Part shown: piece after piece, positions 1-64,000 of the stretch | How positions within the stretch are numbered: position 1 is the stretch's first letter | Layout: each line of letters begins with the position of its first letter | Sequence record: OP045498.1 | DNA: 64,000 nucleotides | Origin: Klebsiella phage 150049 | Reading direction: 5' to 3' (one strand) | Position numbers and translations under genes: made by a program | Notes under the pieces: model-generated | Told to the model about the DNA's origin: nothing | Database searches by the model: none | The model's input: the letters and a program-made list of their open reading frames with translations, nothing else

Positions 1-159
1 CATGAAAGGAAGAACTTGTGAAATGTGGAAATCTTGAACTGTCCAACCAGCTTCTTGATACATAATGTTAATGATTGCACAACTTAACATAAAAGCTGGT
101 AAAATTATAAAATACTCCCAAATGGATTGGGAGAGCTTAGAACTAAGAAGTCTTAGCAT
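1..159 (-). CDS. membrane protein, 3' portion runs off left edge of window (start ATG 159..157)
   Basis: hydrophobic translation MLRLLSSKLSQSIWEYFIILPAFML... continues past position 1; GGAG upstream. Confidence 0.35.
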   Translation of the reverse strand, partial: MLRLLSSKLSQSIWEYFIILPAFMLSCAIINIMYQEAGWTVQDFHISQVLPFM

Positions 160-258
160 TGTTTTTAAGTCTCCGTATTACTTTGGCCTGCTCAACGATT
201 ATGAAAACGGCAACCACTAAACCGAAGATTAGGATTGCCGTAACAGTTGTTAAATCAA

Positions 259-591
259 TCAAGGTAGACGCCAAACGTAATGGGCTGTCCAAAGTGTTTC
301 TGGTTCATCGTCATGATGCATCACTAAGGACTCTGGAGAATAACTATTAGCTAGTTCTTTACGAACCATCTCACGTTCTTCACCAGTTTCAATATTTTTA
401 ACAATCACTTTCATATTAAGAGGAGTTAACTCAGAAAGCGGTCGCCATAAGTCTTCCAGATCTGTTTTAGTTTTATTCTGGATAGATTGAAGGACTTCTA
501 GTGTCTGGGGGTCTACGTTAATAAACCCACGTTCAGTAACAAAACCTAGAAACTCGTCCAGCAGGGTTAATTCACTAAAATTAAGCTTCAT
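259..591 (-). CDS. hypothetical protein (110 aa)
   Basis: ORF track; in leftward operon, tight packing with neighbours. Confidence 0.6.
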   Translation of the reverse strand: MKLNFSELTLLDEFLGFVTERGFINVDPQTLEVLQSIQNKTKTDLEDLWRPLSELTPLNMKVIVKNIETGEEREMVRKELANSYSPESLVMHHDDEPETLWTAHYVWRLP

Positions 592-826
592 CTTTCAGAA
601 TGTCCTCGATCAGGTCAGAAGATTGCTGTAGTTCGTCTACAATGCGTTTTACGTCAGTTTTTGTCACTTTACCTGCCAACATCGTGAACAACATAGCAAC
701 AATGATGATAGGAACTGGCAGAACAAATAGTGCTACTTTACCAACGTTCTTTGGAGTCCAGGTGTGATACTTAGTAACCAGAACACCAATAATAACCAGA
801 TAAAAAGCTAAGATAATTAACATCAT
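581..826 (-). CDS. small membrane protein (81 aa, 2 TM segments)
   Basis: ORF track; hydrophobic stretches; overlaps neighbours by a few nt. Confidence 0.55.
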   Translation of the reverse strand: MMLIILAFYLVIIGVLVTKYHTWTPKNVGKVALFVLPVPIIIVAMLFTMLAGKVTKTDVKRIVDELQQSSDLIEDILKDEA

Positions 827-1104
827 TTCTTAATCTCCGTGATTACCTGAGCGCGCAGGACTTTAATAGGAAGTTTAGTGTTACCAACAAGAGCTTCAAC
901 ATTCTTTAGCTTTTCTTTAAGAAGATCTGAACGTCTTTGCGTGTCTTCGATATCTTTTTCAGCAGCTATATATTTTTCCCAAAGCGCATTATTGGTGGCC
1001 TTCATTGCTTCCATATTTTTATTAGCATTAAGAATGCCAATGATTCCACCAATTGCTGCTAAAGTCGTGAGAACCAGCAATCCAATTAAAATTTCTGTAA
1101 TCAT
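823..1104 (-). CDS. membrane-anchored coiled-coil protein (93 aa)
   Basis: ORF track; N-terminal TM then charged helix. Confidence 0.55.
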   Translation of the reverse strand: MITEILIGLLVLTTLAAIGGIIGILNANKNMEAMKATNNALWEKYIAAEKDIEDTQRRSDLLKEKLKNVEALVGNTKLPIKVLRAQVITEIKK

Positions 1105-1499
1105 TTAAATACTCCGTTGCCACATTCAATATATGGGCTTATAGTTCTATAAAACGTGATTTTTTCTAAAGATTGGTCTATTGATTTACAAAATCTTTTG
1201 GCCTCTTCAATTTGATGCTTTATTTCTTCCAAGTCTTTCATAACGTGTGCATCTTTTACTTCAGCACCGGAATATTTTGAGAGAGCTATATCAAACTCTG
1301 CTTGATTAAGCACAAGGTTTGCTTCTGCGAGCATTTTATTACGTTTTGCTTGTTCTTTGATTTCCGGGCTAATGTACACTTGTTCAAGAGCTTCTTTCTT
1401 CTCATGCTGATTAAGCATGAAGTCACTAACACCGAGTGTGATAGCTAGAGAGACTAGGGCATTCAGCCCTAGTACAAGTAAGAATTTTCCATTAGTCAT
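1101..1499 (-). CDS. membrane-anchored protein (132 aa)
   Basis: ORF track; N-terminal TM LLVLGLNALVSLAITLGV. Confidence 0.55.
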   Translation of the reverse strand: MTNGKFLLVLGLNALVSLAITLGVSDFMLNQHEKKEALEQVYISPEIKEQAKRNKMLAEANLVLNQAEFDIALSKYSGAEVKDAHVMKDLEEIKHQIEEAKRFCKSIDQSLEKITFYRTISPYIECGNGVFK

Positions 1500-1768
1500 T
1501 ATTTCTTACCTTTCAGTTGCTTAACTTCACGCTCAAAAGATGCTGCACGACGTTCGGCAGTTGCTTGATGCTCTTTCGCAAAACGTGCTTCCTGTTTTGC
1601 GAGGTTGAATGCCATAGCATTCTTGTTCAGAGAATCGTACATCTTTTTCATTGCCGGAATAGACATCTTCATGAGCTGACCTTCAAAACCCTGCATATCG
1701 AGGAGAATTGCCAGAACGTTAGCCATTTCAGTTTTAGTCATGTTTTCCATTAGAATTTCCTCTCTCAT
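1499..1768 (-). CDS. hypothetical protein (89 aa)
   Basis: ORF track; immediately downstream of consensus promoter/RBS block. Confidence 0.6.
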   Translation of the reverse strand: MREEILMENMTKTEMANVLAILLDMQGFEGQLMKMSIPAMKKMYDSLNKNAMAFNLAKQEARFAKEHQATAERRAASFEREVKQLKGKK

Positions 1769-1775
1769 TAATTTA

Positions 1776-1811
1776 TGAACTTATTATACAGAATTTTAAA
1801 GCTAAAAGCAA
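1776..1811 (-). promoter_or_regulatory. T5-type sigma70 early promoter (-35 TTGCTT, 17 nt, -10 TATAAT)
   Basis: -10 at 1783..1788, -35 at 1806..1811 (reverse strand); followed by ATAAATTxAxGAGAGG leader. Confidence 0.7.
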
Positions 1812-1828
1812 CTGAATTTTTTATTTAC

Positions 1829-2260
1829 TTACCAATCGTTAACGAAACCTGAGAACTCAGAAGCAAATACTAACTCAAATTTCTCAGCAATTTCAGGATG
1901 ATCCTTACAGATCAGTTCAATGCACTTCTCAGGTTCCATACCATCTTCTTCAGGATCACCGTAATACTTGTCCCAAAGATCATCAGGAATAACTTGCTCA
2001 GCTAGATCTTGGAAGTTCACTAACTGATAGCGTGGAGTATCCTCATTAATAAAGATCTCATGCAATTCCTCAGATACTTCTCCTTTATAATCGGAAATTA
2101 GCAGAGCATTGCAAGCAAAACATTCCCACATCATCAAACGCTCAGAAATCGGGTTCGATTTGTCTTGAACATAGGACTGAAAGACTGCCTTAAAAGTAGC
2201 TTTAACTTGCTCAAACTTATCTGCTGTTGCGATTAAAAGTGCTTTATCAATCTTTTGCAT
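1829..2260 (-). CDS. hypothetical protein (143 aa)
   Basis: ORF track; follows promoter block. Confidence 0.6.
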   Translation of the reverse strand: MQKIDKALLIATADKFEQVKATFKAVFQSYVQDKSNPISERLMMWECFACNALLISDYKGEVSEELHEIFINEDTPRYQLVNFQDLAEQVIPDDLWDKYYGDPEEDGMEPEKCIELICKDHPEIAEKFELVFASEFSGFVNDW

Positions 2261-2283
2261 TTTGATTCCTTCTCATCAATTTA

Positions 2284-2319
2284 TAAAGTAATTATACAGA
2301 AAACTAAGCATTTTAGCAA
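2284..2319 (-). promoter_or_regulatory. T5-type early promoter (-35 TTGCTA, -10 TATAAT)
   Basis: -10 2291..2296, -35 2314..2319. Confidence 0.7.
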
Positions 2320-2327
2320 CTGAATTT

Positions 2328-2411
2328 TTATAATAAAAGGCCTAAGCCTAGGCCTATAAAGAAAGAGATAAGAACTACTATCCCTATTGCTATAAATATC
2401 TCACGAGCCAT
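2328..2411 (-). CDS. micro-ORF, 27-aa hydrophobic peptide MAREIFIAIGIVVLISFFIGLGLGLLL
   Basis: ATG 2411..2409, stop 2328; C-terminus encoded by the terminator hairpin. Confidence 0.25.
   Translation of the reverse strand: MAREIFIAIGIVVLISFFIGLGLGLLL
2338..2355 (-). terminator. rho-independent terminator hairpin AGGCCTAAGCCTAGGCCT followed by T-run on minus strand
   Basis: 7-bp stem, 4-nt loop; RC followed by TTTTATTATAAAAATT. Confidence 0.5.
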
Positions 2412-2421
2412 GCCATCAAAA

Positions 2422-3012
2422 TCAAACATTGATATCTCCCCTCAATACCGCTACCACATCTTCATCGATTTGGAGTACTTCACCAGTAGTGCAGTTAACC
2501 ACTTTATCATAGCTTGTGAACTTGCCAGACACAATATCCTCTAAAGGAATAGGAGTCTTGCTCATCTCAAAAGAGACGTTGATATAACGTGGGTCACGCA
2601 CAGAATTGGTGTGCACATGTCCGTGAATGTTCAGCTTACCACGAAGTTCCTCTGGGTGTAAAGGACAGTGAGACAGCCAGAACTTCTTGCCACCACCTGT
2701 TTGCTTACCTAGAGCCTGAATATCGTCATAAACGTCTACAAGATCTTTAATACGTAGACCCTGACGCTCTGCATCGTGGTTTCCCATAATTAGCTGGTTA
2801 GGCACGTTGTGGATAACCGACTTCAACTTGGCCAACCCTTCTCGCCCCACGGCACTATCTCCTAGCAGCACAAGTTTTGTACGCTTGCCAATGTGCTTGG
2901 ACAAAGTATCTAGGATATACTCATCGTGCTCTTTCATGTTCTTAAACCAGGGGCGAAAACGAAGAATCCCTGGGTGGTCTAAGTGGAGTTCACTCCAGAA
3001 TTTAACTTTCAT
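2422..3012 (-). CDS. calcineurin-like metallophosphoesterase (196 aa)
   Basis: motifs LLGDSAVG, GNHD, GHVH typical of metallophosphatases. Confidence 0.6.
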   Translation of the reverse strand: MKVKFWSELHLDHPGILRFRPWFKNMKEHDEYILDTLSKHIGKRTKLVLLGDSAVGREGLAKLKSVIHNVPNQLIMGNHDAERQGLRIKDLVDVYDDIQALGKQTGGGKKFWLSHCPLHPEELRGKLNIHGHVHTNSVRDPRYINVSFEMSKTPIPLEDIVSGKFTSYDKVVNCTTGEVLQIDEDVVAVLRGDINV

Positions 3013-3218
3013 TATTTATCCCTTACACATGTGGATGTAATAGTATAACTATCGTAGAATATACCTTTTGTGAGTCCAATTTGAATACTGGAATAATCTA
3101 GCTCACCTCCAGCTACATCACATAAGTGTTTTGTATCTTCTGCAGTAAATCTCATATTATCATCGTAGGAATCACATCCAGCTAGTATTAGTACTGATAA
3201 TAGTAGTAATCTCTTCAT
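3012..3218 (-). CDS. small lipoprotein (68 aa)
   Basis: lipobox LILAGC after hydrophobic leader. Confidence 0.5.
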   Translation of the reverse strand: MKRLLLLSVLILAGCDSYDDNMRFTAEDTKHLCDVAGGELDYSSIQIGLTKGIFYDSYTITSTCVRDK

Positions 3219-3586
3219 TACAGAACTTCCTCCGCATATTTATTCCAACCCTGACAATAACTACTAATACCACGAAGTTTGAATATTTCATCATAAACCT
3301 CATGGTGCTCTTTCGCTTCTTGATATCCTTTGTCAAGTTCTTCCTGTCGTGCTTGCTCAAAACCAACACGATTCTCTAGCATTTTCCAGACTTCTTCGTA
3401 CTCTGGCCAATCATGCTCTACCACGACGGTTTTGAGATCTTCTTTACCACGTTGTGCTCGACTATACCATAGTTTGGACAAGATATGTTCCAAAGTGGTA
3501 AAGTTACTTTGAGTGATATGCCCTAATTCTAGGGCTTTCTCAATATCAGACAGCTTTATAACTACATAACGTTCTTCACGTTCCAT
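3218..3586 (-). CDS. hypothetical protein (122 aa)
   Basis: ORF track. Confidence 0.55.
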   Translation of the reverse strand: MEREERYVVIKLSDIEKALELGHITQSNFTTLEHILSKLWYSRAQRGKEDLKTVVVEHDWPEYEEVWKMLENRVGFEQARQEELDKGYQEAKEHHEVYDEIFKLRGISSYCQGWNKYAEEVL

Positions 3587-4464
3587 TATAGAATCCTCTG
3601 TACACCACAGCTATCATCTTTGTCAGTGGTAAATGTCATAATCTTACCAGCTTCATCATTAACTTGCGCAACCGTCAACTGCCCGTTGAAAACACCGCCA
3701 GTATCGAGATAAACACGGTTCTTGTACAGAATTGGGTAAGGAACACCAGTGTGTCCGTGGAATACGAAATCCACACTCTCAACTTCTGGTACTTCCACAG
3801 TCAATTCATCTTTAAATCCTGCATAACGCTGGAAGTATGGATGCTCCGCACCTTGTTTAGACAGATGAAAACCAATTTCTTGAATTACATCACGATCCCA
3901 TAGATACGGCTCAATGTAATAGCTAGGATGATCATTAGGATCATTTTCACTTGCAGCGATATGATCAATAATATCATCCCAATTAGGTGTATGTACATCG
4001 AATCCAGCATCTTTATACTGAAACGGTATTCCGCCATGAACAACACCGTATTTCTTGCCACGATGGAGTACGGTCATGAATACAGGCATTTTAGCTGCCA
4101 TATCTTCTGCGATACCTTTAATTGTATCGGTATCCAGATCATTCATTGCCCACATTCCACCATTATACATCCAGTTGGTATAATCCCCGGCAATCATAAA
4201 CTGATCATGGTTGCCACGAACGCTACGGAAGCGTGGGTTATATAAGAATTTGGCTAGAACCTGTAAGTTCTGCGGGCCACGGTCAATTAAGTCGCCAACA
4301 CAGACAACATAGTCACGCTTTTCTTTATATCCTGCTAGTTTAAGAGCATCTTCCAGCATATCATTACAGCCGTGAATATCTCCTACGAAGAACAGGTTAA
4401 CATCGTCTGGTACTACTAACATTTCGTGCAGGTTAAATTCTTTTTTCATTATCGAGTCATCCAA
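3586..4464 (-). CDS. serine/threonine protein phosphatase, PPP family (292 aa)
   Basis: GDIHG, GDLIDRG, GNHD, HGG motifs. Confidence 0.75.
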   Translation of the reverse strand: MDDSIMKKEFNLHEMLVVPDDVNLFFVGDIHGCNDMLEDALKLAGYKEKRDYVVCVGDLIDRGPQNLQVLAKFLYNPRFRSVRGNHDQFMIAGDYTNWMYNGGMWAMNDLDTDTIKGIAEDMAAKMPVFMTVLHRGKKYGVVHGGIPFQYKDAGFDVHTPNWDDIIDHIAASENDPNDHPSYYIEPYLWDRDVIQEIGFHLSKQGAEHPYFQRYAGFKDELTVEVPEVESVDFVFHGHTGVPYPILYKNRVYLDTGGVFNGQLTVAQVNDEAGKIMTFTTDKDDSCGVQRIL

Positions 4465-4829
4465 TTAGTGTGTTTTTCAGCTTCTGTATCATTTGGCTCA
4501 AAGACAACGTGACAGTCTACTACTTCCCAGAAAGATTGACGGATGATAGCATTTTGTTCTGCAATATCCAATCCTTCCCATTCTTCAAGTGTTTCTAGAT
4601 CTGTATCAACTTCGGTATCACAGCCCACCAGCCCCAAAGTAACAACAATAGTAACACGGCCTTCACGTTCTTCGGGATAAACTTCAGCATATTCCCAAGC
4701 AGCCTGTTCAACATAGTATTCTTGCTCCGATTTAGACAAAGAGTTATACTTTTCTTCTGTGATTCCCATCTCTACAGCACGAGTACCACAGACCACGTTG
4801 TTATGTATTATAAGATATGCGTAATTCAA
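4449..4829 (-). CDS. hypothetical protein (126 aa)
   Basis: ORF track; follows promoter. Confidence 0.55.
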   Translation of the reverse strand: MNYAYLIIHNNVVCGTRAVEMGITEEKYNSLSKSEQEYYVEQAAWEYAEVYPEEREGRVTIVVTLGLVGCDTEVDTDLETLEEWEGLDIAEQNAIIRQSFWEVVDCHVVFEPNDTEAEKHTNWMTR

Positions 4830-4853
4830 TGTGATACTCCCCTCATCAATTTA

Positions 4854-4889
4854 TACATATATTATATCAAAATTTTTAGCAGAAAGCAA
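4854..4889 (-). promoter_or_regulatory. T5-type early promoter
   Basis: -10 4861..4866 TATAAT, -35 4884..4889 TTGCTT. Confidence 0.7.
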
Positions 4890-4892
4890 GTA

Positions 4893-4922
4893 ATAAAAAA
4901 CCCAGATCAGCTAAGATCTGGG
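4893..4922 (-). terminator. rho-independent terminator (CCCAGATC..GATCTGGG plus TTTTTTATT)
   Basis: 8-bp stem hairpin then T-run on minus strand, downstream of 4932..5222. Confidence 0.6.
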
Positions 4923-4931
4923 TTAGATTTA

Positions 4932-5222
4932 TTAATCTTCTGGATTATCTTCCAGGAAGTTTTTGATTGCGTCATGCATAGTTTCTTTACGAAGTTGACG
5001 ACCAATCAGAATGTGGTTGGCTTCCACACGACCATTAGGGAGACGATCTGCTAGAACTACTACAGGAACCTGACGAACGCCAAATTTCTGCATAAGTTCT
5101 GTGTTATCAGTCTCTTTATGAACTTCTAGACTGTAGTCCTGTACTACTTTATCGAATACAGGCTCGAAAAGTTTACAAGGATTGCAGGTAGATCCCTTCA
5201 GTAGATATACTAATTTACTCAT
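4932..5222 (-). CDS. thioredoxin/glutaredoxin-like protein (96 aa)
   Basis: CNPC redox motif near N-terminus; size typical of Trx fold. Confidence 0.6.
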   Translation of the reverse strand: MSKLVYLLKGSTCNPCKLFEPVFDKVVQDYSLEVHKETDNTELMQKFGVRQVPVVVLADRLPNGRVEANHILIGRQLRKETMHDAIKNFLEDNPED

Positions 5223-5625
5223 GTTTATTAATGGCCTCCAAAAATGCCTTCATCACTTTAACAGTTGCAGTGCTAAGATCTAAGGTAGCACCTAAGCACT
5301 CAGATACAGCAGCCTGATAAGGGGCTTTTAGCCTGCCTTCCGGTACTTGTACTTTCTTATAGGTTTTCTTCTTGACTTTATCCAGCATCGTTTCAAGAAC
5401 ATTGAGAGGCAACTTCTGACCTTCAATATTCACGCCAAGCTCTTCCATTAGCATGGTATTTAAGTCAATACGAGTAAGTTTCTTGCCCTTGCTAGACATA
5501 CGAATTCCCGCCTTTTTCTCAAGTTTTGCACGCTCTGGTGAATCGAGGTCACGTAATGCGATGTTCAATTCATACGGAGCCATATTGTAATGGTTAGCCA
5601 TCTGAGTATAGTAACGATCTGACAT
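5215..5625 (-). CDS. hypothetical protein (136 aa)
   Basis: ORF track. Confidence 0.55.
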   Translation of the reverse strand: MSDRYYTQMANHYNMAPYELNIALRDLDSPERAKLEKKAGIRMSSKGKKLTRIDLNTMLMEELGVNIEGQKLPLNVLETMLDKVKKKTYKKVQVPEGRLKAPYQAAVSECLGATLDLSTATVKVMKAFLEAINKHE

Positions 5626-5651
5626 TTGTGAAACTCCTCTGATTCAATTTA

Positions 5652-5687
5652 TACAAATATTATATAAAAATTTCAGCGGAAAGTCAA
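5652..5687 (-). promoter_or_regulatory. T5-type early promoter (-35 TTGACT)
   Basis: -10 5659..5664, -35 5682..5687. Confidence 0.65.
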
Positions 5688-5700
5688 CTACTTTTTTATA

Positions 5701-6117
5701 TTAATGTGCTTGATGTGGGAATCTCTTCCTAACTAAGTACATAGTTATTGGATATATTGAATACATAAGTATAGGGGAGAAAAGGGTGAAATAAGCCGTG
5801 ACTCCCCCAGCTAACATCAGTGGTATCAATGCTAGAGTAAGGGCCATAAGAATCATACCGAATGAGACAGCCAGGGCTACTGTGATGCAGTTCTCTAACT
5901 CCATCCAAAGCCAACAATATTTCGTATTCCTCTGGCAGTTGCATTTGCAAACGCCGAATGTGCCCATAATTATATACTCTAGCCCATGAACGACTTTCTT
6001 TAATGTATCATTTTGGGTAACTAGTGCGACAACAGTGAGAATTATCATTAATATGAAAACTACTAGGCTTATTTTCCATATTCCTAGTAATATCATGGTG
6101 AATAGTTCTGCAAACAT
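5701..6117 (-). CDS. multi-pass membrane protein (138 aa), downstream of endolysin, possibly lysis-associated
   Basis: four hydrophobic segments. Confidence 0.5.
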   Translation of the reverse strand: MFAELFTMILLGIWKISLVVFILMIILTVVALVTQNDTLKKVVHGLEYIIMGTFGVCKCNCQRNTKYCWLWMELENCITVALAVSFGMILMALTLALIPLMLAGGVTAYFTLFSPILMYSIYPITMYLVRKRFPHQAH

Positions 6118-6192
6118 GGCTTTCTCCTATCATTAAGTTTTTAAAGCCCCCTTTGCTTTAAAAGGCGGGAATTACCCCGCCTTGATTTATTA

Positions 6193-6606
6193 TCAGACTA
6201 ATTCTACGTGACCACCGTCGTAAGTACCACGATCGATCTCATCATGATAATCACCAGAACTATTCCAGTCGGCACCAAAACGAAGTTTGACACCAAGTTC
6301 CTTACCAGCTTGTTCAAAAGCCTTCTTAACAGCCCAAAATGCTTCCAGATCTTTCCAATCAATCTTACCATTAATATATGGTGCAAAATCGATAGCGTCT
6401 CCCGTTACATGTTTACTCTTGCTAGGGTCTTTCAAAAATGAAGTACCATTAGCAATGTTTTGGGCACTTTGTGCTACTGTACGAATACCTTGTACGATTG
6501 TGAAATCATACGGAGATAGTTCTAAAGCCCTACGAGCTACCTTTTGTAGCTCGGGCTTAACAGTTGCTAATTGTTTTTCGCTATTTTTACCAAATTTAAA
6601 ACTCAT
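6193..6606 (-). CDS. lys: endolysin, L-alanyl-D-glutamate peptidase (M15-like, 137 aa)
   Basis: 137 aa, HVTGDAIDF and DGGHVE zinc-peptidase motifs; matches T5 endolysin size and organisation. Confidence 0.8.
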   Translation of the reverse strand: MSFKFGKNSEKQLATVKPELQKVARRALELSPYDFTIVQGIRTVAQSAQNIANGTSFLKDPSKSKHVTGDAIDFAPYINGKIDWKDLEAFWAVKKAFEQAGKELGVKLRFGADWNSSGDYHDEIDRGTYDGGHVELV

Positions 6607-7259
6607 ATAGATCTACCTAATGATCTTTGCTGCGGTGAGCAAAGCTTTGTTAAGTACTCATTAAATTGTTCCGAGTCAGCTGTATCTACGGGTTTATCCT
6701 TCCAGGCAATACCTATGTATCCAGCATAGATATTATTTAGATTGAAATACGGACAAGTGTAGACGTAATTAAAAGTAACGTTCTTAAACGCGGGTATATT
6801 TGACCCCATATATTTATTTACTTTTACACTTAAATCCGAAGCGTAGTTAAAGCCTTCCAGGTGACGTCTATAAAGTTCAGACGTCTTGTTTACTGCTTTA
6901 TCGGCCAAGTCAGCCCTATCCAATTGCGCATTGCTTTCCCATGCAATAATGTTCGAATAATCGTTTATAGCATCGGGTTTATACTTGACTACAAAAACAG
7001 CATCCGCACCCGTCTGAGAGAAAAGGACCATGCTCTTTTCTCGTGCTACATTAGGAAAGTTATCTATCCTTTGGGTTTGAACATCCTGTAAAACCGCAGA
7101 CGTGGAGAAAGTCTTTAAAAATGACATCACCTCGCTAGTGTTACTTACAAACAAGAAAATAATGACAGCAACTAAGATAGTTAGCAGACGTTTTAGTAGC
7201 GAAGCTGGATCTTTCGCTTCTTGGAGCAGTACCGTTAATAGTTGTAGAAACTTTTCCAC
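6603..7259 (-). CDS. hol: holin (218 aa, GTG start)
   Basis: TM segment ILVAVIIFLFV; directly upstream of and overlapping endolysin; AGGAGG RBS. Confidence 0.6.
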   Translation of the reverse strand: MEKFLQLLTVLLQEAKDPASLLKRLLTILVAVIIFLFVSNTSEVMSFLKTFSTSAVLQDVQTQRIDNFPNVAREKSMVLFSQTGADAVFVVKYKPDAINDYSNIIAWESNAQLDRADLADKAVNKTSELYRRHLEGFNYASDLSVKVNKYMGSNIPAFKNVTFNYVYTCPYFNLNNIYAGYIGIAWKDKPVDTADSEQFNEYLTKLCSPQQRSLGRSI

Positions 7260-7277
7260 TTGTAACCTCCTCTAACC

Positions 7278-7313
7278 ATTACCATTATACTAATTCTAGA
7301 GGAAAATTACAAC
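7278..7313 (-). promoter_or_regulatory. sigma70 promoter of the holin-endolysin operon (-35 TTGTAA, -10 TATAAT)
   Basis: -10 7285..7290, -35 7308..7313, 17-nt spacer. Confidence 0.55.
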
Positions 7314-7371
7314 GTGTTTTTAAAGATCACTTCTGGAGCATAATTTTTTGTCGTTGTCAAGAAGAATTTTA

Positions 7372-7406
7372 GGCAAAAGAAAAGCCAGAGTCGTTAAACT
7401 CTGGCT
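7372..7406 (-). terminator. rho-independent terminator (GCCAGAG..CTCTGGC plus TTTTCTTTT)
   Basis: hairpin 7383..7406 then T-run on minus strand. Confidence 0.6.
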
Positions 7407-7415
7407 TAAAACTAC

Positions 7416-8015
7416 TTACACTTCTCCATGTTCTTCTGGATGCGGAGCTTGAGCTTTACTATATTGCTCTTTGCGATAATTCGCCAAAATTTCAATACGC
7501 TTATTGATTTCTTTGCTGTTGAGGTAGATATTCTTATTCTCTTTTACCATATCCTCGATCTCGTCAATAGAGAAGAACGGAAAGTAAACATCGAGCATCA
7601 TATCTTCTACAAACTGGTTGTAAGATTCATAGGCTTTCTTGATTTCTTGACCTTTCTCACAGAATCCGCCAGAGAACGTATGTCCCATAAGCGTAGCATG
7701 TGGATGTACAACCCAACCATGGCAAGACAGGAAGATTGTGCAGTAAGCAGAAGCACTAGGACCGAGCAGGTGTCCAATAACCGTTCCACGACAGTTAGCG
7801 ATTAGGTTAGATAGTTGTGCAGCAGTATCAACGTAACCACCAGGCCCATTAATCATCAGATTAATTTCATCATCTTCACCAGCCTGCATCAGTATCATGG
7901 ATAGGTCACGATACTCATCTGGTGAACCTAATTCTTCGTCAAAGAAAAAGGTATATTCGTTAGATTGGCGAACAGTGTGAAACAGGTTAGTCTTTTCTTC
8001 TTTCTTGTTAGTCAT
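7416..8015 (-). CDS. ClpP/S14-like serine protease homologue (199 aa)
   Basis: INGPGG..GPSASA..MGH..GG spacing resembles the ClpP catalytic Ser/His region. Confidence 0.5.
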   Translation of the reverse strand: MTNKKEEKTNLFHTVRQSNEYTFFFDEELGSPDEYRDLSMILMQAGEDDEINLMINGPGGYVDTAAQLSNLIANCRGTVIGHLLGPSASAYCTIFLSCHGWVVHPHATLMGHTFSGGFCEKGQEIKKAYESYNQFVEDMMLDVYFPFFSIDEIEDMVKENKNIYLNSKEINKRIEILANYRKEQYSKAQAPHPEEHGEV

Positions 8016-8027
8016 AGTGATCCTTAA

Positions 8028-8780
8028 TTATCCAACTAGTGGTTCTAGCTCTAAGTCACAGAAGTGGTACACGTCGGTACGAAGTGCATCAAGTCCGTTG
8101 AAGGTATTCTCAAATTTATGAGAAATGTATTTTTCAGGAATACCGCTTTCAGACGGATGATCTGTCTCGATGCGATACTTATTAGTAATACCAGATTCAA
8201 CCTTAATAAGCATGGAATCCATATCTAGAGTATTGGTTTCCATGATTAGCTCTCCCTCATTGGGGAAACGCACATCGGTAACGATTGCGACGTCTGGGTC
8301 GTCTTTATCGATGGATTGCTCCAGAATTATGAGCCAAATGCGTTCATGCACCAGCTGCCTTCCTAACTCAGTACCTACAAGCTGTAGCATTTTTCTTGGG
8401 GAGATAAATACGCTATACAGCGCATCATCAGCTTGCCCAATTAACTGCTGAGGATCAAGGTATTTTCCTTCAAAAATCGGCCAAACGTACGAGAAGTCCT
8501 CAAACTTATCGATACCATACTTAAACCATACGTCTCTAGCTCGCTCCAATTGAGATTGTGTGACCGTAAACCATTGGTCAATCTCTTTTCCCCTGCGCTC
8601 TCCCAGAAACTCTGGAGTTACCCCGAGGATTACGGATGCAAGTTCGTAAACGGGTTTAGCAAAACTGTAACGACGGGATAAACACGTTGGGAACGTGTCA
8701 TTACACCAGTCAATCATTAATTCTGCAACGGTATCTTTTCCCGCACCAGCCTCACCATGTAAACCGACTAATACTGACAT
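8028..8780 (-). CDS. dnk: deoxynucleoside monophosphate kinase (250 aa)
   Basis: P-loop GEAGAGKDT at N-terminus; 250 aa as in T5 dNMP kinase. Confidence 0.75.
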   Translation of the reverse strand: MSVLVGLHGEAGAGKDTVAELMIDWCNDTFPTCLSRRYSFAKPVYELASVILGVTPEFLGERRGKEIDQWFTVTQSQLERARDVWFKYGIDKFEDFSYVWPIFEGKYLDPQQLIGQADDALYSVFISPRKMLQLVGTELGRQLVHERIWLIILEQSIDKDDPDVAIVTDVRFPNEGELIMETNTLDMDSMLIKVESGITNKYRIETDHPSESGIPEKYISHKFENTFNGLDALRTDVYHFCDLELEPLVG

Positions 8781-9133
8781 TAATCTTTCCTATTTGTAAT
8801 GGGTGGATAGTAAACTAAGCAACGTTTTTCTTGTAAATCTTGACGATAGAAGCAAACCATACCGGTCAGTCGTGAAATGTAAGAGTAAACTGCTTCCTCG
8901 CATTTTGCTTTTGCATTCCAATCTTTGTAAGGTACAACAACTACTACGCCATCTTCACCATTTGTAGCTAATTTCTTTTCGAATTTGAAATCAAAGCTAC
9001 ACGGCTGAAGTCCTTTAGGCCAGTCAACATGAGCTTGCTTTAACTCATGAGATGGCTCTGGTTTTATTTCTTCTGCACAGCCTGTGATTGTGATTGCGGC
9101 TGCGAGCAGTACTCCAAGTTTCCAGTTAAACAT
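8780..9133 (-). CDS. lipoprotein (117 aa)
   Basis: signal peptide plus ITGC lipobox. Confidence 0.5.
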   Translation of the reverse strand: MFNWKLGVLLAAAITITGCAEEIKPEPSHELKQAHVDWPKGLQPCSFDFKFEKKLATNGEDGVVVVVPYKDWNAKAKCEEAVYSYISRLTGMVCFYRQDLQEKRCLVYYPPITNRKD

Positions 9134-9513
9134 GCTAATCTTTCCTCGAACTCTTTATTCTGCTTTTTAGCAATTAATGTTACCAATCCAGGCTTTGCAG
9201 CGATAACATCCTGACGACTAAGAGCTTTATCTAACTGCTTAATCTTTTTGTCTAGATCTGCTTGCGAAATATTATTCATTGTGAAGTACTGATTCATTAG
9301 AGTCTCACGAAGTTCACTCTCAGTTTTCACTTTATTAAGAGAAGTCTCTAGAGTGGAGATCTTTTTAGTCGCAACTGCAAGATCTCCCGCTAAAGTTTCA
9401 ACCTTATTTACTAAATGATAAGCACCGAATCCGATACCTATCGCAAGACCAGCTCCCAGGATATACCACTTACCTTGCCATATTCCTGAAAGAAGTTTTT
9501 GTATCAAATCCAT
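9064..9513 (-). CDS. membrane-anchored coiled-coil protein (149 aa)
   Basis: N-terminal TM, heptad-like charged region. Confidence 0.5.
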   Translation of the reverse strand: MDLIQKLLSGIWQGKWYILGAGLAIGIGFGAYHLVNKVETLAGDLAVATKKISTLETSLNKVKTESELRETLMNQYFTMNNISQADLDKKIKQLDKALSRQDVIAAKPGLVTLIAKKQNKEFEERLACLTGNLEYCSQPQSQSQAVQKK

Positions 9514-10168
9514 GTGCTGCTAACCTGTCTTTATCTGATACGGTAATCATATCAGGCTCACCAGTTCCTAGTACACCGAAGATATACTGTTCGAGAACTT
9601 GGTGTAAACGGTATAAGTTACTTTCAATTTCCTGCCACGGAATACCTGACTGGTGGAAACGAATGTTTGTCTGAATTACGAAGTTACGAACATCATCGTT
9701 ATCGTTCTTCTTAATACCTTTCACATACGCAATTGGTACGCGCAGTTCAGATAAGATACGTTCTGCTTTAGGTTTTGCTTCAACCAACATATCTCGCATG
9801 GTTTCACGAACATCACCACGATTCTTATCTAGTAAGTAAGAACGGGCATGTAATCCCATTTCTTCCATTTTATCAAATACAGCATCGATGTTGAACGTTT
9901 TGAAACTGAATGCCGGATGCCAGCAGGACAGCTCATGTAACCAGTAAACTTCACCTGCAATAAATAGCGGATTTACTGAGTATTCGAAATCACCACGGAA
10001 GGATAAGGAACCCTCACGAAACACCTGACGATTATGAACAATATTCTTTTCTACATCGTCAGTTACTTTTACCAGCAGCTCTTCAGTTTTACGCTCCCAG
10101 ACACGATCTGGATCAAATAAACTATTCTGCAAATCGTATACATCATTGAACTTTGAAATGATTCTCAT
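9470..10168 (-). CDS. hypothetical protein (232 aa)
   Basis: ORF track; follows promoter. Confidence 0.55.
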   Translation of the reverse strand: MRIISKFNDVYDLQNSLFDPDRVWERKTEELLVKVTDDVEKNIVHNRQVFREGSLSFRGDFEYSVNPLFIAGEVYWLHELSCWHPAFSFKTFNIDAVFDKMEEMGLHARSYLLDKNRGDVRETMRDMLVEAKPKAERILSELRVPIAYVKGIKKNDNDDVRNFVIQTNIRFHQSGIPWQEIESNLYRLHQVLEQYIFGVLGTGEPDMITVSDKDRLAAHGFDTKTSFRNMAR

Positions 10169-10192
10169 AAATTATCCTTTTGCCTCAATCTA

Positions 10193-10228
10193 TAAACATA
10201 TTATACAATACTTGTGGCATCTGAGCAA
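10193..10228 (-). promoter_or_regulatory. T5-type early promoter
   Basis: -10 10200..10205, -35 10223..10228. Confidence 0.65.
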
Positions 10229-10238
10229 CTGAAATTTT

Positions 10239-10277
10239 ATTACAAAAATAGCCCAGTCGCAAAATTGCAGGCTGGGC
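10239..10277 (-). terminator. rho-independent terminator (GCCCAG..CTGGGC plus T-run)
   Basis: hairpin 10251..10276 then TATTTTTGTAAT on minus strand. Confidence 0.55.
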
Positions 10278-10313
10278 TTTGTCATTATTATTCTTGCTAG
10301 GAGGTGATTATCA

Positions 10314-10703
10314 TCACTCTTGTTTACTTAATTCTCTAGCACGACGTAGCGATCCAGCGGTTCTCCATAATTTAATGTCGTCAACAACTTCTTTGTAGGG
10401 AGCAATAGTAAGACCTAGCGGCCCCGCTACCAACAGTCCAAAGAAACCAATTACACGCATGTAAAGCAAGCATTCTTTGGGAGTCATTGACTGGACAGCC
10501 TGTCTTTCCTCAGCACTGTCGAACTCGTGTTCTTGATCGTCTAAACGTAGGTACTTAATAAACCATTCAGCAGAATATTCATCCAGATGACGAATAACTG
10601 CAATAGCATAGCCTAAACCAATAATAAACCATGCTGCTACAATGAATAAAATAAAGCTCATGATATCTCCAATTAAAGTTGAGGTCAGCGACCAACTCAC
10701 CAC
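10314..10703 (-). CDS. membrane protein (129 aa)
   Basis: hydrophobic segments. Confidence 0.5.
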   Translation of the reverse strand: MVSWSLTSTLIGDIMSFILFIVAAWFIIGLGYAIAVIRHLDEYSAEWFIKYLRLDDQEHEFDSAEERQAVQSMTPKECLLYMRVIGFFGLLVAGPLGLTIAPYKEVVDDIKLWRTAGSLRRARELSKQE

Positions 10704-10777
10704 TTACCGCACTAAGGGGCACGACTCCCTTATCCGTAACAGTTGCAGGTGACGCAACTCGGTCCTACGCGAGTTCT

Positions 10778-11062
10778 TTACTTGCTCTGCATTTCAGCAC
10801 GGAACTTTTTCATCTTACGAGTTTTACGGAAGAAGAAATAAGTAGCTACTGGCCCGAACAAGGTGTCCATGATAAGCATACCTGACATAATGAATTTGAA
10901 CATCTTTTCATCGTCAAATTCTGCTAATTCTGGTGGACGATATTTGTTTATAACATAAAGAATAACATCTTTATTTTTAGAGATATACAGATCATCAATC
11001 AGACTGTAAATCGCGACAACCGCACCAATAACAAACCACAAAGCAAATGGAGAGATAATCAT
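10778..11062 (-). CDS. membrane protein (94 aa)
   Basis: two TM segments. Confidence 0.5.
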   Translation of the reverse strand: MIISPFALWFVIGAVVAIYSLIDDLYISKNKDVILYVINKYRPPELAEFDDEKMFKFIMSGMLIMDTLFGPVATYFFFRKTRKMKKFRAEMQSK

Positions 11063-11352
11063 TTAAGATCCTTTTCGTCAATTAAAATAGTAACAAATAA
11101 TGGTACACAACCTGGGCATAAATCTTTGCCAAACTTTTCCATTACATCCCAAAGTGGTAAAGTAATCATACCATTCTTAACTCTAGGATCTGTATACTCA
11201 GCTATTCGTTTATTTGCAAAATCGGTAGCTAAATCTGAATTATGCTCATAGCTATAATCAGTCCAGAATTTAGTGTGATCCTTTCTAAGATACTCTAGTA
11301 CAGCATCAGTTGCTGGAATCTGTACTAGACTGTTGAGATTTAGCTCTTTCAC
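11059..11352 (-). CDS. hypothetical protein (97 aa)
   Basis: ORF track. Confidence 0.5.
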   Translation of the reverse strand: MKELNLNSLVQIPATDAVLEYLRKDHTKFWTDYSYEHNSDLATDFANKRIAEYTDPRVKNGMITLPLWDVMEKFGKDLCPGCVPLFVTILIDEKDLK

Positions 11353-11803
11353 GTTCTTCTCTCCGACGTTTGCGTTCTTTCATCATGTAAGCTGCTACAA
11401 CCTCATGGTAGTAGTCGTTAATGTTGCCTTCTGGCAAGAAATGTTTAATTGTTTCTAGCTGGCAGATAACACGGTAAAGATGTTTATTTGGTAGACATAA
11501 TTTCATGCCCATAACAAATCCAGAGAAGCCTGGAACACTGAACATGGGTTGGGCTTCTACGTTACCCTCGGGATTGATACTAAGTTCAATCGAGATACCC
11601 ATTTTCATACTATAAAGCTGGCAACCTTCACCATTACCAAATCTTGACCAAACAGTGAAGTCCTCATCAATTTGATCTTGGATTTCTTCGACTGCATGTT
11701 TAATTCTAGGGTCTAAATTACTCATCTTCACCTTCAAAGCCGCAGTCATAACGGCAAGTAAAAGAATCAGAACTATTAGTACGTTGAGTAGTGATTTCAC
11801 CAC
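11306..11803 (-). CDS. hypothetical protein (165 aa)
   Basis: ORF track. Confidence 0.5.
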   Translation of the reverse strand: MVKSLLNVLIVLILLLAVMTAALKVKMSNLDPRIKHAVEEIQDQIDEDFTVWSRFGNGEGCQLYSMKMGISIELSINPEGNVEAQPMFSVPGFSGFVMGMKLCLPNKHLYRVICQLETIKHFLPEGNINDYYHEVVAAYMMKERKRRREERERAKSQQSSTDSSN

Positions 11804-12128
11804 GTTTGCTAACAGTAACAGCCGGAGTAGAGAAGTTTTTATTAGTATAGATTTCTACTTTACCATTACGTTCTTTAACATCACGTACTTTACCATATTC
11901 GGTGGTAATGCCGTTCTGTTGAACTTTAACATTACCATTTTTCATAGAAACTTTGGTAGATGCCAGAGAACCGAAACTAACTGCTGAAATTACCAGAGCA
12001 ATAATAAACTTATTCATCAGGATCTTCCTCATTACAGTCACGGCATACATCATAATCGTTGTAAGAATGTTCGTGCGCTTCACACCACCAGCCACATTCG
12101 TCACACAGAAAGATTTCGGTCTTTTCAA
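11718..12128 (-). CDS. secreted protein with signal peptide (136 aa)
   Basis: N-terminal hydrophobic leader ending ASTKV. Confidence 0.45.
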   Translation of the reverse strand: MKRPKSFCVTNVAGGVKRTNILTTIMMYAVTVMRKILMNKFIIALVISAVSFGSLASTKVSMKNGNVKVQQNGITTEYGKVRDVKERNGKVEIYTNKNFSTPAVTVSKRGEITTQRTNSSDSFTCRYDCGFEGEDE

Positions 12129-12291
12129 TGGCTTGGCCTAGTAATTCGTCGGCTTCGTCATGTGTAATCTTCAGGCTACAAACATCAGCTACTTGTTGAA
12201 CAATCAGACTCCCTACTTTGTGGTAGGACATGCAGGTTCCCTGTGCATCATGCTCAAGGACGTGGATAGCACAGTCTAAGCGATTTTTCAT
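12010..12291 (-). CDS. zinc-finger protein (93 aa)
   Basis: CDECGWWC..CRDC cysteine pairs. Confidence 0.45.
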   Translation of the reverse strand: MKNRLDCAIHVLEHDAQGTCMSYHKVGSLIVQQVADVCSLKITHDEADELLGQAIEKTEIFLCDECGWWCEAHEHSYNDYDVCRDCNEEDPDE

Positions 12292-12314
12292 TTCAAAGCC
12301 CTCTCATCAATTTA

Positions 12315-12350
12315 TATAAATATTATATCAAAAGGAGAGGGTTTTAGCAA
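12315..12350 (-). promoter_or_regulatory. T5-type early promoter
   Basis: -10 12322..12327, -35 12345..12350. Confidence 0.65.
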
Positions 12351-12367
12351 ATGAATTATTTACGAAA

Positions 12368-12721
12368 TTAGTCGTAGCACCACCATAACCCGCGCTTACG
12401 CAGGTCATGATCGCGATTATAGTCGTAATTTTCTGGATCTTTCATCACATGGTGAAGTTCGTAACGGTTTCCCTGACGAACCATTTTGTTAGAATGCCAC
12501 TTAACATTCCTACTAACAGAATCCCAATTGTACCCATCCTTTTTCTCATATTTAATGATATCGTCTTGTAATTCCTTTTCAATTTCTTCTCTAGTGTACG
12601 GGACTGCCGGTTCTTTCAAGGCGAAGAAACGACGATTGTACCCAAGAGTAAAGTTGAATTTAGAACGATGTGCATCACGCCAGTGACGATCACCAGATTG
12701 TTTACGATATGTACGGCTCAT
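12368..12721 (-). CDS. hypothetical protein (117 aa)
   Basis: ORF track. Confidence 0.55.
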   Translation of the reverse strand: MSRTYRKQSGDRHWRDAHRSKFNFTLGYNRRFFALKEPAVPYTREEIEKELQDDIIKYEKKDGYNWDSVSRNVKWHSNKMVRQGNRYELHHVMKDPENYDYNRDHDLRKRGLWWCYD

Positions 12722-12779
12722 ATTACCTCCATTAAGTCTTTTAAATTAACTTAATGTGGGCGAACTTCAAAATATAACA

Positions 12780-12965
12780 TCAGTAATCTCCGTTGTCGTT
12801 GTATACTACCCCACTGCTCGGGAGTTCTTCTACTGTCACATCCTCGAATTCTATAGAACTTCTATGGTTTCTAGCCAGTTCGATTGCTTCTTCTGCAGTT
12901 TCTGCAACGACAATAGCTGTACCACCTAACCACAGGCCGCTATAGTTCACTTTAAAAATTTTCAT
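12780..12965 (-). CDS. hypothetical protein (61 aa)
   Basis: ORF track. Confidence 0.45.
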   Translation of the reverse strand: MKIFKVNYSGLWLGGTAIVVAETAEEAIELARNHRSSIEFEDVTVEELPSSGVVYNDNGDY

Positions 12966-12980
12966 TTCGAAAATCCTACA

Positions 12981-13020
12981 TACAAGAAAACCCCAGACTA
13001 CTTATTCAATAGCTGGGGTT
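12981..13020 (-). terminator. rho-independent terminator (CCCCAG..CTGGGG plus TTTTCTT)
   Basis: hairpin 12991..13018. Confidence 0.55.
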
Positions 13021-13029
13021 TATTATTAA

Positions 13030-13329
13030 TTAGATAATTTCGACAATATCCTGAGTTACAAAACCGTCGAATTCATCAGAGATACCACCTGTAAAGGTGA
13101 TGCCCATAATCATTGCATCCATCTTTTTAATCTCCGAGATTTTCATACCTGCTTTACTATTCTTATAGTATTTGCGAGGATTCCCACACATCCAACAAGA
13201 ACAGATGCAAGGAGTGGTAGTGATAATGCCTAACCGCTTAGGACTTTCTTCATGTGGGAAGACTGTCCAATACTTTTTGCGATTGTTTTTCACACGTTGC
13301 CGGTGATGGCGTCTTAATGCTCGATCCAC
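13030..13329 (-). CDS. Cys-rich hypothetical protein (99 aa)
   Basis: CICSCWMCGN cluster. Confidence 0.5.
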   Translation of the reverse strand: MDRALRRHHRQRVKNNRKKYWTVFPHEESPKRLGIITTTPCICSCWMCGNPRKYYKNSKAGMKISEIKKMDAMIMGITFTGGISDEFDGFVTQDIVEII

Positions 13330-13410
13330 ACATTTCTCCTAAAACTTGGGAGATAAATGGAGTTTGCTCGACTACCTTGCGTAGCTGGGAGAAATCGTAT
13401 CCAAACCCCA

Positions 13411-13779
13411 TTATATCGCCTGAGTAAATGTACGACTAATAACGTCGTTCTGTTGTTCACGCGTCAATGCGTTAAATCGAACAGCATAGCCAGAGACACG
13501 GATGGTCAACTGAGGATATTTTTCAGGATGTTTCTGTGCATCCAAAAGCTGATCACGGCTTAACACATTGACATTTAGGTGCTGACCACCCTCGACTTGA
13601 GGAACCACTTCCACATCTACAATGCGAAAGGCCTCAGGGTCAAAGTGAGGTGTGATACCTTCTAGATCTTCGACTAGAACTTTCTGTTTAAGTTCACCAT
13701 CTTTAGAATATAGTTGAATGATCTGATTGTTATGAACAATGTTAATTACGCCAGACTTAAGACTTTGATATGCTTTCAT
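13411..13779 (-). CDS. grcA: autonomous glycyl radical cofactor GrcA/YfiD homologue (122 aa)
   Basis: [33 protein letters not shown] nearly identical to E. coli GrcA glycyl-radical motif. Confidence 0.85.
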
Positions 13780-13962
13780 TAGATCTCCCTGATGTTAGAA
13801 TTTGGCTCAGCTTTTTGTTAACCCAGAAGCAAGATAAAAACTGGGAGGCAGGCTGTTTATTAAGTGAATACCCGATAATCGCTCGTAGTCCGGCTTGTGG
13901 ATTGATAGTCCCATTCAGTTTAATAAACACAGAGATCTGGCACAAAGGCCTGATCTTATCTT

Positions 13963-14038
13963 TGGTAGTTAGTAGTGGATTTGAACCACTGTAGTCGCTC
14001 CGTATGAAGGAGGTGCATAACCGCTCTGCCAACTAACT
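13963..14038 (-). tRNA. tRNA with CAT anticodon (Met or Ile2)
   Basis: RC shows GGTTCAAATCC T-arm, loop TTCATAC, encoded CCA. Confidence 0.7.
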
Positions 14039-14044
14039 ATAATT

Positions 14045-14120
14045 TGGTACTCCGACTTGGGATCGAACCAAGATTTGACGATTATCGGTCGCCTGTTCTA
14101 ACCTGTTGAACTATCAGAGC
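14045..14120 (-). tRNA. tRNA-Ile (GAT)
   Basis: cloverleaf GCTCTGA..TTCGATC..TCGGAGTACCA, loop CCGATAA. Confidence 0.6.
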
Positions 14121-14121
14121 A

Positions 14122-14415
14122 TTACATCATTTCATCTAAGTAAGAAGTATACTGGTATTTAGCTTCACCAGTCTTATCTACTTCTACCTCAGTTCGTGGT
14201 ACTTTACGAACTAGACCGTGAATCATCTTATAGTTAATAGACTTAGATGGTTCGTGATCTTTTGGAAAGACTTGTTTAACCGTTACTACTTTGAAGCCTT
14301 CACGAGGTGTTAATACAACAACTTGATCACCTTCTTTAATTTTCCAGGACTCAGGAAATTCGTAAGTGTAGCGTTGACCACCAGTTTGGAACACGACAGA
14401 AAGATAACGTTTCAT
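14122..14415 (-). CDS. hypothetical protein (97 aa)
   Basis: ORF track; behind promoter block. Confidence 0.55.
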   Translation of the reverse strand: MKRYLSVVFQTGGQRYTYEFPESWKIKEGDQVVVLTPREGFKVVTVKQVFPKDHEPSKSINYKMIHGLVRKVPRTEVEVDKTGEAKYQYTSYLDEMM

Positions 14416-14438
14416 TTGGTTTCCCTCTCATTAATTTA

Positions 14439-14474
14439 TATAAATATTATAACAAGAAATAAGAGAGAAGGCAA
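14439..14474 (-). promoter_or_regulatory. T5-type early promoter
   Basis: -10 14446..14451, -35 14469..14474. Confidence 0.6.
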
Positions 14475-14490
14475 ATGAATTTTTTAAATT

Positions 14491-14565
14491 TGGTGCTCCC
14501 ACCAGGAATCGAACCCGGTTCAGATGCTTACAAGGCAACTGCATCGCCAGCAATGCTTTAGGAGC
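14491..14565 (-). tRNA. tRNA-Thr (TGT)
   Basis: T-arm CCGGGTTCGATTCCTGG, loop CTTGTAA, CCA encoded. Confidence 0.55.
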
Positions 14566-14574
14566 ATTAACCCG

Positions 14575-14739
14575 TTATTTCAACGGGATTTCTTTTTCAA
14601 ATACAGGAGACTTATCAGACATTACTGTCATAGCCAACTGCTGTAAGAATTCGAAGGAGAGTTTTAAACGTTCTTCACCCAACTCAACCTCAACACACTT
14701 CATTTGCTTATCAACCTTTAGCTTTAGATTATCAGCCAT
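14575..14739 (-). CDS. small ORF (54 aa) coupled by ATGGCTGA overlap to upstream gene
   Basis: start overlaps stop of 14732..14953. Confidence 0.3.
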   Translation of the reverse strand: MADNLKLKVDKQMKCVEVELGEERLKLSFEFLQQLAMTVMSDKSPVFEKEIPLK

Positions 14740-14953
14740 CTTCGGGTTCTCTTTGCTCAGCTATTGCTAGCCAGTCTGGTAAAAGAAACTTAGTACGAAA
14801 TTCTTCATATGTTTCTTCTGGATGAAAGCTATAGCCTTGTTTTTCATCATTTAATAAAACCGAACCATCTTCTTGCTCATAAGCTCGATATGTTTCACCA
14901 ATAATTAAAACTCGTCTATTGGGGTTTTTATTACGAAACTCAAAAACGTCCAT
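14732..14953 (-). CDS. hypothetical protein (73 aa)
   Basis: ORF track. Confidence 0.45.
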   Translation of the reverse strand: MDVFEFRNKNPNRRVLIIGETYRAYEQEDGSVLLNDEKQGYSFHPEETYEEFRTKFLLPDWLAIAEQREPEDG

Positions 14954-14969
14954 AACGTTTCCTTATATT

Positions 14970-15044
14970 TGGTGCGGGATACGAGAGTCGAACTCGTGTC
15001 TACTGGTTGGAAGCCAGTTATTCTAGCCACTGAACTAATCACGC
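14970..15044 (-). tRNA. tRNA-Gly (TCC)
   Basis: anticodon arm ACTGG-CTTCCAA-CCAGT, T-loop TTCGACT. Confidence 0.65.
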
Positions 15045-15050
15045 ATAAAT

Positions 15051-15126
15051 TGGCTGGAGAAGGAGGAATCGAACCTACCATTAACGGAGTCAAAGGCCGT
15101 TGTGCTAACCGTTACACTACTCTCCA
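15051..15126 (-). tRNA. tRNA-Gln (TTG)
   Basis: U1-A72, discriminator G, loop CTTTGAC, E. coli tRNA-Gln-like. Confidence 0.65.
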
Positions 15127-15132
15127 ATTGTT

Positions 15133-15208
15133 TGGCTGGGATGCCACGGATCGAACGTGGAACCTTCGGAGTCAGAGGCCGACGATCTGCCAATTGATCT
15201 ACATCCCA
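15133..15208 (-). tRNA. tRNA-Gln (CTG)
   Basis: TGGGATG..CATCCCAGCCA, loop CTCTGAC. Confidence 0.65.
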
Positions 15209-15216
15209 ATAATTTT

Positions 15217-15417
15217 TTATTCTACAGGAACCGTGGCGATTGGATCAGGTTCTTCTAGACGTTTACCATTATGATCAACACGAATAATACCACAACCCTC
15301 ACAGATTACAACAGCACCATAGCCTTCTTTAACTTCGGCTTCTGTAATCAGACCAGAAAGATCACCAGTATCTTTGCCCCACATATCGATAGAGCATTCT
15401 TTGCAGAAATCAGCCAT
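15217..15417 (-). CDS. small zinc-ribbon protein (66 aa)
   Basis: CKEC..CEGC. Confidence 0.45.
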   Translation of the reverse strand: MADFCKECSIDMWGKDTGDLSGLITEAEVKEGYGAVVICEGCGIIRVDHNGKRLEEPDPIATVPVE

Positions 15418-15441
15418 ATTTTATTTCCTGTTTAAGTTAAT

Positions 15442-15516
15442 TGGTGCATCCTCAGGGAATCGAACCCCGATCGTAAAGTTCGTAGCTTTACATTCTTTCC
15501 GTTGAAATAAGGACGC
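15442..15516 (-). tRNA. tRNA-Arg (ACG)
   Basis: anticodon arm TAAAG-CTACGAA-CTTTA; ends GGATGCACCA like E. coli Arg-ACG. Confidence 0.7.
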
Positions 15517-15522
15517 AATATT

Positions 15523-15599
15523 TGGGGTGGCTAGTGGAATTCGAATCCACATAGGCCTGATTCACAATCAGGATCATTAACCAATTATGATATAGCCAC
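15523..15599 (-). tRNA. tRNA-His (GTG)
   Basis: GTGGCTATA..loop TTGTGAA..TAGCCACCCCA, discriminator C. Confidence 0.75.
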
Positions 15600-16125
15600 A
15601 ATTGAAAACCATTGAGGAGTAGCGAACTCTCTACACTAGAAGCTTGCATGCTCATACCTAGTGATTAGACCTAGCAAATAGGCGCTACAAGTAACGACCC
15701 TAAGTGGTAGACTCAAACAGACAATGATTTTCAATTGTGGCGGCTCTCCGAAACTCATCACACTAACAACTAGTTGATTACTTCTGGATTCTCGCCCAGA
15801 AAATTCTCTAGAAAGGTGCACCGTTACTCTTTGAGCCATTGATGATGGGATGGTCTCTCATCCCCACTAACTACTTAATCCTTACGATTCGTCGGTTAGC
15901 ACGAGCAGCAACCCTTCATATATAATTTATAGTGCCCAGAAGGTCATTAGAAGCACTTTATCAAGAAGTAGAAGGACTCGAACCTTCAAGAGATAGACCA
16001 TTTATCTCAGCCTCGTTTTCGGGTATCTTATGAGGAGTGGATGTTCCCCTTACGCCCTTTAGGAAGCCCCGTCTACCGATTCCGGCATACTTCAAGATTC
16101 TGCTAGTCCGAGTCATGCTCTAGCA
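15600..16125 (-). ncRNA. candidate stable non-coding RNA region (~520 nt) with an embedded tRNA-like T-arm at 15971..15987
   Basis: no credible ORF on either strand; GAAGG-TTCGAGT-CCTTC arm; within tRNA cluster. Confidence 0.3.
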
Positions 16126-16467
16126 TCAAATGCTCGGTGTTAGTGGTTTCCAAAGTTTAGCAAACTTTAAAACATTTGGTATATCGTTAGAACTTACTGG
16201 CATAACTACTAAACAGCTGGGTTCTGCGTTACAAATAGTACGCTCAAATCCTTTACTACACTCTAGCGTAGACAGAATCTTCTTAAATTCTTTCTTGTTA
16301 ACCTTAATAACTACCTTAAAGAAGCAGTTGTCAAACCAATCCTTATATCTAGGATCATCCTGAAATTTAACATGAGCATTTAAAACAGAGTGTGCCACTA
16401 GAGTCGGCACCATATAATCAGGGGCTTCATCTAATACTGCAATATACATCTTACTATAAGTACTCAT
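16126..16467 (-). CDS. hypothetical protein (113 aa)
   Basis: ORF track. Confidence 0.5.
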   Translation of the reverse strand: MSTYSKMYIAVLDEAPDYMVPTLVAHSVLNAHVKFQDDPRYKDWFDNCFFKVVIKVNKKEFKKILSTLECSKGFERTICNAEPSCLVVMPVSSNDIPNVLKFAKLWKPLTPSI

Positions 16468-16483
16468 ACTGTTCCTTATAATT

Positions 16484-16573
16484 TGGAGGAAGGTAATGGA
16501 GTCGAACCATCACCATATCGCTACAGCGGGCAGGTTTTCAAGACCTGTTACATACCACTATGTCCTACCTTCC
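16484..16573 (-). tRNA. tRNA-Ser (TGA), class II
   Basis: 90 nt, anticodon arm CAGGT-CTTGAAA-ACCTG, long variable arm. Confidence 0.7.
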
Positions 16574-16580
16574 AGTTGTT

Positions 16581-16673
16581 TGGCGGAAGAAGAGAGATTC
16601 GAACTCTCAAGCCTGCTTTCACAAGTCAGCCACTTTCCAAGCGGTTTTCGTCACCAAGTCGATTTGCTCTTCC
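16581..16673 (-). tRNA. tRNA-Ser (GGA), class II
   Basis: 93 nt, loop TTGGAAA, T-arm GAGAG-TTCGAAT-CTCTC. Confidence 0.6.
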
Positions 16674-16831
16674 GTAGATCTCAGGATTAAATCATAAACT
16701 TCATTAGCGGATACTGGAAGTATGAGATTATACATCTTTTGGTCATACCTCTGACCATACTCTATAAACACATACTCTTTAGTTAATGTATTAACAGCTA
16801 ACCAGATATCAGTTATAGGAGTTTTCATCAT
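16619..16831 (-). CDS. hypothetical protein (70 aa); 3' end overlaps tRNA-Ser(GGA) call
   Basis: ORF track; overlap with tRNA lowers confidence. Confidence 0.3.
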   Translation of the reverse strand: MMKTPITDIWLAVNTLTKEYVFIEYGQRYDQKMYNLILPVSANEVYDLILRSTEEQIDLVTKTAWKVADL

Positions 16832-16847
16832 GAGTTAATCCAATGTT

Positions 16848-16928
16848 TGGTAGGGATGGAGGGACTCGAACCCACACCCGAAGACTAGAACCTAAATCTA
16901 GCGCGTCTGCCAATTTCGCCACATCCCC
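16848..16928 (-). tRNA. tRNA-Leu (TAG)
   Basis: anticodon arm CTAGA-TTTAGGT-TCTAG, short 9-nt variable arm with UUCG. Confidence 0.6.
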
Positions 16929-16935
16929 ATTTTAT

Positions 16936-17154
16936 TTAGTTAGAAATAAATAATAATCCCGCAACAATGGAACCTACGCCACTGAATACCATTATCAGCA
17001 TAGCTTCTAAGCTGATAAAGCGGACAGTATATGGAGCGCCCCAAGAATAATCAGTAAAGAAAGTTTTCTTTTCTTTAGCTAAATCTTTAACAGTTCTAAA
17101 ATAGATAGCTAGTGCTAAAGCTGCAAGAACTACAGAGGTTGCTAAGAATACCAT
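16936..17154 (-). CDS. small membrane protein (72 aa)
   Basis: two hydrophobic segments. Confidence 0.45.
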   Translation of the reverse strand: MVFLATSVVLAALALAIYFRTVKDLAKEKKTFFTDYSWGAPYTVRFISLEAMLIMVFSGVGSIVAGLLFISN

Positions 17155-17173
17155 ATTATTTCCTTAATTTGTT

Positions 17174-17249
17174 TGGTGGAGTCACTCAGAATTGAACTGA
17201 GTTCCACTGCTTGCAAGGCAGTAAGTTTAACCAAATAACCTATGACCCC
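17174..17249 (-). tRNA. tRNA-Ala (TGC)
   Basis: G3-U70 pair, anticodon arm ACTGC-CTTGCAA-GCAGT. Confidence 0.7.
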
Positions 17250-17254
17250 GAATT

Positions 17255-17328
17255 TGGTGGAGAAAGAGGGAGTTGAACCCTCGTCTTCTGCGTGCAAAGC
17301 AGATGTTCTACCATTAAACTATATCCCC
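17255..17328 (-). tRNA. tRNA-Ala (TGC), second copy
   Basis: G3-U70, anticodon arm TCTGC-TTTGCAC-GCAGA; one acceptor mismatch. Confidence 0.5.
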
Positions 17329-17339
17329 AAAATCTTTTA

Positions 17340-17650
17340 GTTTACTAAGGCTATTAGCTCGGTGTGCGTAATACCCTCGGCAATTAGCCATGCGAGGATA
17401 CCCGCTCTCCACAAACCCGATACACTATTCAGTTGCCGCTGAATCTAGTGGACTAATCTAGAACTTCTTGCAAAGTATCCCCCGCCATTAGGGGTCTAAT
17501 TGCAACCGTGCTTTTTGGCAGCCAGTCCTAGGTCGAGCTAATACCTTAGTGAACTAAATTGATGGATATCAGACTAATTTTGCTACGGCGTTTATCCTGA
17601 GGATCTCTTTTTCGGTAGCTCTGCTAGTGTAGACGTCATACACCTGATAT
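17340..17650 (-). ncRNA. candidate stable non-coding RNA (~310 nt) between promoter and tRNA-Ala genes
   Basis: ORF-free on both strands, directly downstream of promoter 17678..17713. Confidence 0.3.
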
Positions 17651-17677
17651 CTAGGCAGCTATTTTCACATCAATTTA

Positions 17678-17713
17678 TATAAATATTATAACAAGAAATT
17701 AAGCATCAAGCAA
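17678..17713 (-). promoter_or_regulatory. T5-type early promoter driving ncRNA/tRNA sub-cluster
   Basis: -10 17685..17690, -35 17708..17713. Confidence 0.6.
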
Positions 17714-18065
17714 GTACATTTTTAGCAATTTCTTGTAGTTCCTTAACGTCACTAACGAAAAGGTAGTCAGAGCTTCCAGAGTGCATACTCTGCATAACCA
17801 CACCACCATCCGGTGCATCTTCTTTCAAAGTAATACCTAACCAGAACTCGGCAAAACTAGGTGTTACCTCACCTTGACTTGCCTTGAACACATCGCCTTC
17901 TGTAATCTCTTGACCAGTGGAGAGTCCCATGTATGGTACGTTCAGATCAATATCTTTGTAGAATTCAGCTAGATCTTGCTCGAAATCCCAACCTTTAGAG
18001 ATAGCGAACTCCATTGTTACATGACCGAAATAGCCTTGAACCTTGCTTGATAATTGCATTTGCAA
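17706..18065 (-). CDS. hypothetical protein (119 aa)
   Basis: ORF track. Confidence 0.55.
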   Translation of the reverse strand: MQMQLSSKVQGYFGHVTMEFAISKGWDFEQDLAEFYKDIDLNVPYMGLSTGQEITEGDVFKASQGEVTPSFAEFWLGITLKEDAPDGGVVMQSMHSGSSDYLFVSDVKELQEIAKNVLA

Positions 18066-18084
18066 TTCCTTATTTTGAGTTAAT

Positions 18085-18158
18085 TGGTACTCGGTGATAG
18101 AATCGAACTATCGCAACCGCCGTGTAAAGACGGGGTTCTCCCATTAAACTAACCGAGC
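18085..18158 (-). tRNA. tRNA-Val (TAC)
   Basis: anticodon arm CCGTC-TTTACAC-GGCGG, T-arm GATAG-TTCGATT-CTATC. Confidence 0.7.
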
Positions 18159-18291
18159 AAAAGACGTCCTATAATATAGGCTTCAACTACAAATTCACAG
18201 AAACCTGCTAAAAACATACCTATTGTAAAATCGGCAGAGAATACATAGGAATCTTTTATTTTCTGCTTCATTAAGTAAAACCAGATAGTCA

Positions 18292-18609
18292 TTAAAATCT
18301 CTCCATTCTAAAGCCAATGAAGTAAGGTGCATTACATGGAACATGCTTAAGATCTTTAAGAGTAATTTTACGTCCTAAGCGTCGTTCCATACAAGTGAAA
18401 CATAGAACAATATCTTTGGGCTGCTCTTTTCTTATCTGATCCCAGACCCAATCTTCAACCATACACATTTCATGGTATTGTTCACAGTCTCGACAATAAT
18501 GTCGCTGATGTTCTGGTACTTTTTGATTTTTAATACACAGTTCAGTAAAGCGTTTTCCGGCTCTGCCAGACATTTCTGATATTGTTTCTAGAACTTTGTT
18601 AATATTCAT
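18292..18609 (-). CDS. Cys-rich hypothetical protein (105 aa)
   Basis: ORF track; CRDC, CFTC pairs. Confidence 0.5.
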   Translation of the reverse strand: MNINKVLETISEMSGRAGKRFTELCIKNQKVPEHQRHYCRDCEQYHEMCMVEDWVWDQIRKEQPKDIVLCFTCMERRLGRKITLKDLKHVPCNAPYFIGFRMERF

Positions 18610-18626
18610 AACAAATTCCTTTAAAT

Positions 18627-18705
18627 TGGTAGACCGCCTGGGACTCGAACCCAGAACCTTCCGGTTAAAAGCCGGGTGCTGCTAAACCAATTGAGCTAGC
18701 GATCT
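18627..18705 (-). tRNA. tRNA-Lys (TTT)
   Basis: loop CTTTTAA, T-arm CTGGG-TTCGAGT-CCCAG. Confidence 0.65.
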
Positions 18706-18707
18706 AT

Positions 18708-18872
18708 TTAGTACATATATACTTCTTTAATAGAGTAGACTTTTAAGTAAGGATGATTAATACCAAATTCCGCCATCACTTCGTTTTCATCTTTACCGTA
18801 ATGGGCTAGTGGATACTTCTTACGATCTTTGCTAGAACGTAGATCACTTACTTTTAAACGAAATAATTTCAT
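18708..18872 (-). CDS. small ORF (54 aa)
   Basis: ATG 18872, MKLFRLKVSDLRSSKDRKKYP... Confidence 0.3.
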   Translation of the reverse strand: MKLFRLKVSDLRSSKDRKKYPLAHYGKDENEVMAEFGINHPYLKVYSIKEVYMY

Positions 18873-18893
18873 TTCGAAATCCTTCTATTAAAT

Positions 18894-18971
18894 TGGAAGC
18901 GGGTGTAGGAATCGAACCTACCTCTTTCTAGCTTATGAGACTAGCGATCTCTACCAGAGATCTAACCCGCA
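18894..18971 (-). tRNA. tRNA with CAT anticodon and unpaired 1:72 position (initiator-like feature)
   Basis: loop CTCATAA, T-arm GTAGG-TTCGATT-CCTAC, discriminator U. Confidence 0.55.
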
Positions 18972-18977
18972 ATTGTT

Positions 18978-19055
18978 TGGTCTCCGTGGGAGGATTTGAA
19001 CCCCCGACCCTACCGCCCCAAACGGAACGCTCTGGCCAAACTGAGCTACACGGAG
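18978..19055 (-). tRNA. tRNA-Pro (TGG)
   Basis: C1-G72 pair, loop TTTGGGG, perfect acceptor CTCCGTG/CACGGAG. Confidence 0.7.
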
Positions 19056-19080
19056 AATATTCTTTGTTAACTCACTTTAT

Positions 19081-19116
19081 AAAATATATTATACAGATAT
19101 TTAAGCATAATAGCAA
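19081..19116 (-). promoter_or_regulatory. T5-type early promoter
   Basis: -10 19088..19093, -35 19111..19116 TTGCTA. Confidence 0.6.
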
Positions 19117-19135
19117 ATGAGTTTTTAATAAATTT

Positions 19136-19365
19136 ACTTATTGCGTAGGCCACCTCACGCTTCAAACGCTCTGCTGACAAAGAAGTTTGCGAGACTTCTC
19201 TTAAATGCCAGAATAGACCCGCCGATCTATCGGAACCTACTCAATAAGTAAACTTTCGTTTACCTACACCTACCTGGTCGGGAGGATTTTCAGCGACTAG
19301 AACCGGCCGGAAACTCATCGCCTTGTTTATCTAGGAGTCCGTTCTCTAGGAAGCAGAAACCTAAA
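19136..19365 (-). ncRNA. candidate stable non-coding RNA (~230 nt)
   Basis: ORF-free, GC-rich relative to flanks, upstream of promoter 19081..19116 and downstream of tRNA-Gly. Confidence 0.3.
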
Positions 19366-19367
19366 TT

Positions 19368-19441
19368 TGGTGCGGTCGGAGGGAATCGAACCCTCAACTT
19401 TTGGTTGGCAACCAAAAATTATACCTTTTAACTACGAACGC
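19368..19441 (-). tRNA. tRNA-Gly (GCC)
   Basis: anticodon arm TTTGG-TTGCCAA-CCAAA, T-arm GAGGG-TTCGATT-CCCTC. Confidence 0.65.
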
Positions 19442-19644
19442 ATAATAAGTCAATCTAGGCAGGACTTGAACCTGCTATCACTTGTGCGGATTTACGAGAA
19501 CCATTCTTTCACTCGAATCGAACGAGCTTCTACCCTCGGCAAGCTGGTGTCCCCTCTCCACCACGCTAGAATGTTTGTTAATGAATAGAGTCCGGTGTAG
19601 CAGTCCGTAAGGGTGCACCTACTGTAGCCTTTACTCTATTTGTT

Positions 19645-19721
19645 TGGTACTCCCAGAAGGACTTGAACCTTCAACCCTCCGCTTAAGAGGCGGTAGCTCT
19701 GACCAGTTGAGCTATGGAAGC
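19645..19721 (-). tRNA. tRNA-Lys (CTT)
   Basis: loop CTCTTAA, T-arm GAAGG-TTCAAGT-CCTTC. Confidence 0.5.
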
Positions 19722-19722
19722 A

Positions 19723-19956
19723 TTAAATCTCTTTTAAGAAATCTTTAGGAATAGTAAAACTAGGATAATCACCTGTTTCGTCTAATGTTACACTTGTATG
19801 CTCTATTCCAGTATATCGAGTATCATCTGAGGCTAAACCATAATCATGAAATTTCAATGAGTATACAGTTTGTCCTGCATGTTCACCTTTAATAACTAAA
19901 TATTTGCGTGTCATACTATATCCTAAATTGGCGCGACCGATGGGATTCGAACCCAC
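19723..19956 (-). CDS. hypothetical protein (77 aa)
   Basis: ORF track; abuts tRNA. Confidence 0.45.
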   Translation of the reverse strand: MGSNPIGRANLGYSMTRKYLVIKGEHAGQTVYSLKFHDYGLASDDTRYTGIEHTSVTLDETGDYPSFTIPKDFLKEI

Positions 19957-20005
19957 ATTCTCTCCCGTGACAGGGGAGTACCATTACCAAGCCAGCCCCG
20001 ATCGC
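19929..20005 (-). tRNA. tRNA-Asp (GTC)
   Basis: anticodon arm CTCCC-CTGTCAC-GGGAG, discriminator G. Confidence 0.7.
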
Positions 20006-20014
20006 ATAATTTGT

Positions 20015-20200
20015 TTACTCAGCTTTGAGTTTTTTGATAGCTTCCTCAACCTCTTTTAGAGCTTCACGACGCTCTACTTGACCTTGAAGTTCTTCAAGAA
20101 GTTCAGCTTTCAGAGCCTTAATAATATTACCACGAACCTTAATATTATTAATTAGATTATCACGATCAGCTTCTAGTCGAGCAATTGCACGAGTTGTCAT
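20015..20200 (-). CDS. small coiled-coil protein (61 aa)
   Basis: ORF track. Confidence 0.4.
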   Translation of the reverse strand: MTTRAIARLEADRDNLINNIKVRGNIIKALKAELLEELQGQVERREALKEVEEAIKKLKAE

Positions 20201-20302
20201 ATCTATTTCCTCAGTTATTAATGAAAATGGTATCTGTGACTGAATTCGATATCAGTAATGATAGCTGGTTGGCTACCGGTTTACTTAACTCTACACAGAA
20301 TA

Positions 20303-20385
20303 TGGCGGGCCGTGTAGGATTCGAACCTACGTTGTCTTTCGACATGGATTAACAGTCCACCGCCAAACCGCTTGGCTAACGACCC
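20303..20385 (-). tRNA. tRNA with Asn anticodon arm (GTT) but 13-nt variable arm and 3-bp D-stem (class-II-like body)
   Basis: GGA-CTGTTAA-TCC arm and G73 like tRNA-Asn; 83 nt. Confidence 0.5.
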
Positions 20386-20392
20386 TAAAATT

Positions 20393-20468
20393 TGGACGAC
20401 CGCATGAGATTCGAACTCACATAAGGAGGTTTTGCAGGCCTCCGCCTAAGCCATTCAGCCAACGGTCG
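20393..20468 (-). tRNA. tRNA-Cys (GCA)
   Basis: loop CTGCAAA, discriminator U, T-arm GTGAG-TTCGAAT-CTCAT. Confidence 0.65.
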
Positions 20469-20646
20469 ATTTATCTTGCTTTTCGAGATTAGTAAACTCT
20501 AGATCTTTAGAATGTCCTATAGATCTAGCATAATAGCCATCTCCAGCATCATAGCCTGACTTACCACACTCACACATCTTAAACTCTCTATAACGAGTGA
20601 AAATATGTTCAGAACCACAACACTTAAATTTAACTAACATTTTCAT
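20455..20646 (-). CDS. small zinc-ribbon protein (63 aa)
   Basis: CCGSEH..CECG; 3' end overlaps tRNA-Cys 5' end. Confidence 0.35.
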   Translation of the reverse strand: MKMLVKFKCCGSEHIFTRYREFKMCECGKSGYDAGDGYYARSIGHSKDLEFTNLEKQDKSTVG

Positions 20647-20885
20647 TTAACACGCTCCGGTAAATCTTCGAGTTTATATTGAGTAGCCACATTAGCAGCA
20701 TCTAGTAACAAACCCATATGTTTAAGAATCCTAGTGATAGCCTCGCCTTCTGCTTCTTCTACAAAAGTGCGTAGTTGAATGAAGTCAATACCACCATCCA
20801 TACCAGAGAAAATGTTAAGTAAGCGAAGCATTACCAGCTTACGTTCTTTCAGTTCTTGTTCTGTCATGTTGCTTCTCCAGTTCAA
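20643..20885 (-). CDS. hypothetical protein (80 aa)
   Basis: ORF track. Confidence 0.5.
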   Translation of the reverse strand: MNWRSNMTEQELKERKLVMLRLLNIFSGMDGGIDFIQLRTFVEEAEGEAITRILKHMGLLLDAANVATQYKLEDLPERVK

Positions 20886-20889
20886 TTTA

Positions 20890-20925
20890 TGTAATAATTA
20901 TACAGAACTTTAAGCGGTTAAGCAA
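20890..20925 (-). promoter_or_regulatory. T5-type early promoter
   Basis: -10 20897..20902, -35 20920..20925. Confidence 0.6.
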
Positions 20926-21205
20926 CTACATTTTTCAGAAATATGATGCCTTTCTTTTTCTTCTTATACTTCCACGTTAATGGATTCTGTCTATTATGAA
21001 CGCTTGAGATCTTTGTCTCGTCAAAGTTCTTCAATACCATGTAATCACAGGCCAACTGTTCTAGTGGGATGTGATCTCCGTCAAAAGCATAAACATAAGG
21101 TTGTTGACTAGCACGATAATGATAGACTTTGTTAATTCTACGTTTCAGTGACTTATCCGCACAGTAAATAAAGAAGTTTTCAGGATGCATCAGCATCTCC
21201 TTCAA
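20918..21205 (-). CDS. hypothetical protein (95 aa)
   Basis: ORF track; C-terminus overlaps promoter block. Confidence 0.45.
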   Translation of the reverse strand: MKEMLMHPENFFIYCADKSLKRRINKVYHYRASQQPYVYAFDGDHIPLEQLACDYMVLKNFDETKISSVHNRQNPLTWKYKKKKKGIIFLKNVVA

Positions 21206-21207
21206 AT

Positions 21208-21282
21208 TGGTGCACCCTGTTCGTATCGAACGAACCTCTCAAGCTCTTCAGGCAAGCGCTAATCCATCTCAGCTAAAGGTGC
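21208..21282 (-). tRNA. tRNA-Phe (GAA)
   Basis: loop CTGAAGA, T-arm GTTCG-TTCGATA-CGAAC; weak anticodon stem. Confidence 0.5.
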
Positions 21283-21288
21283 AAATAT

Positions 21289-21365
21289 TGGCAAACCTAC
21301 TAGGACTCGAACCTAGACCGTACGGTTTTGGAGACCGACATGCTGTCCAGTAACACTCTAGGAAT
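21289..21365 (-). tRNA. tRNA-Trp (CCA), acceptor stem not cleanly resolved
   Basis: anticodon arm CGGT-CTCCAAA-ACCG like E. coli Trp, G73, T-arm CTAGG-TTCGAGT-CCTAG. Confidence 0.45.
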
Positions 21366-21373
21366 GCAGAAAT

Positions 21374-21450
21374 TGGCGTCCTGTGCGGGGATCGAACCCG
21401 CAAATCCTACCTTGAAAGGGTAGTGACTTTACCAGTTTGTCTAACAGGAC
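21374..21450 (-). tRNA. tRNA-Glu (TTC)
   Basis: GTCCTGT..loop CTTTCAA..ACAGGACGCCA. Confidence 0.75.
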
Positions 21451-21457
21451 TTAAATT

Positions 21458-21548
21458 TGGTGTTGGATGATGGAGTCGAACCACCCGAGACCCTTCCGAG
21501 TCGGCAGATTTACAGTCTGCTTCGCTACCTCTACGATACTAATCCAAC
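21458..21548 (-). tRNA. tRNA-Tyr (GTA), class II
   Basis: 91 nt, anticodon arm GCAGA-CTGTAAA-TCTGC, perfect acceptor. Confidence 0.75.
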
Positions 21549-21605
21549 ATATTTAGAAATATTCAAATACTAGTTTAAACACTTTTAAATATGTTTTCCA
21601 AATTA

Positions 21606-21666
21606 GATAACTATTATATCAAGTTTTGAAGGACTGAGCAAGTCAAATTTTAAAGAACTTGCTCAG
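21606..21666 (-). promoter_or_regulatory. variant early promoter (-10 21613..21618, -35 TTGCTC 21636..21641) overlapped by a perfect 10-bp inverted repeat CTGAGCAAGT / ACTTGCTCAG
   Basis: IR arms 21634..21643 and 21657..21666. Confidence 0.4.
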
Positions 21667-21677
21667 TGCTATATCAG

Positions 21678-21953
21678 TTACTCGAAGCTAGGAGTGACAC
21701 TCAGTTTGAATGGAAGCTCGAACACTTCTTCATAATCATCATTGAGCGTAATTACACGACCTTCTAGCTTAGTCATGGTGATTTCGATATCAGCCTTTGC
21801 ATCAGGAGCCATACCAGCTTCCACACATTTAGCTTTGACTTCCGGCAGAAGTTCTACATCGTAGAAATAAAGCCATTCAATCTCACCTTCCCAGCCACCC
21901 CAGGATTTACAAACAGCACTTTCAACACCAGTTGCAGTAACACGTTTTGACAT
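21678..21953 (-). CDS. hypothetical protein (91 aa)
   Basis: ORF track. Confidence 0.5.
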   Translation of the reverse strand: MSKRVTATGVESAVCKSWGGWEGEIEWLYFYDVELLPEVKAKCVEAGMAPDAKADIEITMTKLEGRVITLNDDYEEVFELPFKLSVTPSFE

Positions 21954-21976
21954 TCGTTAACTCCTTCATCAATTTA

Positions 21977-22013
21977 TATAACTATTATAGCAGAAATCTT
22001 AAGTAAAAAGCAA
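21977..22013 (-). promoter_or_regulatory. T5-type early promoter
   Basis: -10 21984..21989, -35 22008..22013. Confidence 0.6.
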
Positions 22014-22043
22014 GTACATTTTTAAAATTTCTGCTTGGAGGAG

Positions 22044-22250
22044 TTAAACTCCTGATTCTTCTGCCAGATCAAGCCCAACCAATGTGATTGCCATAATAGC
22101 CGCGCCATGTTCTTTCTCTCCTAGCTCTTTGGCTTGAGTGAGAATATTGAGGAATTGCTTCTGAAAATCTGCAACTTCTTCTGTCATGCCTGCTTCAGCA
22201 ATAATTCCTTTCAGCATAAAGCGTTGTGCCGTAATTTCAGGATTAGCCAT
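22044..22250 (-). CDS. hypothetical protein (68 aa)
   Basis: ORF track. Confidence 0.45.
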   Translation of the reverse strand: MANPEITAQRFMLKGIIAEAGMTEEVADFQKQFLNILTQAKELGEKEHGAAIMAITLVGLDLAEESGV

Positions 22251-22401
22251 TTATTATCTCCAGTTATTTAGAATGTAAGCCAAACTTAGGATCATAGCGA
22301 TCGTAAGTCGTACCATTAGTTGAAGCCTTGATGCTATGAAAACGACAGTACATAAATTTACGTAGTGCTTTCTTAATAGCTTTCATTTTATTTCCTTAAT
22401 T

Positions 22402-22478
22402 TGGTAGGGGTGGTGGGATTCGAACCCACAAAACCTGAATTTTAAGTCCAGTACCTATGCCAATTCGATTACACCCCC
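22402..22478 (-). tRNA. tRNA-Leu (TAA) with short variable arm (class-I-like)
   Basis: loop CTTAAAA, A73, T-arm GTGGG-TTCGAAT-CCCAC. Confidence 0.5.
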
Positions 22479-22486
22479 ATGTAATC

Positions 22487-22840
22487 TTAGCGAATCTCTA
22501 AACCCTGGAAATATCGAGGGAATGGAGAGCCAACTTCAAAATTGATGCCCCAGTTAAGTTCAACGAGTTCAGATTTATTAAGATCTAGGCCATTACCTTC
22601 AAAGATATAGCCGTAAACCGCAGGGAACATAGCTGCTAGATCTTCCATATCGGAATGAGCATTGTGTTCTTCACGGAACTGCTCAAACTCTTCAAAGAAC
22701 TTTTCTAGGAAAAACTCAGGTACGATGAACGTTACCACATCAGTAGAATCATCGGTACGATACACCGTAGCTTGGAACAAGCCAACACCTAAAAGGTTTA
22801 TTGCCGGAGTAGTAAAAATATCCATCTTAGCCTCTCTCAA
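22487..22840 (-). CDS. hypothetical protein (117 aa)
   Basis: ORF track. Confidence 0.5.
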   Translation of the reverse strand: MREAKMDIFTTPAINLLGVGLFQATVYRTDDSTDVVTFIVPEFFLEKFFEEFEQFREEHNAHSDMEDLAAMFPAVYGYIFEGNGLDLNKSELVELNWGINFEVGSPFPRYFQGLEIR

Positions 22841-23012
22841 TGTCTAGACAAATTGCATATTCAGGGTTGATACCAGTACCTTTACATGTAGGACATTCCC
22901 ATTCTCTACAGAAAATATCCCCAGGCTCTGCATCATCCTGCCTACCACCACCATGACAGTCCTTACACCGACATTCTTCTAATGCTTTCTTCATTTCATA
23001 GAATCTAGACAT
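22827..23012 (-). CDS. small zinc-finger protein (61 aa)
   Basis: CKDC..CPTC. Confidence 0.45.
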   Translation of the reverse strand: MSRFYEMKKALEECRCKDCHGGGRQDDAEPGDIFCREWECPTCKGTGINPEYAICLDIERG

Positions 23013-23038
23013 ATAGTCTCCTAGTTAATTGGTGGCTC

Positions 23039-23116
23039 CCGGAGGATTCGAACCTACCTACCTTTCGCTTATGAGGCGACGGCTCATACCAAATGAGCTT
23101 GAGAACCAAATTTGGA
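23039..23116 (-). tRNA. tRNA with CAT anticodon (third CAT tRNA)
   Basis: loop CTCATAA, D-arm GCTC-ATTTGGTAT-GAGC. Confidence 0.55.
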
Positions 23117-23121
23117 GGAAG

Positions 23122-23215
23122 ATGCCAGACTCGAACTGGCACACCGTGTCTCCACAGCTACTGGCTGTTTAGCAAACAGCTCCCTTACCTTTAGGGTTAA
23201 TCTTCCAAATTTATG
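23122..23215 (-). tRNA. tRNA-Ser (GCT), class II
   Basis: 94 nt, anticodon arm GCTGT-TTGCTAA-ACAGC, perfect acceptor. Confidence 0.7.
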
Positions 23216-23249
23216 AATATATTATACAGAAAATTTCGGCATTAAGCAA
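23214..23249 (-). promoter_or_regulatory. T5-type early promoter feeding the tRNA block
   Basis: -10 23221..23226, -35 23244..23249. Confidence 0.6.
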
Positions 23250-23257
23250 GTGAAATT

Positions 23258-23554
23258 TTACTGAACATTGCACTGATATACCTGTTTGATACGTGTCACT
23301 GACTTCTTAGTTGGGTTGATAGAAGAACCCTGCCACCAACGTGACTCTGAGCTAAGAACAGCACTAGGAACAGCCTGCTCTTTTGGCAGAACAATATCAA
23401 AACACTGTTCACCCATATTATCTTTAATGTGTGACCAAATATCCAAAGTAAATCGTTCTAACTTATTACAAACCTGAACTTGACAAAGTTCCTGTTGCGG
23501 AGCAGCAAATACAGAAGTAGATACTAGAGTCAATGCAAGTACAATGCGTTTCAT
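23258..23554 (-). CDS. secreted protein with signal peptide (98 aa)
   Basis: leader LALTLVSTSVFAAP. Confidence 0.5.
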   Translation of the reverse strand: MKRIVLALTLVSTSVFAAPQQELCQVQVCNKLERFTLDIWSHIKDNMGEQCFDIVLPKEQAVPSAVLSSESRWWQGSSINPTKKSVTRIKQVYQCNVQ

Positions 23555-23577
23555 GTTTGATTCCTCTCTCGAATTTA

Positions 23578-23613
23578 TAAATATATTATACAGAAATTTT
23601 CTATATTAAGCAA
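23578..23613 (-). promoter_or_regulatory. T5-type early promoter
   Basis: -10 23585..23590, -35 23608..23613. Confidence 0.6.
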
Positions 23614-23630
23614 GTGAAAATTTCTGTATA

Positions 23631-23653
23631 ATAGCCCTCTAAGCGAGGGCTAT
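23631..23653 (-). terminator. hairpin ATAGCCCTC..GAGGGCTAT downstream of pnuC, weak T-run
   Basis: 8-bp stem. Confidence 0.3.
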
Positions 23654-23660
23654 AACTACT

Positions 23661-24353
23661 TTATTTGTTAACGCGTACAAAGTATCCTTTATAAGCTCCA
23701 AGAATAGAGTTGCCTAAGAATACTAGCCACATTGCTAGGATTGCGTAAGATGCACCTGTAGATTGAGCAGTTACAAGCCAAATGTACACAGTACCAATGT
23801 TAATAGCAATCCAAATCAGCCATTGTTCAGCATATTGTTTGACCATAAGCCACATAGCAATCACACTACCAACCGCAGTAAATGCGTCAAGCATTGGGAA
23901 TGGATCAGCGGTAGTAGCAAGGAAGCTGCCATATCCTAAAGTAGCTACTGCTAGAACCCCTAGAGTCAGCAAAGCTTGAGCTTTGCTCAGAATCTTAGTT
24001 GGAACATCTGGCAGATTACTTGGCTTATTTTTATGCCATAAGTACATTCCATAAAACTGCATAGGAACATAGTATAGCAGGTTTAGTGCAGCGTTACCAT
24101 AAAGATCTGCATTTAAAGCCGTAATACCATAGGTAAGAACTCCAACTAAGCCCCAAATATAGTTGGAAACACGTCCTTTTGCAACCAGAATAACACAAAC
24201 CACGTTGGTTATTGCAGTAGCCCAATCTAGAGCTGTACCATTATAGTTTGCTAAACTAATAAAGGCGACTGCTATAAACAGCCACAGATATTCCAAAGGT
24301 TTCCAGTTTTTAAAGTCATTTACAAGATAGTTAGTCATATTAAAACTCTCCAA
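23661..24353 (-). CDS. pnuC: nicotinamide riboside transporter PnuC (230 aa)
   Basis: 6-7 TM segments, size and hydropathy of PnuC; adjacent to nadR-like gene. Confidence 0.7.
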   Translation of the reverse strand: MESFNMTNYLVNDFKNWKPLEYLWLFIAVAFISLANYNGTALDWATAITNVVCVILVAKGRVSNYIWGLVGVLTYGITALNADLYGNAALNLLYYVPMQFYGMYLWHKNKPSNLPDVPTKILSKAQALLTLGVLAVATLGYGSFLATTADPFPMLDAFTAVGSVIAMWLMVKQYAEQWLIWIAINIGTVYIWLVTAQSTGASYAILAMWLVFLGNSILGAYKGYFVRVNK

Positions 24354-25446
24354 CGTTAAAGTGATGAATCAGCCAGTCTACTGCGTTTACTGCTTCGTCC
24401 ATACGAACCTTATAGTCCGGGGAGTCAATATATACAGTACGCCCTTCTGGGAACTGATTAGGAAATTCTTTCTTCATCTGCTCGAACAGTTCAGAAGTAA
24501 TTGAACGATCGGAGTTAATACGTAAACCATCATCTACCCACTTAACAGTAGGTGCTAAAACTATAACTAAATCATAATGCTCTTCTTTAGCAATAGCTGT
24601 TACAACCGGATTTTTACGATGCTCGTAAAGTCTGTGATAAAACTCTGTAATGAAAGCATTTGTGTCTACAAACATGATCTTATTTGCAGTACGTTCTGCC
24701 TCAAACTCTAGCTCTTTGTGCCTGAATGCAATTTTATTATAGTCCTCGCTAGTCAGGAGTTCTTCATTACCAACTAGATCAACTTCGCAGTAAGTACGAC
24801 CATATTCTTCTACCCACGAAGTATTATATAATTTCGCAAGGTACTTTGTTAAAGTTGTTTTGCCGGAGCTTTCAGTACCAATGATAACAACCTTACGCAC
24901 GTAGTCTTTACGAACTACGCTAGGTAGGAATTCCCAATACTTCATAAGATCATTACGAATCATAGTAGCTGAGATTGGAACACGAGTCCGATCAGAGTCT
25001 ACAATATAATGTCCAAACTTCGGCAGATATTTCTTATATTCTGCATCATAGTCTATTTCGCTAGAGAAAATGGTAATTTCAGGCAAATGGCCATAATTAT
25101 CATTCAGGATTCTAGCATATTCTGGCCAACCGTTTGGGTACTCTGGAATATCATCTTCAATAATGTACTCTACCGAAACATGCTCGATATCAGCATAAGT
25201 TTGCTCAAGCCAACGCAGTCGATTCTTTAACTGCAAGACTTCCTGATCACGTGTGTTTTGTTTATCCAGCCAGCGATTATCATGACTAACTACAACAATA
25301 ACTCGCTCACACATAGTTGCTGCTGTATTAATTAAGTTAATATGACCACGCGTTAATGGTGCGAACTTACCAATTACTAGACCAGTCTTAATCATATTTG
25401 ATTCCTCTCTCAAATTTATAAATATATTATACAGAGAATTTAGCAT
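24340..25446 (-). CDS. nadR: NadR-like bifunctional NMN adenylyltransferase / ribosylnicotinamide kinase (368 aa)
   Basis: nucleotidyltransferase (H/T)xGH motif GKFAPLTRGH; Walker A GTESSGKTT in C-terminal kinase half. Confidence 0.7.
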   Translation of the reverse strand: MLNSLYNIFINLREESNMIKTGLVIGKFAPLTRGHINLINTAATMCERVIVVVSHDNRWLDKQNTRDQEVLQLKNRLRWLEQTYADIEHVSVEYIIEDDIPEYPNGWPEYARILNDNYGHLPEITIFSSEIDYDAEYKKYLPKFGHYIVDSDRTRVPISATMIRNDLMKYWEFLPSVVRKDYVRKVVIIGTESSGKTTLTKYLAKLYNTSWVEEYGRTYCEVDLVGNEELLTSEDYNKIAFRHKELEFEAERTANKIMFVDTNAFITEFYHRLYEHRKNPVVTAIAKEEHYDLVIVLAPTVKWVDDGLRINSDRSITSELFEQMKKEFPNQFPEGRTVYIDSPDYKVRMDEAVNAVDWLIHHFNVGEF

Positions 25447-25454
25447 TCAAGCAA
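25419..25454 (-). promoter_or_regulatory. T5-type early promoter
   Basis: -10 25426..25431, -35 25449..25454. Confidence 0.6.
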
Positions 25455-25570
25455 TTGAATTTTTAAACTTTTTAGTGGAAAATCGCAGGGCACTTAAGGG
25501 TAGCAGGTGAGTGGTGAGGTCCAGAAATTGTTACCCCAACAGAAATTCGGGGGCAATTTTTAAAGACCCC

Positions 25571-25607
25571 TTGACATTTTCGCTGGGGTAGTGTAAAGTA
25601 TATGTTA
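25571..25607 (+). promoter_or_regulatory. rightward sigma70 promoter TTGACA-17-TAAAGT for the antisense island
   Basis: -35 25571..25576; same TTGACATTTTCGC core as promoter at 55364. Confidence 0.5.
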
Positions 25608-25651
25608 TGGATGAGTGATCAAAGAGACACACAATTTCTATATACTAGGAG

Positions 25652-26644
25652 GTGTCAAAAATGACAGAAGAAGCAACTAAGAAACCTGAGACCGTCAGTG
25701 AAGTCGCAGCAGAACTGAGACGTCATGAGGAATCAGACAAACATAAGTGGGAGAAGGTCAAGGCCTACGAAAAGAAACATCGTGATCACGATGATGACGA
25801 TGAAGATGACGACCATGAGGGCTGTCATAAACATAGGAAACATAAAATGCAAGAACCAGTAAACGTATTCACTAGCGGCTTCCCAGGTCTGATGGGTGGT
25901 TACCCAGCAGTAGCAAATGGTGCTTTCGGCGGTGAAGGTATGGGTCTATTCGGAGCCATCCTGATTGGTGCTCTATTAACAGGCGGATTCGGTGGTTTCG
26001 GTGGTTTCGGACGTGGTGCTGGTGTTGCCGCTGAGGGAACTGCTGTGGATGCTATCCTATCTAACCAGGATACTGCAAGTATTCTAGCTGCAATCAACAC
26101 TGCTCGTACCGAAGCGAATCAAGGTACTGGTGCTGTTCTGAGCGCTGTTAATGGTGTAGGTGCTGCTCAAGCTTCTAGCACTCAACAGATTCTGACTACT
26201 GTGTATGGTACTGGTGCTAACCTGTCCAACCAGATCTGTCAGGAAACTCGTAACGTTATTCAGGGTCAGTTCGATCTTTCTCGCCAGATGGATCAAGCTT
26301 TCGCTGCTAACCAGATCGCTCGTGCACAAGACAAGTTTGACTCTGCCCAGATTGCTTTCCAGCAGTCTCTTCAGACTAACAACCAGTTTGCCGCTGTTCA
26401 GGCTCAGATGTGTGCTAACCAGAACGCTATCGAACGTCAGCTTGCTGAGTGCTGCTGCGAACTTCAGACTGCGATTGCTGGTGTAACTACTGCGCGTATC
26501 CAAGACGAACTGAATGAATGCCGTCTGCGTGAAGCAATCGCTGCAGGTAGCGGTGCAAACGGTCAGGTAATCAATCAAATCGCTGTAAGCCTGGGTGCAA
26601 TTACTCAGACTCTAGCAGCTCTACAGGCTAAAGTACCAGCCTAA
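25652..26644 (+). CDS. low-complexity protein (330 aa): acidic/His-rich N-terminus, Gly-rich hydrophobic segment, long A/Q/N-rich helical tail with CCC cluster
   Basis: strong RBS AGGAGG; high-expression-type codon usage; opposite to flanking genes. Confidence 0.6.
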   Translation: MSKMTEEATKKPETVSEVAAELRRHEESDKHKWEKVKAYEKKHRDHDDDDEDDDHEGCHKHRKHKMQEPVNVFTSGFPGLMGGYPAVANGAFGGEGMGLFGAILIGALLTGGFGGFGGFGRGAGVAAEGTAVDAILSNQDTASILAAINTARTEANQGTGAVLSAVNGVGAAQASSTQQILTTVYGTGANLSNQICQETRNVIQGQFDLSRQMDQAFAANQIARAQDKFDSAQIAFQQSLQTNNQFAAVQAQMCANQNAIERQLAECCCELQTAIAGVTTARIQDELNECRLREAIAAGSGANGQVINQIAVSLGAITQTLAALQAKVPA

Positions 26645-26666
26645 TCTTTAAGGGGAGGAGCCCATT

Positions 26667-27083
26667 ATGAGTAAATATGGTTTTGTGAACAACGGATTTA
26701 ATCAACCAATGGGCTCTCAGCAGCCCATTCCGGGTCTGGATAACCCTTACCTACAACAGTTGCAACAGCGTTTAGCAGAAGCGCAACAGATGCAGCAGCA
26801 ACTCCAGCAAAACCCTGGAAGTGTGAGTCCTATGCAAATGATGCAGCAAATGAGCGGGCAGTCGCAAATGCCTCAACAAATGCAGCAACAGGTGCCTCAG
26901 CAGCAAGTTCAGCAACAAACCCAACAACCGCAGGTTTCTGCGGAAGGACAGGCAGTACTAGCCCTTTTCGAAGACTTCGCAAAGACAGAGGATGGGAAAC
27001 AGCTTGTATCACTTATGGGTAAGTTTAATAGCTTCTGCCAAAGCCAAGTTGCAAAAGCTCAAAATGGCGGTAATAACTCCTAA
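26667..27083 (+). CDS. glutamine-rich (prion-like) protein (138 aa)
   Basis: QQLQQ repeats; RBS GGGGAGGAG. Confidence 0.55.
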   Translation: MSKYGFVNNGFNQPMGSQQPIPGLDNPYLQQLQQRLAEAQQMQQQLQQNPGSVSPMQMMQQMSGQSQMPQQMQQQVPQQQVQQQTQQPQVSAEGQAVLALFEDFAKTEDGKQLVSLMGKFNSFCQSQVAKAQNGGNNS

Positions 27084-27092
27084 GGAGGAATT

Positions 27093-27287
27093 ATGTGTTG
27101 CAGAAAATCTGTTTCGTGCTGCCCAATACCTGTAGCACGTTGTTGCTCTCCAGCAATGTTTACACAAATACCGGTGTTCAATCCGTTTACCTTTAAGCCT
27201 ACTCTTATCCTGCCCCCTAGAGTAGATTTTCAGTCAAGATTGGTCTCCCGTATGGGTGGTTGTTGTAACAAGAGAGTATGGTTCTAA
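27093..27287 (+). CDS. Cys-rich small protein (64 aa) with four CC doublets
   Basis: RBS AAGGAGG; MCCRK..SCC..RCC..GGCC. Confidence 0.45.
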   Translation: MCCRKSVSCCPIPVARCCSPAMFTQIPVFNPFTFKPTLILPPRVDFQSRLVSRMGGCCNKRVWF

Positions 27288-27299
27288 ACCAAAAAACAA

Positions 27300-27336
27300 A
27301 AGCCCCTGCCGAAAGGTAAGGGGCTTTTTCTTTTGC
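27300..27336 (+). terminator. rho-independent terminator (AGCCCCTGCC..GGGGCT plus TTTTCTTTT)
   Basis: hairpin 27301..27325. Confidence 0.7.
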
Positions 27337-27339
27337 CTT

Positions 27340-27380
27340 AAATACAGAAAAGCCCGCGCTCTCGAAGGAAACGCGGGCTT
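27340..27380 (-). terminator. rho-independent terminator for SPFH operon (AGCCCGCG..CGCGGGCT plus T-run on minus strand)
   Basis: hairpin 27351..27379. Confidence 0.65.
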
Positions 27381-27403
27381 GGTTCGAAGATTACGTGTAA
27401 CTA

Positions 27404-28348
27404 TTACTTGTTACGCATATCCATGATCATTTGACCATCGTAGCCAGTACCGACAACAGTCTGTGGTACACCACCTTGGTATTTTTCAGCACGAAGCATT
27501 TCAACTTCCAGCTGCTTCCAACGAATCATTTCAGGAGTAATGGTACGTTGCAGAGCGGCGTTAGCTTCAGCTTCTTTCTTAGCTGCGTACAGTTTAGCAT
27601 CTGCGTCACGTTCGTTAGCTACTGCCATGTTTTCACGAGCGGAACGATCTGCCTCAGCTTGCTTAACTTTCTGCTGTGCTTCTTGTTCAACACGAGCCAG
27701 TTCAGCTTTTGCAGCGTTAACTTGTTCTTCACGAACTTTGGTGTTCTGTACCTGTTCCATGATTACCGGTGGCAGAGTAATATCCTGAAGGAATACTTGC
27801 TTAACGGTGTAACCATAAGGACGCGCATACTCTTCTACTTCTTGCTGAATAGCGGTTTGCAGTTGAGCCTGAATCTTAGCGTCGAACAGATCTTGTGCTT
27901 TTGGTACAGACTTACCAAACTCACGAATCGTAGACAGCATCTTCTCTTCAACGTACTTGTTCAGAGCTTGATCCTGAGTACCTGCGTTAACACGGTTCAT
28001 AGGAGCTTTAGCACCATCAAACTGCAACATAACGGTAATGTCAACAGTAGACTTAAACTTATCCTGGCTAGGAACCTGAAGTTTATCCAGTTTCATGGAA
28101 ATATCTTTCGTACTAAAAGTATCAAAAGAAGCAAATGGGTTAACAATATGGAAGCCTGGCAGTACAGGGTTCGGGCTAACTTTACCCAGGAAGGTTTGAG
28201 TCTTAACAGTACCATCCTGAACAACTGTGTAGGAATTGAGAGCCAGAATAAGAGCGCCAAGACCAACTACAGCACCAACACCCCAACGTTTAATAGTACG
28301 AATTACTTTTTGATCGGAAGTCAGTTCTTTAGTGTTTTTAGTAAACAT
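27404..28348 (-). CDS. SPFH/band-7 (stomatin/prohibitin/HflK-like) membrane protein (314 aa)
   Basis: N-terminal TM, SPFH core then long E/A/Q/K-rich coiled coil. Confidence 0.7.
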   Translation of the reverse strand: MFTKNTKELTSDQKVIRTIKRWGVGAVVGLGALILALNSYTVVQDGTVKTQTFLGKVSPNPVLPGFHIVNPFASFDTFSTKDISMKLDKLQVPSQDKFKSTVDITVMLQFDGAKAPMNRVNAGTQDQALNKYVEEKMLSTIREFGKSVPKAQDLFDAKIQAQLQTAIQQEVEEYARPYGYTVKQVFLQDITLPPVIMEQVQNTKVREEQVNAAKAELARVEQEAQQKVKQAEADRSARENMAVANERDADAKLYAAKKEAEANAALQRTITPEMIRWKQLEVEMLRAEKYQGGVPQTVVGTGYDGQMIMDMRNK

Positions 28349-28359
28349 ATATTTCCTTA

Positions 28360-28560
28360 TTATTTAGAAGAGTTAGCTACTACAGTTACTTTAGTTGCAG
28401 AAATAAACAGGCTAGCATCCACAGCAAATTCAGGAGCTTTGATATCTCCGTTATGAAATATGACTATACCGGAGACTACTTCAAATGCTAGCGCTGTAAC
28501 ATCGGTGGTATTTACTTGTGAATGTTCACCTACTACTTTTACTATATATCGTGTTTTCAC
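28360..28560 (-). CDS. NfeD-like short beta-barrel protein (66 aa), partner of SPFH
   Basis: beta-rich YIVKVVGEHSQV..GIVIFHNGDIKAP; positioned immediately upstream of SPFH gene. Confidence 0.4.
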   Translation of the reverse strand: MKTRYIVKVVGEHSQVNTTDVTALAFEVVSGIVIFHNGDIKAPEFAVDASLFISATKVTVVANSSK

Positions 28561-28586
28561 TTTATTTTCCTAGCAGTTAATAAAAT

Positions 28587-28661
28587 TGGCCGAGGTGACA
28601 GGATTCGAACCTGCATAAAGGAATTTAGAAGACTCCTGCCTATCCCTTAGACTACACCCCG
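28587..28661 (-). tRNA. tRNA-Arg (TCT)
   Basis: anticodon arm GGAGT-CTTCTAA-ATTCC, T-arm GCAGG-TTCGAAT-CCTGT, CCA encoded. Confidence 0.65.
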
Positions 28662-29750
28662 TTTAGGTATTTTTAAGAACTCTTATAAAAGCTCTTAAAG
28701 ATACCCGACGGTAGGTAGGGTCAGCCCCCTCAGATTAAGCTCTGCAGCCCTTCCGTCAGACAATATCTTCCAGTTTAAGTCAGGGTGACTTTGTGGTTAT
28801 GTTCTCCGTATGTGAAGAACTCGGTTAGGCTTAGGTCATGACTCCCAGCCTACTGCTGCCGCTCAACAGGAATTATCGCGAATTACCTGTACTATTGGGC
28901 ACCATTAGTGCCATCTCTCATGTCAGCGTTTCCCACTCTCATATTCACGCGGTCTGTTAGAATCGCACCTCCGATTTTCGATGCGAAGCTGGATGCCTAG
29001 TCTCAGGTTAAACGGGGCACACACTAGGCAGTGATCCCGAGTTCCGAGTTTGGTTGAGGCCGTCAGGTTTCCTCGTGGTTTAGCTGTTTCGATTCTAACC
29101 TAATACTGATCAGGTGGCGTACCTCCTGAACCGTCATAGTATGTACTCCAGCAGCGAATGCTTATCCGGTATAAGCCCGAGTTATCCGATTCTTTCCAGA
29201 AGGAGCAGTAAAGCTCAATGTCAGCCTGTGAGCATCTGGCAGTGTTATCACATAAGTCAGTTCGACACCCCACATTTTAGTGCCTGGTAGATCCCGAATG
29301 AAGCCCTCAGTCGTTAGACCTCCATCATTCATCAAAGATTTACGCTACCCACTATTCGATGGACAATCGCCGCATTGTGGTATACATACGTTTTCACTTG
29401 CATCCTAGACGGGTCAGCGTTGAAAGTTATATGGGTTTCTCAAGCCCAACCTTCAGTCTTCTACCCCTGGGACACGCACCGTATTTCACACTGTGCCTAG
29501 CTCCTGTTGAGACCCATCGTTTTGTATAAATTAGAGAAGAGTTTAGAGGAGAGGTTTCAGACGCCTCATTTTACAAGAAGTCTCGAACCTATATTCGTTA
29601 CTCTAGTCACTTGGCCGGATATACCGGACTGGACTCGGAACTCTAACAGGTGATCATTCTTAACCCACCGACTCTATTCAGTGTCAGAAGCTATCACTAG
29701 GTGAATCGCTAAAGCTCACTCAGCGTAATCGGCTCGCTGTTCTCTAATTT
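28662..29750 (-). ncRNA. candidate large (~1.1 kb) structured non-coding RNA
   Basis: ORF track shows no ORF of 60 aa or more on any of six frames between 28566 and 29795; GC-enriched; transcribed from promoter 29752..29787 into tRNA-Arg and SPFH operon. Confidence 0.4.
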
Positions 29751-29751
29751 A

Positions 29752-29787
29752 TGAATCTATTATACAGAATTTTGGAACGTTTAGCAA
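29752..29787 (-). promoter_or_regulatory. T5-type early promoter driving the large non-coding segment
   Basis: -10 29759..29764, -35 TTGCTA 29782..29787. Confidence 0.6.
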
Positions 29788-29795
29788 ATCAATTT

Positions 29796-30239
29796 TTAAT
29801 TAAATTCGCCAGCAACCTGAGCAGCAATGCCACCATCGTAACGACCAGGAAACTCTTCCTTAATCGCTTTCATCAGCATACCCTTTGTAATCCCAGGATT
29901 CAACTTAACTAATTCTGCAAAGTATTTGCGAATCTCAGAATCAGATAACTGAGGCGGCAGATACTGTTGTAGCCATTTGTTCAGTATATATTCATACTGA
30001 GCAGACTGCAAGCTATAATTATCAAGGTCTTGACCGTGAAGTTTAGCTTTTGTCTGATTAATGCTTTTCAGTTGAGCTTTTAGATAAGATACAAACTGTT
30101 CAGAAGTAATGAAGTCTTTATCAACACGCTGAAGATCTCCGATTATAGTCTGGTAGCTTTTAGCTACTTCTTTATCAGAACCATCAACCTTAGATTCCTG
30201 CAAAGCCCTACGCAAAACATCTAGAATATTCTCTTCCAT
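29796..30239 (-). CDS. hypothetical protein (147 aa)
   Basis: ORF track. Confidence 0.55.
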   Translation of the reverse strand: MEENILDVLRRALQESKVDGSDKEVAKSYQTIIGDLQRVDKDFITSEQFVSYLKAQLKSINQTKAKLHGQDLDNYSLQSAQYEYILNKWLQQYLPPQLSDSEIRKYFAELVKLNPGITKGMLMKAIKEEFPGRYDGGIAAQVAGEFN

Positions 30240-30409
30240 TATTTAATTCCCAGTGCTTGGTTAAAAGATTGTTCTGTCATAACTGCCGAGACTTTAGCGA
30301 AATCAAACTTCTTAGGGTTTGTAGTAATTTCAGCAACGTTAGTAGTTTTAACTGTTTTCGTAGTACGGATACCACGAGTATTAACACCAATAATTACAAC
30401 TGATTTCAT
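30239..30409 (-). CDS. small ORF (56 aa), TAATG-coupled to downstream gene
   Basis: MKSVVIIGVNTRGIRTTKTV..; stop overlaps next ATG. Confidence 0.35.
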   Translation of the reverse strand: MKSVVIIGVNTRGIRTTKTVKTTNVAEITTNPKKFDFAKVSAVMTEQSFNQALGIK

Positions 30410-30432
30410 ATTTCGCTTCCTCTCATTAATTT

Positions 30433-30468
30433 ATGAAAGTATTATACAGAAATTTAAGGCTTTAAGCA
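30433..30468 (-). promoter_or_regulatory. T5-type early promoter
   Basis: -10 30440..30445, -35 30463..30468. Confidence 0.6.
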
Positions 30469-30477
30469 ATCGAATTT

Positions 30478-30945
30478 TTAAGTTTTCTTAACCACAGGCT
30501 TGTAGAACGTATGGCCTTGAATCTTCGTTGTTTTCTTAAACTTCTTTGTCCAGTACGGTTTATCTTTACCACTATGGAAGTATAACGCTCCATGTGTTGG
30601 ATCTTGTGGTAAATCAACGTAGTATATCACTCTAGCTAAATTCTTAGCAACTTGCCAAGCCTCATCGGTTTTATCAACTTTTGGTCTCTTGGCCACCCAA
30701 GAGAACTGGTTAGACTGATATACTACTTTACAGTAAGAATCAGGAAAAGTACCAGAGTTAACACGGTTTTTAGTAACCTGTGCAACTGCGATCATTCCTT
30801 TAGTGCCCTCACCTCGTGCTTCGAAGTAGATATTTTTTGCAATGCAATCAATCTGCTTTGAGTCGTAGGTCGCATGACTATTGAAGCTATAGGTTAGGGC
30901 AGCTATTAAAAGCAAAGCTGCCTTCATTTTATTTACTCCGGCCAA
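30478..30945 (-). CDS. secreted cell-wall hydrolase, SleB/CwlJ (Hydrolase_2) family (155 aa)
   Basis: signal peptide; NIYFEARGEG motif characteristic of SleB-like hydrolases. Confidence 0.6.
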   Translation of the reverse strand: MAGVNKMKAALLLIAALTYSFNSHATYDSKQIDCIAKNIYFEARGEGTKGMIAVAQVTKNRVNSGTFPDSYCKVVYQSNQFSWVAKRPKVDKTDEAWQVAKNLARVIYYVDLPQDPTHGALYFHSGKDKPYWTKKFKKTTKIQGHTFYKPVVKKT

Positions 30946-31250
30946 TCGTACTCAATACGATTAGGGCTTTCTTGATACCCTTCGTCTAAGAGATCATTAC
31001 GCATGGTCTCTTTAGCTACTGGGTTCGAGGTTACTAGTACCACTTTCTTGGGTCTCTGACCAAATTCTAGGAGTAAACGAAGAATTTGATAACCTTCCAT
31101 ACCATCTACAGCCAGATCGTTATCCATATAAACGAAATGACCTGTGGTATCGGTTTTATTCAGAAACTCAACAGCGGCTTCTGGGGTTCGAATGATAATA
31201 TCCATCCCATGCAGGTCACGAACATCATCAATCAGAATATGAAAAATCAT
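30933..31250 (-). CDS. hypothetical protein (105 aa), weak receiver-domain-like pattern
   Basis: ORF track. Confidence 0.45.
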   Translation of the reverse strand: MIFHILIDDVRDLHGMDIIIRTPEAAVEFLNKTDTTGHFVYMDNDLAVDGMEGYQILRLLLEFGQRPKKVVLVTSNPVAKETMRNDLLDEGYQESPNRIEYDWPE

Positions 31251-31273
31251 AATAGCCTCGTCTCATCAATTTA

Positions 31274-31309
31274 AAAATATATTATATAGAAAACTAAACT
31301 AATTAGCAA
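31274..31309 (-). promoter_or_regulatory. T5-type early promoter
   Basis: -10 31281..31286, -35 31304..31309. Confidence 0.6.
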
Positions 31310-31325
31310 ATACATTTTTAAATTG

Positions 31326-31681
31326 AGAGACTAGTAAACCGATAAACAGCCTAGAGGCGCCACAGGCCATATCTTATGAGCCATGTACCTTTGATCTAGG
31401 GTTTGAATCATCAACGAATACTTTGCATCTTTTAGCTTTAGAAGGTTAGAAGTTTGAGTGCTTTTAACTTTTCAGCTTTCATACTTGAGCGTTGATCTTT
31501 GAAGTTGTGTTGGTACTACCAACGACCGTTTTTACAGTTCAGCTTAAGAGGCTGGTGTAATAAACATAATCTCCAATAGATTATACTTTATAGTATGGTC
31601 AGCGGTCTTATTTAACCTCGTATTTCAACCGCTGCTGCGAGGTAAGATGCTTGGGCTTTCGTCTACCGATTTACTAGTCTT
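31326..31681 (-). repeat. ~355-nt ORF-free element bounded by ~25-bp imperfect inverted repeats (GAGACTAGTAAACCGATAAACAGCC / GGCTTTCGTCTACCGATTTACTAGTCT)
   Basis: arms at 31326..31350 and 31655..31681. Confidence 0.4.
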
Positions 31682-31689
31682 TTAAATTA

Positions 31690-32328
31690 TTACTCTACTT
31701 CGATAAAAGTAGAGGCGTTGGACTCAGACAGAACAAAGTCAACGTTGGTTGCAAAGTCCTGGTATTCTTCGTCGTGTTGCTTGATCAGCTTTTCCAGCTC
31801 CAGCGGATCGATCAGGAACGGAGTGTTCTTGAGTTCCAGCAGGTTAAGCTGCATCTTAACTTCATCCTCGGAAGTCTTCTTGTCGCGGGTAGCCATGGTA
31901 TCCTGCAAACGCTCATACTTGGCATCAAACTGAGCCTTCTGAGTGTTAAACTTAACAGTAGCAGCATGGAACTGCTTACGCATGTTAGCCAGCAACTGAG
32001 CTTTGAGTTCCATAGAACGCTTAGCTTCGATTGCTTCCGCAACAGTCATAGAGCGGGAACCGATCTCTACAACAGTTTCAGCATTGCTCTTGATCAGCGC
32101 TGCTTTCAGCTGATCACGCTGGGACATCATATCCAGCAGAGACTGGAAATCAGTCTTAATACGAGTAGACAGAGCATCTACTTCGATTGCAGCGCCAACG
32201 ACAACTTGGTTCTTGTCCTTACCTTCACCAACAGCGATCAAAAGCTGTTGTTCAGTAGCTTTACGGATTTTAGCTTCCAGAGACTTGATAGTTGCCAGAG
32301 CACGAGTTTTAGAGATACGAGTAGTCAT
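31690..32328 (-). CDS. alpha-helical protein with high-expression codon usage (212 aa from MTTRISK)
   Basis: RBS AGGAAGC before ATG 32328; ORF-track N-terminal extension to 32436 rejected. Confidence 0.55.
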   Translation of the reverse strand: MTTRISKTRALATIKSLEAKIRKATEQQLLIAVGEGKDKNQVVVGAAIEVDALSTRIKTDFQSLLDMMSQRDQLKAALIKSNAETVVEIGSRSMTVAEAIEAKRSMELKAQLLANMRKQFHAATVKFNTQKAQFDAKYERLQDTMATRDKKTSEDEVKMQLNLLELKNTPFLIDPLELEKLIKQHDEEYQDFATNVDFVLSESNASTFIEVE

Positions 32329-32362
32329 TATTTGCTTCCTTATATGAAGTTTGAGATTTGAA

Positions 32363-32393
32363 TTTGTTTTAAAAAACGGTCTATTACAGACCG
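32363..32393 (-). terminator. rho-independent terminator (CGGTCT..AGACCG plus TTTTTTAAAA)
   Basis: hairpin 32377..32393. Confidence 0.55.
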
Positions 32394-32566
32394 ATTGCCA
32401 GCAGAGTGCGCAGAACAGTATCAGAACTGTTATCAATATTCGGATTGGCGCGATTCAGTACGTTAAAGATTTTCTGGATGCCGGACTGACGTTCAGCCAT
32501 ACGACGCAGACCCAGGTTACGTTTTGCTACTTTACCATTTTTACGGACGTTTTTAGATACTGGCAT
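32384..32566 (-). CDS. small basic protein (60 aa)
   Basis: RBS AAGGAAA; K/R-rich. Confidence 0.45.
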   Translation of the reverse strand: MPVSKNVRKNGKVAKRNLGLRRMAERQSGIQKIFNVLNRANPNIDNSSDTVLRTLLAIGL

Positions 32567-32589
32567 AATTGTTTTCCTTTTGTTGTTCT

Positions 32590-32625
32590 CTCAAATTTAT
32601 GAATATATTATACAGAATTTTGGAG
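32590..32625 (-). promoter_or_regulatory. T5-type early promoter
   Basis: -10 32597..32602, -35 32620..32625. Confidence 0.6.
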
Positions 32626-32636
32626 CTGAAAGCAAA

Positions 32637-33338
32637 TCAAATTTTGATTTTTTCGATCATGACGGCTACACAATAACTTTCAACTAAAGCATCGAATGCT
32701 GGATCATGCTTCACAGGATAGATTCCATAACGAATGGTGTCCATCTTTTCCATTTTAGCTTTTGCCCAACTAGCACCTTCGGCTTCTAGATCTTTATAGC
32801 TATAACCAGCTTGCATCCACTGATTACGGAAAGATCGAACGTTACCTAAGTTCCAGAATTTCCACGGAACTATTTCTTCATGGGTTCCGGCATGGAACGT
32901 ATTTGCAGAGTAGATTGTCATATCAAACTCTGGGCCATTGCCGTAATACAGAGCATTATCTCCTAGAGACAATTCCATAATGTTCTGAGCCATAGAGAAG
33001 GCAGCATAATTAGAGCCTACGTCATTAGTGCAGTGATGCTTACCATCACGGAAGGCAATCAGTTTAGGATTACGACCATTTAGAGCCTCCATAATATGGA
33101 GCGCAGATGGACTGTTTTTAGCTTGATCCATCCAGAATGCAATAGTAGAGGCAGTTACCTTAGCACCCGCATTAAGCTGATCTTGAACGTCTAGAGTAAC
33201 GAATACCAGATCAGGATCTTTATCAATTCCGTGCATCGCTACAAAAGCGAAAGAAGGCATTGCAATATGAGTAGTACCGCAATTTCCTGGAGTACCTAGA
33301 GATTCAATGTCCAGCATACCAAAGGGCTTGAATTTCAT
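32637..33338 (-). CDS. DEDDh-family 3'-5' exonuclease (233 aa)
   Basis: Exo I motif MLDIESLG and Exo III motif HDPAFDAL. Confidence 0.6.
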   Translation of the reverse strand: MKFKPFGMLDIESLGTPGNCGTTHIAMPSFAFVAMHGIDKDPDLVFVTLDVQDQLNAGAKVTASTIAFWMDQAKNSPSALHIMEALNGRNPKLIAFRDGKHHCTNDVGSNYAAFSMAQNIMELSLGDNALYYGNGPEFDMTIYSANTFHAGTHEEIVPWKFWNLGNVRSFRNQWMQAGYSYKDLEAEGASWAKAKMEKMDTIRYGIYPVKHDPAFDALVESYCVAVMIEKIKI

Positions 33339-33368
33339 AATTATGTCCTTTATTGTTGTAGAAAACTA

Positions 33369-33581
33369 TTAAAGAGCTGTCTCTTTAATAGACTCCCACT
33401 GTTTGGGGTCTTTCAGAGGAAGTTCCTCTTCTTCAAACAGGTCTGTTCCATTTTCACTAACATCCCAGTTTTCTTCCATGATTTCTTCTAGAAGCTCATG
33501 TTTAGAAAGACGAGTGTAGTCTCTAGCAGACTTGTGAGTGCTAGCACGGTTAAAATCATTCTTTGCAACGAAGTTACGCAT
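33369..33581 (-). CDS. acidic hypothetical protein (70 aa)
   Basis: ORF track. Confidence 0.45.
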   Translation of the reverse strand: MRNFVAKNDFNRASTHKSARDYTRLSKHELLEEIMEENWDVSENGTDLFEEEELPLKDPKQWESIKETAL

Positions 33582-33589
33582 AGTTTCTC

Positions 33590-33613
33590 CAAATAAGAGG
33601 GGCTTTCGCCCCC
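33590..33613 (-). terminator. hairpin GGGGCTTTCGCCCC (terminator-like)
   Basis: same hairpin core recurs at 33877..33892. Confidence 0.4.
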
Positions 33614-33622
33614 TGATTTAAA

Positions 33623-33838
33623 TTACTTGCCCAGCAGTTTAAGGATATTTTCCTTAATAGTTTGAGCAGATTTTTCACTCTTATTGGTTTCAGCCAGTTT
33701 CAGAGCGAGTTCTTCCTGCTGTTTCTGAATATCAGCAGCAGTTTTCTGGTCAGCTTCAATACGAGCTTGAAGTTCATCAGTAATAGTGGTAAAGGAAGCA
33801 ACGATTTCAGTAACGGAACGTGGTTTCTTAGAGAACAT
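33623..33838 (-). CDS. small coiled-coil protein (71 aa)
   Basis: ORF track. Confidence 0.45.
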   Translation of the reverse strand: MFSKKPRSVTEIVASFTTITDELQARIEADQKTAADIQKQQEELALKLAETNKSEKSAQTIKENILKLLGK

Positions 33839-33869
33839 AAAAATATCCTTAATTAGTCAGAGAAAGAGT

Positions 33870-33892
33870 TAGTATATGGGGCTTTCGCCCCA
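33870..33892 (-). terminator. hairpin TGGGGCTTTCGCCCCA
   Basis: recurrent GGGGCTTTCGCCCC core. Confidence 0.35.
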
Positions 33893-33899
33893 TCAATCA

Positions 33900-34418
33900 T
33901 TACTTCGCTTTACGCTTGCGAGTAGGTTTAGCGGATTTACGATCAGAAGCACCAGTAAACTTAATACCGATACCGTAGCACAGAGCGCGAACGTTGTCAC
34001 GGCTATACTCTACACCGAAAATATTCGGTTTAACGGAGCCAAACTGTCCACGGGATTCGCGCATTACATCAGCCATTGGCTTACGCTTCTGATTGACTGC
34101 TTTTTCGTAGTCTTTCAGAGCCATACCGTTGCGGGCGAACATCTCAGCACCGCCGTTAAAGCTCAGAGTTACCGGTACAGACTTATGACCTTCACCCTTG
34201 ATGAACACAACCTGCTTAGTAGCAGTTGCGCGAGTAGAGTTCTTGGCCTTCGGCTTCTGGCGAACCGGAGCCGCAGACTTCAGGGCAGTCTGAGCCTGAG
34301 CATCAGTAGGATGCTTACGCAGATGACGTTCCAGACGAGCCTTACGATTGGCTTCGGTCTGAGCGAAAGTTTTAACTGCCGGAGCTGCCTGAGTTTTTGC
34401 GTTTTTCTGCTTAGCCAT
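33900..34418 (-). CDS. highly basic, probably nucleic-acid-binding protein (172 aa)
   Basis: K/R-rich termini; high-expression codon usage. Confidence 0.5.
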   Translation of the reverse strand: MAKQKNAKTQAAPAVKTFAQTEANRKARLERHLRKHPTDAQAQTALKSAAPVRQKPKAKNSTRATATKQVVFIKGEGHKSVPVTLSFNGGAEMFARNGMALKDYEKAVNQKRKPMADVMRESRGQFGSVKPNIFGVEYSRDNVRALCYGIGIKFTGASDRKSAKPTRKRKAK

Positions 34419-34449
34419 TATTTGTTTTCCTTTTTGTTGATCAATTTAT

Positions 34450-34485
34450 GAGATATATTATACGAAATTTTGAAGCGTTTAGCAA
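34450..34485 (-). promoter_or_regulatory. T5-type early promoter
   Basis: -10 34457..34462, -35 34480..34485. Confidence 0.6.
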
Positions 34486-34501
34486 ATGAATTTTTTAAAA
34501 A

Positions 34502-34780
34502 TTATCTGCCGATCATCTTAGCTTGTTCCTCACTGGAAACGTACTGATAACCACCCTTGTTATATGCAGGAGCAGTACACAGTTTCTTGCGCTCAATTTC
34601 TTCTTGAGCTTTGCGTTCCCTTTCGGCTAATTCTTCATCTAGATAAACTAGACGTTGCTCCGGAGGTGGTGGAAGCCTAGTTTCTGGCTCACCAATATTT
34701 GCCTTTCTGATCTGACGCGGGGATTGTGCGCGTTTTCTCAAAGGTTTAAATCCTAATGAATTTGAGTTGTAAATTCGCAT
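34502..34780 (-). CDS. hypothetical protein (92 aa)
   Basis: ORF track. Confidence 0.5.
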   Translation of the reverse strand: MRIYNSNSLGFKPLRKRAQSPRQIRKANIGEPETRLPPPPEQRLVYLDEELAERERKAQEEIERKKLCTAPAYNKGGYQYVSSEEQAKMIGR

Positions 34781-34800
34781 AAAGCCCTCCTCACTTTCAA

Positions 34801-34836
34801 TACGAATATTATACTAAATTCGAGGGCTTTAAGCAA
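34801..34836 (-). promoter_or_regulatory. T5-type early promoter
   Basis: -10 34808..34813, -35 34831..34836. Confidence 0.6.
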
Positions 34837-34856
34837 GTGAATTTTTAATTTATTTA

Positions 34857-35333
34857 TTACATCTCAGCAAGTTCTTGCTCAGTAATTACAGTATTGCATA
34901 GAGCATCAACTTCTTCATTACCACGAATACCTGAGTGACCTTTGACCTTAACAAAGGTTGGGTTAGTATCATGGAAATTAATATACTGTTGAGTTAGTTT
35001 AAATGCTTCTTGCCAGAGTTCTAGATTAAGAGGAGTTTCACCATCTCCCTTCTTCCAGCCTTTCTTCTGCCAAGACCACATCCAGCTTTCCATACCATTT
35101 TTGCAGTAAGCAGAATCAGTGTAGATAATTACTGGACGATTATCTTTCTTAGTAGACCAACGAAGAACTTCTACAATTGCAGTAAGTTCCATTTCGTTAT
35201 TAGTAGTTTTAGGGCTGAAGCCAGATTTAGAGCCAATACGATCATCATTATCATTATAGACAACGAATCCCCACGCACCTAAACCAGGATTGCCTTTACA
35301 TGCACCATCTGTATATATGTGGAAAACCGACAT
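34857..35333 (-). CDS. rnhA: ribonuclease H (158 aa)
   Basis: IYTDGACKGNPG..TNNEMEL..YTDS..KGH motifs of RNase HI. Confidence 0.85.
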   Translation of the reverse strand: MSVFHIYTDGACKGNPGLGAWGFVVYNDNDDRIGSKSGFSPKTTNNEMELTAIVEVLRWSTKKDNRPVIIYTDSAYCKNGMESWMWSWQKKGWKKGDGETPLNLELWQEAFKLTQQYINFHDTNPTFVKVKGHSGIRGNEEVDALCNTVITEQELAEM

Positions 35334-35602
35334 TATTTACTCCAATCAATTTCAAGCCAAAAACCTTCACGCTGTTCATACTTAGCTTCTACAACATAAC
35401 CTAGTTTGCTAAGTTTTTGCATGACGCTATTTCTAGCGTTTTCTGAGTATTCAGTTAATCCCTGGATGTGACAGTTAAATTCTTTATCTTTAATAGCTTT
35501 GTCAATCTCTACGGCAATAAGTGATTCTAGGTCAATTACTTCCTTTTTAATGCTAGCAATAGTATTTTGTTTTGCTTCTAAAGCAGATAAAAGAATAGAC
35601 AT
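35333..35602 (-). CDS. hypothetical protein (89 aa)
   Basis: ORF track. Confidence 0.5.
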   Translation of the reverse strand: MSILLSALEAKQNTIASIKKEVIDLESLIAVEIDKAIKDKEFNCHIQGLTEYSENARNSVMQKLSKLGYVVEAKYEQREGFWLEIDWSK

Positions 35603-35604
35603 AT

Positions 35605-36183
35605 TTATTCTCCAGTTACTAAAACATCATGTTGAGAAGATACACCACACATATAATCTGCACAATGCGTAAAAGCCAGATCAATGATTTCAAATATATC
35701 ATCTACATCTAAATCTGTGGCTCGACAATCCGCAATAGCTAAACCTGTACGAATACTGGAAAGTACATCTTCTCCTCCACAGCCTACACCGGCATATTCA
35801 ACTTCTAGAATAGAAGCATTAGATTGGAAAATAAAGATTCTTCCTTTGTAGAGCATAATAAATTGTCCCAGATTAGGTTCAGCATATTTTTCATTTTTCT
35901 TTTCGCCAAAATCTTTCTGGTTAAACATATCACGTAATTTAGGTACTATTTCCGTATATAAATATTTATCATCGGAAATATCTGCTAAACGTGGTGGTAC
36001 AGTAAAGCTATGCTCTAGTAATTGTCCCATGTAGAAGGAACTAGTGTATCCGAAGTACAAATCATCAGAGATTTTGAATACTTTCGGATTTTTAACCAGC
36101 AGTTTCGTATAGCCATTAGAACCCATACGATCACCAGCTAAGTATACTTTATCTTTATATTTAAATGCTACTATGGCTGTCAT
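35605..36183 (-). CDS. Ntn-hydrolase / HslV-proteasome-like protein (192 aa)
   Basis: MTAIVAFKYKDKVYLAGD: Thr at position 2 followed by beta-strand pattern as in HslV. Confidence 0.45.
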   Translation of the reverse strand: MTAIVAFKYKDKVYLAGDRMGSNGYTKLLVKNPKVFKISDDLYFGYTSSFYMGQLLEHSFTVPPRLADISDDKYLYTEIVPKLRDMFNQKDFGEKKNEKYAEPNLGQFIMLYKGRIFIFQSNASILEVEYAGVGCGGEDVLSSIRTGLAIADCRATDLDVDDIFEIIDLAFTHCADYMCGVSSQHDVLVTGE

Positions 36184-36206
36184 TATTAAATCCTTCTGTC
36201 AAATTA

Positions 36207-36242
36207 GAAGTATATTATATTTGAATTTCACTCAGTAAGCAA
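36207..36242 (-). promoter_or_regulatory. T5-type early promoter
   Basis: -10 36214..36219, -35 36237..36242. Confidence 0.55.
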
Positions 36243-36244
36243 AT

Positions 36245-36275
36245 GAAATTTAAATATAATAGCCCCGAAGGGCTA
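36245..36275 (-). terminator. hairpin TAGCCCCGAAGGGCTA (GNRA-like loop) terminator
   Basis: 36260..36275. Confidence 0.45.
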
Positions 36276-36281
36276 TTTGAA

Positions 36282-36635
36282 TTAGATTATAATCAAGATT
36301 ATTAGGGCGTATGTCAGATAATGCAGTAACTGATCAAATCCTAAAGCTATCCAAAACTTAGCATCGCTTATAGCGTATTTACAGCGTTGTGCTTTCCAAT
36401 AATCTATAATAAAGTGTAGAATTAATTCCATAATAGCTAAAGCTATAGACATTCCTGGTGATGTGAATAGGATTAGAATTGCAAATGTTAATCCAGCATG
36501 TACTAGTGAATGGGTTAATAATGGAAGTTTCCACCCTATTTTATGCGTCTTTCTTAGCATATATGGTGTTTGGAGTGGATAATCGGCCATAAAATGTTTT
36601 AGAAAGAATATGACAAATAATAGTATAATTAACAT
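36282..36635 (-). CDS. membrane protein (117 aa)
   Basis: 3 TM segments. Confidence 0.5.
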   Translation of the reverse strand: MLIILLFVIFFLKHFMADYPLQTPYMLRKTHKIGWKLPLLTHSLVHAGLTFAILILFTSPGMSIALAIMELILHFIIDYWKAQRCKYAISDAKFWIALGFDQLLHYLTYALIILIII

Positions 36636-36638
36636 ATG

Positions 36639-37493
36639 TTACACCGTAAATGGATATGCAATAGCAGGATGGTGTTCATAGCCACGAACAGTAAAATCAT
36701 CCTTACTTACCCACGTTAATACATCATCCAAAGTTCTAATATTTGGATTGATTTCTAAAGTAGGAGATGCAAAAGGTTCACGATCGAATTGCTTGTGTTC
36801 CATCAGAACATTATACTGATCTTCATAGATATGAAGATTGATAATCTTTTGACGAGCAATACCTGGCTTAAGACCTGTAATCTGTGCCATAATAGCTAGA
36901 AGTGCATAGCATTGCACCATATTAAATACTTGGCCCAGCAAGAAATCATTAGACCTCTGGAAAGAGTTTAGGTATAGTGTATCACCTAAAATAGAGAATT
37001 GATGGGTATGCATACACGGACGTAGGCATCCTTTACGAAATTCCCCAGGGTTCCAAAAAGTTAAAATTTCTCCACGATCGTCAATCCCTCTTTTCAAATT
37101 ATGATAGACTTTGGCTAACTGATCAAATACCATACCATCAGAATTAGTCCAATGACGTCCTTGAACACCATAGACTCGTCCCATATCATCCTCGCCTTTA
37201 CGGAATGGATTACCTAGCCAGGCAATATTTTCATTTGCATTAGCATTCCATGTATTAACACCAATAGCGCGGAATTGTGCTGCTGAGTCGTACCCACGGA
37301 GATATCCTATCATTTCCATTATTGCTTGTTTAGCAAATGCTTTACGAGTAGTTACTAGCGGCAGTTCTCCTGCTCCTACGTTAAAGGTAAAGTCTGCATC
37401 AATAATGGTTAGGCAACGAACCCCTGTTCTAGGATTCGTTACCCATACACCCTCTTCAAGAATACGTTTTCCAGTTTCAATATATTGCTTCAT
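36639..37493 (-). CDS. thyA: thymidylate synthase (284 aa)
   Basis: RPCMHTHQF active-site region, DRR, size. Confidence 0.9.
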
Positions 37494-38020
37494 TTAAATA
37501 TCACCAATTCTTGTAAGAATGAAAGTGTTTTATCTGCATTCTGTCCTGCCACATAGTCCATTCTAGTTGCCATTGAATTAGTTAAAGTAATGTGATGATG
37601 AAGATGTACATCAGCAGATAATGGTGTGGCTGAAGTAATAGTAGAGATATACGCCATATCTAGATGATTTTTGACATACATTTCAAGAAGCAGAGTTGCT
37701 CCCCCTAATACTACAGTTACCTCTTCCTTGAGAAAATCAGGCAGACGGTATCCAATGTTGCTTATGCGTGTAGCTGATCCTACAGAGTTAGGTAGTGGTC
37801 TATTTGCATAAATAAATAGGTCAGAATCTCCTAGTATTCTTTTTTGCAGAGTCTCAGGGAAGGCTAACCAAGTTCCTGCTCCTACAATAATATTATCAGG
37901 TGCTAGAGAATCCAAAGTAGCATAGAAAGTATTTAGTTCTTCTTTGAAAGAACCCCAAGGGAGTTTACCATTGAGGCCGAACTCCCCATTCGGCCCAGTT
38001 GCATAGATTGCTGCTATCAT
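37490..38020 (-). CDS. frd: dihydrofolate reductase (176 aa)
   Basis: MIAAI..NGKLPW N-terminus; adjacent to thyA. Confidence 0.8.
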
Positions 38021-39165
38021 TAGAACATACCCTCAAATTCGTTGCCAAGATCTTTCAGAGTATCAGCAGAGGTTTCAGTTACCTGACCTACACGATATGC
38101 TGCACCAATCTGAATCTCTTGCGGAGCAGGTTGTAAAGATGTAGTATCCAACCAGTTCATAATCCACGGAATAGGGTTCTTAGTAATTACAGGTAAGTGG
38201 CTTGGCCATTCTACACCAATGTGCATAAATGCGTTACGTCCTACAAAGTAAAGGTATTCTTCAAGCAATTCTGCGTTCAAACCAATCAGACTGCGGCCTT
38301 TAAAGATAAAGTGGCCCCATTCAATCTCAGTTTTCAGAGTTTTTAGGAGTTGTGCTGGTGCTTTAGCTAATGCTTCGTCTACCAGATCTTTATCAAACTG
38401 CTGGAACATAATCTGGATGATAGCTTTAGACATTTGAGTATGTAGAGCTTCATCTTTAGCGATTAATTGCAGGTTCTTAGCAATACCTTGCAGAATATCG
38501 TTCTCTGCTAGAGCAAAGGTACATGCAAAGGATGCGTAGAACTGCATTGCTTCCAGACCGTAGATTGCAAAGTAAGCATCTAACAGCTTAGCCTGAGTTT
38601 CACGTTTAACTTCAGGGAACTCAGTTTCTGGATAAGTATTATCACCACGATGATCACGTACTGCAAGGAAATACTGACCTAACAGATACAATTCATCAAA
38701 CAGTTCAACAGAATCTGCGATACGTGCAAATGCTTCTTGGTTTTTAGTTACAGAATCAATAAATTCTGCTGGATCAGTCAGAACGTTACGAATAATATTA
38801 CTATACGCACGGCTGTGCAGATCTTCGAAGTAGCTCCACTGCTTGAGCATACCCTCCAATTCAGGACGGCTTACAAGCGGCATAATAGCTGCTTCAGGAG
38901 CACGGCTAATGAAAGAATCTGTTTGAGTCTGCCATGCTAAGTTCAGGAGAGTAATTTCCTGAATATCACGCGGAAGGTTTGGCCATTGTTTCTTATCGGC
39001 TTCCAGACTGATTTCAGTTTCAGTCCAAAATTGAGAACGTTGCAGAAGTGCTAGACGCTCAAGTTCAGGATGTGCTACACGAACGTAATCTGCGATACCA
39101 AGAGAATCGCCCAGGAAAAGGTCAGCGTTAGTATGATCCCAATTCAGGTTTAGTAAAGTAGTCAT
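38020..39165 (-). CDS. nrdB: ribonucleotide reductase class Ia beta subunit (381 aa)
   Basis: di-iron ligand pattern, C-terminal tail; follows nrdA. Confidence 0.9.
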   Translation of the reverse strand: MTTLLNLNWDHTNADLFLGDSLGIADYVRVAHPELERLALLQRSQFWTETEISLEADKKQWPNLPRDIQEITLLNLAWQTQTDSFISRAPEAAIMPLVSRPELEGMLKQWSYFEDLHSRAYSNIIRNVLTDPAEFIDSVTKNQEAFARIADSVELFDELYLLGQYFLAVRDHRGDNTYPETEFPEVKRETQAKLLDAYFAIYGLEAMQFYASFACTFALAENDILQGIAKNLQLIAKDEALHTQMSKAIIQIMFQQFDKDLVDEALAKAPAQLLKTLKTEIEWGHFIFKGRSLIGLNAELLEEYLYFVGRNAFMHIGVEWPSHLPVITKNPIPWIMNWLDTTSLQPAPQEIQIGAAYRVGQVTETSADTLKDLGNEFEGMF

Positions 39166-39189
39166 TGATTTTCCTCTTTCTCACTATTT

Positions 39190-39225
39190 CAGGAATATTA
39201 TAGCAAATCTGGTAGCGATTAGCAA
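39190..39225 (-). promoter_or_regulatory. T5-type early promoter (internal to nrdA-nrdB)
   Basis: -10 39197..39202, -35 39220..39225. Confidence 0.55.
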
Positions 39226-39271
39226 GTAAAATTTCAAAGAAAAAGGAGACCCGAAGATCTCCTTGTTTTTA

Positions 39272-41602
39272 TTACAGGTTACAACCACCTGATGCACAAC
39301 CTGCTGCTTCTTCACCAGCTCCACCACCATTTTCAGTGTTGAAGTTAGCGTAGTACCAAGTTTTCCAGCCGTACTTAACAGCAGTCATGAAATCACGAAC
39401 TACTACTGGACCAGGAATGATTTCATTCTCAAACTTGGTGTAGTCATAGTACATATTCGTACTGATAGACTGACTGAAGAATTTCTGCATGGTTGCTACC
39501 CATTTGATCCACTCGATACGATCTACATCATAAGCCAGTTTATAACTCATTAATGTATCCCAATCGGTTGCACCTGGAGCAATTGCAATTACTTTATTCA
39601 CTGCACTACCCTTGATAGATACAATCTTACGAGGCGGCTCGATAGAGTTAGTAACACCTAGCAGTACAGAGGAACTTTCACCCGGCATCTGAGCAGTCAG
39701 AACAGAGTTGCGCATACCATATTTCAGAATATCTGCACGTAGAGATTCCCAATCCATTTCTAGACCTACAGTTACCAGTTCATCAACAGTTTTCTTGTAC
39801 GTGTCGATTACCAGAGTTCCTTTGGATGGTTTAGTACGATTAAACCAGTCACATGCACCTTGTTCTTTAGCCAGACGTACAGAGGCTTTGTGCAGGAAGT
39901 AGGACAGCTTTTCAGCTTCACGGTGAATCCAGTTACGGGCTTCAACACCTTCGTAAGCCAAACCTTCTGCTGCCATTGCACCTGCCGCGTTCATCAGACC
40001 AATACCAACGTTACGACGTTTCTTAGCCGTGTATTCCATGGTTGGGAATGGGTAGTCCTGAATCTCGATGATTGTATCAACGAATTTCAGAAGGATGTAG
40101 CAAGTTTTCTCCCATTCAGCTAGAGATTCCATGCGACCTAGTACAACACCACCTAAGTTACACAAAGATACTTCACCAATATCTTCTGGACGCATATCGT
40201 CTAACTGATCTTGGGTCTTATACAGTTCCGTAATGTGATGGAATGGACGGGTTGGCTGAGTAATTTCAACACAAAGGTTGGTCATACGAATCGGGTCAAG
40301 GAAGTTACCATGACGGTTAGATTCACCAATGTGATGAGCATACATACGCCCTGTTTCCATACGGATACGTAACCAAGTATCTAGGATTTCTTTTGCAGAG
40401 ATTCTAGGAGCTGCTGGAATTGTTTTTCCTTCGTGGTCGATCTTTGTAAGAGATGCCACACGTTTCTCCGCTGCCACGTAGATTTCTTCAAACTTAGCCT
40501 CATCTTCACCATAAAACGCTTCATGAACTTCTGGTGCGTAGAAGTAGGACATTAGCGTAATATCTTCGTTTTTCAGGTAACGTTTTAACAGAAGGTTGTT
40601 AAAGCTCAGAGAATAATCCATCTTATCGATTTTATTCTCGTCTGTAGCACGTTGCTGCTTAACCTGCATCAACTGAATGATTTCAGGATCGAAGTATGGA
40701 TAAGACACAGTAGCAGAACCGCCACGGGTTTGCTGAGTGTTAGCTTTTACTGAACGGTCAATGTGTCGATAATATGGCAGTTTTCCGGAATGCGGGAATG
40801 CCCCATTTCGCACCGGATCAGCAATTGATCGGCTTTCAAGATGATACCCGATTCCCGCTCTGGCTGCGACCATTTTGAAGACGATATGCTCGGCTGTGTC
40901 GATTGAATCGAGGGTATCAGTACTATCAACAAGACAACAAGAAGCAAAACCGCGGTCACTAGAGCGCAGGCCAACCAGTGGCGGCGTAGGAACGTTGATT
41001 TTGTGGAGCGACATTGCATTGTAGAGGTCGATTGCATCTAGAATTGTCCAGTTAGGTTGAGATAACATCGCCATTGCCATACCCATGTAGGCAAACTGCG
41101 GGGTTTCATAAATTTCACCAGTTGCAATATTACGACGGGAATACTTGTCGAAGAACTGTTTCAGTCCACCACTGGTGAATAAACGATCACGATCATGATC
41201 AATAACTTGATTAAGAGCTTCAAATTGTTCATCGGTAATCCATGCACTCATGTCTTCCCAAGCTCCAACACTAACCATATGATCGTGGAAGAAACGCAGA
41301 GAAGGAGGCTCGAAGGAATCATATAGACGTTTACGCATCTGCGCAAGACGTAATTCCTTAGCCGGCACGTCATATGCTGGGTTATCTTTGATAAGACCTT
41401 CAGCGGCTTTAATTAACGCATCCATTAGGGTGTCGGAGTCTACAACACCTTTAGGTAGAGTTTTTTGAGCAGCCATAGTGATGGATGACCAGCTTACATC
41501 AACTGTTTTGCAGCCATACACTGCCCAACCATTGAGTTTTTCAGGAGCAAAGTCTTCTACAGTACCGTCACGTTTAATTACTTTTTCTATGCGATGGCTC
41601 AT
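39272..41602 (-). CDS. nrdA: ribonucleotide reductase class Ia alpha subunit (776 aa from MSHRIEK)
   Basis: ATP-cone VIKRDG, catalytic Cys/Asn/Glu region, C-terminal CxxC..CN; RBS AAAGGAAAG before ATG 41602. Confidence 0.9.
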   Translation of the reverse strand: MSHRIEKVIKRDGTVEDFAPEKLNGWAVYGCKTVDVSWSSITMAAQKTLPKGVVDSDTLMDALIKAAEGLIKDNPAYDVPAKELRLAQMRKRLYDSFEPPSLRFFHDHMVSVGAWEDMSAWITDEQFEALNQVIDHDRDRLFTSGGLKQFFDKYSRRNIATGEIYETPQFAYMGMAMAMLSQPNWTILDAIDLYNAMSLHKINVPTPPLVGLRSSDRGFASCCLVDSTDTLDSIDTAEHIVFKMVAARAGIGYHLESRSIADPVRNGAFPHSGKLPYYRHIDRSVKANTQQTRGGSATVSYPYFDPEIIQLMQVKQQRATDENKIDKMDYSLSFNNLLLKRYLKNEDITLMSYFYAPEVHEAFYGEDEAKFEEIYVAAEKRVASLTKIDHEGKTIPAAPRISAKEILDTWLRIRMETGRMYAHHIGESNRHGNFLDPIRMTNLCVEITQPTRPFHHITELYKTQDQLDDMRPEDIGEVSLCNLGGVVLGRMESLAEWEKTCYILLKFVDTIIEIQDYPFPTMEYTAKKRRNVGIGLMNAAGAMAAEGLAYEGVEARNWIHREAEKLSYFLHKASVRLAKEQGACDWFNRTKPSKGTLVIDTYKKTVDELVTVGLEMDWESLRADILKYGMRNSVLTAQMPGESSSVLLGVTNSIEPPRKIVSIKGSAVNKVIAIAPGATDWDTLMSYKLAYDVDRIEWIKWVATMQKFFSQSISTNMYYDYTKFENEIIPGPVVVRDFMTAVKYGWKTWYYANFNTENGGGAGEEAAGCASGGCNL

Positions 41603-41658
41603 TTGGCTTTCCTTTTTGTAGTTATCAGGATTTAGGAAATAGTTTACTTTATTATCAG

Positions 41659-41693
41659 TCATTTGGCAAATAAAATTTTCTGATAGAAAAGGC
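41659..41693 (-). promoter_or_regulatory. conserved 17-mer TTGGCAAATAAAATTTT upstream of nrdA (shared with nrdD upstream region)
   Basis: identical 17-mer at 42958..42974. Confidence 0.35.
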
Positions 41694-41723
41694 CCGAGTA
41701 TTTTCATACCCAGGCCTTCTATA

Positions 41724-41966
41724 TTACCAGTCTAGTTTTTCGGCTTGATTAATTACTTTTGCTTTCGCATTCGCCCTCAGAAGAATATCTACTGATGTTG
41801 AAAGTTCATTATAATTAAAAGGCCGATTTGGATTAGAGGCTACAATTTTCCACGCTAGGGTAGTCTTAGGACTTTCTTCCCCTTCCTTACGTGTAATCAT
41901 ATTAGCAGCACTCAATGAAGTACGGTGGATCTTAGTTTTGCGGTGCAGATGTACGACGTTTCCCAT
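41724..41966 (-). CDS. hypothetical protein (80 aa)
   Basis: ORF track. Confidence 0.45.
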   Translation of the reverse strand: MGNVVHLHRKTKIHRTSLSAANMITRKEGEESPKTTLAWKIVASNPNRPFNYNELSTSVDILLRANAKAKVINQAEKLDW

Positions 41967-41967
41967 A

Positions 41968-42729
41968 TTACACCTTCCCCATATCCTTAAAGATATCGTA
42001 GAATGCTTTAGACTCTGGTGAGCGAACGTTGTCGATCAGTTCGATCATAGAGAAAGGAGAGTTTTCGTACTTCTCATAGACTTCCATAAGAAGTGCTAGA
42101 CCTGAATCACCCTTGATGTCTTTCTGAGCTATATCTCCACAGATAATTAAACGACAATCTTGTCCTACACGAGTCAAAAGACAGATCATTGCTTCAACGG
42201 AGATATTCTGAGCTTCATCGACAATTACATAGGAGTTGTTGAAAGTTCGGCCACGGGCATGTTCGATAGCCAGGAATTTAATTTTCTGACGTTCGACATA
42301 TCCTTTGTAGGCGTGATCACCGATTGCCCATTTCATGCCATCGGCTATTGGTTCCAACCAAGGCTCTAGCTTTTCTGCCAGATCACCTGGGAGCATACCA
42401 AGAGATTTACCTAGAGGTTCGTTCGGACGCACGAGGATCACTTGCTCAATATCTGAGTGAATGTCTACGAGTTCCTGAGCTGCAAGAACGGACGGAATAA
42501 AGGTTTTACCAGTACCTGGTTCACCAATACCCACAGTCACTGTGTTGTTCTTGATCATATTGATATATGATTTTTGCTCACGGTTTTTACCAACTAGGGA
42601 TTTAGCAACTGGATTGGCGTAATCACCAGAGAAATCTGCTTGAATTACGTTACTCTCATACTTGTTGCCACGCTTTCTTGAACCATTGCGGTTCTCTCTT
42701 TTTTGACGTGCTTTTCCCATAAATAACAC
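41968..42729 (-). CDS. phoH: PhoH-like ATPase (253 aa)
   Basis: Walker A GEPGTGKT, Walker B IVDEAQN. Confidence 0.85.
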   Translation of the reverse strand: MLFMGKARQKRENRNGSRKRGNKYESNVIQADFSGDYANPVAKSLVGKNREQKSYINMIKNNTVTVGIGEPGTGKTFIPSVLAAQELVDIHSDIEQVILVRPNEPLGKSLGMLPGDLAEKLEPWLEPIADGMKWAIGDHAYKGYVERQKIKFLAIEHARGRTFNNSYVIVDEAQNISVEAMICLLTRVGQDCRLIICGDIAQKDIKGDSGLALLMEVYEKYENSPFSMIELIDNVRSPESKAFYDIFKDMGKV

Positions 42730-42786
42730 TCCTATAGTGTACTTCGCTAACAGAGGATCAACAAAAAGATCTTGTTTATCAACTTA

Positions 42787-42822
42787 CAAATATATTATAC
42801 CAATATATACGGGAGAAAGCAA
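42787..42822 (-). promoter_or_regulatory. T5-type early promoter (first of the leftward block)
   Basis: -10 42794..42799, -35 42817..42822. Confidence 0.6.
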
Positions 42823-42976
42823 CTACAATTTTAAATAAGCCTATGATATTGCATTTAAATAAAAAATTTGCTTGCTTTTATTGGGAGATGTATGGTACTA
42901 GATAATCATTTTATATCGCGTACACGGGTGCGTGATTATACTATTTTTAGTAGAGGTTGGCAAATAAAATTTTTTG

Positions 42977-42990
42977 ACTCAGATCATGTT
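42977..42990 (+). promoter_or_regulatory. FNR-like box TTGACTCAGATCAT upstream of nrdD
   Basis: matches TTGAT-N4-ATCAA with two mismatches; 25 nt upstream of -35. Confidence 0.35.
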
Positions 42991-43014
42991 ACAGAACTTT
43001 ATAGTAAAATATTG

Positions 43015-43050
43015 TTGACATCCGCCTTCGAATGAGTTATAATAGTAGTC
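43015..43050 (+). promoter_or_regulatory. strong sigma70 promoter TTGACA-17-TATAAT for nrdD
   Basis: -35 43015..43020, -10 43038..43043; RBS AAGGAGGG. Confidence 0.7.
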
Positions 43051-43072
43051 TTAGTTAGAGAAGGAGGGTATA

Positions 43073-44947
43073 ATGAATCGCAATGAAGAACTAAAGTATA
43101 AAGGAATGCAGTCCTTGATTCGAAACTGCAAAGAAATTATCGAAGGTTCAGCAGATGAAGAGCTGCTGTTTAATAATGCCAATAAGCCCTCAGAACGTTT
43201 CCCTACACAAAGGGATATGCTTGCAGGGGAATTGAGTAAATATCTGATTCTGGAAGAAATGCCAATCCAGATTCGAAATGCTCACATGATTGGTGATATT
43301 CACTTCCATGATGCTGATTACGCTGCGTTAGGTATGACTAACTGTTGCCTGGTTGCTTTGGAAGATATGTTGAAGAATGGTATGAAGGTTGGTAATGCTG
43401 AAATCAGTACACCAAACTCTATTACTACTGCGGCTGCTATCACAGCTCAGATTATCACTCAGGTTAGTTCACATCAATATGGGGGTACTTCTGTAGACCG
43501 ATTAGATGAAGTATTGGCTCCTTATGTTCGTAAGTCTTATGATAAGAATCATGCGTTTGCAAAGCGTTGGACTAAGGATGAAGCTAAAGCATCTGTAATG
43601 GCTACGGAAATGACTGAGAAAGAAGTTTACGATGCCTGTCAGGGCCTGGAGTATGAAATCAATACGATGTTCAACTCTAATGGTCAAAGTCCGTTTATTA
43701 CCTTTGGTTTTGGTCTAGGAACTTCTTGGGAAGCACGTCTTGTACAGAAAGCAATACTAGAAGTACGTATGGATGGTTTGGGTATCAATAAACGTACAGC
43801 TATCTTCCCTAAACTGGTATTTGTTTTGCGTGAGGGCGTAAACATGAAACCTGGTGATGTTAACTATGATATCAAGAAGTTAGCTATGAAATGTACTGCT
43901 GAACGTATGTATCCTGACTACATCAGTTATGATAAGGTTGTAGAAGTTACGGGGGACTACAAAGTCTCTATGGGCTGTCGTTCGTTCCTGGCTGCTGCGG
44001 AAGATGGTGAAACTTCTGGTCGTAACAACTTAGGCGTTGTTTCCGTAAACCTTCCTCGAATCGCTATCGAAGCGGAAGGAAATATTGATCTATTCTTCGA
44101 TCTGCTTGAGCTGCGTGTGGATACCGCGTTAAAAGCATTGGAGTGGAGGGTTGATCGCTTAAAATACATTCAAGCTAAAGCTGCGCCCATCCTCTATATG
44201 TCAGGAGCCTTTGGATTACGTCTGGGGCCAGATGAATATGTATTTGATCATTTCTACAAGCGTGCTTCTGTATCTCTAGGATATATTGGTTGCCACGAAA
44301 TGTTGCAGCTCATGTTTGGTAAAGATGTAGATACAATGTCTGAGTCTTGTATCAAGTTCGTTCAACGTGTGCTACAATACATGCGTGATCGTGCTGATCA
44401 GAAGAAGGAAGAGACTCAATTAGGGTATAGTCTGTATGCTACACCATCTGAATCTCTATGTGATCGCTTCTGTCGCCTAGACCGTGAGTATTTCCCAGAG
44501 CATGAAGATATTCTGGCTAAAGGATATTACACTAATTCCCATCACCTTGATGTAGAACGTAAGGTTGCTCCAAATGTGAAGTTTGATTATGAGTCTAACT
44601 TTACTCCTATTGCTTCTGGTGGGTGCATTTCCTATGTGGAATTACCGGATATGAAACGATTCCCTGATGCACTGGAATGGGTTATTAACTATGCTGCAAG
44701 TAAAGTTCATTACTTCGGTATTAATACTCCAGTAGACTCTTGTGGGGAATGTGGGTTCTTGGGTGAAACTATAGCTTCTGAGGATGGTTTCAAATGCCCA
44801 ATTTGTGGCAATCATGATCCTGAGACTCTTGAGGTAACTCGTCGAGTTTGTGGATATCTTGGAAACCCAGGTGCTCGTCCATTTAACCCAGGTAAACAAC
44901 ATGAGGTTATGGGTCGAGTGAAACATCAGGACATTCGCGCTAAATAA
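43073..44947 (+). CDS. nrdD: anaerobic ribonucleoside-triphosphate reductase (624 aa)
   Basis: C-terminal glycyl radical motif TRRVCGYLG, Zn-ribbon CGECG..CPICG. Confidence 0.9.
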   Translation: MNRNEELKYKGMQSLIRNCKEIIEGSADEELLFNNANKPSERFPTQRDMLAGELSKYLILEEMPIQIRNAHMIGDIHFHDADYAALGMTNCCLVALEDMLKNGMKVGNAEISTPNSITTAAAITAQIITQVSSHQYGGTSVDRLDEVLAPYVRKSYDKNHAFAKRWTKDEAKASVMATEMTEKEVYDACQGLEYEINTMFNSNGQSPFITFGFGLGTSWEARLVQKAILEVRMDGLGINKRTAIFPKLVFVLREGVNMKPGDVNYDIKKLAMKCTAERMYPDYISYDKVVEVTGDYKVSMGCRSFLAAAEDGETSGRNNLGVVSVNLPRIAIEAEGNIDLFFDLLELRVDTALKALEWRVDRLKYIQAKAAPILYMSGAFGLRLGPDEYVFDHFYKRASVSLGYIGCHEMLQLMFGKDVDTMSESCIKFVQRVLQYMRDRADQKKEETQLGYSLYATPSESLCDRFCRLDREYFPEHEDILAKGYYTNSHHLDVERKVAPNVKFDYESNFTPIASGGCISYVELPDMKRFPDALEWVINYAASKVHYFGINTPVDSCGECGFLGETIASEDGFKCPICGNHDPETLEVTRRVCGYLGNPGARPFNPGKQHEVMGRVKHQDIRAK

Positions 44948-44953
44948 TGAATC

Positions 44954-44990
44954 AGCCAGGTTGCTAGTCGACCTGGCTTTTATTTTATTT
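44954..44990 (+). terminator. rho-independent terminator (AGCCAGGT..ACCTGGCT plus TTTTATTTT)
   Basis: hairpin 44954..44978. Confidence 0.7.
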
Positions 44991-45025
44991 GCTTTCGAGC
45001 TAAAACTTATGTATAATTGATTTAT
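44989..45025 (+). promoter_or_regulatory. T5-type early promoter (rightward)
   Basis: -35 TTGCTT 44989..44994, -10 TATAAT 45012..45017, then ATAAATTTGAGAGGAG. Confidence 0.65.
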
Positions 45026-45045
45026 AAATTTGAGAGGAGAAAGCT

Positions 45046-45327
45046 ATGAGCGAATTGCTTCCGAAAGTAGATGTTTCCCATCTTGGCGAGCCTAGTGAAG
45101 AACGTAAGGCCCTAGATTGGTTGGGCGGATTTGATTATCGTCGTGTTGTTGCAACATGGAATGATAAGAAAGTTAAGAAGTTTCGGGTACATTATGTAGG
45201 TAAAGACAAGTGGCTCTGGATTGATTATGAAGAATCGAAGGGGTCTACTAAGGCTGTGAAAATTTATCGTATGTATGGGTATTATTATGCTCACTGTGAT
45301 AAGAATGAATTTACAGTACAGAACTAA
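45046..45327 (+). CDS. hypothetical protein (93 aa)
   Basis: ORF track. Confidence 0.5.
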   Translation: MSELLPKVDVSHLGEPSEERKALDWLGGFDYRRVVATWNDKKVKKFRVHYVGKDKWLWIDYEESKGSTKAVKIYRMYGYYYAHCDKNEFTVQN

Positions 45328-45336
45328 GGAACAAGA

Positions 45337-45540
45337 ATGAAAAACGTAAAACATCTTAAATATCGCTTAATTTACAACGGACGTATGGAAACAGAAGATC
45401 TAGCTCAGCTAGCGATCAATTCAGATGAAGTTACAGTTCGTGCTTTGTCCATCGAGAAGCTGCGTGCTTCTTACGAAAATCGTATTATGGAATTGGAGGA
45501 AAAACTTTATGGACTTCTTGAATCAGAATCTAAAAAGTAA
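45337..45540 (+). CDS. hypothetical protein (67 aa)
   Basis: ORF track. Confidence 0.4.
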   Translation: MKNVKHLKYRLIYNGRMETEDLAQLAINSDEVTVRALSIEKLRASYENRIMELEEKLYGLLESESKK

Positions 45541-45703
45541 TTTAGAAAATATGCTTATGGAGCAGTGGAATGCTGGGTATAATGCTGGAGTAGCTACCTG
45601 TATTGCTGGTTTGGATATGCTTATTAAGCAAGAGAAGGTTCGCCCAGAAGAAGCAATTCTGCTCCAAAATATCATCGAAGGATTCAAGCAAGGAATCGTA
45701 TAA
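45509..45703 (+). CDS. hypothetical protein (64 aa from MDFLNQNLK)
   Basis: RBS GGAGGA 8 nt upstream; longer ORF-track start rejected. Confidence 0.4.
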   Translation: MDFLNQNLKSNLENMLMEQWNAGYNAGVATCIAGLDMLIKQEKVRPEEAILLQNIIEGFKQGIV

Positions 45704-46554
45704 TGCGTAGACTAATCGTTGTTAGTGGTGCAGGTTTGAGTGTAGATAGTGGTGTTCGTGCTTTCCGTACTGATACTGCTAGTGGGAAATCCTTGTGGGA
45801 TGAGTACGATCTAGAGGAAGTATGTAGCTTGCCTAACTTTGAAGCTGGCTTCCGTCGCTTCTGTGGTGAAGATGATCCTAACTACTTCAGTGCTCGTTTC
45901 CCTGGCATTGATAAAGATGGTAACGATCTGTATCTCAAGACTCATGAGTTCTACAACATGCGTCGTCAGGAATTACAGACTGTTGAGCCTAACATTGCCC
46001 ATCTGCGAATTGCAGAATGGTTCCAGCGTTATGGTGCGGATAGCGTGAAGAACTTCACTACTAACGTTGATGACCTTCTGGAACGTGCTGGTATCCCTCG
46101 TGATGAAATCATTCACGCTCACGGGTACTTGAAAGAGGTGATCTATCGTCAGGGTCGCAACCAAATCATCGAAGATGTTGGGTATACTGCGATTGCCCCT
46201 GAGGATTACGAATGGGTAAAACCAAACGTAACATTCTTTGGTGAGACGGCTCCGTGGTATATGGGTCAGATTAACCTGTTTGATACACTTACTAGCAATG
46301 ATATGGTTATTGTAGTAGGTTGTAGCAACCAAGTAATCGACTTCAACTGGGAGCTATTTCCTGCTGTATGTCGTGGAACTAAGATGATGGTTGTTAACCC
46401 ACAAGTTCGTTATGACGAACAGCTTGAGTATGAGAAACGTGGTGTTACTGTATGGCGTGCTGGAGCTGCCGAAGTTTTTGGTAATAAACACTTTATTGAT
46501 CAAGTTGAAGCTTTTATGGAGGGAAATATTTATGTCCCAGAAAAGCATGTGTGA
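45703..46554 (+). CDS. Sir2-family NAD-dependent deacylase/ADP-ribosyltransferase-like protein (283 aa)
   Basis: N-terminal Rossmann motif VVSGAGLSVDSGVRAFR typical of sirtuins. Confidence 0.7.
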   Translation: MRRLIVVSGAGLSVDSGVRAFRTDTASGKSLWDEYDLEEVCSLPNFEAGFRRFCGEDDPNYFSARFPGIDKDGNDLYLKTHEFYNMRRQELQTVEPNIAHLRIAEWFQRYGADSVKNFTTNVDDLLERAGIPRDEIIHAHGYLKEVIYRQGRNQIIEDVGYTAIAPEDYEWVKPNVTFFGETAPWYMGQINLFDTLTSNDMVIVVGCSNQVIDFNWELFPAVCRGTKMMVVNPQVRYDEQLEYEKRGVTVWRAGAAEVFGNKHFIDQVEAFMEGNIYVPEKHV

Positions 46555-46714
46555 TCTTTTAGTATGGCCAGACGGTAGTTGGTGCTACCGTTTCGAATTT
46601 GCTACTGATGACTTCTCATGGAAGAGTGATGATTTCTGCGTTATCTATGAGGATACAGCAGAATGGAAAGAGTTCCTTATTAAGGAGGGAGAATATGGTG
46701 AAGAAGATTTTTAA
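46547..46714 (+). CDS. small acidic protein (55 aa)
   Basis: ATG overlaps Sir2 stop. Confidence 0.35.
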   Translation: MCDLLVWPDGSWCYRFEFATDDFSWKSDDFCVIYEDTAEWKEFLIKEGEYGEEDF

Positions 46715-46880
46715 GGGTATCTGGAAAGGTCTAGTATGGTTTGTCAACCTAATCGGTATGATTACCATTTATTCTCTGTTCCTATCTGTTATGTGGGGTA
46801 AAGGTGAATTGAAGGTTCCAGTTCCTTTTACTGATGAAGTTAAAGTCTGGACGTGGGATGCTACTGGTGGAAATAAGTAA
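46695..46880 (+). CDS. small membrane protein (61 aa)
   Basis: RBS AAGGAGGGAG; TM WFVNLIGMITIYSLFL. Confidence 0.4.
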   Translation: MVKKIFKGIWKGLVWFVNLIGMITIYSLFLSVMWGKGELKVPVPFTDEVKVWTWDATGGNK

Positions 46881-47373
46881 TACTCCTGTGATTTTCCTGG
46901 ATATTGATGGGGTGCTCAATTCGAGCATCTCTCACCATCATGCTCCAGATAGTGAGAAGCTATTCTTTGGTGGTGATTGGGTTTACAAGCCATTACTCCA
47001 GGCTTTTCAGAACTTTCTTAAGCCATCCCCAATAATGATTGTTGGGGTATCTTCATGGTTTTCTGTACGAAACGAGATGGAGAACGTCCAGATTATGACC
47101 GGACTCGGTTTGATCGATCGTTTTCTTGGTACTACAGATTTTACTGGTGGCGGTTTATCTCGTGGTAATTCTGTCTTACGTTTCGTCGAAAAACATAAGC
47201 TTAAGCATTGGTGCGTCCTAGATGATGCTGGTGCTATGATGTATCAATTTCCTACTGTTATTGTAAATGGCAGGACTGGAATAAACCTTCAAGATTTAAA
47301 CGCTATCAGCTATATGCTGGAGTTTAGTCCAGATCTTGAAATGTGTAAGGCTCTTCAGAAACTTAAGGTATAA
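46834..47373 (+). CDS. HAD-superfamily hydrolase (179 aa; start may be 46858)
   Basis: motif I FLDIDGVL. Confidence 0.6.
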   Translation: MKLKSGRGMLLVEISNTPVIFLDIDGVLNSSISHHHAPDSEKLFFGGDWVYKPLLQAFQNFLKPSPIMIVGVSSWFSVRNEMENVQIMTGLGLIDRFLGTTDFTGGGLSRGNSVLRFVEKHKLKHWCVLDDAGAMMYQFPTVIVNGRTGINLQDLNAISYMLEFSPDLEMCKALQKLKV

Positions 47374-47375
47374 GC

Positions 47376-47804
47376 ATGTTCAATAATATTTTCATGAAAG
47401 AGGTAAATCCTATGCTTCTCAACTTCTGGCGCTCTCTCCCTAATGGTATGTATAATGAAACCATCAATCTGCTCAAGATTTGGTGTGAGAATAACGATAT
47501 CTTCTTATCCTTTAAAGGCCCGCTAGAGGAAGCTCCGTGTATTGGAGTTAGCGTGGATTTAGGGGAGGGAGTAGAAGAGATTGTAGACTGGAAAGAACTC
47601 GATGAAATGGGTCTGGTTTTTGCCTTGAACCATAAGCTGTTTATGCCTGCAAATCACCGTCTTATTGTAAATTATCGCACTGGTGAAGCTCCTGCTTTCC
47701 AGGTAAATGAACGTGAGGGCTGGTCATATTCGCCCGAGGAAGTAAATGAGGGGATTCAGAAACTTCGTCGTTTCGGGTATATGATCCCAGGTTTAACTGC
47801 TTAA
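47376..47804 (+). CDS. hypothetical protein (142 aa), paralogue of next gene
   Basis: shares ..GL(V/I)(F/V)ALN..(F/I)..P..TGE(A/S)P..Q(V)..E..I..G(Y/I)..PGL with 47814..48209. Confidence 0.5.
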   Translation: MFNNIFMKEVNPMLLNFWRSLPNGMYNETINLLKIWCENNDIFLSFKGPLEEAPCIGVSVDLGEGVEEIVDWKELDEMGLVFALNHKLFMPANHRLIVNYRTGEAPAFQVNEREGWSYSPEEVNEGIQKLRRFGYMIPGLTA

Positions 47805-47813
47805 GGAGGCAGA

Positions 47814-48209
47814 ATGGAACAAGTATTTTGGCGTCAGATAGATCCTAGTTTGGTAGAGCGTGCTGAGGGGCTCCTTGCACGTTGGTTGGGGGTTGACAAG
47901 GTTAGTGTAACATTTCCGTTTACTTCTGTAACAGACCCTAGTGTAGGTGTCTTTGTGGACGAAGATGAAGATGATGGTTGGGAAGCTGACTGGAATGAAT
48001 TGTCCAGCATGGGCTTGATTGTTGCCCTCAACTTCTCTATATTCCATCCACGTGGCTTAGCCATTACACGTGACCCCGAAACTGGTGAATCCCCTTATCT
48101 TTTGCAAGTAGAAGATGATATTTGGGAGTACACCGAAGATATTCTCGAAGAAGCTAAAGGTCAATTAAATCGCATTGGAATCTATGTCCCAGGCCTAAAT
48201 GATGATTGA
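47814..48209 (+). CDS. hypothetical protein (131 aa), tandem paralogue
   Basis: RBS AAGGAGG. Confidence 0.5.
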   Translation: MEQVFWRQIDPSLVERAEGLLARWLGVDKVSVTFPFTSVTDPSVGVFVDEDEDDGWEADWNELSSMGLIVALNFSIFHPRGLAITRDPETGESPYLLQVEDDIWEYTEDILEEAKGQLNRIGIYVPGLNDD

Positions 48210-48300
48210 TTTTCATTAGCTCAATCCTGATTACCGAGTCATTTTGACTCGGTTTTCTCTGTGCTCAAGGACACTGATAGCACCTTCGGAAAAATTTTAC

Positions 48301-48337
48301 TTGCAGGATGCTCAAAATCTTGATATAATATTTATAT
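48301..48337 (+). promoter_or_regulatory. T5-type early promoter
   Basis: -35 48301..48306, -10 TATAAT 48324..48329. Confidence 0.55.
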
Positions 48338-48359
48338 TGAATTGAGAGACATTAGTAAA

Positions 48360-48825
48360 AATTGATTTTGCTAATTTTTCTTGTTTACAATCCGCAATAC
48401 GGAACAGTTAGGCTGCCCCATTAAGGGTTGTTTTAACTATTACTAGTGTTTATACTGCATTAGTTAATTATCAATTAAGTGATCTGCGTACCCTGAATTC
48501 GGAAAGGTAAATCCAAACCGTGCATATTTAGCTCGTTATATAGGCAGAGCTTTATATGGGGGTGCGAACGAAAAGAGCAGCGAATGGTGACACGTCCAGT
48601 AGCCACCTACCAATAGGATAGTGAGGGCAATCAGAATCGGCTTAGCGGCCAATGACCTAGGTTCTGATCTGGATAAGAGTTAAGAGAGCGCAGCACTGAG
48701 GTATGATAACTTATTCATACTGCTTGATGGTGATTAATGTTTGTGTAAATGGTAGTAATAGTTGTTCTATTCTTTTGAATAGTCCTAAAGAAAGATATCC
48801 GAATAACCAACATAGGAGTATTGTT
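48360..48825 (+). other. long (~465 nt) ORF-poor leader with a GC-rich core (about 48540..48680) upstream of origin-binding helicase; candidate ori/regulatory RNA
   Basis: no convincing CDS; AT-rich flanks around GC-rich block. Confidence 0.3.
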
Positions 48826-51615
48826 GTGTTCTCAATCCTACAAGGTCACGCAGGATTTTTCAGAGATAAAGCCACTGGCATCTGGAAAGAGATCAAAGTG
48901 GAAGATTACACCTTTGCAAAGCGATTCTCTAAAGAGCATCCAGAAGGTAAACCAGCTTCCATGCCCTTCAAATTTGATGTACTTGAAGAACTTGACCCGC
49001 AAAACCTTGCTGAAATGTTACCTATCATGCGTCGTCTTACCAAAGACCCGCATATTGTAGCTATTCGGGGTAAGTGTCTAGCTCCAAAAGATAATGTGCG
49101 TCGTACCAGAGGAAACTTTAACGTATCCAATCCTAGTCATATTATTGCTATGGACGTGGATGGTATTGTAGATACTGGTGGCTATGACAAGTTTAATCTT
49201 GTTGGCATGGCACGTTATATTATTAAGATGTTGAATAGTATTAGTGAGGATATGTTTCCTCTTGATGCAGGGTTTATTGCCCATGCATCGTCTTCGGCTG
49301 GATTAAAACCAGGTATCCGAATGCACTTAATGCTAGAATCTAATGTCAAGGTAACGCAGGGACAGTTAAAGTTCTTATTTACATCTATCAATGATAGTAG
49401 TAAGCAAAAGTACGGCTTTGATATTGCTGACTTAGCTTATTATTCTTCTGTTCAGCTTCACTATTTCGCAGATCCCTTATTTGATGATGGTATAGTCGAT
49501 CCGTTTAAAGCGGAGAATAAACCACGTCTTGTGTATGTTAAGGGTTCGAAGGTAAATCTACCTAATAACCTAGTTGACTTTGAAACAACTAGAGGTGAGT
49601 TTAAAGAAGAGTTCTACTCCTTACTTGACCAAATTAAAGGCAAGAAGGCTGCATCTGATAAAGTGGAAGAAACCATCAGCGAACTAGAAGAAGCTGAGGA
49701 TGGAGTGTACCTGCGTATTATTCCAAAACTTTATCACAGAGCGTTAGAAGATGGTGTTGACTTTACGTGGTTAGAACGTGAAATTAAACCAGCTTTATCT
49801 GAGTATATTGCGACTAAAGATAATAGTCGTAATATTCAAGATTACTTTAATAACGGTCGTAAGCAGGCTCTCAAAGCCTTTGTAAATAACTCCAAACGTG
49901 AGATTCCACCAAACTTAAAAGGTGTACCATTAAAACGTCTAGACACAGATTCTCCACCAGAAGTTCCATACCTGAAAATTAACATTGTACCACCAAAAGG
50001 ACATTTAACATTTGTTAAGGCAAGTCTTGGTACAGGTAAAACCACAGCAGTAACTAAGTGGCTAGATGCAGGTGTTCTTCCAGGAAACTTTATTGCAATC
50101 ACGAATACTAGGGCACTTGTATCTTCAAACGCGAAGAAATTCGGTGCTGGTCAGTATGATAAGTCAGTTGATATGCTGAACTTCAAACGTGGTGCCATTG
50201 ATCGTATGTCTTCAACTATTCACTCTATCCATAAGTTCAAGAGCTTTGTGGGTCAGATTGATACGGTCTTTATTGATGAATGTGACGCAGTAATGAATGA
50301 TCTGTTATTCGCTCCGGTTGTTAAAAACCGTCGTGAATGTATTCAGGTTCTTCGTGATATCCTTATTACTGCTAAAACTGTTATCTTATCCGATGGTGAT
50401 ATCAGTGCAGAAACGATTGAAGCCTATGGTTCTTTGATTGATTTTGATAAACCAGTCGCATTTTATAATCACCACCGTAAAATGCTGGCGAAAGCTCATG
50501 CTTATGAATTCCCTGATGAATCCAGTATTTGGGTTGCACTTCAAACATCTTTAGAGATGGGGGAGAAATCAATCCTAGTATCTGACTGTGGCCCGGATGA
50601 ACTGAATGAGAAGGGAATGGCATTACGTCGTAATACTGGTGCGTTAGTTAAAGAAATTCACTCAAACTCTACGTCTGATGTAGATATCCGACGTATTCTG
50701 GATTATACAACTAATGAGCTAATTGATCAACAGATTGATTGTTTATTATGTAGTCCATCTGTAACGAGTGGTGTTGACTTTAACTATTTTGATAACGTAT
50801 TCGTAATCACTAGAACCTCAAACCAAGCGCCAAACATGCGTTTCCAAGCAATCAGGCGCGACCGTGGTGCTCAGAACATTTATTATTTTATTGATAAATC
50901 TACGAGTGGATTTTCTGCGGGTTCCGAGCAATATAATATTGATGAGGGTTGGGTTGAGTTAGCTCAGCAGCTGTATGCACGTCGTCGTGAACTGGAGTCC
51001 AGAAACTATACTAGTACTTTGCGTTATTATCTGCTTGATCAGGGTGCAACTATTGATATTTTCAGTGAAAGCTGGGGAACTATCGAAGGTGCAAGCAAAG
51101 AGTATACAGAAGAGCGAATCAAAGCTATTTTGCACTCAACTCCTGAATATTGCGCACCACGTCATGCAGATGCCTATGAAGCTAAATTGCTTCTGGTTCG
51201 CTATTATCACCTGGATTCTATTAAAGATGTAACAGTGGAACACGTTGAACAATATATCAAAGATAAACCGAACGATAGAGCTGCATTTTTCCACAAGATG
51301 CACGATATGTTCTGGGAAGATATTAAGAAGTGTTCAAATGTAACAATCAAACCGTTTATCGAAGCTCTTAAGAATAAGAAGAAGGATTTCTTCCTTAAAA
51401 CAGGTCAGAGTGCTAACCCAAAATATGCTCGTATGTACCTTGGCATGATGGGTATTGGTAAAGATCTGGATACGGAAAAGATTGTGGACTGGTACAGAAC
51501 TTACTGTAAGATCGAATGTATGCCGATTCCAGTTAAGTTTATGACAGATGGAGAACGTCAGATGCATGAGGAAGCTCTTGCTGAATTGGGAGCTAGAAAT
51601 GACAGTGAAGAATAA
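48826..51615 (+). CDS. UL9-like replication-origin-binding SF2 helicase (about 929 aa from GTG 48826)
   Basis: Walker A SLGTGKTT, motif II IDECD; AGGAG 8 nt before in-frame GTG; ORF-track start 48703 lacks RBS. Confidence 0.6.
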   Translation: MFSILQGHAGFFRDKATGIWKEIKVEDYTFAKRFSKEHPEGKPASMPFKFDVLEELDPQNLAEMLPIMRRLTKDPHIVAIRGKCLAPKDNVRRTRGNFNVSNPSHIIAMDVDGIVDTGGYDKFNLVGMARYIIKMLNSISEDMFPLDAGFIAHASSSAGLKPGIRMHLMLESNVKVTQGQLKFLFTSINDSSKQKYGFDIADLAYYSSVQLHYFADPLFDDGIVDPFKAENKPRLVYVKGSKVNLPNNLVDFETTRGEFKEEFYSLLDQIKGKKAASDKVEETISELEEAEDGVYLRIIPKLYHRALEDGVDFTWLEREIKPALSEYIATKDNSRNIQDYFNNGRKQALKAFVNNSKREIPPNLKGVPLKRLDTDSPPEVPYLKINIVPPKGHLTFVKASLGTGKTTAVTKWLDAGVLPGNFIAITNTRALVSSNAKKFGAGQYDKSVDMLNFKRGAIDRMSSTIHSIHKFKSFVGQIDTVFIDECDAVMNDLLFAPVVKNRRECIQVLRDILITAKTVILSDGDISAETIEAYGSLIDFDKPVAFYNHHRKMLAKAHAYEFPDESSIWVALQTSLEMGEKSILVSDCGPDELNEKGMALRRNTGALVKEIHSNSTSDVDIRRILDYTTNELIDQQIDCLLCSPSVTSGVDFNYFDNVFVITRTSNQAPNMRFQAIRRDRGAQNIYYFIDKSTSGFSAGSEQYNIDEGWVELAQQLYARRRELESRNYTSTLRYYLLDQGATIDIFSESWGTIEGASKEYTEERIKAILHSTPEYCAPRHADAYEAKLLLVRYYHLDSIKDVTVEHVEQYIKDKPNDRAAFFHKMHDMFWEDIKKCSNVTIKPFIEALKNKKKDFFLKTGQSANPKYARMYLGMMGIGKDLDTEKIVDWYRTYCKIECMPIPVKFMTDGERQMHEEALAELGARNDSEE

Positions 51616-51832
51616 AAAGTGGGAGACAAGGAAGTTTCCCGTAAAAGAACGTAAAACTTCTGTTTACGATACTGCGGAAAAACTATGTAGGGTTGTACCC
51701 CCTCGTCTCGCTGGCATCCCTAATGTCTCCATATGGTTACTTAAACAACGGAAGACTCGTGTGTCTCTTCGCATTGGCTTTGAGTTAGATAAAGTCTATG
51801 CTGAACTTGCTTCTTTGCTCAAAGAATCATAA
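51599..51832 (+). CDS. hypothetical protein (77 aa)
   Basis: ATG 51599 overlapping helicase 3' end. Confidence 0.4.
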   Translation: MTVKNKKWETRKFPVKERKTSVYDTAEKLCRVVPPRLAGIPNVSIWLLKQRKTRVSLRIGFELDKVYAELASLLKES

Positions 51833-51841
51833 AAATTTTAT

Positions 51842-51878
51842 TTGCTTTCAGGAAAAATTTTCTGTATAATAGATTCAT
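51842..51878 (+). promoter_or_regulatory. PN25-type T5 early promoter
   Basis: TTGCTTTCAGGAAAAATTTTCTGTATAATAGATTCATAAATTTGAGAGAGGAGTT is essentially identical to the classical T5 PN25 sequence. Confidence 0.85.
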
Positions 51879-51901
51879 AAATTTGAGAGAGGAGTTTAAA
51901 T

Positions 51902-52606
51902 ATGGCTGGTTCTCGTAGAAAGAAACTTATCCATGAAATCCCTGATGAAACCTTTAAAAAGGTCATCGAACATCTGGAGAATGGTGGTACTAAGAAAGCA
52001 GCATGTGAAATGCTCGGTGTTTCTTCTAACCCAACTATGGAACGAATGATCGAGGAATGGAGAGATCGTCAGGTTCAAGTTGCGGAAATGAAAAAGAAGA
52101 AGCGTGGAACACTGATTGAGGGTGTTGAGCTTGCAAACGTAATTGAACAGTATCTTTCTGGTGATTCTTTTGAAGAAATCGCCGATCGTAACTATCGTTC
52201 TGTAGCGATGATTAAATCTGTTCTGGAACGTTATGGTGCTCTGCTTCGCTTAAACGATATTGTTGATCCATTGAATCCTCCGTTGATTCCTGATGATGCA
52301 ATGGCAGAAGAATTTGAAGTTGGCGAACTTGTTTGGGTTCCCGGCTACCAGTGTATCGGTGAAATCAAGAAAGCAATGACTAATCCAGTTGGTTGTTATC
52401 GTGTTTGGTTGTTATCAGAAGGTAAACAACAGAACGTTCACTATATGCACTACGAATTAGCTTCTGTTAAACATCTGGAAAAGCTGGGTGTTGACGTTAA
52501 AGCTCTAGGCTTTAAGTGGAGTCGTGAAGAAGTTATCACGTTGGTTAATGAAGCTGTTAAAGCTGCCCTGAAACTCGATAAAGAGAAAGGAAAACGCCGT
52601 GAGTAA
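51902..52606 (+). CDS. helix-turn-helix DNA-binding protein (234 aa)
   Basis: HTH GTKKAACEMLGVSSNPTMERMI. Confidence 0.5.
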   Translation: MAGSRRKKLIHEIPDETFKKVIEHLENGGTKKAACEMLGVSSNPTMERMIEEWRDRQVQVAEMKKKKRGTLIEGVELANVIEQYLSGDSFEEIADRNYRSVAMIKSVLERYGALLRLNDIVDPLNPPLIPDDAMAEEFEVGELVWVPGYQCIGEIKKAMTNPVGCYRVWLLSEGKQQNVHYMHYELASVKHLEKLGVDVKALGFKWSREEVITLVNEAVKAALKLDKEKGKRRE

Positions 52607-52853
52607 ACTAACTGATCTGTTAAAAGCTGGGGATGTAAAATATCTCCAGCGAGATAGCTGGGAAAACAATACTTATTCTACTACTATTATCAAAGTAGAT
52701 GTTGATAATAATGACATTGTAGAATTTACATGGTGGTGGTCTAAAGATGGACGCACTAAACTCACGCTAGACGATGCATCGTGGAAAACCACTGAGCTAA
52801 CTCTAGACGAAGCTCTGGCCGACGATTGGGAGATCGTTGAACTAGATGTGTAG
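52599..52853 (+). CDS. hypothetical protein (84 aa)
   Basis: ORF track. Confidence 0.5.
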   Translation: MSKLTDLLKAGDVKYLQRDSWENNTYSTTIIKVDVDNNDIVEFTWWWSKDGRTKLTLDDASWKTTELTLDEALADDWEIVELDV

Positions 52854-52873
52854 CAGTTACTGAAAAATTTCAG

Positions 52874-52910
52874 TTGCTTAATCCTGTAATTCTTGATATA
52901 ATATTCTCAT
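52874..52910 (+). promoter_or_regulatory. T5-type early promoter
   Basis: -35 TTGCTT 52874..52879, -10 TATAAT 52897..52902. Confidence 0.65.
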
Positions 52911-52960
52911 AGTTTGAAAGAACTATTCTGTTTAATTCTTAATTAAGGAAATCGAAAAAT

Positions 52961-53371
52961 ATGACTACTCCAACTCAGTGGACTGATGAACTGTTCGAAA
53001 AAATGTCTTCCGACTACGTTGCTCGTATGGAGCAATTCCCAGAAGATGAGCGTCCGGGCGTTAGCATGGAAATTGTTAGCGAAATTGCTCAGGAAAATGG
53101 TGTAACTCCGAACGGTTTCCGTATGAAGCTGACCAAAGCAGGTCTGTATATCAAGAAAGCTGCTGGCTCTACTTCTAAATCAAGCACATCTACTGGAGAA
53201 AAAGCTTCTGGTGGTTCTCGTACTTCCAAAGCTCAGGCTCACTCCGATCTTCGCTCTGCATTCTCTGATGCTGGCTTAGCACCGGACTTCCTGGACGACG
53301 CAATCATCGACAAGCTGACCGGTAAAGCAGCTGCTCATCTGGCAGAAGCTATCCGAGCTATCACTAAGTAA
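52961..53371 (+). CDS. hypothetical abundant protein (136 aa, high-expression codon usage)
   Basis: ORF track; CTG/CGT/GCT codon bias. Confidence 0.55.
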   Translation: MTTPTQWTDELFEKMSSDYVARMEQFPEDERPGVSMEIVSEIAQENGVTPNGFRMKLTKAGLYIKKAAGSTSKSSTSTGEKASGGSRTSKAQAHSDLRSAFSDAGLAPDFLDDAIIDKLTGKAAAHLAEAIRAITK

Positions 53372-53407
53372 TTCTTAGATAAATCCACCAACACAAGGAA
53401 TACAGTT

Positions 53408-53704
53408 ATGAATAAAGCTGAAATTATTGCTCAATGCGAAAAATTTGGTGAGTTTTATCTTCATTACGAAAAACTTCGTCAGAAAGGAACCACGTACCTT
53501 CAGGGTACGATGGAATTTGATCCAGCTCAGGATAAATACCTGGCTGAGCGTATTAAACGTGAGCGCATCCGTAAGCCGAAAGAAGATGAAATCCTCGTTT
53601 TCTCTCGTACTAATGATAGCTTCCGTTTCATTCCTGTTGCGAAAGTTCGCCGTGTGACGAGCCTCCAGTCAGAGTTAGATCGTGCTTCTCCAGTAGGCCG
53701 ATAA
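53408..53704 (+). CDS. hypothetical protein (98 aa)
   Basis: ORF track. Confidence 0.5.
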   Translation: MNKAEIIAQCEKFGEFYLHYEKLRQKGTTYLQGTMEFDPAQDKYLAERIKRERIRKPKEDEILVFSRTNDSFRFIPVAKVRRVTSLQSELDRASPVGR

Positions 53705-53713
53705 GAAACCAAT

Positions 53714-53742
53714 TAGCCCCTATATGGGGCTTTTTGTGTATT
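53714..53742 (+). terminator. rho-independent terminator (AGCCCCTATATGGGGCT plus TTTTGTGTATTT)
   Basis: hairpin then T-run. Confidence 0.7.
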
Positions 53743-53754
53743 TGGGATATGTAA

Positions 53755-54063
53755 ATGAGCGATCAGGTAAATCAAAACTATGAAGGACACATTGACGACC
53801 AGTCCATCATGCTTTGGGAGAAGGAGGGGGAACAAGTAAGACTAACCGTATCTGAATTTCGTGGGAATCTATACATGGGAATTCGTTACTGGCTCCAAGA
53901 TATTACTGGAGAGTGGTTTCCAACGAAATCCGGCTTCTCTTTTCCTTATACCCTAGAAACTACATCACAGCTATTCTATGCTTTTACGCAAATCCTCAGT
54001 GAATCCGAGGTCTTGCATGAAGTACAGAAACGAGCTGAAGAACTCAAAGCCAAGAATGCCTAG
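53755..54063 (+). CDS. hypothetical protein (102 aa)
   Basis: ORF track. Confidence 0.5.
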   Translation: MSDQVNQNYEGHIDDQSIMLWEKEGEQVRLTVSEFRGNLYMGIRYWLQDITGEWFPTKSGFSFPYTLETTSQLFYAFTQILSESEVLHEVQKRAEELKAKNA

Positions 54064-54080
54064 TTCTTGGCTTTTTCTTT
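54049..54080 (+). terminator. rho-independent terminator (GCCAAGAA..TTCTTGGC plus TTTTTCTTT)
   Basis: overlaps 3' end of preceding CDS. Confidence 0.6.
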
Positions 54081-54090
54081 ATAAATGTAC

Positions 54091-54127
54091 TTGCTTTCGA
54101 CTCAGTTTTCATATATAATATTTATAT
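54091..54127 (+). promoter_or_regulatory. T5-type early promoter
   Basis: -35 TTGCTT 54091..54096, -10 TATAAT 54114..54119. Confidence 0.65.
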
Positions 54128-54130
54128 AAA

Positions 54131-54349
54131 TTGATGAGAGGATCAATTATGGCAATGACAATAACACTTCCAAAGATTCAAGCAAAACTTAATTTGCTCT
54201 CCATAGCAAGAATCAATTACCAGGATAGTATCGGCACTCCAAACCAGAAAGCGTACAAAGATGCGTGGTTGAAAGAAGCTGCTGATTTAGCTGGTATGGC
54301 TGCTCAGTATAATAAAGAACTCAAAATGGAAATAGCAGACGATGAATAA
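54131..54349 (+). CDS. hypothetical protein (72 aa)
   Basis: ORF track. Confidence 0.45.
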   Translation: MMRGSIMAMTITLPKIQAKLNLLSIARINYQDSIGTPNQKAYKDAWLKEAADLAGMAAQYNKELKMEIADDE

Positions 54350-55313
54350 TGTAAAAGACTTTATCAAACGTTGTCAAGAAGCGTACTACCAGGGAATGAG
54401 TCTTATTTCCGATGAAGAATATGATCGTCTGATTAAAAGATTCCCACTAGAGGAAGAAATCGGACCGAAAGGTGATATCCCTCATTTGTATCGTATGTAT
54501 TCTTTACAGAAAGTCTATTACGATCGTGGTGATAAAGCTCCATTTAACCCATTAGGTCAGGTTGAAACTGATAAGTTAGATGGTTGTGCGATTTCTCTAT
54601 TATATATTAATGGTGAATTTGTTCAAGCGTTAACTCGTGGTAACGGTATTCTAGGGAATGATGTAACGCATAATGTTAAAATGCTGAACATTCCCAAAAC
54701 TATTTCCCAAAAAGTACCAACTCAAATCACTGGTGAAGTTCTCATTACTAAAGAAGTAGAGAACAAACGTAACTACGCTTCGGGTGCTATTAACCTGAAA
54801 GATAGTGATGATTTCATGCAACGTATTGGTGAAGGTGGTTTAATCTTCGTTGCATATGGTATCCAGTGTTCAGCGGAAACAGTCGGTATTACAGAAGCCT
54901 ATTTAAAAGATATGCTTTGGCTAGAGAATGAGAACTTCTTGACAGTTGTTAATGTTCGTTCCTTTTTTAAATGGATTCCGACGGACGGTAAAGTTGTTCG
55001 TATTAACGACAACAATAAATTCTTCCGTGAAGGTTGGACTAATAAATTTCCTCGTGGTGCATTTGCTATTAAAGAGGATGAAGAAGGCGAAATTACCACA
55101 CTTGTTAAAGTTGAATGGCAAGTAGGGGCTTCTGGTAAAGTAACTCCAGTTGGTTATTTCGAGCCGGTGATTATTGATGATGCCACAATTGTTAAAGCAA
55201 CTCTTAATAACGTTGATTATATTAACGCTCTCGATTTAGAGATCGGTTGCCAGATTCGAGTGATTCGTGCTGGTGGTGTAATCCCTTGTATAGTAGAGCG
55301 AGTATACGACTAA
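54342..55313 (+). CDS. ligA: NAD-dependent DNA ligase, N-terminal (adenylation/OB) subunit (323 aa)
   Basis: KxDG adenylation motif KLDGCAISL; LigA-type Ia/NTase architecture. Confidence 0.8.
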   Translation: MNNVKDFIKRCQEAYYQGMSLISDEEYDRLIKRFPLEEEIGPKGDIPHLYRMYSLQKVYYDRGDKAPFNPLGQVETDKLDGCAISLLYINGEFVQALTRGNGILGNDVTHNVKMLNIPKTISQKVPTQITGEVLITKEVENKRNYASGAINLKDSDDFMQRIGEGGLIFVAYGIQCSAETVGITEAYLKDMLWLENENFLTVVNVRSFFKWIPTDGKVVRINDNNKFFREGWTNKFPRGAFAIKEDEEGEITTLVKVEWQVGASGKVTPVGYFEPVIIDDATIVKATLNNVDYINALDLEIGCQIRVIRAGGVIPCIVERVYD

Positions 55314-55363
55314 TTCGTAACCCTTTGCTACCCGTTTACCATGTCGGAATTATAAAGTGGTTA

Positions 55364-55400
55364 TTGACATTTTCGCCGCTTAGGTATATACTATTATCAT
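55364..55400 (+). promoter_or_regulatory. sigma70 promoter TTGACA-17-TATACT inside ligase split
   Basis: -35 55364..55369; shares TTGACATTTTCGC with 25571. Confidence 0.5.
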
Positions 55401-55456
55401 TCAGTTGAGGGATAGAAAGTTATGGCGAGGGTAAGCAAAGTTAGTTAAAATTGTAG

Positions 55457-55493
55457 TTGCTAAATGCTTAAATACTTGCTATAATATTTATAT
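55457..55493 (+). promoter_or_regulatory. T5-type early promoter (TTGCTA-17-TATAAT)
   Basis: -35 55457..55462, -10 55480..55485. Confidence 0.55.
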
Positions 55494-55512
55494 AAATTGA
55501 TAAGGAAGAAAT

Positions 55513-56295
55513 TTGATGAAAATCGAAATTCCAACACAATGTCCCTCTTGTGGTTCTAAGCTAGATCTTGTCAACGGGCAATTATTCTGTAGGAATAAGT
55601 CCAACTGTCCAGCGCAATCAAGTAAGTTAATCGAGAACTTCTGCACAAAAATGAAGTTAAAGGGCTTTGGCCCGAAAACTATTGAGAAGCTGGAGCTGAC
55701 TAAGATCTCAGAACTGTTTTACCTGACCGAAGAAGATTTGGTCGGAGCTGTGGGTAGCAAGGTTGCCGCTAAATTGATTAGCGAGTTAAATACTAAGGTT
55801 CGCGGAGACATTAACTTTGGTTCAGTTCTCGGTTCTTTAGGAATTCCTCTTATTGGAGAGGTTGCAGCAAAGAAACTGTCCCAAAATTGCACTAGCTTCC
55901 ACGATGTGAAGGCTGACGGCAAGGCTGGAGAAAATTACAAAACCTGGCTAAATTCCCCACAAGGCAAGGATGTTATTGAATTACCGTGGAAATTCTCAAC
56001 GGGTATTCGAGGTGCTAAAGCGGATATCATCATTACAGATGATTTAGTTGCCCAGCCAAATGGAATCACGGTCTGTATTACCGGATCTTTGCAAGATTTT
56101 GCAAATCGAACGGATGCAACAAACTATTTAGAAAGTCTAGGATATACGGTTAAGAAGTCCGTTACCAAAGACGTCAAATACCTAATCTGTGAGGATGAAT
56201 CAAAACGTTCTTCCTCATCTTATAAGAAAGCCGAAACGAATGGGATAGAAATCCTGTCGATTAAAGAACTATTGGAGAAAAATAATAATGTCTAA
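55513..56295 (+). CDS. ligB: NAD-dependent DNA ligase, C-terminal (Zn-finger/HhH/BRCT) subunit (260 aa)
   Basis: CPSCGSKL..C..C zinc finger, HhH GIPLIGEVAAKKL, BRCT-like tail. Confidence 0.75.
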   Translation: MMKIEIPTQCPSCGSKLDLVNGQLFCRNKSNCPAQSSKLIENFCTKMKLKGFGPKTIEKLELTKISELFYLTEEDLVGAVGSKVAAKLISELNTKVRGDINFGSVLGSLGIPLIGEVAAKKLSQNCTSFHDVKADGKAGENYKTWLNSPQGKDVIELPWKFSTGIRGAKADIIITDDLVAQPNGITVCITGSLQDFANRTDATNYLESLGYTVKKSVTKDVKYLICEDESKRSSSSYKKAETNGIEILSIKELLEKNNNV

Positions 56296-57055
56296 ACTGA
56301 ACTGGAACGTAGAAGGTGTAACCGAGTCTCTGAAAGCAAAAGCCACTGCTCTGGGTGTTGCTGTAATCTCTCAAGAACAAGTAGCTGCTATCGCTGCTGA
56401 ACTGGCTACCGAGACTGGTAAAGACGTTACCGCTCGCTCTGTTGGCTCTAAGCTGCGTAAAGAAGGTTTCGAAGTACAGAAAGCAAACGAAGTACAGAAA
56501 TCCCCGTGGACTCCTGAGCAGGAAGCTGAACTGGTTGATTTCCTGAACGCTCATGCTGGTCAGTATACTTACGCTGAAATCGCTGCTGCTGTAGCTGGTG
56601 GTCAGTTCGGTGCTAAGCAGGTACAGGGTAAGATCCTGAGTCTGGAAATGACTGCTTCTGTTAAGCCAACCGAAAAAGCTGCTGCTGTTCGTTCCTTCAC
56701 TCCTGACGAAGAAACTGATTTCGTTAATCAGGTTGTTGCTGGTGCTACTATTGAAGCTATCGCTGCTCACTTCGGTCGCAATATTAAGCAGATCCGTGGT
56801 AAAGCTCTGAGTCTGCTTCGTGAAGGTCGTATCGCTGCTATGCCGGTACAGGAAACTTCAAGTGCTAAAACTCGTGAAGATCTGTTAGAAGGTCTGGATC
56901 TGGCTAACATGACTGTTGCTGAGATCGCTGAGAAAACTGGTAAGTCTGAGCGCGGTGTTAAATCTATGCTGTCTCGTCGTGGTCTGGTTGCTAAGGACTA
57001 TGATGGTGCCGCTAAGCGTGCTAAACTGGATGCAAAAGCTGCGGCTGCTGAATAA
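56288..57055 (+). CDS. repeat-containing DNA-binding protein, D5-like (255 aa)
   Basis: three ~70-aa internal repeats with HTH-like AEIAEKTGKSERGVKS; high-expression codon usage; size of T5 gpD5. Confidence 0.45.
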   Translation: MSKLNWNVEGVTESLKAKATALGVAVISQEQVAAIAAELATETGKDVTARSVGSKLRKEGFEVQKANEVQKSPWTPEQEAELVDFLNAHAGQYTYAEIAAAVAGGQFGAKQVQGKILSLEMTASVKPTEKAAAVRSFTPDEETDFVNQVVAGATIEAIAAHFGRNIKQIRGKALSLLREGRIAAMPVQETSSAKTREDLLEGLDLANMTVAEIAEKTGKSERGVKSMLSRRGLVAKDYDGAAKRAKLDAKAAAAE

Positions 57056-57072
57056 TCTGGTAAATTAAACCT

Positions 57073-57110
57073 AAGGGGAGGGGGCTATGCTCCTTCCCCT
57101 TTTTGCATTT
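57073..57110 (+). terminator. rho-independent terminator (AGGGGAGGGGGCT..CTCCTTCCCCT plus TTTTGCATTT)
   Basis: hairpin 57074..57100. Confidence 0.65.
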
Positions 57111-58610
57111 AGAAGGCACGAAAGCGTGCAAAGGAGAATGACCTTGTTTAACGTGCAAGCTGTAGTGTTGAAGATGCTTCTCGCTTCTGAACAGAAGCAA
57201 ATAGCATTGGAAACATTCTCAAAACTGCATAAAGATCATTTTAATGACGCTTTCTCCTCAATTTACCAAGCCGTCCAGAATTATTATAAGAAATATAACG
57301 CAATGCCGTCCATTGACGCACTGATGCTTGAGGCCAATAGGAACGCCCGCCTTTCTCAAGCTCTTGTCGTCTTAGCTAACACTCAAATTCCAGAAGTGAG
57401 CATGGAACAGGCGCTTGAAGTCCTAGAAGCCGAATATACACAGGATCTATTCCTGAAACTTCTAGAAACAGACGTGCTTCAAGATTTAACAATGCTGGAT
57501 CAGGGAGAAATTCTCAACCGAGTTGCCTCCCTTCACTTAAAATTAGAAGAGAAAGTAACGAATACTGGAAAGGTATTCAACGCAGACACAATGCGTATTT
57601 TCCAGAGAGAAGAAGATACCAAACTGAACTTGATCGCTCTTGGTATTTGTAATGAGTTCGACGCTCAAATTGGTTTAGCTCGCACAGAAACGTTACTGCT
57701 TGGTGGTTGGCGTGGTACTGGTAAATCCATTATCTGTTCAAACATACAGGTTCAGCAATATTTGAATGGAGACATTGCTCCATATTTCTCAATTGAGATG
57801 AAAGAGCACGAAGTGTTTAGACGTAATCTGGCTATGTTAGCTGGAGTATCTGCATTAGCAATGCGTAATAACACTCTTGAAGGTGCTGCTCTGTTGAGAT
57901 TAGCCAGAACTAGGGCTAGAATGTTTAATGGTGGTGAAGAGCTTTTCGATAACTTCGTTAAGCAATACACTATGGCTAAAATGAGTGACTTCTATGATAT
58001 GGAAAGTAAACTCCTTGAAGGCTATGAGCTTCACACTCCTATGATCATCGTTTACGATCCTGAACTGTCTATTACGACGGTTGACGTAGAATTAAATAAA
58101 CTAGTTGCTAAATATGGTGATAAGGTTACTGTAGCTCTTCTAGACTATATTAACCAAACAAGACTTCCAGATTCAAAGACCATTGACATGTATGACTGGA
58201 AAGAACAGATGGTTGTTAGTTCATCTTTCAAATCTATCTGCCAGAAACATAACGTGGCTGGTGTTGCCCCTTACCAGATTGACCAAGATGGTAGAACGCG
58301 TATGTCTAAAGGGATTCTTGATTCCGCAGATATGGCTGCTAATCTTAACGCTGCAAAAGCTGATAATGGTCAAGGTGCTATTATGTTTGATTTCGTTAAG
58401 ACTCGTTCCTCTGATAGTGTGAAGTTTATGCCTAAGATGAACTGGGAAACTCTACGAATGGATAACACTACCAACCTAGCAATGGAAGATATTGCGCAAA
58501 TGGAAGCTGAGTTCGTTATTCCTATTGAAAAGGATAAACCAGCTCAACCTAAACGTGCTAAGAAAGACAAAGCTGAAAATTCAACAGGTGAACAGGCCAG
58601 CGATATATGA
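57087..58610 (+). CDS. DnaB-like replicative helicase (507 aa; true start uncertain)
   Basis: RecA-fold Walker A GGWRGTGKS in C-terminal half; precedes primase. Confidence 0.55.
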   Translation: MLLPLFAFRRHESVQRRMTLFNVQAVVLKMLLASEQKQIALETFSKLHKDHFNDAFSSIYQAVQNYYKKYNAMPSIDALMLEANRNARLSQALVVLANTQIPEVSMEQALEVLEAEYTQDLFLKLLETDVLQDLTMLDQGEILNRVASLHLKLEEKVTNTGKVFNADTMRIFQREEDTKLNLIALGICNEFDAQIGLARTETLLLGGWRGTGKSIICSNIQVQQYLNGDIAPYFSIEMKEHEVFRRNLAMLAGVSALAMRNNTLEGAALLRLARTRARMFNGGEELFDNFVKQYTMAKMSDFYDMESKLLEGYELHTPMIIVYDPELSITTVDVELNKLVAKYGDKVTVALLDYINQTRLPDSKTIDMYDWKEQMVVSSSFKSICQKHNVAGVAPYQIDQDGRTRMSKGILDSADMAANLNAAKADNGQGAIMFDFVKTRSSDSVKFMPKMNWETLRMDNTTNLAMEDIAQMEAEFVIPIEKDKPAQPKRAKKDKAENSTGEQASDI

Positions 58611-59497
58611 GTAGAATAACAGAACTACTTGATCTGAAAGGCATTGAATACAAAGACACAGGTGGGGACATCCTCATCTGTTGTCTCAATCCAGATCATG
58701 ATGATAAACACCCAAGTTTGCGTATTGATCCTGAATCAGGTATTATGCACTGCTTGAGTTGTGGCTTCGGTAGAGGAATACCGAGCATTTACCATTATTT
58801 TAATGAGACTCAGTACAGACAGTCACCAAGATTGTCACAAGTACGTAAAAAGATTTCAGAGATTAGGAATGGATCTACGAATCTTGCAATTCCTGAATCT
58901 GCTTACCTTTTCGAAGGTGATTTCCGAGGTATCAGTTCTAAGACCTTGAAGAAATATTTTGCTTTCCAACATCAAGCAGACTGGGAAGGCAGAATTGTAT
59001 TCCCAATAACAGATGCTGTTGGACGCAATATCCTATTTCTGGGACGTTCTATAAACAGTTCTGCCCCTCCTAAATACTTAGTAAAACCAAAACAAGTTTC
59101 ACCACCGATTTTCCCTGTACGATATAATACACCAGTTCTTGTTCTAGTTGAAGGTATCTTTGATATGTTAAATCTAGAAGATAACGGTGTGGATTATGCT
59201 TCTTGCTGCTTTGGTACACATCAGTTTACATCTGATAACATTGCTGATAAGTTCAGTCCTTACATTATTGCTGGAGTAAGAGTAGTTGTTATCTTGCTAG
59301 ATAATGATGCCTCTGGTAATAAAGCTGCCCAAGCACTAGCGAAGCTAATTCGTACAAAAACACGTTTAACACCTGTAGTTGGTAACTTCCTTCTTCCAGA
59401 AGGCAAAGACCCAGGTGACTTAAATAAAGAAGAGATCGATATGTTGGCTCAACGTATTGAAATTTTAGTTGCCGAATCGCTCAAAGATTTGGTATAA
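58607..59497 (+). CDS. DnaG-like DNA primase (296 aa)
   Basis: CHC2 zinc finger CCLNPDHDDKHPSL..CLSCG, TOPRIM VLVEG..LLDNDASG. Confidence 0.75.
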   Translation: MSRITELLDLKGIEYKDTGGDILICCLNPDHDDKHPSLRIDPESGIMHCLSCGFGRGIPSIYHYFNETQYRQSPRLSQVRKKISEIRNGSTNLAIPESAYLFEGDFRGISSKTLKKYFAFQHQADWEGRIVFPITDAVGRNILFLGRSINSSAPPKYLVKPKQVSPPIFPVRYNTPVLVLVEGIFDMLNLEDNGVDYASCCFGTHQFTSDNIADKFSPYIIAGVRVVVILLDNDASGNKAAQALAKLIRTKTRLTPVVGNFLLPEGKDPGDLNKEEIDMLAQRIEILVAESLKDLV

Positions 59498-59559
59498 TAT
59501 ATTGGTAAGTTAGAGAAGAAACACTGAAGTTATACTTACTTACCAAAAGGAGACTAAAT

Positions 59560-62127
59560 TTGAAAATTGCAGTAGTTGATAAAGCTCTAAATAACACTCG
59601 TTATGATAAACACTTCCAGCTTTATGGTGAGGAAGTTGATGTATTCCATATGTGTAACGAGAAGTTATCTGGTCGTTTGCTGAAAAAGCATATTACAATC
59701 GGAACTCCAGATAACCCGTTCGATCCGAACGATTACGATTTTGTTGTACTAGTTGGTGCTGAACCTTTCCTGTATTTCGCAGGTAAGAAAGGTATCGGTG
59801 ATTATACTGGTAAACGTGTAGAGCATGGTGGCTATGCCAACTGGATTGCAAGTATTAGTCCAGCTCAGCTACACTTTAAACCTGAAATGAAACCAGTTTT
59901 CGATGCAACTGTTGAAAGTATTCATGACATTATTAATGGTCGTGAGAAGATTGCAAAAGCTGGTGATTATCGTCCTATTACTGATCCAGATGAAGCTGAA
60001 GAATACATCAAGATGGTGTATAACATGGTTATCGGACCTATCGCATTCGACTCCGAAACCTCAGCTCTGTATGCTCGTGATGGTTATCTTCTTGGTGTTT
60101 CTATGTCTCACCAAGAGTATCAGGGTGTCTATATTGACTCTGACAGCATCACCGAAGTAGCTGTACATTATCTCCAGAAAATTCTGGATAGCAAGAATCA
60201 TCAGATCGTTTTTCATAACTTGAAGTTCGATATGCACTTTTACTCCTATCATCTAGGACTTTCCTTCGAGAAAGCACATAAAGAGCGTAGACTTCATGAT
60301 ACCATGTTGCAACACTATGTTCTTGATGAACGTCGTGGTACTCACGGCTTGAAATCTCTGGCTATGAAGTATACTGACATGGGCGATTATGACTTTGAAC
60401 TGGATAAGTTCAAGGATGATTATTGCAAGGCACATAAGATCAAAAAAGAGGATTTCAGCTATGATCTGATTCCTTTTGATATTATGTGGCCATATGCTGC
60501 AAAAGATACCGATGCTACTCTGCGTCTGCATAACTTCTTCTTACCAAAAATTGAGAAGAATGAAAAGCTTTGCAGTCTGTACTATGACGTTCTGATGCCT
60601 GGTTGTGTATTCCTTCAACGTGTTGAAGATCGAGGTGTACCGATTTCTGTTGATCGCTTGAAAGAAGCTCAGTATCAGTTAACTCACAACCTGAACAAGG
60701 CTCGTGAAAAGCTGTATACTTATCCAGAAGTCGTTCAGCTAGAGAAAGATCAGAACGAAGCATTTAACCCGAACTCTGTTAAGCAACTTCGTGTTCTTCT
60801 GTTTGATTATGTTGGTCTGACTCCAACTGGTAAACTGACAGATACAGGTGCAGATTCTACAAACGCAGAAGCTCTGAATGAATTGGCTACTCAGCATCCG
60901 ATTGCTAAAACTCTGCTAGAGATTCGTAAGCTGACTAAGCTGATCTCTACATATGTTGAGAAGATTCTTCTGAGCATCGATGCAGATGGTTGCATTCGCA
61001 CCGGTTTCCATGAACACATGACTACTTCTGGTCGTTTAAGTTCTTCTGGTAAGCTGAACCTGCAACAGTTACCACGTGATGAGTCTATTATCAAGGGTTG
61101 TGTAGTAGCTCCTCCTGGATATCGTGTAATCGCATGGGACTTAACAACTGCGGAAGTTTATTATGCTGCTGTTCTGTCTGGTGACAGAAATATGCAACAA
61201 GTATTTATCAACATGAAGAATGAGCCTGATAAATACCCTGACTTCCACTCAAACATCGCACACATGGTATTTAAACTGACCTGTGAACCGCGTGATGTTA
61301 AGAAGTTGTTCCCAGCTCTGCGTCAGGCTGCTAAGGCAATTACCTTCGGTATTCTGTATGGTTCTGGCCCAGCTAAAGTCGCTCACTCTGTTAACGAAGC
61401 TCTTCTGGAACAGGCCGCTAAGACAGGCGAACCGTTTGTTGAATGTACCGTTGCAGATGCGAAGGACTATATCGAAACTTACTTCGGTCAGTTCCCTCAG
61501 CTTAAGCGTTGGATTGATAAGTGCCACGATCAGATCAAGAACTTTGGATTCATCTATAGTCACTTTGGTCGTAAGCGTCGTCTGCATAACATCCATTCCG
61601 AAGATCGTGGTGTTCAGGGTGAAGAAATCCGTTCTGGATTTAACGCAATCATTCAGTCTGCATCTTCTGATAGTCTCCTGTTAGGGGCTATTGATGCTGA
61701 TGAAGAAATCCTGTCCCTAGGTCTAGGAAAAGAGATGAAGATCGTCATGTTGGTTCACGACTCCGTGGTTGCCATTGTACGTGAAGATCTGATCGATCAG
61801 TATAACGAGATTCTGATTCGTAACATCCAGAAGGATCGTGGTATTAGTATCCCTGGCTGCCCAATCGGTATTGATTCTGATTCTGAGAAAGGTGGTTCTC
61901 GTGACTACTCTTGTGGTAAGATGAAGAAACAGCACCCATCAATCGCTTGTATTGATGATGATGAGTATACTCGTTATGTTAAGGGTATATTACTCGATGC
62001 AGATTTCGAGTATAAGAAGTTAGCTGCAATGGATAAAGAGCATCCAGACCACAGCAAGTACAAGGATGATAAGTTTATTGCTGTATGTAAAGATCTGGAT
62101 AATGTGAAAAGGATTTTAGGTGCTTGA
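59560..62127 (+). CDS. family-A DNA polymerase with 3'-5' exonuclease (855 aa, TTG start)
   Basis: exo motifs FDSETSAL, YAAKD; pol motifs RxxAKxxxFGxxYG, HDS; N-terminus MKIAVVDKALNN and 855 aa as in T5 polymerase. Confidence 0.9.
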   Translation: MKIAVVDKALNNTRYDKHFQLYGEEVDVFHMCNEKLSGRLLKKHITIGTPDNPFDPNDYDFVVLVGAEPFLYFAGKKGIGDYTGKRVEHGGYANWIASISPAQLHFKPEMKPVFDATVESIHDIINGREKIAKAGDYRPITDPDEAEEYIKMVYNMVIGPIAFDSETSALYARDGYLLGVSMSHQEYQGVYIDSDSITEVAVHYLQKILDSKNHQIVFHNLKFDMHFYSYHLGLSFEKAHKERRLHDTMLQHYVLDERRGTHGLKSLAMKYTDMGDYDFELDKFKDDYCKAHKIKKEDFSYDLIPFDIMWPYAAKDTDATLRLHNFFLPKIEKNEKLCSLYYDVLMPGCVFLQRVEDRGVPISVDRLKEAQYQLTHNLNKAREKLYTYPEVVQLEKDQNEAFNPNSVKQLRVLLFDYVGLTPTGKLTDTGADSTNAEALNELATQHPIAKTLLEIRKLTKLISTYVEKILLSIDADGCIRTGFHEHMTTSGRLSSSGKLNLQQLPRDESIIKGCVVAPPGYRVIAWDLTTAEVYYAAVLSGDRNMQQVFINMKNEPDKYPDFHSNIAHMVFKLTCEPRDVKKLFPALRQAAKAITFGILYGSGPAKVAHSVNEALLEQAAKTGEPFVECTVADAKDYIETYFGQFPQLKRWIDKCHDQIKNFGFIYSHFGRKRRLHNIHSEDRGVQGEEIRSGFNAIIQSASSDSLLLGAIDADEEILSLGLGKEMKIVMLVHDSVVAIVREDLIDQYNEILIRNIQKDRGISIPGCPIGIDSDSEKGGSRDYSCGKMKKQHPSIACIDDDEYTRYVKGILLDADFEYKKLAAMDKEHPDHSKYKDDKFIAVCKDLDNVKRILGA

Positions 62128-62617
62128 TTTCAAATTGCCCGTATATGCTTTACGGGCGTTTGTATCAATTGAGCAGGAAGGTGATTATTCCATAATTACA
62201 ACAAGATATAATAAATATGTGTTAGATAACAGGGAGTTGCCTGGCACATTCTCTCAACGTAGGTTAGCCTTATTTGAGAAGCGGAAAGAATTACCTTATA
62301 AGCTCTATCCTATTCGTGGTAGAATATCAATGTTGTCCCAATTAGTTGGGTCAAAGCGTAGCCAGTTCATAGATTCTGATGGAAATCTCATTAACTGGAA
62401 GAAAACTACGTTCTATGATGTTATCACATCTAAAGTTCTGCATTCTGCAAGAATTTATAATGGAAAGTATCAATGCTATGTGGCTAAAGTCCCGTATCCA
62501 TTCGTGCTATCCTATGTTCCAGCTTATATAAGCTATATTCTGGTAAATAATAGCCCTGTTATTTATCAAGTCCATCAAGAGGAGCCTGAAATTCCTAGAC
62601 TTAGAATAAAATTATGA
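62120..62617 (+). CDS. hypothetical protein (165 aa)
   Basis: ORF track. Confidence 0.5.
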   Translation: MLDFKLPVYALRAFVSIEQEGDYSIITTRYNKYVLDNRELPGTFSQRRLALFEKRKELPYKLYPIRGRISMLSQLVGSKRSQFIDSDGNLINWKKTTFYDVITSKVLHSARIYNGKYQCYVAKVPYPFVLSYVPAYISYILVNNSPVIYQVHQEEPEIPRLRIKL

Positions 62618-63966
62618 AGGTTGTTATATCTAATAAAGCCTATTTCAAGCCCGATGATGAACTCTGGGATTATTGTAGTAAGCAAACCACTTATCACATC
62701 GAGACAATGACTAGTAAATACCCTATTATGTATAAGAATAGTGGTGTTGTTGCTAAAGAGATTAAGTGGATTCCCATTACGCGTCTGGATTTGCTAGATG
62801 CTAAGGGAGTAAAATACGAATTAGTTGATAAACGCACGTTAGCTCCGGTAAAAATACCAGAACCTCAGTTCAAGCTGCGTGAAGAAGATCAGCTTCCTAT
62901 ATATGAAGAGTGCGATGATACTTGTATTATTAATGGTAAGCCTGGATTTGGTAAAACTATCCTAGCTCTAGCTCTTGCATATAAGTTTGGCCAGAAAACT
63001 CTGGTAATCTGCACCAACACATCCATACGGGAAATGTGGGCTGCAGAAGTTCGTAAATGGTTTGGATTCGAGCCTGGTATTATAGGTTCTGGAAAGTATA
63101 ATATTGATCCACCAATCGTGGTCAGTAATATACAAACCGTGAATAAACATGCGAATAATCTTTCTAAGGTGTTCGGTACTGTTATAGTTGATGAAGTTCA
63201 CCACTGTGTGGCTACAACTTTCACTAATTTCTTAGAGATCTCGTGTGCTCGCTACAAGATTGGTTTATCGGGTACGTTAAAACGTAAAGATGGCCTACAA
63301 GTTATGTTCAAAGATTTCTTTGGATATAAGATCTTTAGTCCGCCTGTCAATAACACTGTTCCACCCACAATCCATAGGTACTCCGTGCCTGTTGAGTTAT
63401 CAGGAAACCAGAACGTACCGTGGGCATTACGTGCTAACGATGTGTATAATCATCCTGAATATCGAGAAACTATTATAAACCTAGCACATTTATATGTATC
63501 TATGGGGCATAAGGTTCTCTTTGTAAGTGATAGAACAGAATTAATCCAAACAATACTAGAAGCTCTCGCACAACGTGGTGTTACAACCTATGAGATTATA
63601 GGGGCAACTCCTTTAGATGATCGATTGAGAATCCAGAAAGATGTAGCAGAGGGCGGACCTTGTGTACTTGCAGCAGCTCAGAGTATCTTCTCAGAAGGTA
63701 TTTCTCTTAACGAGCTATCTTGTTTAATAATGGGAAGTCTCATTAATAATGAATCTCTCATAGAACAGCTAGCAGGTCGCGTTCAACGTATTGTTGATGG
63801 AAAGTTAGATCCGATTGTTGTAGATTTAATTATGAAAGGAGGCACTGGATTAAGACAGGCTTCTGGACGTATGGCCGTGTATCGCAATAACGCATGGAAA
63901 ACTATTACTATGACTCCGGAGAAAGCAGTACAATTAGCTAAAATTGCATTTGGCAACTGCTCATAA
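62614..63966 (+). CDS. SF2 DNA helicase, D10-like (450 aa)
   Basis: Walker A GKPGFGKT, DEVHH box, helicase C motif QLAGRVQR. Confidence 0.75.
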   Translation: MKVVISNKAYFKPDDELWDYCSKQTTYHIETMTSKYPIMYKNSGVVAKEIKWIPITRLDLLDAKGVKYELVDKRTLAPVKIPEPQFKLREEDQLPIYEECDDTCIINGKPGFGKTILALALAYKFGQKTLVICTNTSIREMWAAEVRKWFGFEPGIIGSGKYNIDPPIVVSNIQTVNKHANNLSKVFGTVIVDEVHHCVATTFTNFLEISCARYKIGLSGTLKRKDGLQVMFKDFFGYKIFSPPVNNTVPPTIHRYSVPVELSGNQNVPWALRANDVYNHPEYRETIINLAHLYVSMGHKVLFVSDRTELIQTILEALAQRGVTTYEIIGATPLDDRLRIQKDVAEGGPCVLAAAQSIFSEGISLNELSCLIMGSLINNESLIEQLAGRVQRIVDGKLDPIVVDLIMKGGTGLRQASGRMAVYRNNAWKTITMTPEKAVQLAKIAFGNCS

Positions 63967-63986
63967 TTATTGTATAATATACACAT
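63950..63986 (+). promoter_or_regulatory. T5-type early promoter (TTGGCA-17-TATAAT) at window end
   Basis: -10 63973..63978 followed by ATAAATTTGAGAGAGA. Confidence 0.55.
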
Positions 63987-64000
63987 AAATTTGAGAGAGA

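What the first reader, a model, noticed from the sequence alone, without database searches (positions are those of the whole stretch)
25480..27345. Antisense-embedded three-gene island of low-complexity proteins with its own TTGACA promoter and terminator
The genes at 25652..26644, 26667..27083 and 27093..27287 are the only rightward genes inside the 42-kb leftward early block. They have a non-T5-type promoter (TTGACATTTTCGC..., 25571..25607), strong Shine-Dalgarno sites, and a perfect rho-independent terminator (27300..27336) placed back-to-back with the terminator of the convergent SPFH operon. Protein 1 has a poly-Asp/His metal-binding-like N-terminus (HDDDDEDDDHEGCHKHRKHK), a Gly-zipper hydrophobic segment (GGFGGFGGFG) and a long A/Q/N-rich helical tail with a CCC cluster. 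Protein 2 is a Q-rich prion-like protein. Protein 3 is a 64-aa peptide with four Cys-Cys doublets. Codon usage (CTG, CGT, GCT, CAG) differs from the AT-rich neighbours and resembles highly expressed host-like genes. No known family is recognisable by eye. This is a candidate novel module, for example host takeover, anti-defence, a phase-separating or membrane-active assembly, or a modified-peptide system.
Basis: seen in the sequence. Interest (0 to 1): 0.75.

Follow-up and report, generated by a model that had tools for sequence, protein, structure and literature searches.

The report
Portable three-gene accessory operon in T5-like phage
The three rightward genes are a real, self-contained and dispensable operon that also occurs in several unrelated phage groups; it encodes a probable membrane-anchored helical protein, a glutamine-rich partner and a small basic cysteine-rich peptide, and its function is still unknown.

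Summary
The window is a T5-like Salmonella phage (99.7% identical to JNwz02), and the island matches T5 genes T5p075-077 with the annotated promoter P12 and terminator ter1. It is the only rightward coding unit in the leftward block. Its TTGACA-17-TAAAGT promoter is unique among 26 canonical T5-type promoters. Three corrections apply: P1 starts at 25661, the terminator stem has one bulge, and the 'host-like codon usage' is amino-acid composition.

New findings:
- The same P1-P2-P3 order, ending in a terminator, occurs in N4-like, KPP23-like, lambdoid and other phage contigs. There it usually opposes its neighbours and follows a divergent small Zn-ribbon gene.
- It is accessory. About half of close T5 relatives lack it, S114 carries a deletion scar, and the viable T5 mutants st0 and T5Mos remove or truncate it.
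- P1 belongs to an unnamed, essentially virus-only superfamily with an invariant Cys-Cys-Cys that is common in crAss-like phages. It has a Gly-rich hydrophobic segment followed by a ~155-residue amphipathic helix.
- No curated library or solved structure gives a function.

Best reading: a moron-like operon making an envelope-associated complex, possibly for superinfection exclusion or lysis tuning. The function is inferred, not shown.

The parts
25506..25570 (+). Cassette-specific upstream leader. It contains a small CCCC...GGGGG hairpin with a T-run (25534..25561) and an A/T-rich UP-like element, AATTTTTAAAGA (25555..25566).
   Evidence: It is absent from the cassette-less relative S114, where homology to the window ends at 25505. 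It is nearly invariant in T5 and Sepoy. The AATTTTTAAAG motif is also present upstream of the cassette in L005 and L007.
25571..25599 (+). Sigma-70-type promoter TTGACA - 17 nt - TAAAGT, equivalent to T5 'promoter P12'.
   Evidence: It matches 10 of 12 consensus positions and is unique in the window, against 26 T5-type promoters. Both hexamers are invariant in T5 and Sepoy. Identical hexamers and spacing occur in the distant relatives L005 and L007. The T5 record annotates it as promoter P12. Activity and timing were not tested here.
25661..26644 (+). P1 (327 aa; T5p075 homolog). It has a charged N-terminal helix and an Asp/His-rich patch, then a Gly-rich hydrophobic segment, then a long amphipathic helix with an invariant CCC and a near-invariant C-terminal 27 residues.
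   Evidence: ORF and Shine-Dalgarno site. dN/dS against T5 is 0.12. It matches phrog_8119, function unknown. Alignments A1 and A2. AlphaFold models.
25847..25849 (+). Conserved internal Met codon (M63), just before the motif QEPVNVFT. It is a possible second start giving a short isoform with the architecture of the wider family.
   Evidence: The Met is kept in all 7 lineages examined, each with a purine-rich Shine-Dalgarno-like motif 7-10 nt upstream. The wider family starts at the equivalent position. This is inference only.
25856..26020 (+). Gly-rich hydrophobic segment of P1 (aa 66-120; core GLFGAILIGALLTGGFGGF). It is the predicted membrane anchor.
   Evidence: Mean Kyte-Doolittle hydropathy over 19 residues is 1.72. 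The N-side flank has no K/R, and one conserved R/K follows the segment across the family. AlphaFold confidence is low here.
26168..26632 (+). Long alpha-helix of P1 (aa ~170-324, about 23 nm if straight).
   Evidence: AlphaFold with a 90-sequence alignment gives one continuous helix at pLDDT ~75-86. Family-mean hydropathy has a 3.60-residue period, reached by 1 of 500 shuffles. The single-sequence heptad test was not significant.
26450..26458 (+). Invariant Cys-Cys-Cys (aa 264-266).
   Evidence: The triplet is invariant in A1, A2 and A4. It is present in 209 of the 265 P1-search proteins retrieved.
26667..27083 (+). P2 (138 aa; T5p076 homolog). It has an N-terminal LQQLQQRLAEAQQ helix motif, a Gln/Pro-rich linker (28% Gln) and a conserved C-terminal domain ...LFEDFAKTEDGKQLV..GKFNSFCQS.
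   Evidence: ORF. It matches phrog_7894, function unknown. dN/dS is 0.15. A P2-like gene follows P1 in all 10 loci examined. Homologs were found only in T5-like and related phage or metagenome records, none with a credible name; the 'cAMP-dependent protein kinase' label is a low-complexity artefact.
27093..27287 (+). P3 (64 aa; T5p077 homolog). It is a basic (K+R 9, D+E 1), Pro/Phe-rich peptide that starts MCC and has four Cys-Cys doublets.
   Evidence: ORF. An equivalent peptide of 49-91 aa follows P2 in every locus where the contig allows. It starts MCC, MCGC or MSCNC, with K+R 4-9, D+E 0-1 and 4-11 Cys, and is often uncalled or mis-framed in the records. dN/dS is 0.55 on only 9 differences, which is inconclusive alone.
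27298..27335 (+). Intrinsic terminator of the cassette: a GC-rich hairpin with one bulge, then a U-run. An A-run upstream means it may work in both directions.
   Evidence: dG -21.5 kcal/mol, z -3.84, with 0 of 200 shuffles folding as well. T5 annotates the equivalent as 'bidirectional transcription terminator ter1'. A terminator directly follows P3 in all 7 other loci folded.

Best explanation
The island is an autonomous accessory ('moron-like') operon. Host sigma-70 RNA polymerase reads it from its own consensus-like promoter, and it ends at its own terminator. It has moved between unrelated phages and is often lost.

The three products most likely form one complex at the cytoplasmic membrane of the infected or lysogenic cell:
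- P1 is anchored by a Gly-rich hydrophobic segment and carries a ~155-residue amphipathic helix with an invariant Cys triplet.
- P2 is a Gln/Pro-rich linker protein with a small conserved C-terminal domain.
- P3 is a basic, Pro/Phe-rich peptide with Cys doublets.

P2 and P3 have no signal peptide. The charge flanks of the P1 anchor weakly favour a cytoplasmic helix, so the complex is probably on the cytoplasmic face. A conserved internal start may yield a short P1 isoform.

Proposed role: a conditionally useful envelope-level function, most likely excluding competing phages or tuning the cell envelope or lysis. It is not virion building or DNA metabolism.

Shown: the operon anatomy, its portability, its dispensability, purifying selection on P1, cross-lineage conservation of all three products, and the protein architecture.
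Inferred: the membrane location, the topology, that the three proteins form a complex, and the biological role.
For: Autonomy:
- The promoter is unique in the window, against 26 T5-type promoters.
- The promoter hexamers are conserved in T5, Sepoy, L005 and L007.
- A terminator follows P3 in the window and in 7 other loci.

Portability:
- The same P1-P2-P3 order occurs in Demerecviridae-like, N4-like (with virion RNA polymerase), KPP23-like and lambdoid contigs, and in one further contig of unknown type.
- It usually opposes its neighbours. In lambdoid phages it lies between the Q antiterminator and the holin/lysozyme/Rz genes.
- A divergent Zn-ribbon ORF lies upstream in all non-T5 lineages.

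Dispensable and accessory:
- It lies inside the T5 st0 deletion.
- T5Mos, with the deletion 30661-38625, is viable, and the coordinate mapping shows this deletion removes the promoter and the 5' part of the P1 gene.
- 222 records carry the cassette, against 443 with a near-identical polymerase.
- Close relatives lack 1.75 kb cleanly, and S114 retains a remnant of the P3 3' end.

Real genes:
- dN/dS is 0.12 for P1 and 0.15 for P2.
- All three products are conserved across lineages.

Architecture:
- Hydrophobic Gly-rich segment and its charge flanks.
- Long helix with a 3.6-residue amphipathic period.
- Invariant CCC.
- P3 is always basic and Cys-rich.

The P1 superfamily is essentially virus-only: 35 viral loci against 1 short MAG contig among 185,579 genomes.
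Against: - No experiment or homology links the proteins to any function. PADLOC, Pfam, NCBIfam, PHROGs function labels and PDB are all negative.
- The topology rests on a single conserved positive charge. The hydrophobic segment is only moderately hydrophobic and AlphaFold gives it low confidence.
- No interaction among P1, P2 and P3 was tested. The resemblance between P3 and the Cys/Pro tails fused to remote P1 relatives is at motif level only; an HMM of the tails does not retrieve P3.
- In crAss-like phages the P1 superfamily is co-oriented with late genes and sits near capsid, tail-fibre or lysis genes, which fits a late or structural role better than a moron.
- Transcription timing from this promoter is unknown.
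Confidence: 0.4

Rival explanations
1. Accessory lysis module. P1 would act like a holin or spanin-type membrane protein: a Gly-rich 'fusion-peptide-like' anchor plus a long helix able to span the periplasm. P3 would be a cationic Cys-rich peptide that attacks the outer membrane once released, and P2 would regulate them.
For: - Wider-family members sit directly after a GH19 endolysin and a 2-TM holin-like ORF in L071 and L072, and near a lysozyme and a multi-TM protein in L041.
- In lambdoid contigs the cassette abuts the holin/lysozyme/Rz genes.
- The ~23-nm helix is about the width of the periplasm (the comparison is my own knowledge).
- A conserved internal start resembles the dual-start motifs of holins.
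- P3 is uniformly basic.
- The literature reports a 'spanin' gene family, preferentially recoded at Gln codons, in crAss lysis cassettes. Whether it is the same family is unknown.
Against: - P3 has no signal peptide or lipobox.
- The N-terminal flank of P1 lacks the positive charge expected for an N-in spanin.
- The lambdoid hosts of the cassette already have holin, lysozyme and Rz.
- T5 st0 and T5Mos propagate without it.
- The cassette is antisense to the late operon and has a non-late-type promoter.
- There is no Pfam or PHROGs lysis-family match.
Confidence: 0.2
2. Dispensable virion fibre or decoration. P1 would form an oligomeric helical fibre locked by an inter-chain cystine knot at the CCC, with P3 and P2 as accessory or cross-linking components that oxidise after release.
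For: - In crAss-like contigs the family lies next to the major capsid protein (L019, L069) or tail-fibre genes (L035, L041).
- Public crAss genomes label homologs 'outer capsid protein/viral fiber' or 'spike protein'.
- Weak PDB profile hits go to reovirus sigma-1 and viral fusion-protein coiled coils.
- Decoration proteins are typically dispensable (my own knowledge).
Against: - Those labels and hits are not significant; the best is E = 0.0077 and reflects a generic helical region.
- The family has a hydrophobic, membrane-like segment.
- In T5-like, N4-like and lambdoid phages the cassette lies outside the structural modules, is antisense, and has a host-type promoter.
- There is no 3.5-residue heptad signal.
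Confidence: 0.1
3. Cytoplasmic scaffold or condensate for host takeover. The Gln-rich P2 and the Arg/aromatic-rich P3 would phase-separate on membrane-tethered P1 to concentrate or sequester host or phage factors.
For: P2 is 28% Gln, P3 is rich in Arg, Phe and Pro, and P1 has Gly-Phe repeats plus a long helix. All three lack export signals.
Against: - This rests on composition only.
- The Gln-rich region of P2 is highly conserved in sequence between T5 and this phage (97% identity), which is unlike a generic low-complexity spacer.
- No client or target is suggested by any data.
Confidence: 0.1
4. Metal- or redox-handling module. The His/Asp patch, the CCC, the Cys doublets and the Zn-ribbon neighbour would bind or sense metal ions or thiol redox state.
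For: - P1 has an HDDDDEDDDHEGCHKHRKHK patch, and a longer His run occurs in P0012.
- The CCC is invariant.
- P3 has 4-11 Cys.
- The upstream Zn-ribbon ORF has 6-7 Cys.
Against: - The His/Asp patch is absent in the N4-like, KPP23 and wider-family members.
- There are no matches to metal-binding families.
- Contiguous Cys are not a classical metal-site geometry (my own knowledge).
Confidence: 0.07

Closest known systems
Phage morons (autonomous accessory transcription units, e.g. lambda bor/lom, or stx between Q and the lysis genes of lambdoid phages)
   Same: It has its own sigma-70-type promoter and its own terminator and is inserted between conserved neighbours, often on the opposite strand. 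It shows presence/absence polymorphism among close relatives, is dispensable in the laboratory, and lies between Q and the lysis genes in lambdoid contigs.
   Different: It has three co-transferred genes, plus a divergent Zn-ribbon gene outside T5-likes, rather than one. It also occurs in strictly virulent phages (T5-like, N4-like). Its third-position GC is not foreign. Its proteins have no homology to any known moron product.
Two-component spanins (Rz/Rz1) and class III holin T of T4
   Same: P1 has an N-terminal membrane anchor followed by a long helical region containing Cys, and it is paired with a small Pro- and Cys-rich partner. Some family members are adjacent to endolysin and holin genes.
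   Different: P3 has no lipoprotein signal. The charge flanks of the P1 anchor do not fit an N-in topology. P1 is larger. There is no Pfam or PHROGs lysis match. The cassette co-exists with complete holin/lysozyme/Rz sets and is dispensable in T5.
Membrane-located superinfection-exclusion proteins (T4 Imm/Sp, P22 SieA, HK97 gp15)
   Same: It is a predicted inner-membrane accessory protein, expressed from a host-type promoter, non-essential and patchily distributed.
   Different: These systems are single small proteins without long helical rods or Cys-rich partners. There is no sequence similarity, and exclusion was not tested.
crAss-like phage proteins annotated 'outer capsid protein/viral fiber' or 'spike protein/glycoprotein' (e.g. 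in cr4_1, cr53_1, Bacteroides phage C3_41T2LP)
   Same: They are true homologs of the P1 core: the Gly-rich hydrophobic segment, the Asn/Gln-rich helix and the invariant CCC.
   Different: They lack the charged N-terminal extension and the P2 and P3 partners. They are co-oriented with late genes, and many carry a fused Cys/Pro-rich C-terminal tail. Their labels are profile-derived, not experimental.

Membership tests
Phage moron / autonomous accessory operon | Own promoter, distinct from the surrounding phage transcription programme | tested here: met
   TTGACA-17-TAAAGT is unique in the window, against 26 T5-type promoters. It is conserved in relatives and annotated as P12 in T5. Activity was not measured here.
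Phage moron / autonomous accessory operon | Own terminator directly downstream | tested here: met
   Hairpin with U-run at 27298..27335, z -3.84. The same arrangement occurs in 7 other loci.
Phage moron / autonomous accessory operon | Presence/absence polymorphism between otherwise collinear relatives, and dispensability | tested here: met
   222 records carry the cassette against 443 with a near-identical polymerase. Close relatives lack 1.75 kb cleanly, and S114 shows a deletion scar. The T5 st0 and T5Mos deletions are viable.
Phage moron / autonomous accessory operon | Foreign nucleotide composition | tested here: inconclusive
   GC is 0.49 against 0.40, but GC3 and synonymous codon choice are typical of the phage.
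Two-component spanin (Rz/Rz1-type) | Outer-membrane lipoprotein partner with signal peptide and lipobox | tested here: not met
   P3 peptides start MCC or MCGC, with no hydrophobic signal sequence (maximum 19-residue hydropathy 0.15-1.30) and no lipobox.
Two-component spanin (Rz/Rz1-type) | Type II (N-in) inner-membrane anchor with a periplasmic coiled coil | tested here: inconclusive
   An anchor and a long helix are present. The N-side flank lacks K/R and one K/R follows the anchor. No heptad periodicity was found. Topology is not testable in silico here.
Two-component spanin (Rz/Rz1-type) | Linkage to holin and endolysin genes, and similarity to known spanin families | tested here: not met
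   The window cassette is not next to lysis genes. There is no Pfam Phage_lysis or PHROGs lysis hit. The lambdoid carriers have their own Rz. Some wider-family members are linked to lysis genes.
Known anti-phage defence or superinfection-exclusion proteins | Match to a curated defence-protein model | tested here: not met
   PADLOC gave no hit for P1, P2, P3, the Zn-ribbon ORF or a wider-family member.
Known anti-phage defence or superinfection-exclusion proteins | Blocks infection by other phages | not testable with these tools
   This needs plaque or exclusion assays with the cassette expressed or deleted.
Viral fibre / class I fusion-protein-like coiled coil (label used in crAss genomes) | Significant similarity to solved fibre or fusion proteins, and heptad coiled-coil periodicity | tested here: not met
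   The best PDB profile hit is E = 0.0077 to sigma-1 over 63 residues; the others are at E >= 0.037. Foldseek found nothing. The periodicity is 3.60 residues, not 3.5.
RiPP / modified-peptide system | Precursor peptide next to a modifying enzyme | tested here: not met
   P3 could pass as a precursor, but P1 and P2 match no Pfam family of any kind. Across lineages the constant set is only P1, P2, P3 and sometimes a small Zn-ribbon ORF.

The most novel reading that the evidence does not exclude
P1, P2 and P3 build a previously undescribed phage-encoded envelope machine. It would be a membrane-anchored ~23-nm helical rod, locked by its invariant Cys triplet, that recruits a Gln/Pro-rich linker and a basic Cys-doublet peptide. 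P1 would be the founding member of a large virus-only superfamily that is also a conserved late gene of crAss-like gut phages. The machine would carry out a new type of lysis/fusion or phage-exclusion mechanism, regulated by long and short isoforms from a dual start.
Probability: 0.2. Interest if true: 0.8.

Novelty: new variant of a known kind. Interest (0 to 1): 0.5.

Why it matters
T5 is a classical model phage, yet this operon has sat annotated as 'hypothetical' since the genome was sequenced. Standard laboratory stocks that carry tRNA-region deletions, such as T5st0 and T5Mos, lack all or part of it, so work done with such stocks cannot have seen its function. The cassette moves as a unit, with its promoter conserved within the T5-like lineage and a terminator in every lineage, between T5-like, N4-like, lambdoid and Pseudomonas phages. 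That implies a portable, host-facing function under selection. Its core protein belongs to an unnamed superfamily of hundreds of viral proteins, including many from crAss-like gut phages. Assigning a function would annotate a widespread family. It could also reveal a new exclusion or lysis mechanism.

Tried and rejected
- Pfam, PHROGs, NCBIfam and PADLOC scans of P1-P3 and their neighbours gave no functional family.
- PDB sequence-profile searches with two alignments gave only generic helical noise.
- AlphaFold with 17 sequences was unusable (pLDDT 47.5). With 90 sequences it gave a single long helix. A Foldseek search of the PDB with that model found nothing, so no further fold searches were run.
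- The single-sequence heptad test was not significant, and conservation periodicity was not significant either. I therefore dropped the term 'coiled coil' as a demonstrated feature.
- I tested the idea that P3 is a detached version of the Cys/Pro tail fused to remote P1 relatives. The motifs look alike, but an HMM of the tails does not retrieve any P3. It is kept only as a weak lead.
- The spanin identity was rejected on the missing lipoprotein signal and on co-occurrence with Rz.
- The RiPP idea was rejected because no enzyme is present.
- No E. coli RefSeq genome matched the lambdoid version of the cassette.
- An Rfam scan of 25000..29800 gave only sub-threshold terminator-like hits.
- The literature gave no paper on T5p075-077, and the promoter alignment figure of Klimuk et al. 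is not held as text.
Full report
**Identity of the window and check of the observation**

The region is 99.7% identical to Salmonella phage JNwz02 and is shared by 222 phage records, nearly all T5-like Markadamsvirinae. The three + strand ORFs exist as described.

P1 should start at ATG 25661, 9 nt after AGGAGG, as annotated in T5. It should not start at GTG 25652, which abuts the Shine-Dalgarno site.

The other long + strand ORFs in 1..42.7 kb are not genes. They overlap tRNA genes or shadow real - strand genes. The island is therefore the only rightward coding unit in the leftward block.

The promoter TTGACA-17-TAAAGT (25571..25599) matches 10 of 12 consensus positions. The window contains 26 copies of the T5-type promoter, TTGCTT-N17-TATAAT-ATATT, against 1.6 expected. 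All are co-directional with their genes. The island's promoter type occurs once. Klimuk et al. (PMC7472727) report that all known T5 early promoters share the ATATT discriminator. The island has ATATG after a weak -10 and a perfect -35.

The terminator hairpin at 27298..27335 is strong (z -3.84) but has one bulge. A - strand terminator follows at 27350..27380.

The composition claims are exact. The codon-usage claim fails, because GC3 and synonymous preferences match the rest of the phage.

**What was already annotated**

In T5 record AY734508 the island is T5p075, T5p076 and T5p077. They are preceded by 'promoter P12' and followed by 'bidirectional transcription terminator ter1' and a 'major DNA single-chain interruption'.

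That record is exactly the segment deleted in the heat-stable mutant st0 (wild-type coordinates 33684-41891). T5st0 is a routinely used laboratory strain.

By coordinate mapping, the cassette spans about 37973-39689 in T5. T5Mos is viable and carries the deletion 30661-38625 (PMC11464382). It therefore lacks the promoter and the first ~560 bp of the P1 gene.

The cassette is thus dispensable for growth on laboratory hosts.

**It is an accessory element that has been lost repeatedly**

A near-identical DNA polymerase (at least 90% identity) is found in 443 records, while the cassette is found in 222. Many close Epseptimaviruses have the flanking NadR-like and SPFH genes adjacent, with 1.75 kb missing.

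In S114, homology to the window stops at 25505 and resumes at a remnant of the last ~12 codons of P3, next to a degenerate terminator. The empty state is therefore a deletion derivative.

**It is a portable unit**

P1 homologs at 36-56% identity lie in several other phage backgrounds:
- Pseudomonas phage KPP23;
- an N4-like contig carrying the virion RNA polymerase (L004);
- distant T5-like contigs (L005, L007, L066);
- lambdoid contigs with O, DnaB, NinB, NinG, Q, holin, lysozyme, Rz and terminase (L006, L064, L065);
- another contig of unknown type (L068).

In every locus P1 is followed by a P2-like gene. Where the contig allows, it is also followed by a P3-like peptide. That peptide is often uncalled, and in KPP23 it is annotated in the wrong frame. 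A terminator follows P3 in all seven other loci folded.

The cassette usually opposes its neighbours. In lambdoid contigs it lies between Q and the lysis genes, which is a classical moron site.

All non-T5 lineages also have a divergent 48-67-aa Zn-ribbon ORF immediately upstream. It gives only sub-threshold matches to the NinG zinc motif. It may be a local regulator, but that is inference.

The distant T5-like contigs L005 and L007 keep the same promoter hexamers and the AATTTTTAAAG upstream element.

**The genes are real**

Between this phage and T5, dN/dS is 0.12 for P1 and 0.15 for P2. P3 has too few differences to judge (0.55 on 9 changes). Its conservation as a peptide class across all lineages supports it as a gene.

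**The proteins**

P1 has these parts:
- a charged N-terminal helix (pLDDT ~80) and a variable Asp/His patch;
- a conserved M-(Q/S)-EPVNVFT motif;
- a Gly-rich hydrophobic segment with mean hydropathy 1.7, no K/R before it and one conserved K/R after it;
- an Ala/Gln/Asn-rich region.

With a 90-sequence alignment AlphaFold models that region as one continuous helix, residues ~170-324, at pLDDT 75-86.

Family-mean hydropathy has a significant 3.60-residue period. The 3.5-residue heptad signal and the single-sequence test are not significant. I therefore describe it as a long amphipathic helix, and oligomerisation is inferred.

The CCC is invariant, and the last 27 residues are almost identical from T5-like to N4-like phages.

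All seven lineages keep a Met just before the hydrophobic segment, with a Shine-Dalgarno-like motif 7-10 nt upstream. This suggests a short isoform, but it is inference.

P2 has a conserved N-terminal helix motif, a Gln/Pro linker and a conserved ~45-aa C-terminal domain. Its homologs came only from T5-like and related phage or metagenome records, with no credible name.

P3 peptides are always basic (K+R 4-9, D+E 0-1) and rich in Cys, Pro and aromatic residues. They have no hydrophobic signal sequence.

**A wider superfamily**

A profile search of 1.84 billion representatives found 219 proteins at E <= 1e-3. A second profile search found 314 at E <= 1e-5, none with an informative name.

Most are 240-320 aa. 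They have a short acidic N-tail, the Gly-rich segment, Asn/Gln-rich helices, the CCC and a DGxATRALIN motif.

The family is essentially viral: 35 loci in viral contigs against one short MAG contig among 185,579 genomes. Many members are in crAss-like phages:
- next to the crAss major capsid protein (L019, L069);
- next to tail-fibre genes (L035, L041);
- directly after a GH19 endolysin and a 2-TM holin-like ORF (L071, L072).

Public crAss genomes label homologs 'outer capsid protein/viral fiber' or 'spike protein'. Those labels mirror the non-significant helical PDB hits I obtained.

These members lack P2 and P3. About 40 carry a fused Cys/Pro tail, CP(V/I)P..PVYG..P(I/V)FTC..CGCGCG..F, that recalls P3. 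An HMM of the tails does not retrieve P3, so this is only a motif-level lead.

**Interpretation**

The anatomy, portability, frequent loss and dispensability fit a moron-like accessory operon.

The architecture fits a membrane-anchored complex, probably on the cytoplasmic face. P2 and P3 have no export signals, and the charge flanks of the anchor weakly favour a cytoplasmic helix.

I commit to an envelope-level, conditionally useful role, namely exclusion of competing phages or tuning of envelope or lysis, at 0.4 confidence. The rivals are:
- an accessory lysis module (0.2);
- a dispensable virion fibre (0.1);
- a condensate scaffold (0.1);
- a metal or redox module (0.07).

No homology-based function is available from any library tried.

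**Novelty**

As a sequence feature the island is already annotated in T5. As a functional unit it is uncharacterised. Three things were not annotated in any record or curated library I examined, and were not found in my limited literature searches:
- the cross-family portability of the trio;
- the Zn-ribbon companion;
- the link to a large crAss-associated superfamily.

Noticed in passing
L003 (Pseudomonas phage KPP23, AB910392) 5969..6151 vs annotated ORF072 5971..6165: The GenBank ORF072 (VLQSAGS...) appears to be in the wrong frame. The overlapping frame encodes a P3-like peptide, MCCNQPVPQCCGPF...CCKKFDCC. Similar P3-like ORFs are uncalled in L004 (7269..7418) and L006 (7444..7719).
   Followed up: yes
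window 26667..27083 and relatives (e.g. Sepoy_121): P2 is annotated in several phage records as 'cAMP-dependent protein kinase catalytic subunit'. It has no kinase domain. The label looks like a propagated low-complexity (poly-Gln) artefact.
   Followed up: yes
window 26667..27287 vs 25661..26644: Between this phage and T5, synonymous divergence is 0.47 in P1 but only ~0.08 in P2 and P3. P2 is also closer to T5 (97%) than to other Epseptimaviruses (~77%). This suggests a recent recombination breakpoint inside the cassette, or nucleotide-level constraint.
   Followed up: partly
window 27350..27380 (- strand terminator): T5 annotates a 'major DNA single-chain interruption' (one of the T5 nicks) at the equivalent position, between ter1 and the SPFH gene. 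The stem here contains GCGC. Whether this phage is nicked there is unknown.
   Followed up: no
window 23661..25446 (- strand): A PnuC-like nicotinamide riboside transporter and a NadR-like NMN adenylyltransferase/ribosylnicotinamide kinase (an NAD+ salvage pair) lie immediately upstream of the island. T5 has a primase-like gene there instead.
   Followed up: partly
window-wide, e.g. 25421..25454 (-), 23216..23249 (-), 42789..42822 (-): There are 26 copies of the T5-type promoter, TTGCTT-N17-TATAAT-ATATT, against 1.6 expected. They switch strand at ~42.8 kb together with the genes and give a ready promoter map of the early region.
   Followed up: partly
L004 5911..5756, L006 5917..5744, L064 5919..5716, L068 5914..5759, L003 4445..4299: A conserved divergent small Zn-ribbon ORF (CxxC-x6-CxxC-x13-C-x3-C, ...WFTK.R.DQ.YC.P.CRQRK.RR) accompanies the cassette in all non-T5 lineages. 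It is uncalled in L004. In L006 a perfect 12-bp-arm inverted repeat lies between it and P1, which could be an operator.
   Followed up: partly
L019 67..2637: The portal gene of this crAss-like contig matches Hint and LAGLIDADG homing-endonuclease domains in Pfam, so it seems to carry an intein.
   Followed up: no
L012, L019, L041, L069 and other loci, downstream of the CCC gene: In crAss-like contigs the P1-superfamily gene heads a recurring block of small genes: a ~97-aa beta-rich protein, then ~57 aa, ~87 aa and a ~157-aa DUF7841 protein. It is often preceded by a ~95-aa ORF (sub-threshold HTH_17 match in L069). All are of unknown function.
   Followed up: partly
window 28662..29750: This is a GC-richer (0.45-0.50) stretch without convincing ORFs next to tRNA-Arg. 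It corresponds to the 'RNAX' misc_RNA annotated in the T5 record. Rfam found no family there in the part scanned.
   Followed up: no

What the first reader, a model, noticed from the sequence alone, without database searches (positions are those of the whole stretch)
27404..28560. Phage-encoded SPFH (stomatin/prohibitin/HflK-like) protein paired with a short NfeD-like beta-barrel protein
SPFH proteins paired with NfeD partners form membrane microdomain and protease-modulating complexes in bacteria (HflK/C with FtsH, QmcA with YbbJ, YqiK with YqiJ). Here a 314-aa SPFH protein with N-terminal TM and long coiled-coil tail is immediately preceded by a 66-aa beta-rich ORF consistent with the NfeD C-terminal OB-fold. 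Both are co-transcribed with tRNA-Arg and the large non-coding segment. A phage copy could remodel host membrane domains or modulate FtsH, which controls lambda CII and host stress responses, or it could act in superinfection exclusion. SPFH/NfeD is also found in some anti-phage loci.
Basis: partly seen in the sequence, partly recalled or inferred. Interest (0 to 1): 0.6.

Follow-up and report, generated by a model that had tools for sequence, protein, structure and literature searches.

The report
Phage SPFH gene, no NfeD partner
The 314-aa gene is a real but already annotated, dispensable membrane-scaffold (SPFH/Band 7) protein of T5-like phages, and the 66-aa ORF in front of it is a real, lineage-restricted small gene that shows none of the testable hallmarks of an NfeD partner.

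Summary
The window is an EPS7-like (Epseptimavirus, T5-like) phage. Both ORFs exist exactly as described.

**SPFH gene (27404-28348, minus strand).**
- It is a firm SPFH protein: Pfam Band_7 scores 70 bits, and a full-length AF2 model matches erlin, prohibitin, HflK/C and QmcA.
- It is the ortholog of T5.080 and is already annotated as SPFH/Band 7/PHB in many phage records. The domain was reported in T4-like phages in 2006.
- It is dispensable: "Not Fit" in a T5 CRISPRi screen, deleted in phage NG_S8 and absent from BF23.

**ORF66 (28360-28560, minus strand).**
- It looks like a real gene: it has an RBS, dN/dS is 0.13-0.5, and a 49%-identical ortholog sits in the same slot.
- The NfeD reading is not supported. 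It hits neither Pfam NfeD nor YqiJ_OB, although both detect the control proteins. It has no membrane segment and is under half NfeD length. An exhaustive HMMER scan found no NfeD relative.
- Its fold could not be tested (AF2 pLDDT 41.6).
- It is present in 194 of the 723 SPFH-bearing phage records. It is missing from phages whose SPFH is 99% identical, and a recombination junction separates it from SPFH.

**Verdict.** This is an ordinary accessory operon of unknown function.

The parts
29759..29787 (-). Sigma-70-like promoter candidate (TTGCTA-17-TATAAT, 10 of 12) at the head of the transcription unit
   Evidence: It is the only promoter-like site on the minus strand between the YqeY-like gene and the SPFH terminator. 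This is a consensus match only. The region holds 3 such sites, against 4.6 expected by chance.
28662..29758 (-). Long non-coding leader. Its 3' ~276 nt (28662-28937) are homologous to the 'RNAX' stable RNA annotated in phage DT57C.
   Evidence: There are no long ORFs here and no Rfam family match. blastn gives 78% identity to DT57C RNAX positions 351-636.
28587..28661 (-). tRNA-Arg (anticodon UCU)
   Evidence: ARAGORN and Rfam tRNA at 49.3 bits. It is conserved immediately upstream of the SPFH gene in all T5-like loci examined.
28360..28560 (-). ORF66: a small soluble protein restricted to part of the T5-like phages (phrog_11609, unknown function). It is not demonstrably NfeD.
   Evidence: - Gene signals: GTG start (ATG in TrudiGerster) and an AGGA ribosome-binding site.
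- Selection: dN/dS 0.13-0.5.
- Homologs: only P0001 and P0002 in 5.8 billion clusters, plus the 49%-identical P0124 in the same slot.
- Family searches: no Pfam NfeD or YqiJ_OB hit.
- Membrane anchor: no TM segment.
- Fold: AF2 pLDDT 41.6.
27404..28348 (-). SPFH/Band 7 protein, 314 aa, ortholog of T5.080
   Evidence: - Pfam Band_7 at 70.2 bits and phrog_200 at E = 4e-85.
- PDB sequence hits to QmcA and prohibitins.
- Foldseek: erlin1/2 2.9e-14, PHB, HflK/C, stomatin, QmcA.
- The DT57C annotation names T5.080.
28229..28285 (-). Single N-terminal transmembrane helix of the SPFH protein (residues 22-40)
   Evidence: The maximum Kyte-Doolittle 19-residue mean is 1.81, at residues 24-42. The N-terminal tail has 6 K/R against 2 D/E, which predicts N-in. 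AF2 places a helix at residues 11-38.
27776..28231 (-). Alpha/beta SPFH domain (residues 40-191)
   Evidence: AF2 secondary structure with pLDDT about 80-90. The Pfam Band_7 match covers residues 50-224.
27416..27769 (-). C-terminal cage-forming elements: CC1 helix (residues 194-269), CC2 helix (272-289) and a C-terminal beta-hairpin (297-311)
   Evidence: AF2 model. Full-length Foldseek alignments of about 270-310 columns to cage-forming SPFH proteins.
27350..27380 (-). Intrinsic terminator closing the unit (12-bp stem, 7 G-C pairs, T-run)
   Evidence: The homologous position is annotated as a terminator in phage Sepoy.

Best explanation
This is an accessory early-region transcription unit of a T5-like (Epseptimavirus) phage. 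Its order is promoter, RNAX-like non-coding RNA, tRNA-Arg(UCU), ORF66, SPFH gene, terminator.

**SPFH gene.**
- It is the T5.080 ortholog: a single-pass inner-membrane protein with the full anatomy of cage-forming SPFH scaffolds. That anatomy is a TM anchor, an alpha/beta SPFH domain, a long CC1 helix, a CC2 helix and a C-terminal beta-hairpin.
- Inference: it inserts N-in, so its bulk faces the periplasm as in HflK/C, prohibitin and erlin. It would then assemble into a homo-oligomeric dome that fences off a patch of inner membrane. This could modulate host or phage membrane proteins, for example FtsH-type quality control or envelope integrity and lysis timing.
- Inference: it works without an NfeD partner, as the prohibitin-like and HflK/C families do.
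- It is conditionally useful, not essential.

**ORF66.**
- It is a genuine but fast-evolving small soluble protein.
- It was gained or lost as a module with the tRNA-Arg gene in part of the T5-like phages.
- It is not a recognisable NfeD, and no independent evidence couples it functionally to SPFH.
For: **SPFH identity and anatomy.**
- Identity is shown.
- Architecture is shown.
- Foldseek ranks SPFH proteins whose bulk faces away from the cytoplasm (erlin, PHB, HflK/C) at or near the top. The positive-inside rule gives N-in.

**The gene is accessory and mobile.**
- It occurs in 723 phage records across Demerecviridae, Straboviridae, Grimontviridae and Vibrio phages, in unrelated neighbourhoods.

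**The gene is dispensable.**
- T5.080 is 'Not Fit' in CRISPRi-ART (PMC11879866, supplementary file 16).
- NG_S8 carries an in-frame deletion of residues 18-276.
- BF23 lacks the gene (PMC12752171).

**ORF66 is a gene.**
- It has a ribosome-binding site, and its start codon varies between GTG and ATG.
- One variant carries an in-frame 3-codon duplication.
- dN/dS is 0.13-0.5.
- A 49%-identical ortholog keeps the frame and the position.

**ORF66 is not NfeD and is not coupled to SPFH.**
- It has no NfeD or YqiJ_OB hit, while the controls score 3.5e-12 and 1.7e-14.
- It has no TM segment.
- No NfeD turns up among the hits of a scan of 1.84 billion representatives.
- It is present in 194 records, against 723 with SPFH.
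- It is absent from T5, DT57C, L013 and L014.
- Between the window and L029, the tRNA-ORF66 block is 98-100% identical while SPFH has dS 0.91 against 0.04 for ORF66.
- No upstream or downstream neighbour in other lineages is NfeD.
Against: - ORF66's fold could not be determined (pLDDT 41.6), so a cryptic OB fold is not excluded.
- The hhalign test against a YbbJ-family profile had no power, because the YqiJ_OB positive control also failed.
- ORF66 is always immediately upstream of the SPFH gene or its remnant wherever it occurs, with 8-11 nt spacing. That spacing is compatible with translational coupling.
- Topology, oligomerisation and any client protein of the SPFH cage are inferences only. 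There are no expression or protein data.
Confidence: 0.75

Rival explanations
1. One reading: ORF66 is a minimal, TM-less NfeD C-terminal OB-fold protein. It binds the phage SPFH protein and together they form an SPFH/NfeD complex like QmcA-YbbJ or YqiK-YqiJ.
For: - ORF66 lies directly upstream of SPFH with 11 nt spacing, and its 49%-identical ortholog lies 8 nt upstream.
- Its 66 aa are close to the 57-64 positions of the NfeD and YqiJ_OB domain models.
- The low-confidence model is all-beta.
- hhalign places residues 28-62 on YbbJ C-terminal positions 20-52 at 30% identity, but with P = 0.24.
Against: - It has no PF01957 or PF07290 hit at E <= 1, and both models detect the controls.
- It lacks the TM helices that anchor every described short NfeD, and it has no ClpP domain (PMC2636767).
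- If the SPFH domain is periplasmic, a cytoplasmic ORF66 sits on the wrong side of the membrane (inference).
- NfeD partners are described only for the SPFH1, SPFH2 and SPFH5 families, not for prohibitin-like or HflK/C-like ones (PMC2636767).
- Most phages with this SPFH lack ORF66.
- A recombination junction lies between the two genes.
- ORF66 evolves about 5 times faster in dN than SPFH.
Confidence: 0.07
2. ORF66 is not NfeD but is a lineage-specific accessory subunit or regulator of the phage SPFH protein. It might bind the 21-residue cytoplasmic tail, or act through translational coupling to set SPFH expression.
For: - It is invariably adjacent to and co-oriented with the SPFH gene, with 8-11 nt spacing, in both divergent ORF66 lineages.
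- No promoter or terminator lies between the two genes.
Against: - All occurrences lie in one syntenic phage lineage, so adjacency is inherited and is not independent evidence.
- SPFH proteins that are 99% identical exist without ORF66.
- ORF66 stays intact in NG_S8, where the SPFH gene is reduced to 55 codons.
- ORF66 is exchanged together with the tRNA gene, not with SPFH.
Confidence: 0.13
3. ORF66 is not a gene. It is a chance open frame in an intergenic insertion between tRNA-Arg and the SPFH gene.
For: - It is short, has a GTG start in most copies and has no family or structural match.
- It is absent from many close relatives.
- There are no expression data.
Against: - Synonymous changes outnumber non-synonymous ones, 9 to 4 against TrudiGerster, giving omega 0.13.
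- The frame, length and start are kept in an ortholog only 49% identical in protein.
- One variant carries an in-frame indel.
- A ribosome-binding site sits at proper spacing.
Confidence: 0.05

Closest known systems
T5.080 of bacteriophage T5 and its orthologs (phrog_200; annotated 'putative membrane protease', 'lipoprotein', 'PHB/Band 7/SPFH domain-containing protein')
   Same: - The protein is 91-92% identical to the orthologs in DT57C and other Tequintavirus phages, and other Epseptimavirus records hold 100%-identical copies.
- It occupies the same genomic slot downstream of tRNA-Arg(UCU) and RNAX.
   Different: - This phage carries the extra ORF66 between the tRNA and the SPFH gene.
- The 'lipoprotein' name is wrong, because the protein has no cysteine.
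Prohibitin, erlin and HflK/C-type SPFH scaffolds (SPFH3/SPFH4 of Hinderhofer et al. 2009)
   Same: - It has an N-terminal TM anchor and is predicted to face away from the cytoplasm.
- It has the SPFH domain, CC1, CC2 and a C-terminal beta element.
- These families give the best Foldseek matches.
- These families have no NfeD partner (PMC2636767).
   Different: - Sequence identity is only 15-20%.
- There is a single gene, so it would form a homo-oligomer rather than a two-paralog hetero-oligomer.
- No FtsH link has been shown.
QmcA-YbbJ and YqiK-YqiJ SPFH/NfeD operons of E. coli
   Same: - A small ORF is adjacent to an SPFH gene in one operon.
- QmcA is the best PDB sequence hit for the SPFH protein: 4e-5 with the single sequence and 9.8e-8 with the profile.
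   Different: - YbbJ (152 aa) and YqiJ (209 aa) have strong hydrophobic segments, and their NfeD or YqiJ_OB domains are detected at 3.5e-12 and 1.7e-14. ORF66 has neither feature.
- The QmcA cage faces the cytoplasm (PMC13086221, citing Tan et al. 2024), whereas the phage protein is predicted to face the periplasm.
SPFH genes of T4-like phages (RB43 ORF139c, 44RR ORF098c, Aeh1 ORF064c; Nolan et al. 2006)
   Same: They belong to the same protein family: 60-82% identity over residues 38-312. The SPFH domain was already noted in 2006 (PMC1524935).
   Different: The neighbourhood is different: the tk/rI region, with DUF5856 upstream or a pilin-like N_methyl ORF downstream. They have no tRNA and no ORF66.

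Membership tests
SPFH / Band 7 superfamily (314-aa ORF) | Match to the Band_7 (PF01145) profile above the gathering score | tested here: met
   70.2 bits against a cutoff of 23.6, E = 2.9e-19, residues 50-224.
SPFH / Band 7 superfamily (314-aa ORF) | Membrane anchor at the N terminus | tested here: met
   A hydrophobic helix at residues 22-40, with a Kyte-Doolittle 19-residue mean of 1.81. AF2 places a helix at residues 11-38.
SPFH / Band 7 superfamily (314-aa ORF) | Alpha/beta SPFH domain followed by long CC1 and CC2 helices and a C-terminal beta element, superposable on solved cage-forming SPFH proteins | tested here: met
   AF2 mean pLDDT 77.6. Foldseek probability 1.00 to erlin1/2, PHB1/2, HflK/C, stomatin and QmcA over 270-312 alignment columns.
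SPFH / Band 7 superfamily (314-aa ORF) | Assembly into a large ring or dome oligomer on a membrane | not testable with these tools
   This needs native PAGE, cryo-EM or multimer modelling.
NfeD family (66-aa ORF) | C-terminal partner-binding domain matching PF01957 (NfeD) or PF07290 (YqiJ_OB) | tested here: not met
   No hit at E <= 1. Positive controls: YbbJ 3.5e-12 and YqiJ 1.7e-14. No NfeD appears among the hits of an exhaustive phmmer scan of 1.84 billion representatives.
NfeD family (66-aa ORF) | Five-stranded OB-fold beta-barrel | tested here: inconclusive
   - AF2 mean pLDDT is 41.6.
- Foldseek's best hit has E = 3.1 and no hit is NfeD, but the model is too poor for this to mean anything.
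- hhalign gives probability 0.25%, but its positive control also failed.
NfeD family (66-aa ORF) | N-terminal hydrophobic membrane segments (short form, about 140-150 aa) or a ClpP-type protease domain (long form) (PMC2636767) | tested here: not met
   ORF66 is 66 aa in total. Its maximum Kyte-Doolittle 19-residue mean is 1.39, in a segment containing D and E. YbbJ scores 2.05 and YqiJ 2.87.
NfeD family (66-aa ORF) | Same operon as an SPFH gene and co-inherited or co-evolving with it | tested here: not met
   Adjacency is met. Co-inheritance is not:
- ORF66 is in 194 records against 723 with SPFH.
- It is absent next to 99%-identical SPFH genes.
- dS is 0.04 for ORF66 against 0.91 for SPFH between the window and L029.
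- ORF66 is intact beside a deleted SPFH gene in NG_S8.
NfeD family (66-aa ORF) | Physical binding to the SPFH partner | not testable with these tools
   No complex prediction or experiment is available here.
HflK/C-type FtsH modulator | Two paralogous SPFH subunits forming a hetero-oligomer | tested here: not met
   There is one SPFH gene per genome: 724 places in 723 records. There is no second Band_7 ORF beside it.
HflK/C-type FtsH modulator | Periplasm-facing SPFH domain and binding of FtsH | not testable with these tools
   Orientation is only inferred from the positive-inside rule: 6 K/R against 2 D/E before the TM helix. FtsH binding needs an experiment.
Bacterial lipoprotein (the name given by PHROGs and RefSeq) | Lipobox with an invariant cysteine after the signal peptide | tested here: not met
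   There is no cysteine anywhere in the 314 residues.
Known anti-phage defence systems (PADLOC) | Match to a defence-system protein model | tested here: not met
   There is no significant hit for either protein. The best is DpdA at E = 0.18.

The most novel reading that the evidence does not exclude
The phage SPFH protein builds a periplasm-facing cage in the host inner membrane. The cage captures a specific client, such as host FtsH or a phage holin/antiholin-type protein, to tune proteolysis or lysis timing. In Epseptimaviruses, ORF66 is a new, non-NfeD or cryptically NfeD-like adaptor for this cage.
Probability: 0.1. Interest if true: 0.6.

Novelty: already known. Interest (0 to 1): 0.2.

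Why it matters
If the SPFH/NfeD pairing had held, it would have been a compact viral version of a widespread but poorly understood bacterial membrane module. It does not hold.

What remains is a widely distributed phage gene that is already annotated, has never been characterised and is dispensable in the laboratory. It probably forms a membrane cage.

Three points have practical value:
- The 'lipoprotein' and 'membrane protease' labels propagated for phrog_200 are unfounded.
- ORF66 should not be annotated as NfeD.
- The natural presence/absence variants (NG_S8, L013/L014, BF23) are ready-made material for anyone who wants to test what a phage SPFH cage does.

Tried and rejected
1. **AF2 on ORF66** with the 3 available sequences gave pLDDT 41.6, which is unusable. 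Foldseek on that model returned nothing meaningful.
2. **hhalign** of the ORF66 alignment against an 83-row YbbJ-family NfeD C-terminal alignment gave probability 0.25%. The YqiJ_OB positive control also failed, so the test has no power and is not counted as evidence. The homolog search with YbbJ returned only relatives at 73% identity or more in its listed rows.
3. **Remote phmmer hits** of ORF66 to giant proteins P0123 and P0125 are repeat-summed artefacts. P0123, for example, has 13 stretches of 6-9 bits each against AHNAK-like repeats. The resemblance to 'DATATAADIVSGKTAYVNG' repeats in P0126 and P0127 reaches only 17 bits in the best stretch. Both were rejected as evidence of homology.
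4. **The conserved 170-aa ORF** upstream of distant phage SPFH genes (L062-L083) looked like a candidate short NfeD by size. It carries a P-loop (GPASSGKS) and is not NfeD.
5. **Upstream genes in T4-like and Grimontviridae phages** are DUF5856, an unknown 87-aa protein and an AAA ATPase. None is NfeD.
6. **tblastn of YbbJ against all phage records** found only a 1.7-kb fragment that is probably host DNA.
7. **Paralog search:** no ORF66 paralog and no NfeD-like ORF lies elsewhere in the window.
8. **Literature searches** found no functional study of any phage SPFH protein.

Full report
**What the window is.**
- A 3-kb stretch around the finding matches 504 phage records. The best are Escherichia phage EPS7 and Salmonella phages of the genus Epseptimavirus (Demerecviridae, T5-like) at 98-99% identity.
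- The window carries 29 tRNA genes, typical of the T5 tRNA region.

**The observation.**
- Both ORFs exist as described. The SPFH ORF is 27404-28348 on the minus strand: 314 aa with an ATG start preceded by AAGGAAAT. ORF66 is 28360-28560 on the minus strand: 66 aa with a GTG start preceded by AGGAAA.
- ORF66 begins 26 nt after the 3' end of tRNA-Arg(UCU) (28587-28661) and ends 11 nt before the SPFH start.
- On this strand the only sigma-70-like site lies at 29787-29759, at the head of a 1.1-kb stretch without ORFs. The only terminator-like hairpin lies at 27380-27350, just after the SPFH stop. Phage Sepoy has an annotated terminator at the same place.
- Co-transcription of the non-coding RNA, the tRNA, ORF66 and SPFH is therefore plausible, though it is inferred from consensus matches only.

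**The 314-aa protein is SPFH.**
- Pfam Band_7 scores 70.2 bits against a cutoff of 23.6. phrog_200 matches at E = 4e-85.
- The nearest solved sequences are QmcA and prohibitin 1/2.
- An AF2 model built from 21 homologs has mean pLDDT 77.6. It shows a TM helix (residues 11-38), an alpha/beta domain (40-191), a 76-residue helix (194-269), a second helix (272-289) and a C-terminal beta-hairpin.
- Foldseek aligns the model full-length to the cage-forming SPFH proteins: erlin1/2 (2.9e-14), PHB1/2, HflK/C, stomatin, QmcA, flotillin and the vault protein.
- The N-terminal tail carries 6 K/R against 2 D/E, while the 20 residues after the helix carry 2 against 1. By the positive-inside rule the bulk should face the periplasm, the orientation of HflK/C. 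This is an inference.
- The protein has no cysteine, so the 'lipoprotein' name propagated by PHROGs and RefSeq cannot be right.

**This gene is known, mobile and dispensable.**
- It is the ortholog of T5.080, which the DT57C record describes as 'putative membrane protease'. Many phage records already annotate it as PHB, Band 7 or SPFH domain protein.
- The SPFH domain was listed for T4-like phages RB43, 44RR and Aeh1 in 2006 (PMC1524935).
- tblastn finds the gene in 723 phage records from T5-like, T4-like (Straboviridae), Grimontviridae, Vibrio and Aeromonas phages, in unrelated neighbourhoods.
- T5.080 is 'Not Fit' in the genome-wide CRISPRi-ART screen of T5 (PMC11879866, supplementary file 16).
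- The isolated phage NG_S8 carries an in-frame deletion of residues 18-276 at an ATTCGT microhomology.
- BF23 lacks the gene (PMC12752171).
- I found no functional study of any phage SPFH protein.

**ORF66 is probably a real gene.**
- Against TrudiGerster it shows 9 synonymous and 4 non-synonymous differences, giving omega 0.13. Its start codon there is ATG rather than GTG.
- One variant has an in-frame EFA duplication.
- An exhaustive phmmer scan of 1.84 billion representatives found one divergent ortholog, P0124 (63 aa, 49% identical).
- P0124 lies in uncultured T5-like contigs in exactly the same slot. It sits between tRNA-Arg and an SPFH gene that is about 86% identical to the window's, 8 nt upstream of that gene.
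- ORF66 evolves much faster than its neighbour: dN 0.41 against 0.09 over the same comparison.

**ORF66 is not demonstrably NfeD.**
- Pfam gives no NfeD (PF01957) or YqiJ_OB (PF07290) hit at E <= 1. The same models detect E. coli YbbJ at 3.5e-12 and YqiJ at 1.7e-14.
- NCBIfam, PADLOC and PDB sequence searches are empty.
- The other hits of the exhaustive scan are repeat-summed artefacts, not NfeD proteins.
- Hinderhofer et al. describe NfeD homologs as about 140-150 aa, with three N-terminal hydrophobic stretches and a C-terminal all-beta domain (PMC2636767).
- ORF66 is 66 aa with no membrane segment. Its maximum hydropathy is 1.39, against 2.05 for YbbJ and 2.87 for YqiJ.
- The same paper found NfeD partners only for SPFH1, SPFH2 and SPFH5, not for the HflK/C-like or prohibitin-like groups. 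Those two groups are among the phage protein's closest structural matches, behind only erlin.
- If the SPFH domain is periplasmic, a cytoplasmic ORF66 could reach only the 21-residue tail (inference).
- The fold itself could not be tested. AF2 gave pLDDT 41.6, and Foldseek on that model is meaningless.
- My hhalign test (probability 0.25%) had no power, because its positive control failed. A cryptic OB fold therefore remains possible but unsupported.

**The pair is not co-inherited.**
- ORF66 occurs in 194 phage records, all at 90% identity or more, against 723 records with the SPFH gene.
- In T5 and DT57C the tRNA-Arg abuts the SPFH gene with a 34-nt spacer.
- In L013 and L014 the SPFH protein is 99% identical to the window's, yet ORF66 is absent.
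- L029 carries an identical ORF66 protein (dS 0.04) next to an SPFH gene with dS 0.91.
- Sliding identity shows a 98-100% block covering the tRNA and ORF66 (28669-28370). It is flanked by 70-88% identity on both sides. ORF66 therefore travels with the tRNA module.
- In NG_S8, ORF66 is intact beside the deleted SPFH gene.
- Every occurrence of ORF66 lies in one syntenic lineage, so its adjacency to SPFH is inherited and is not independent evidence of coupling.
- In other phage lineages the genes flanking SPFH are DUF5856, the rI antiholin region, an AAA ATPase, a P-loop protein or a pilin-like ORF. None is NfeD.
- tblastn with YbbJ finds no NfeD in phage genomes apart from a 1.7-kb fragment.

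**Conclusion.**
The NfeD pairing, which made the finding interesting, fails every defining feature that could be tested. It is left with adjacency alone.
- The most likely picture is a dispensable accessory operon. In it, a T5.080-type SPFH protein forms a homo-oligomeric, periplasm-facing membrane cage without an NfeD partner, and ORF66 is an unrelated or at most loosely associated small accessory protein.
- The cage, its orientation and its clients are inferences.

Noticed in passing
window 28662-29795 (minus strand): A stretch of about 1.1 kb without ORFs lies between the YqeY-like gene and tRNA-Arg. Only its 3' ~276 nt match the 636-nt 'RNAX stable RNA of unknown function' annotated in DT57C (78% identity), and the 5' part is unrelated. 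It matches no Rfam family. A promoter-like site sits at its head.
   Followed up: partly
window 27404-28348; phrog_200 and RefSeq records: The widely propagated product name 'lipoprotein' cannot be right, because the protein has no cysteine and therefore no lipobox. 'Membrane protease' has no support either, because Pfam finds only the Band_7 domain.
   Followed up: yes
L090 (phage NG_S8) 1462-1629: The SPFH gene has a natural in-frame deletion of residues 18-276. The junction falls at an ATTCGT microhomology (VIR|...MIR|) and leaves a 55-codon remnant. ORF66 and tRNA-Arg remain intact.
   Followed up: yes
L003 (phage UPEC03) 1666-3331; L005 (Aeromonas phage L9-6) 2414-3609: In T4-like phages the SPFH gene sits in the tk/rI region. 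In Pseudotevenvirus it lies two genes downstream of the rI antiholin (PF24205), with a DUF5856 gene in between. In Aeromonas phages it is followed by a 72-aa ORF with a type IV pilin N-methylation motif. This hints at an envelope or lysis-timing context.
   Followed up: partly
L013 and L014, 2375-2884: These Epseptimavirus contigs lack ORF66 and carry a 169-aa ORF inserted just upstream of tRNA-Arg, within what is non-coding RNAX-like sequence in the window.
   Followed up: no
window 28444-28512 (ORF66 residues 17-39); P0126, P0127: The ORF66 segment TTDVTALAFEVVSGIVIFHNGD weakly resembles a ~30-residue repeat (…TSDATATAADIVSGKTAYVNG…) in two repeat-containing proteins of unknown function. The best single stretch scores 17 bits, so the whole-protein E-values are inflated by repeat summation.
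   Followed up: partly
L062-L083 (IMG/VR contigs of about 70-150 kb): A distant phage SPFH clade, 24-26% identical to the window's protein, has a conserved 170-aa P-loop (GxxxxGKS) protein about 43 nt upstream and a ~60-aa ORF 86 nt downstream. This conserved three-gene arrangement does not involve NfeD.
   Followed up: partly
window 26667-27083 (plus strand): A glutamine-rich 138-aa ORF converges on the SPFH terminator. Relatives annotate it as 'cAMP-dependent protein kinase catalytic subunit', which looks like a low-complexity mis-annotation.
   Followed up: no
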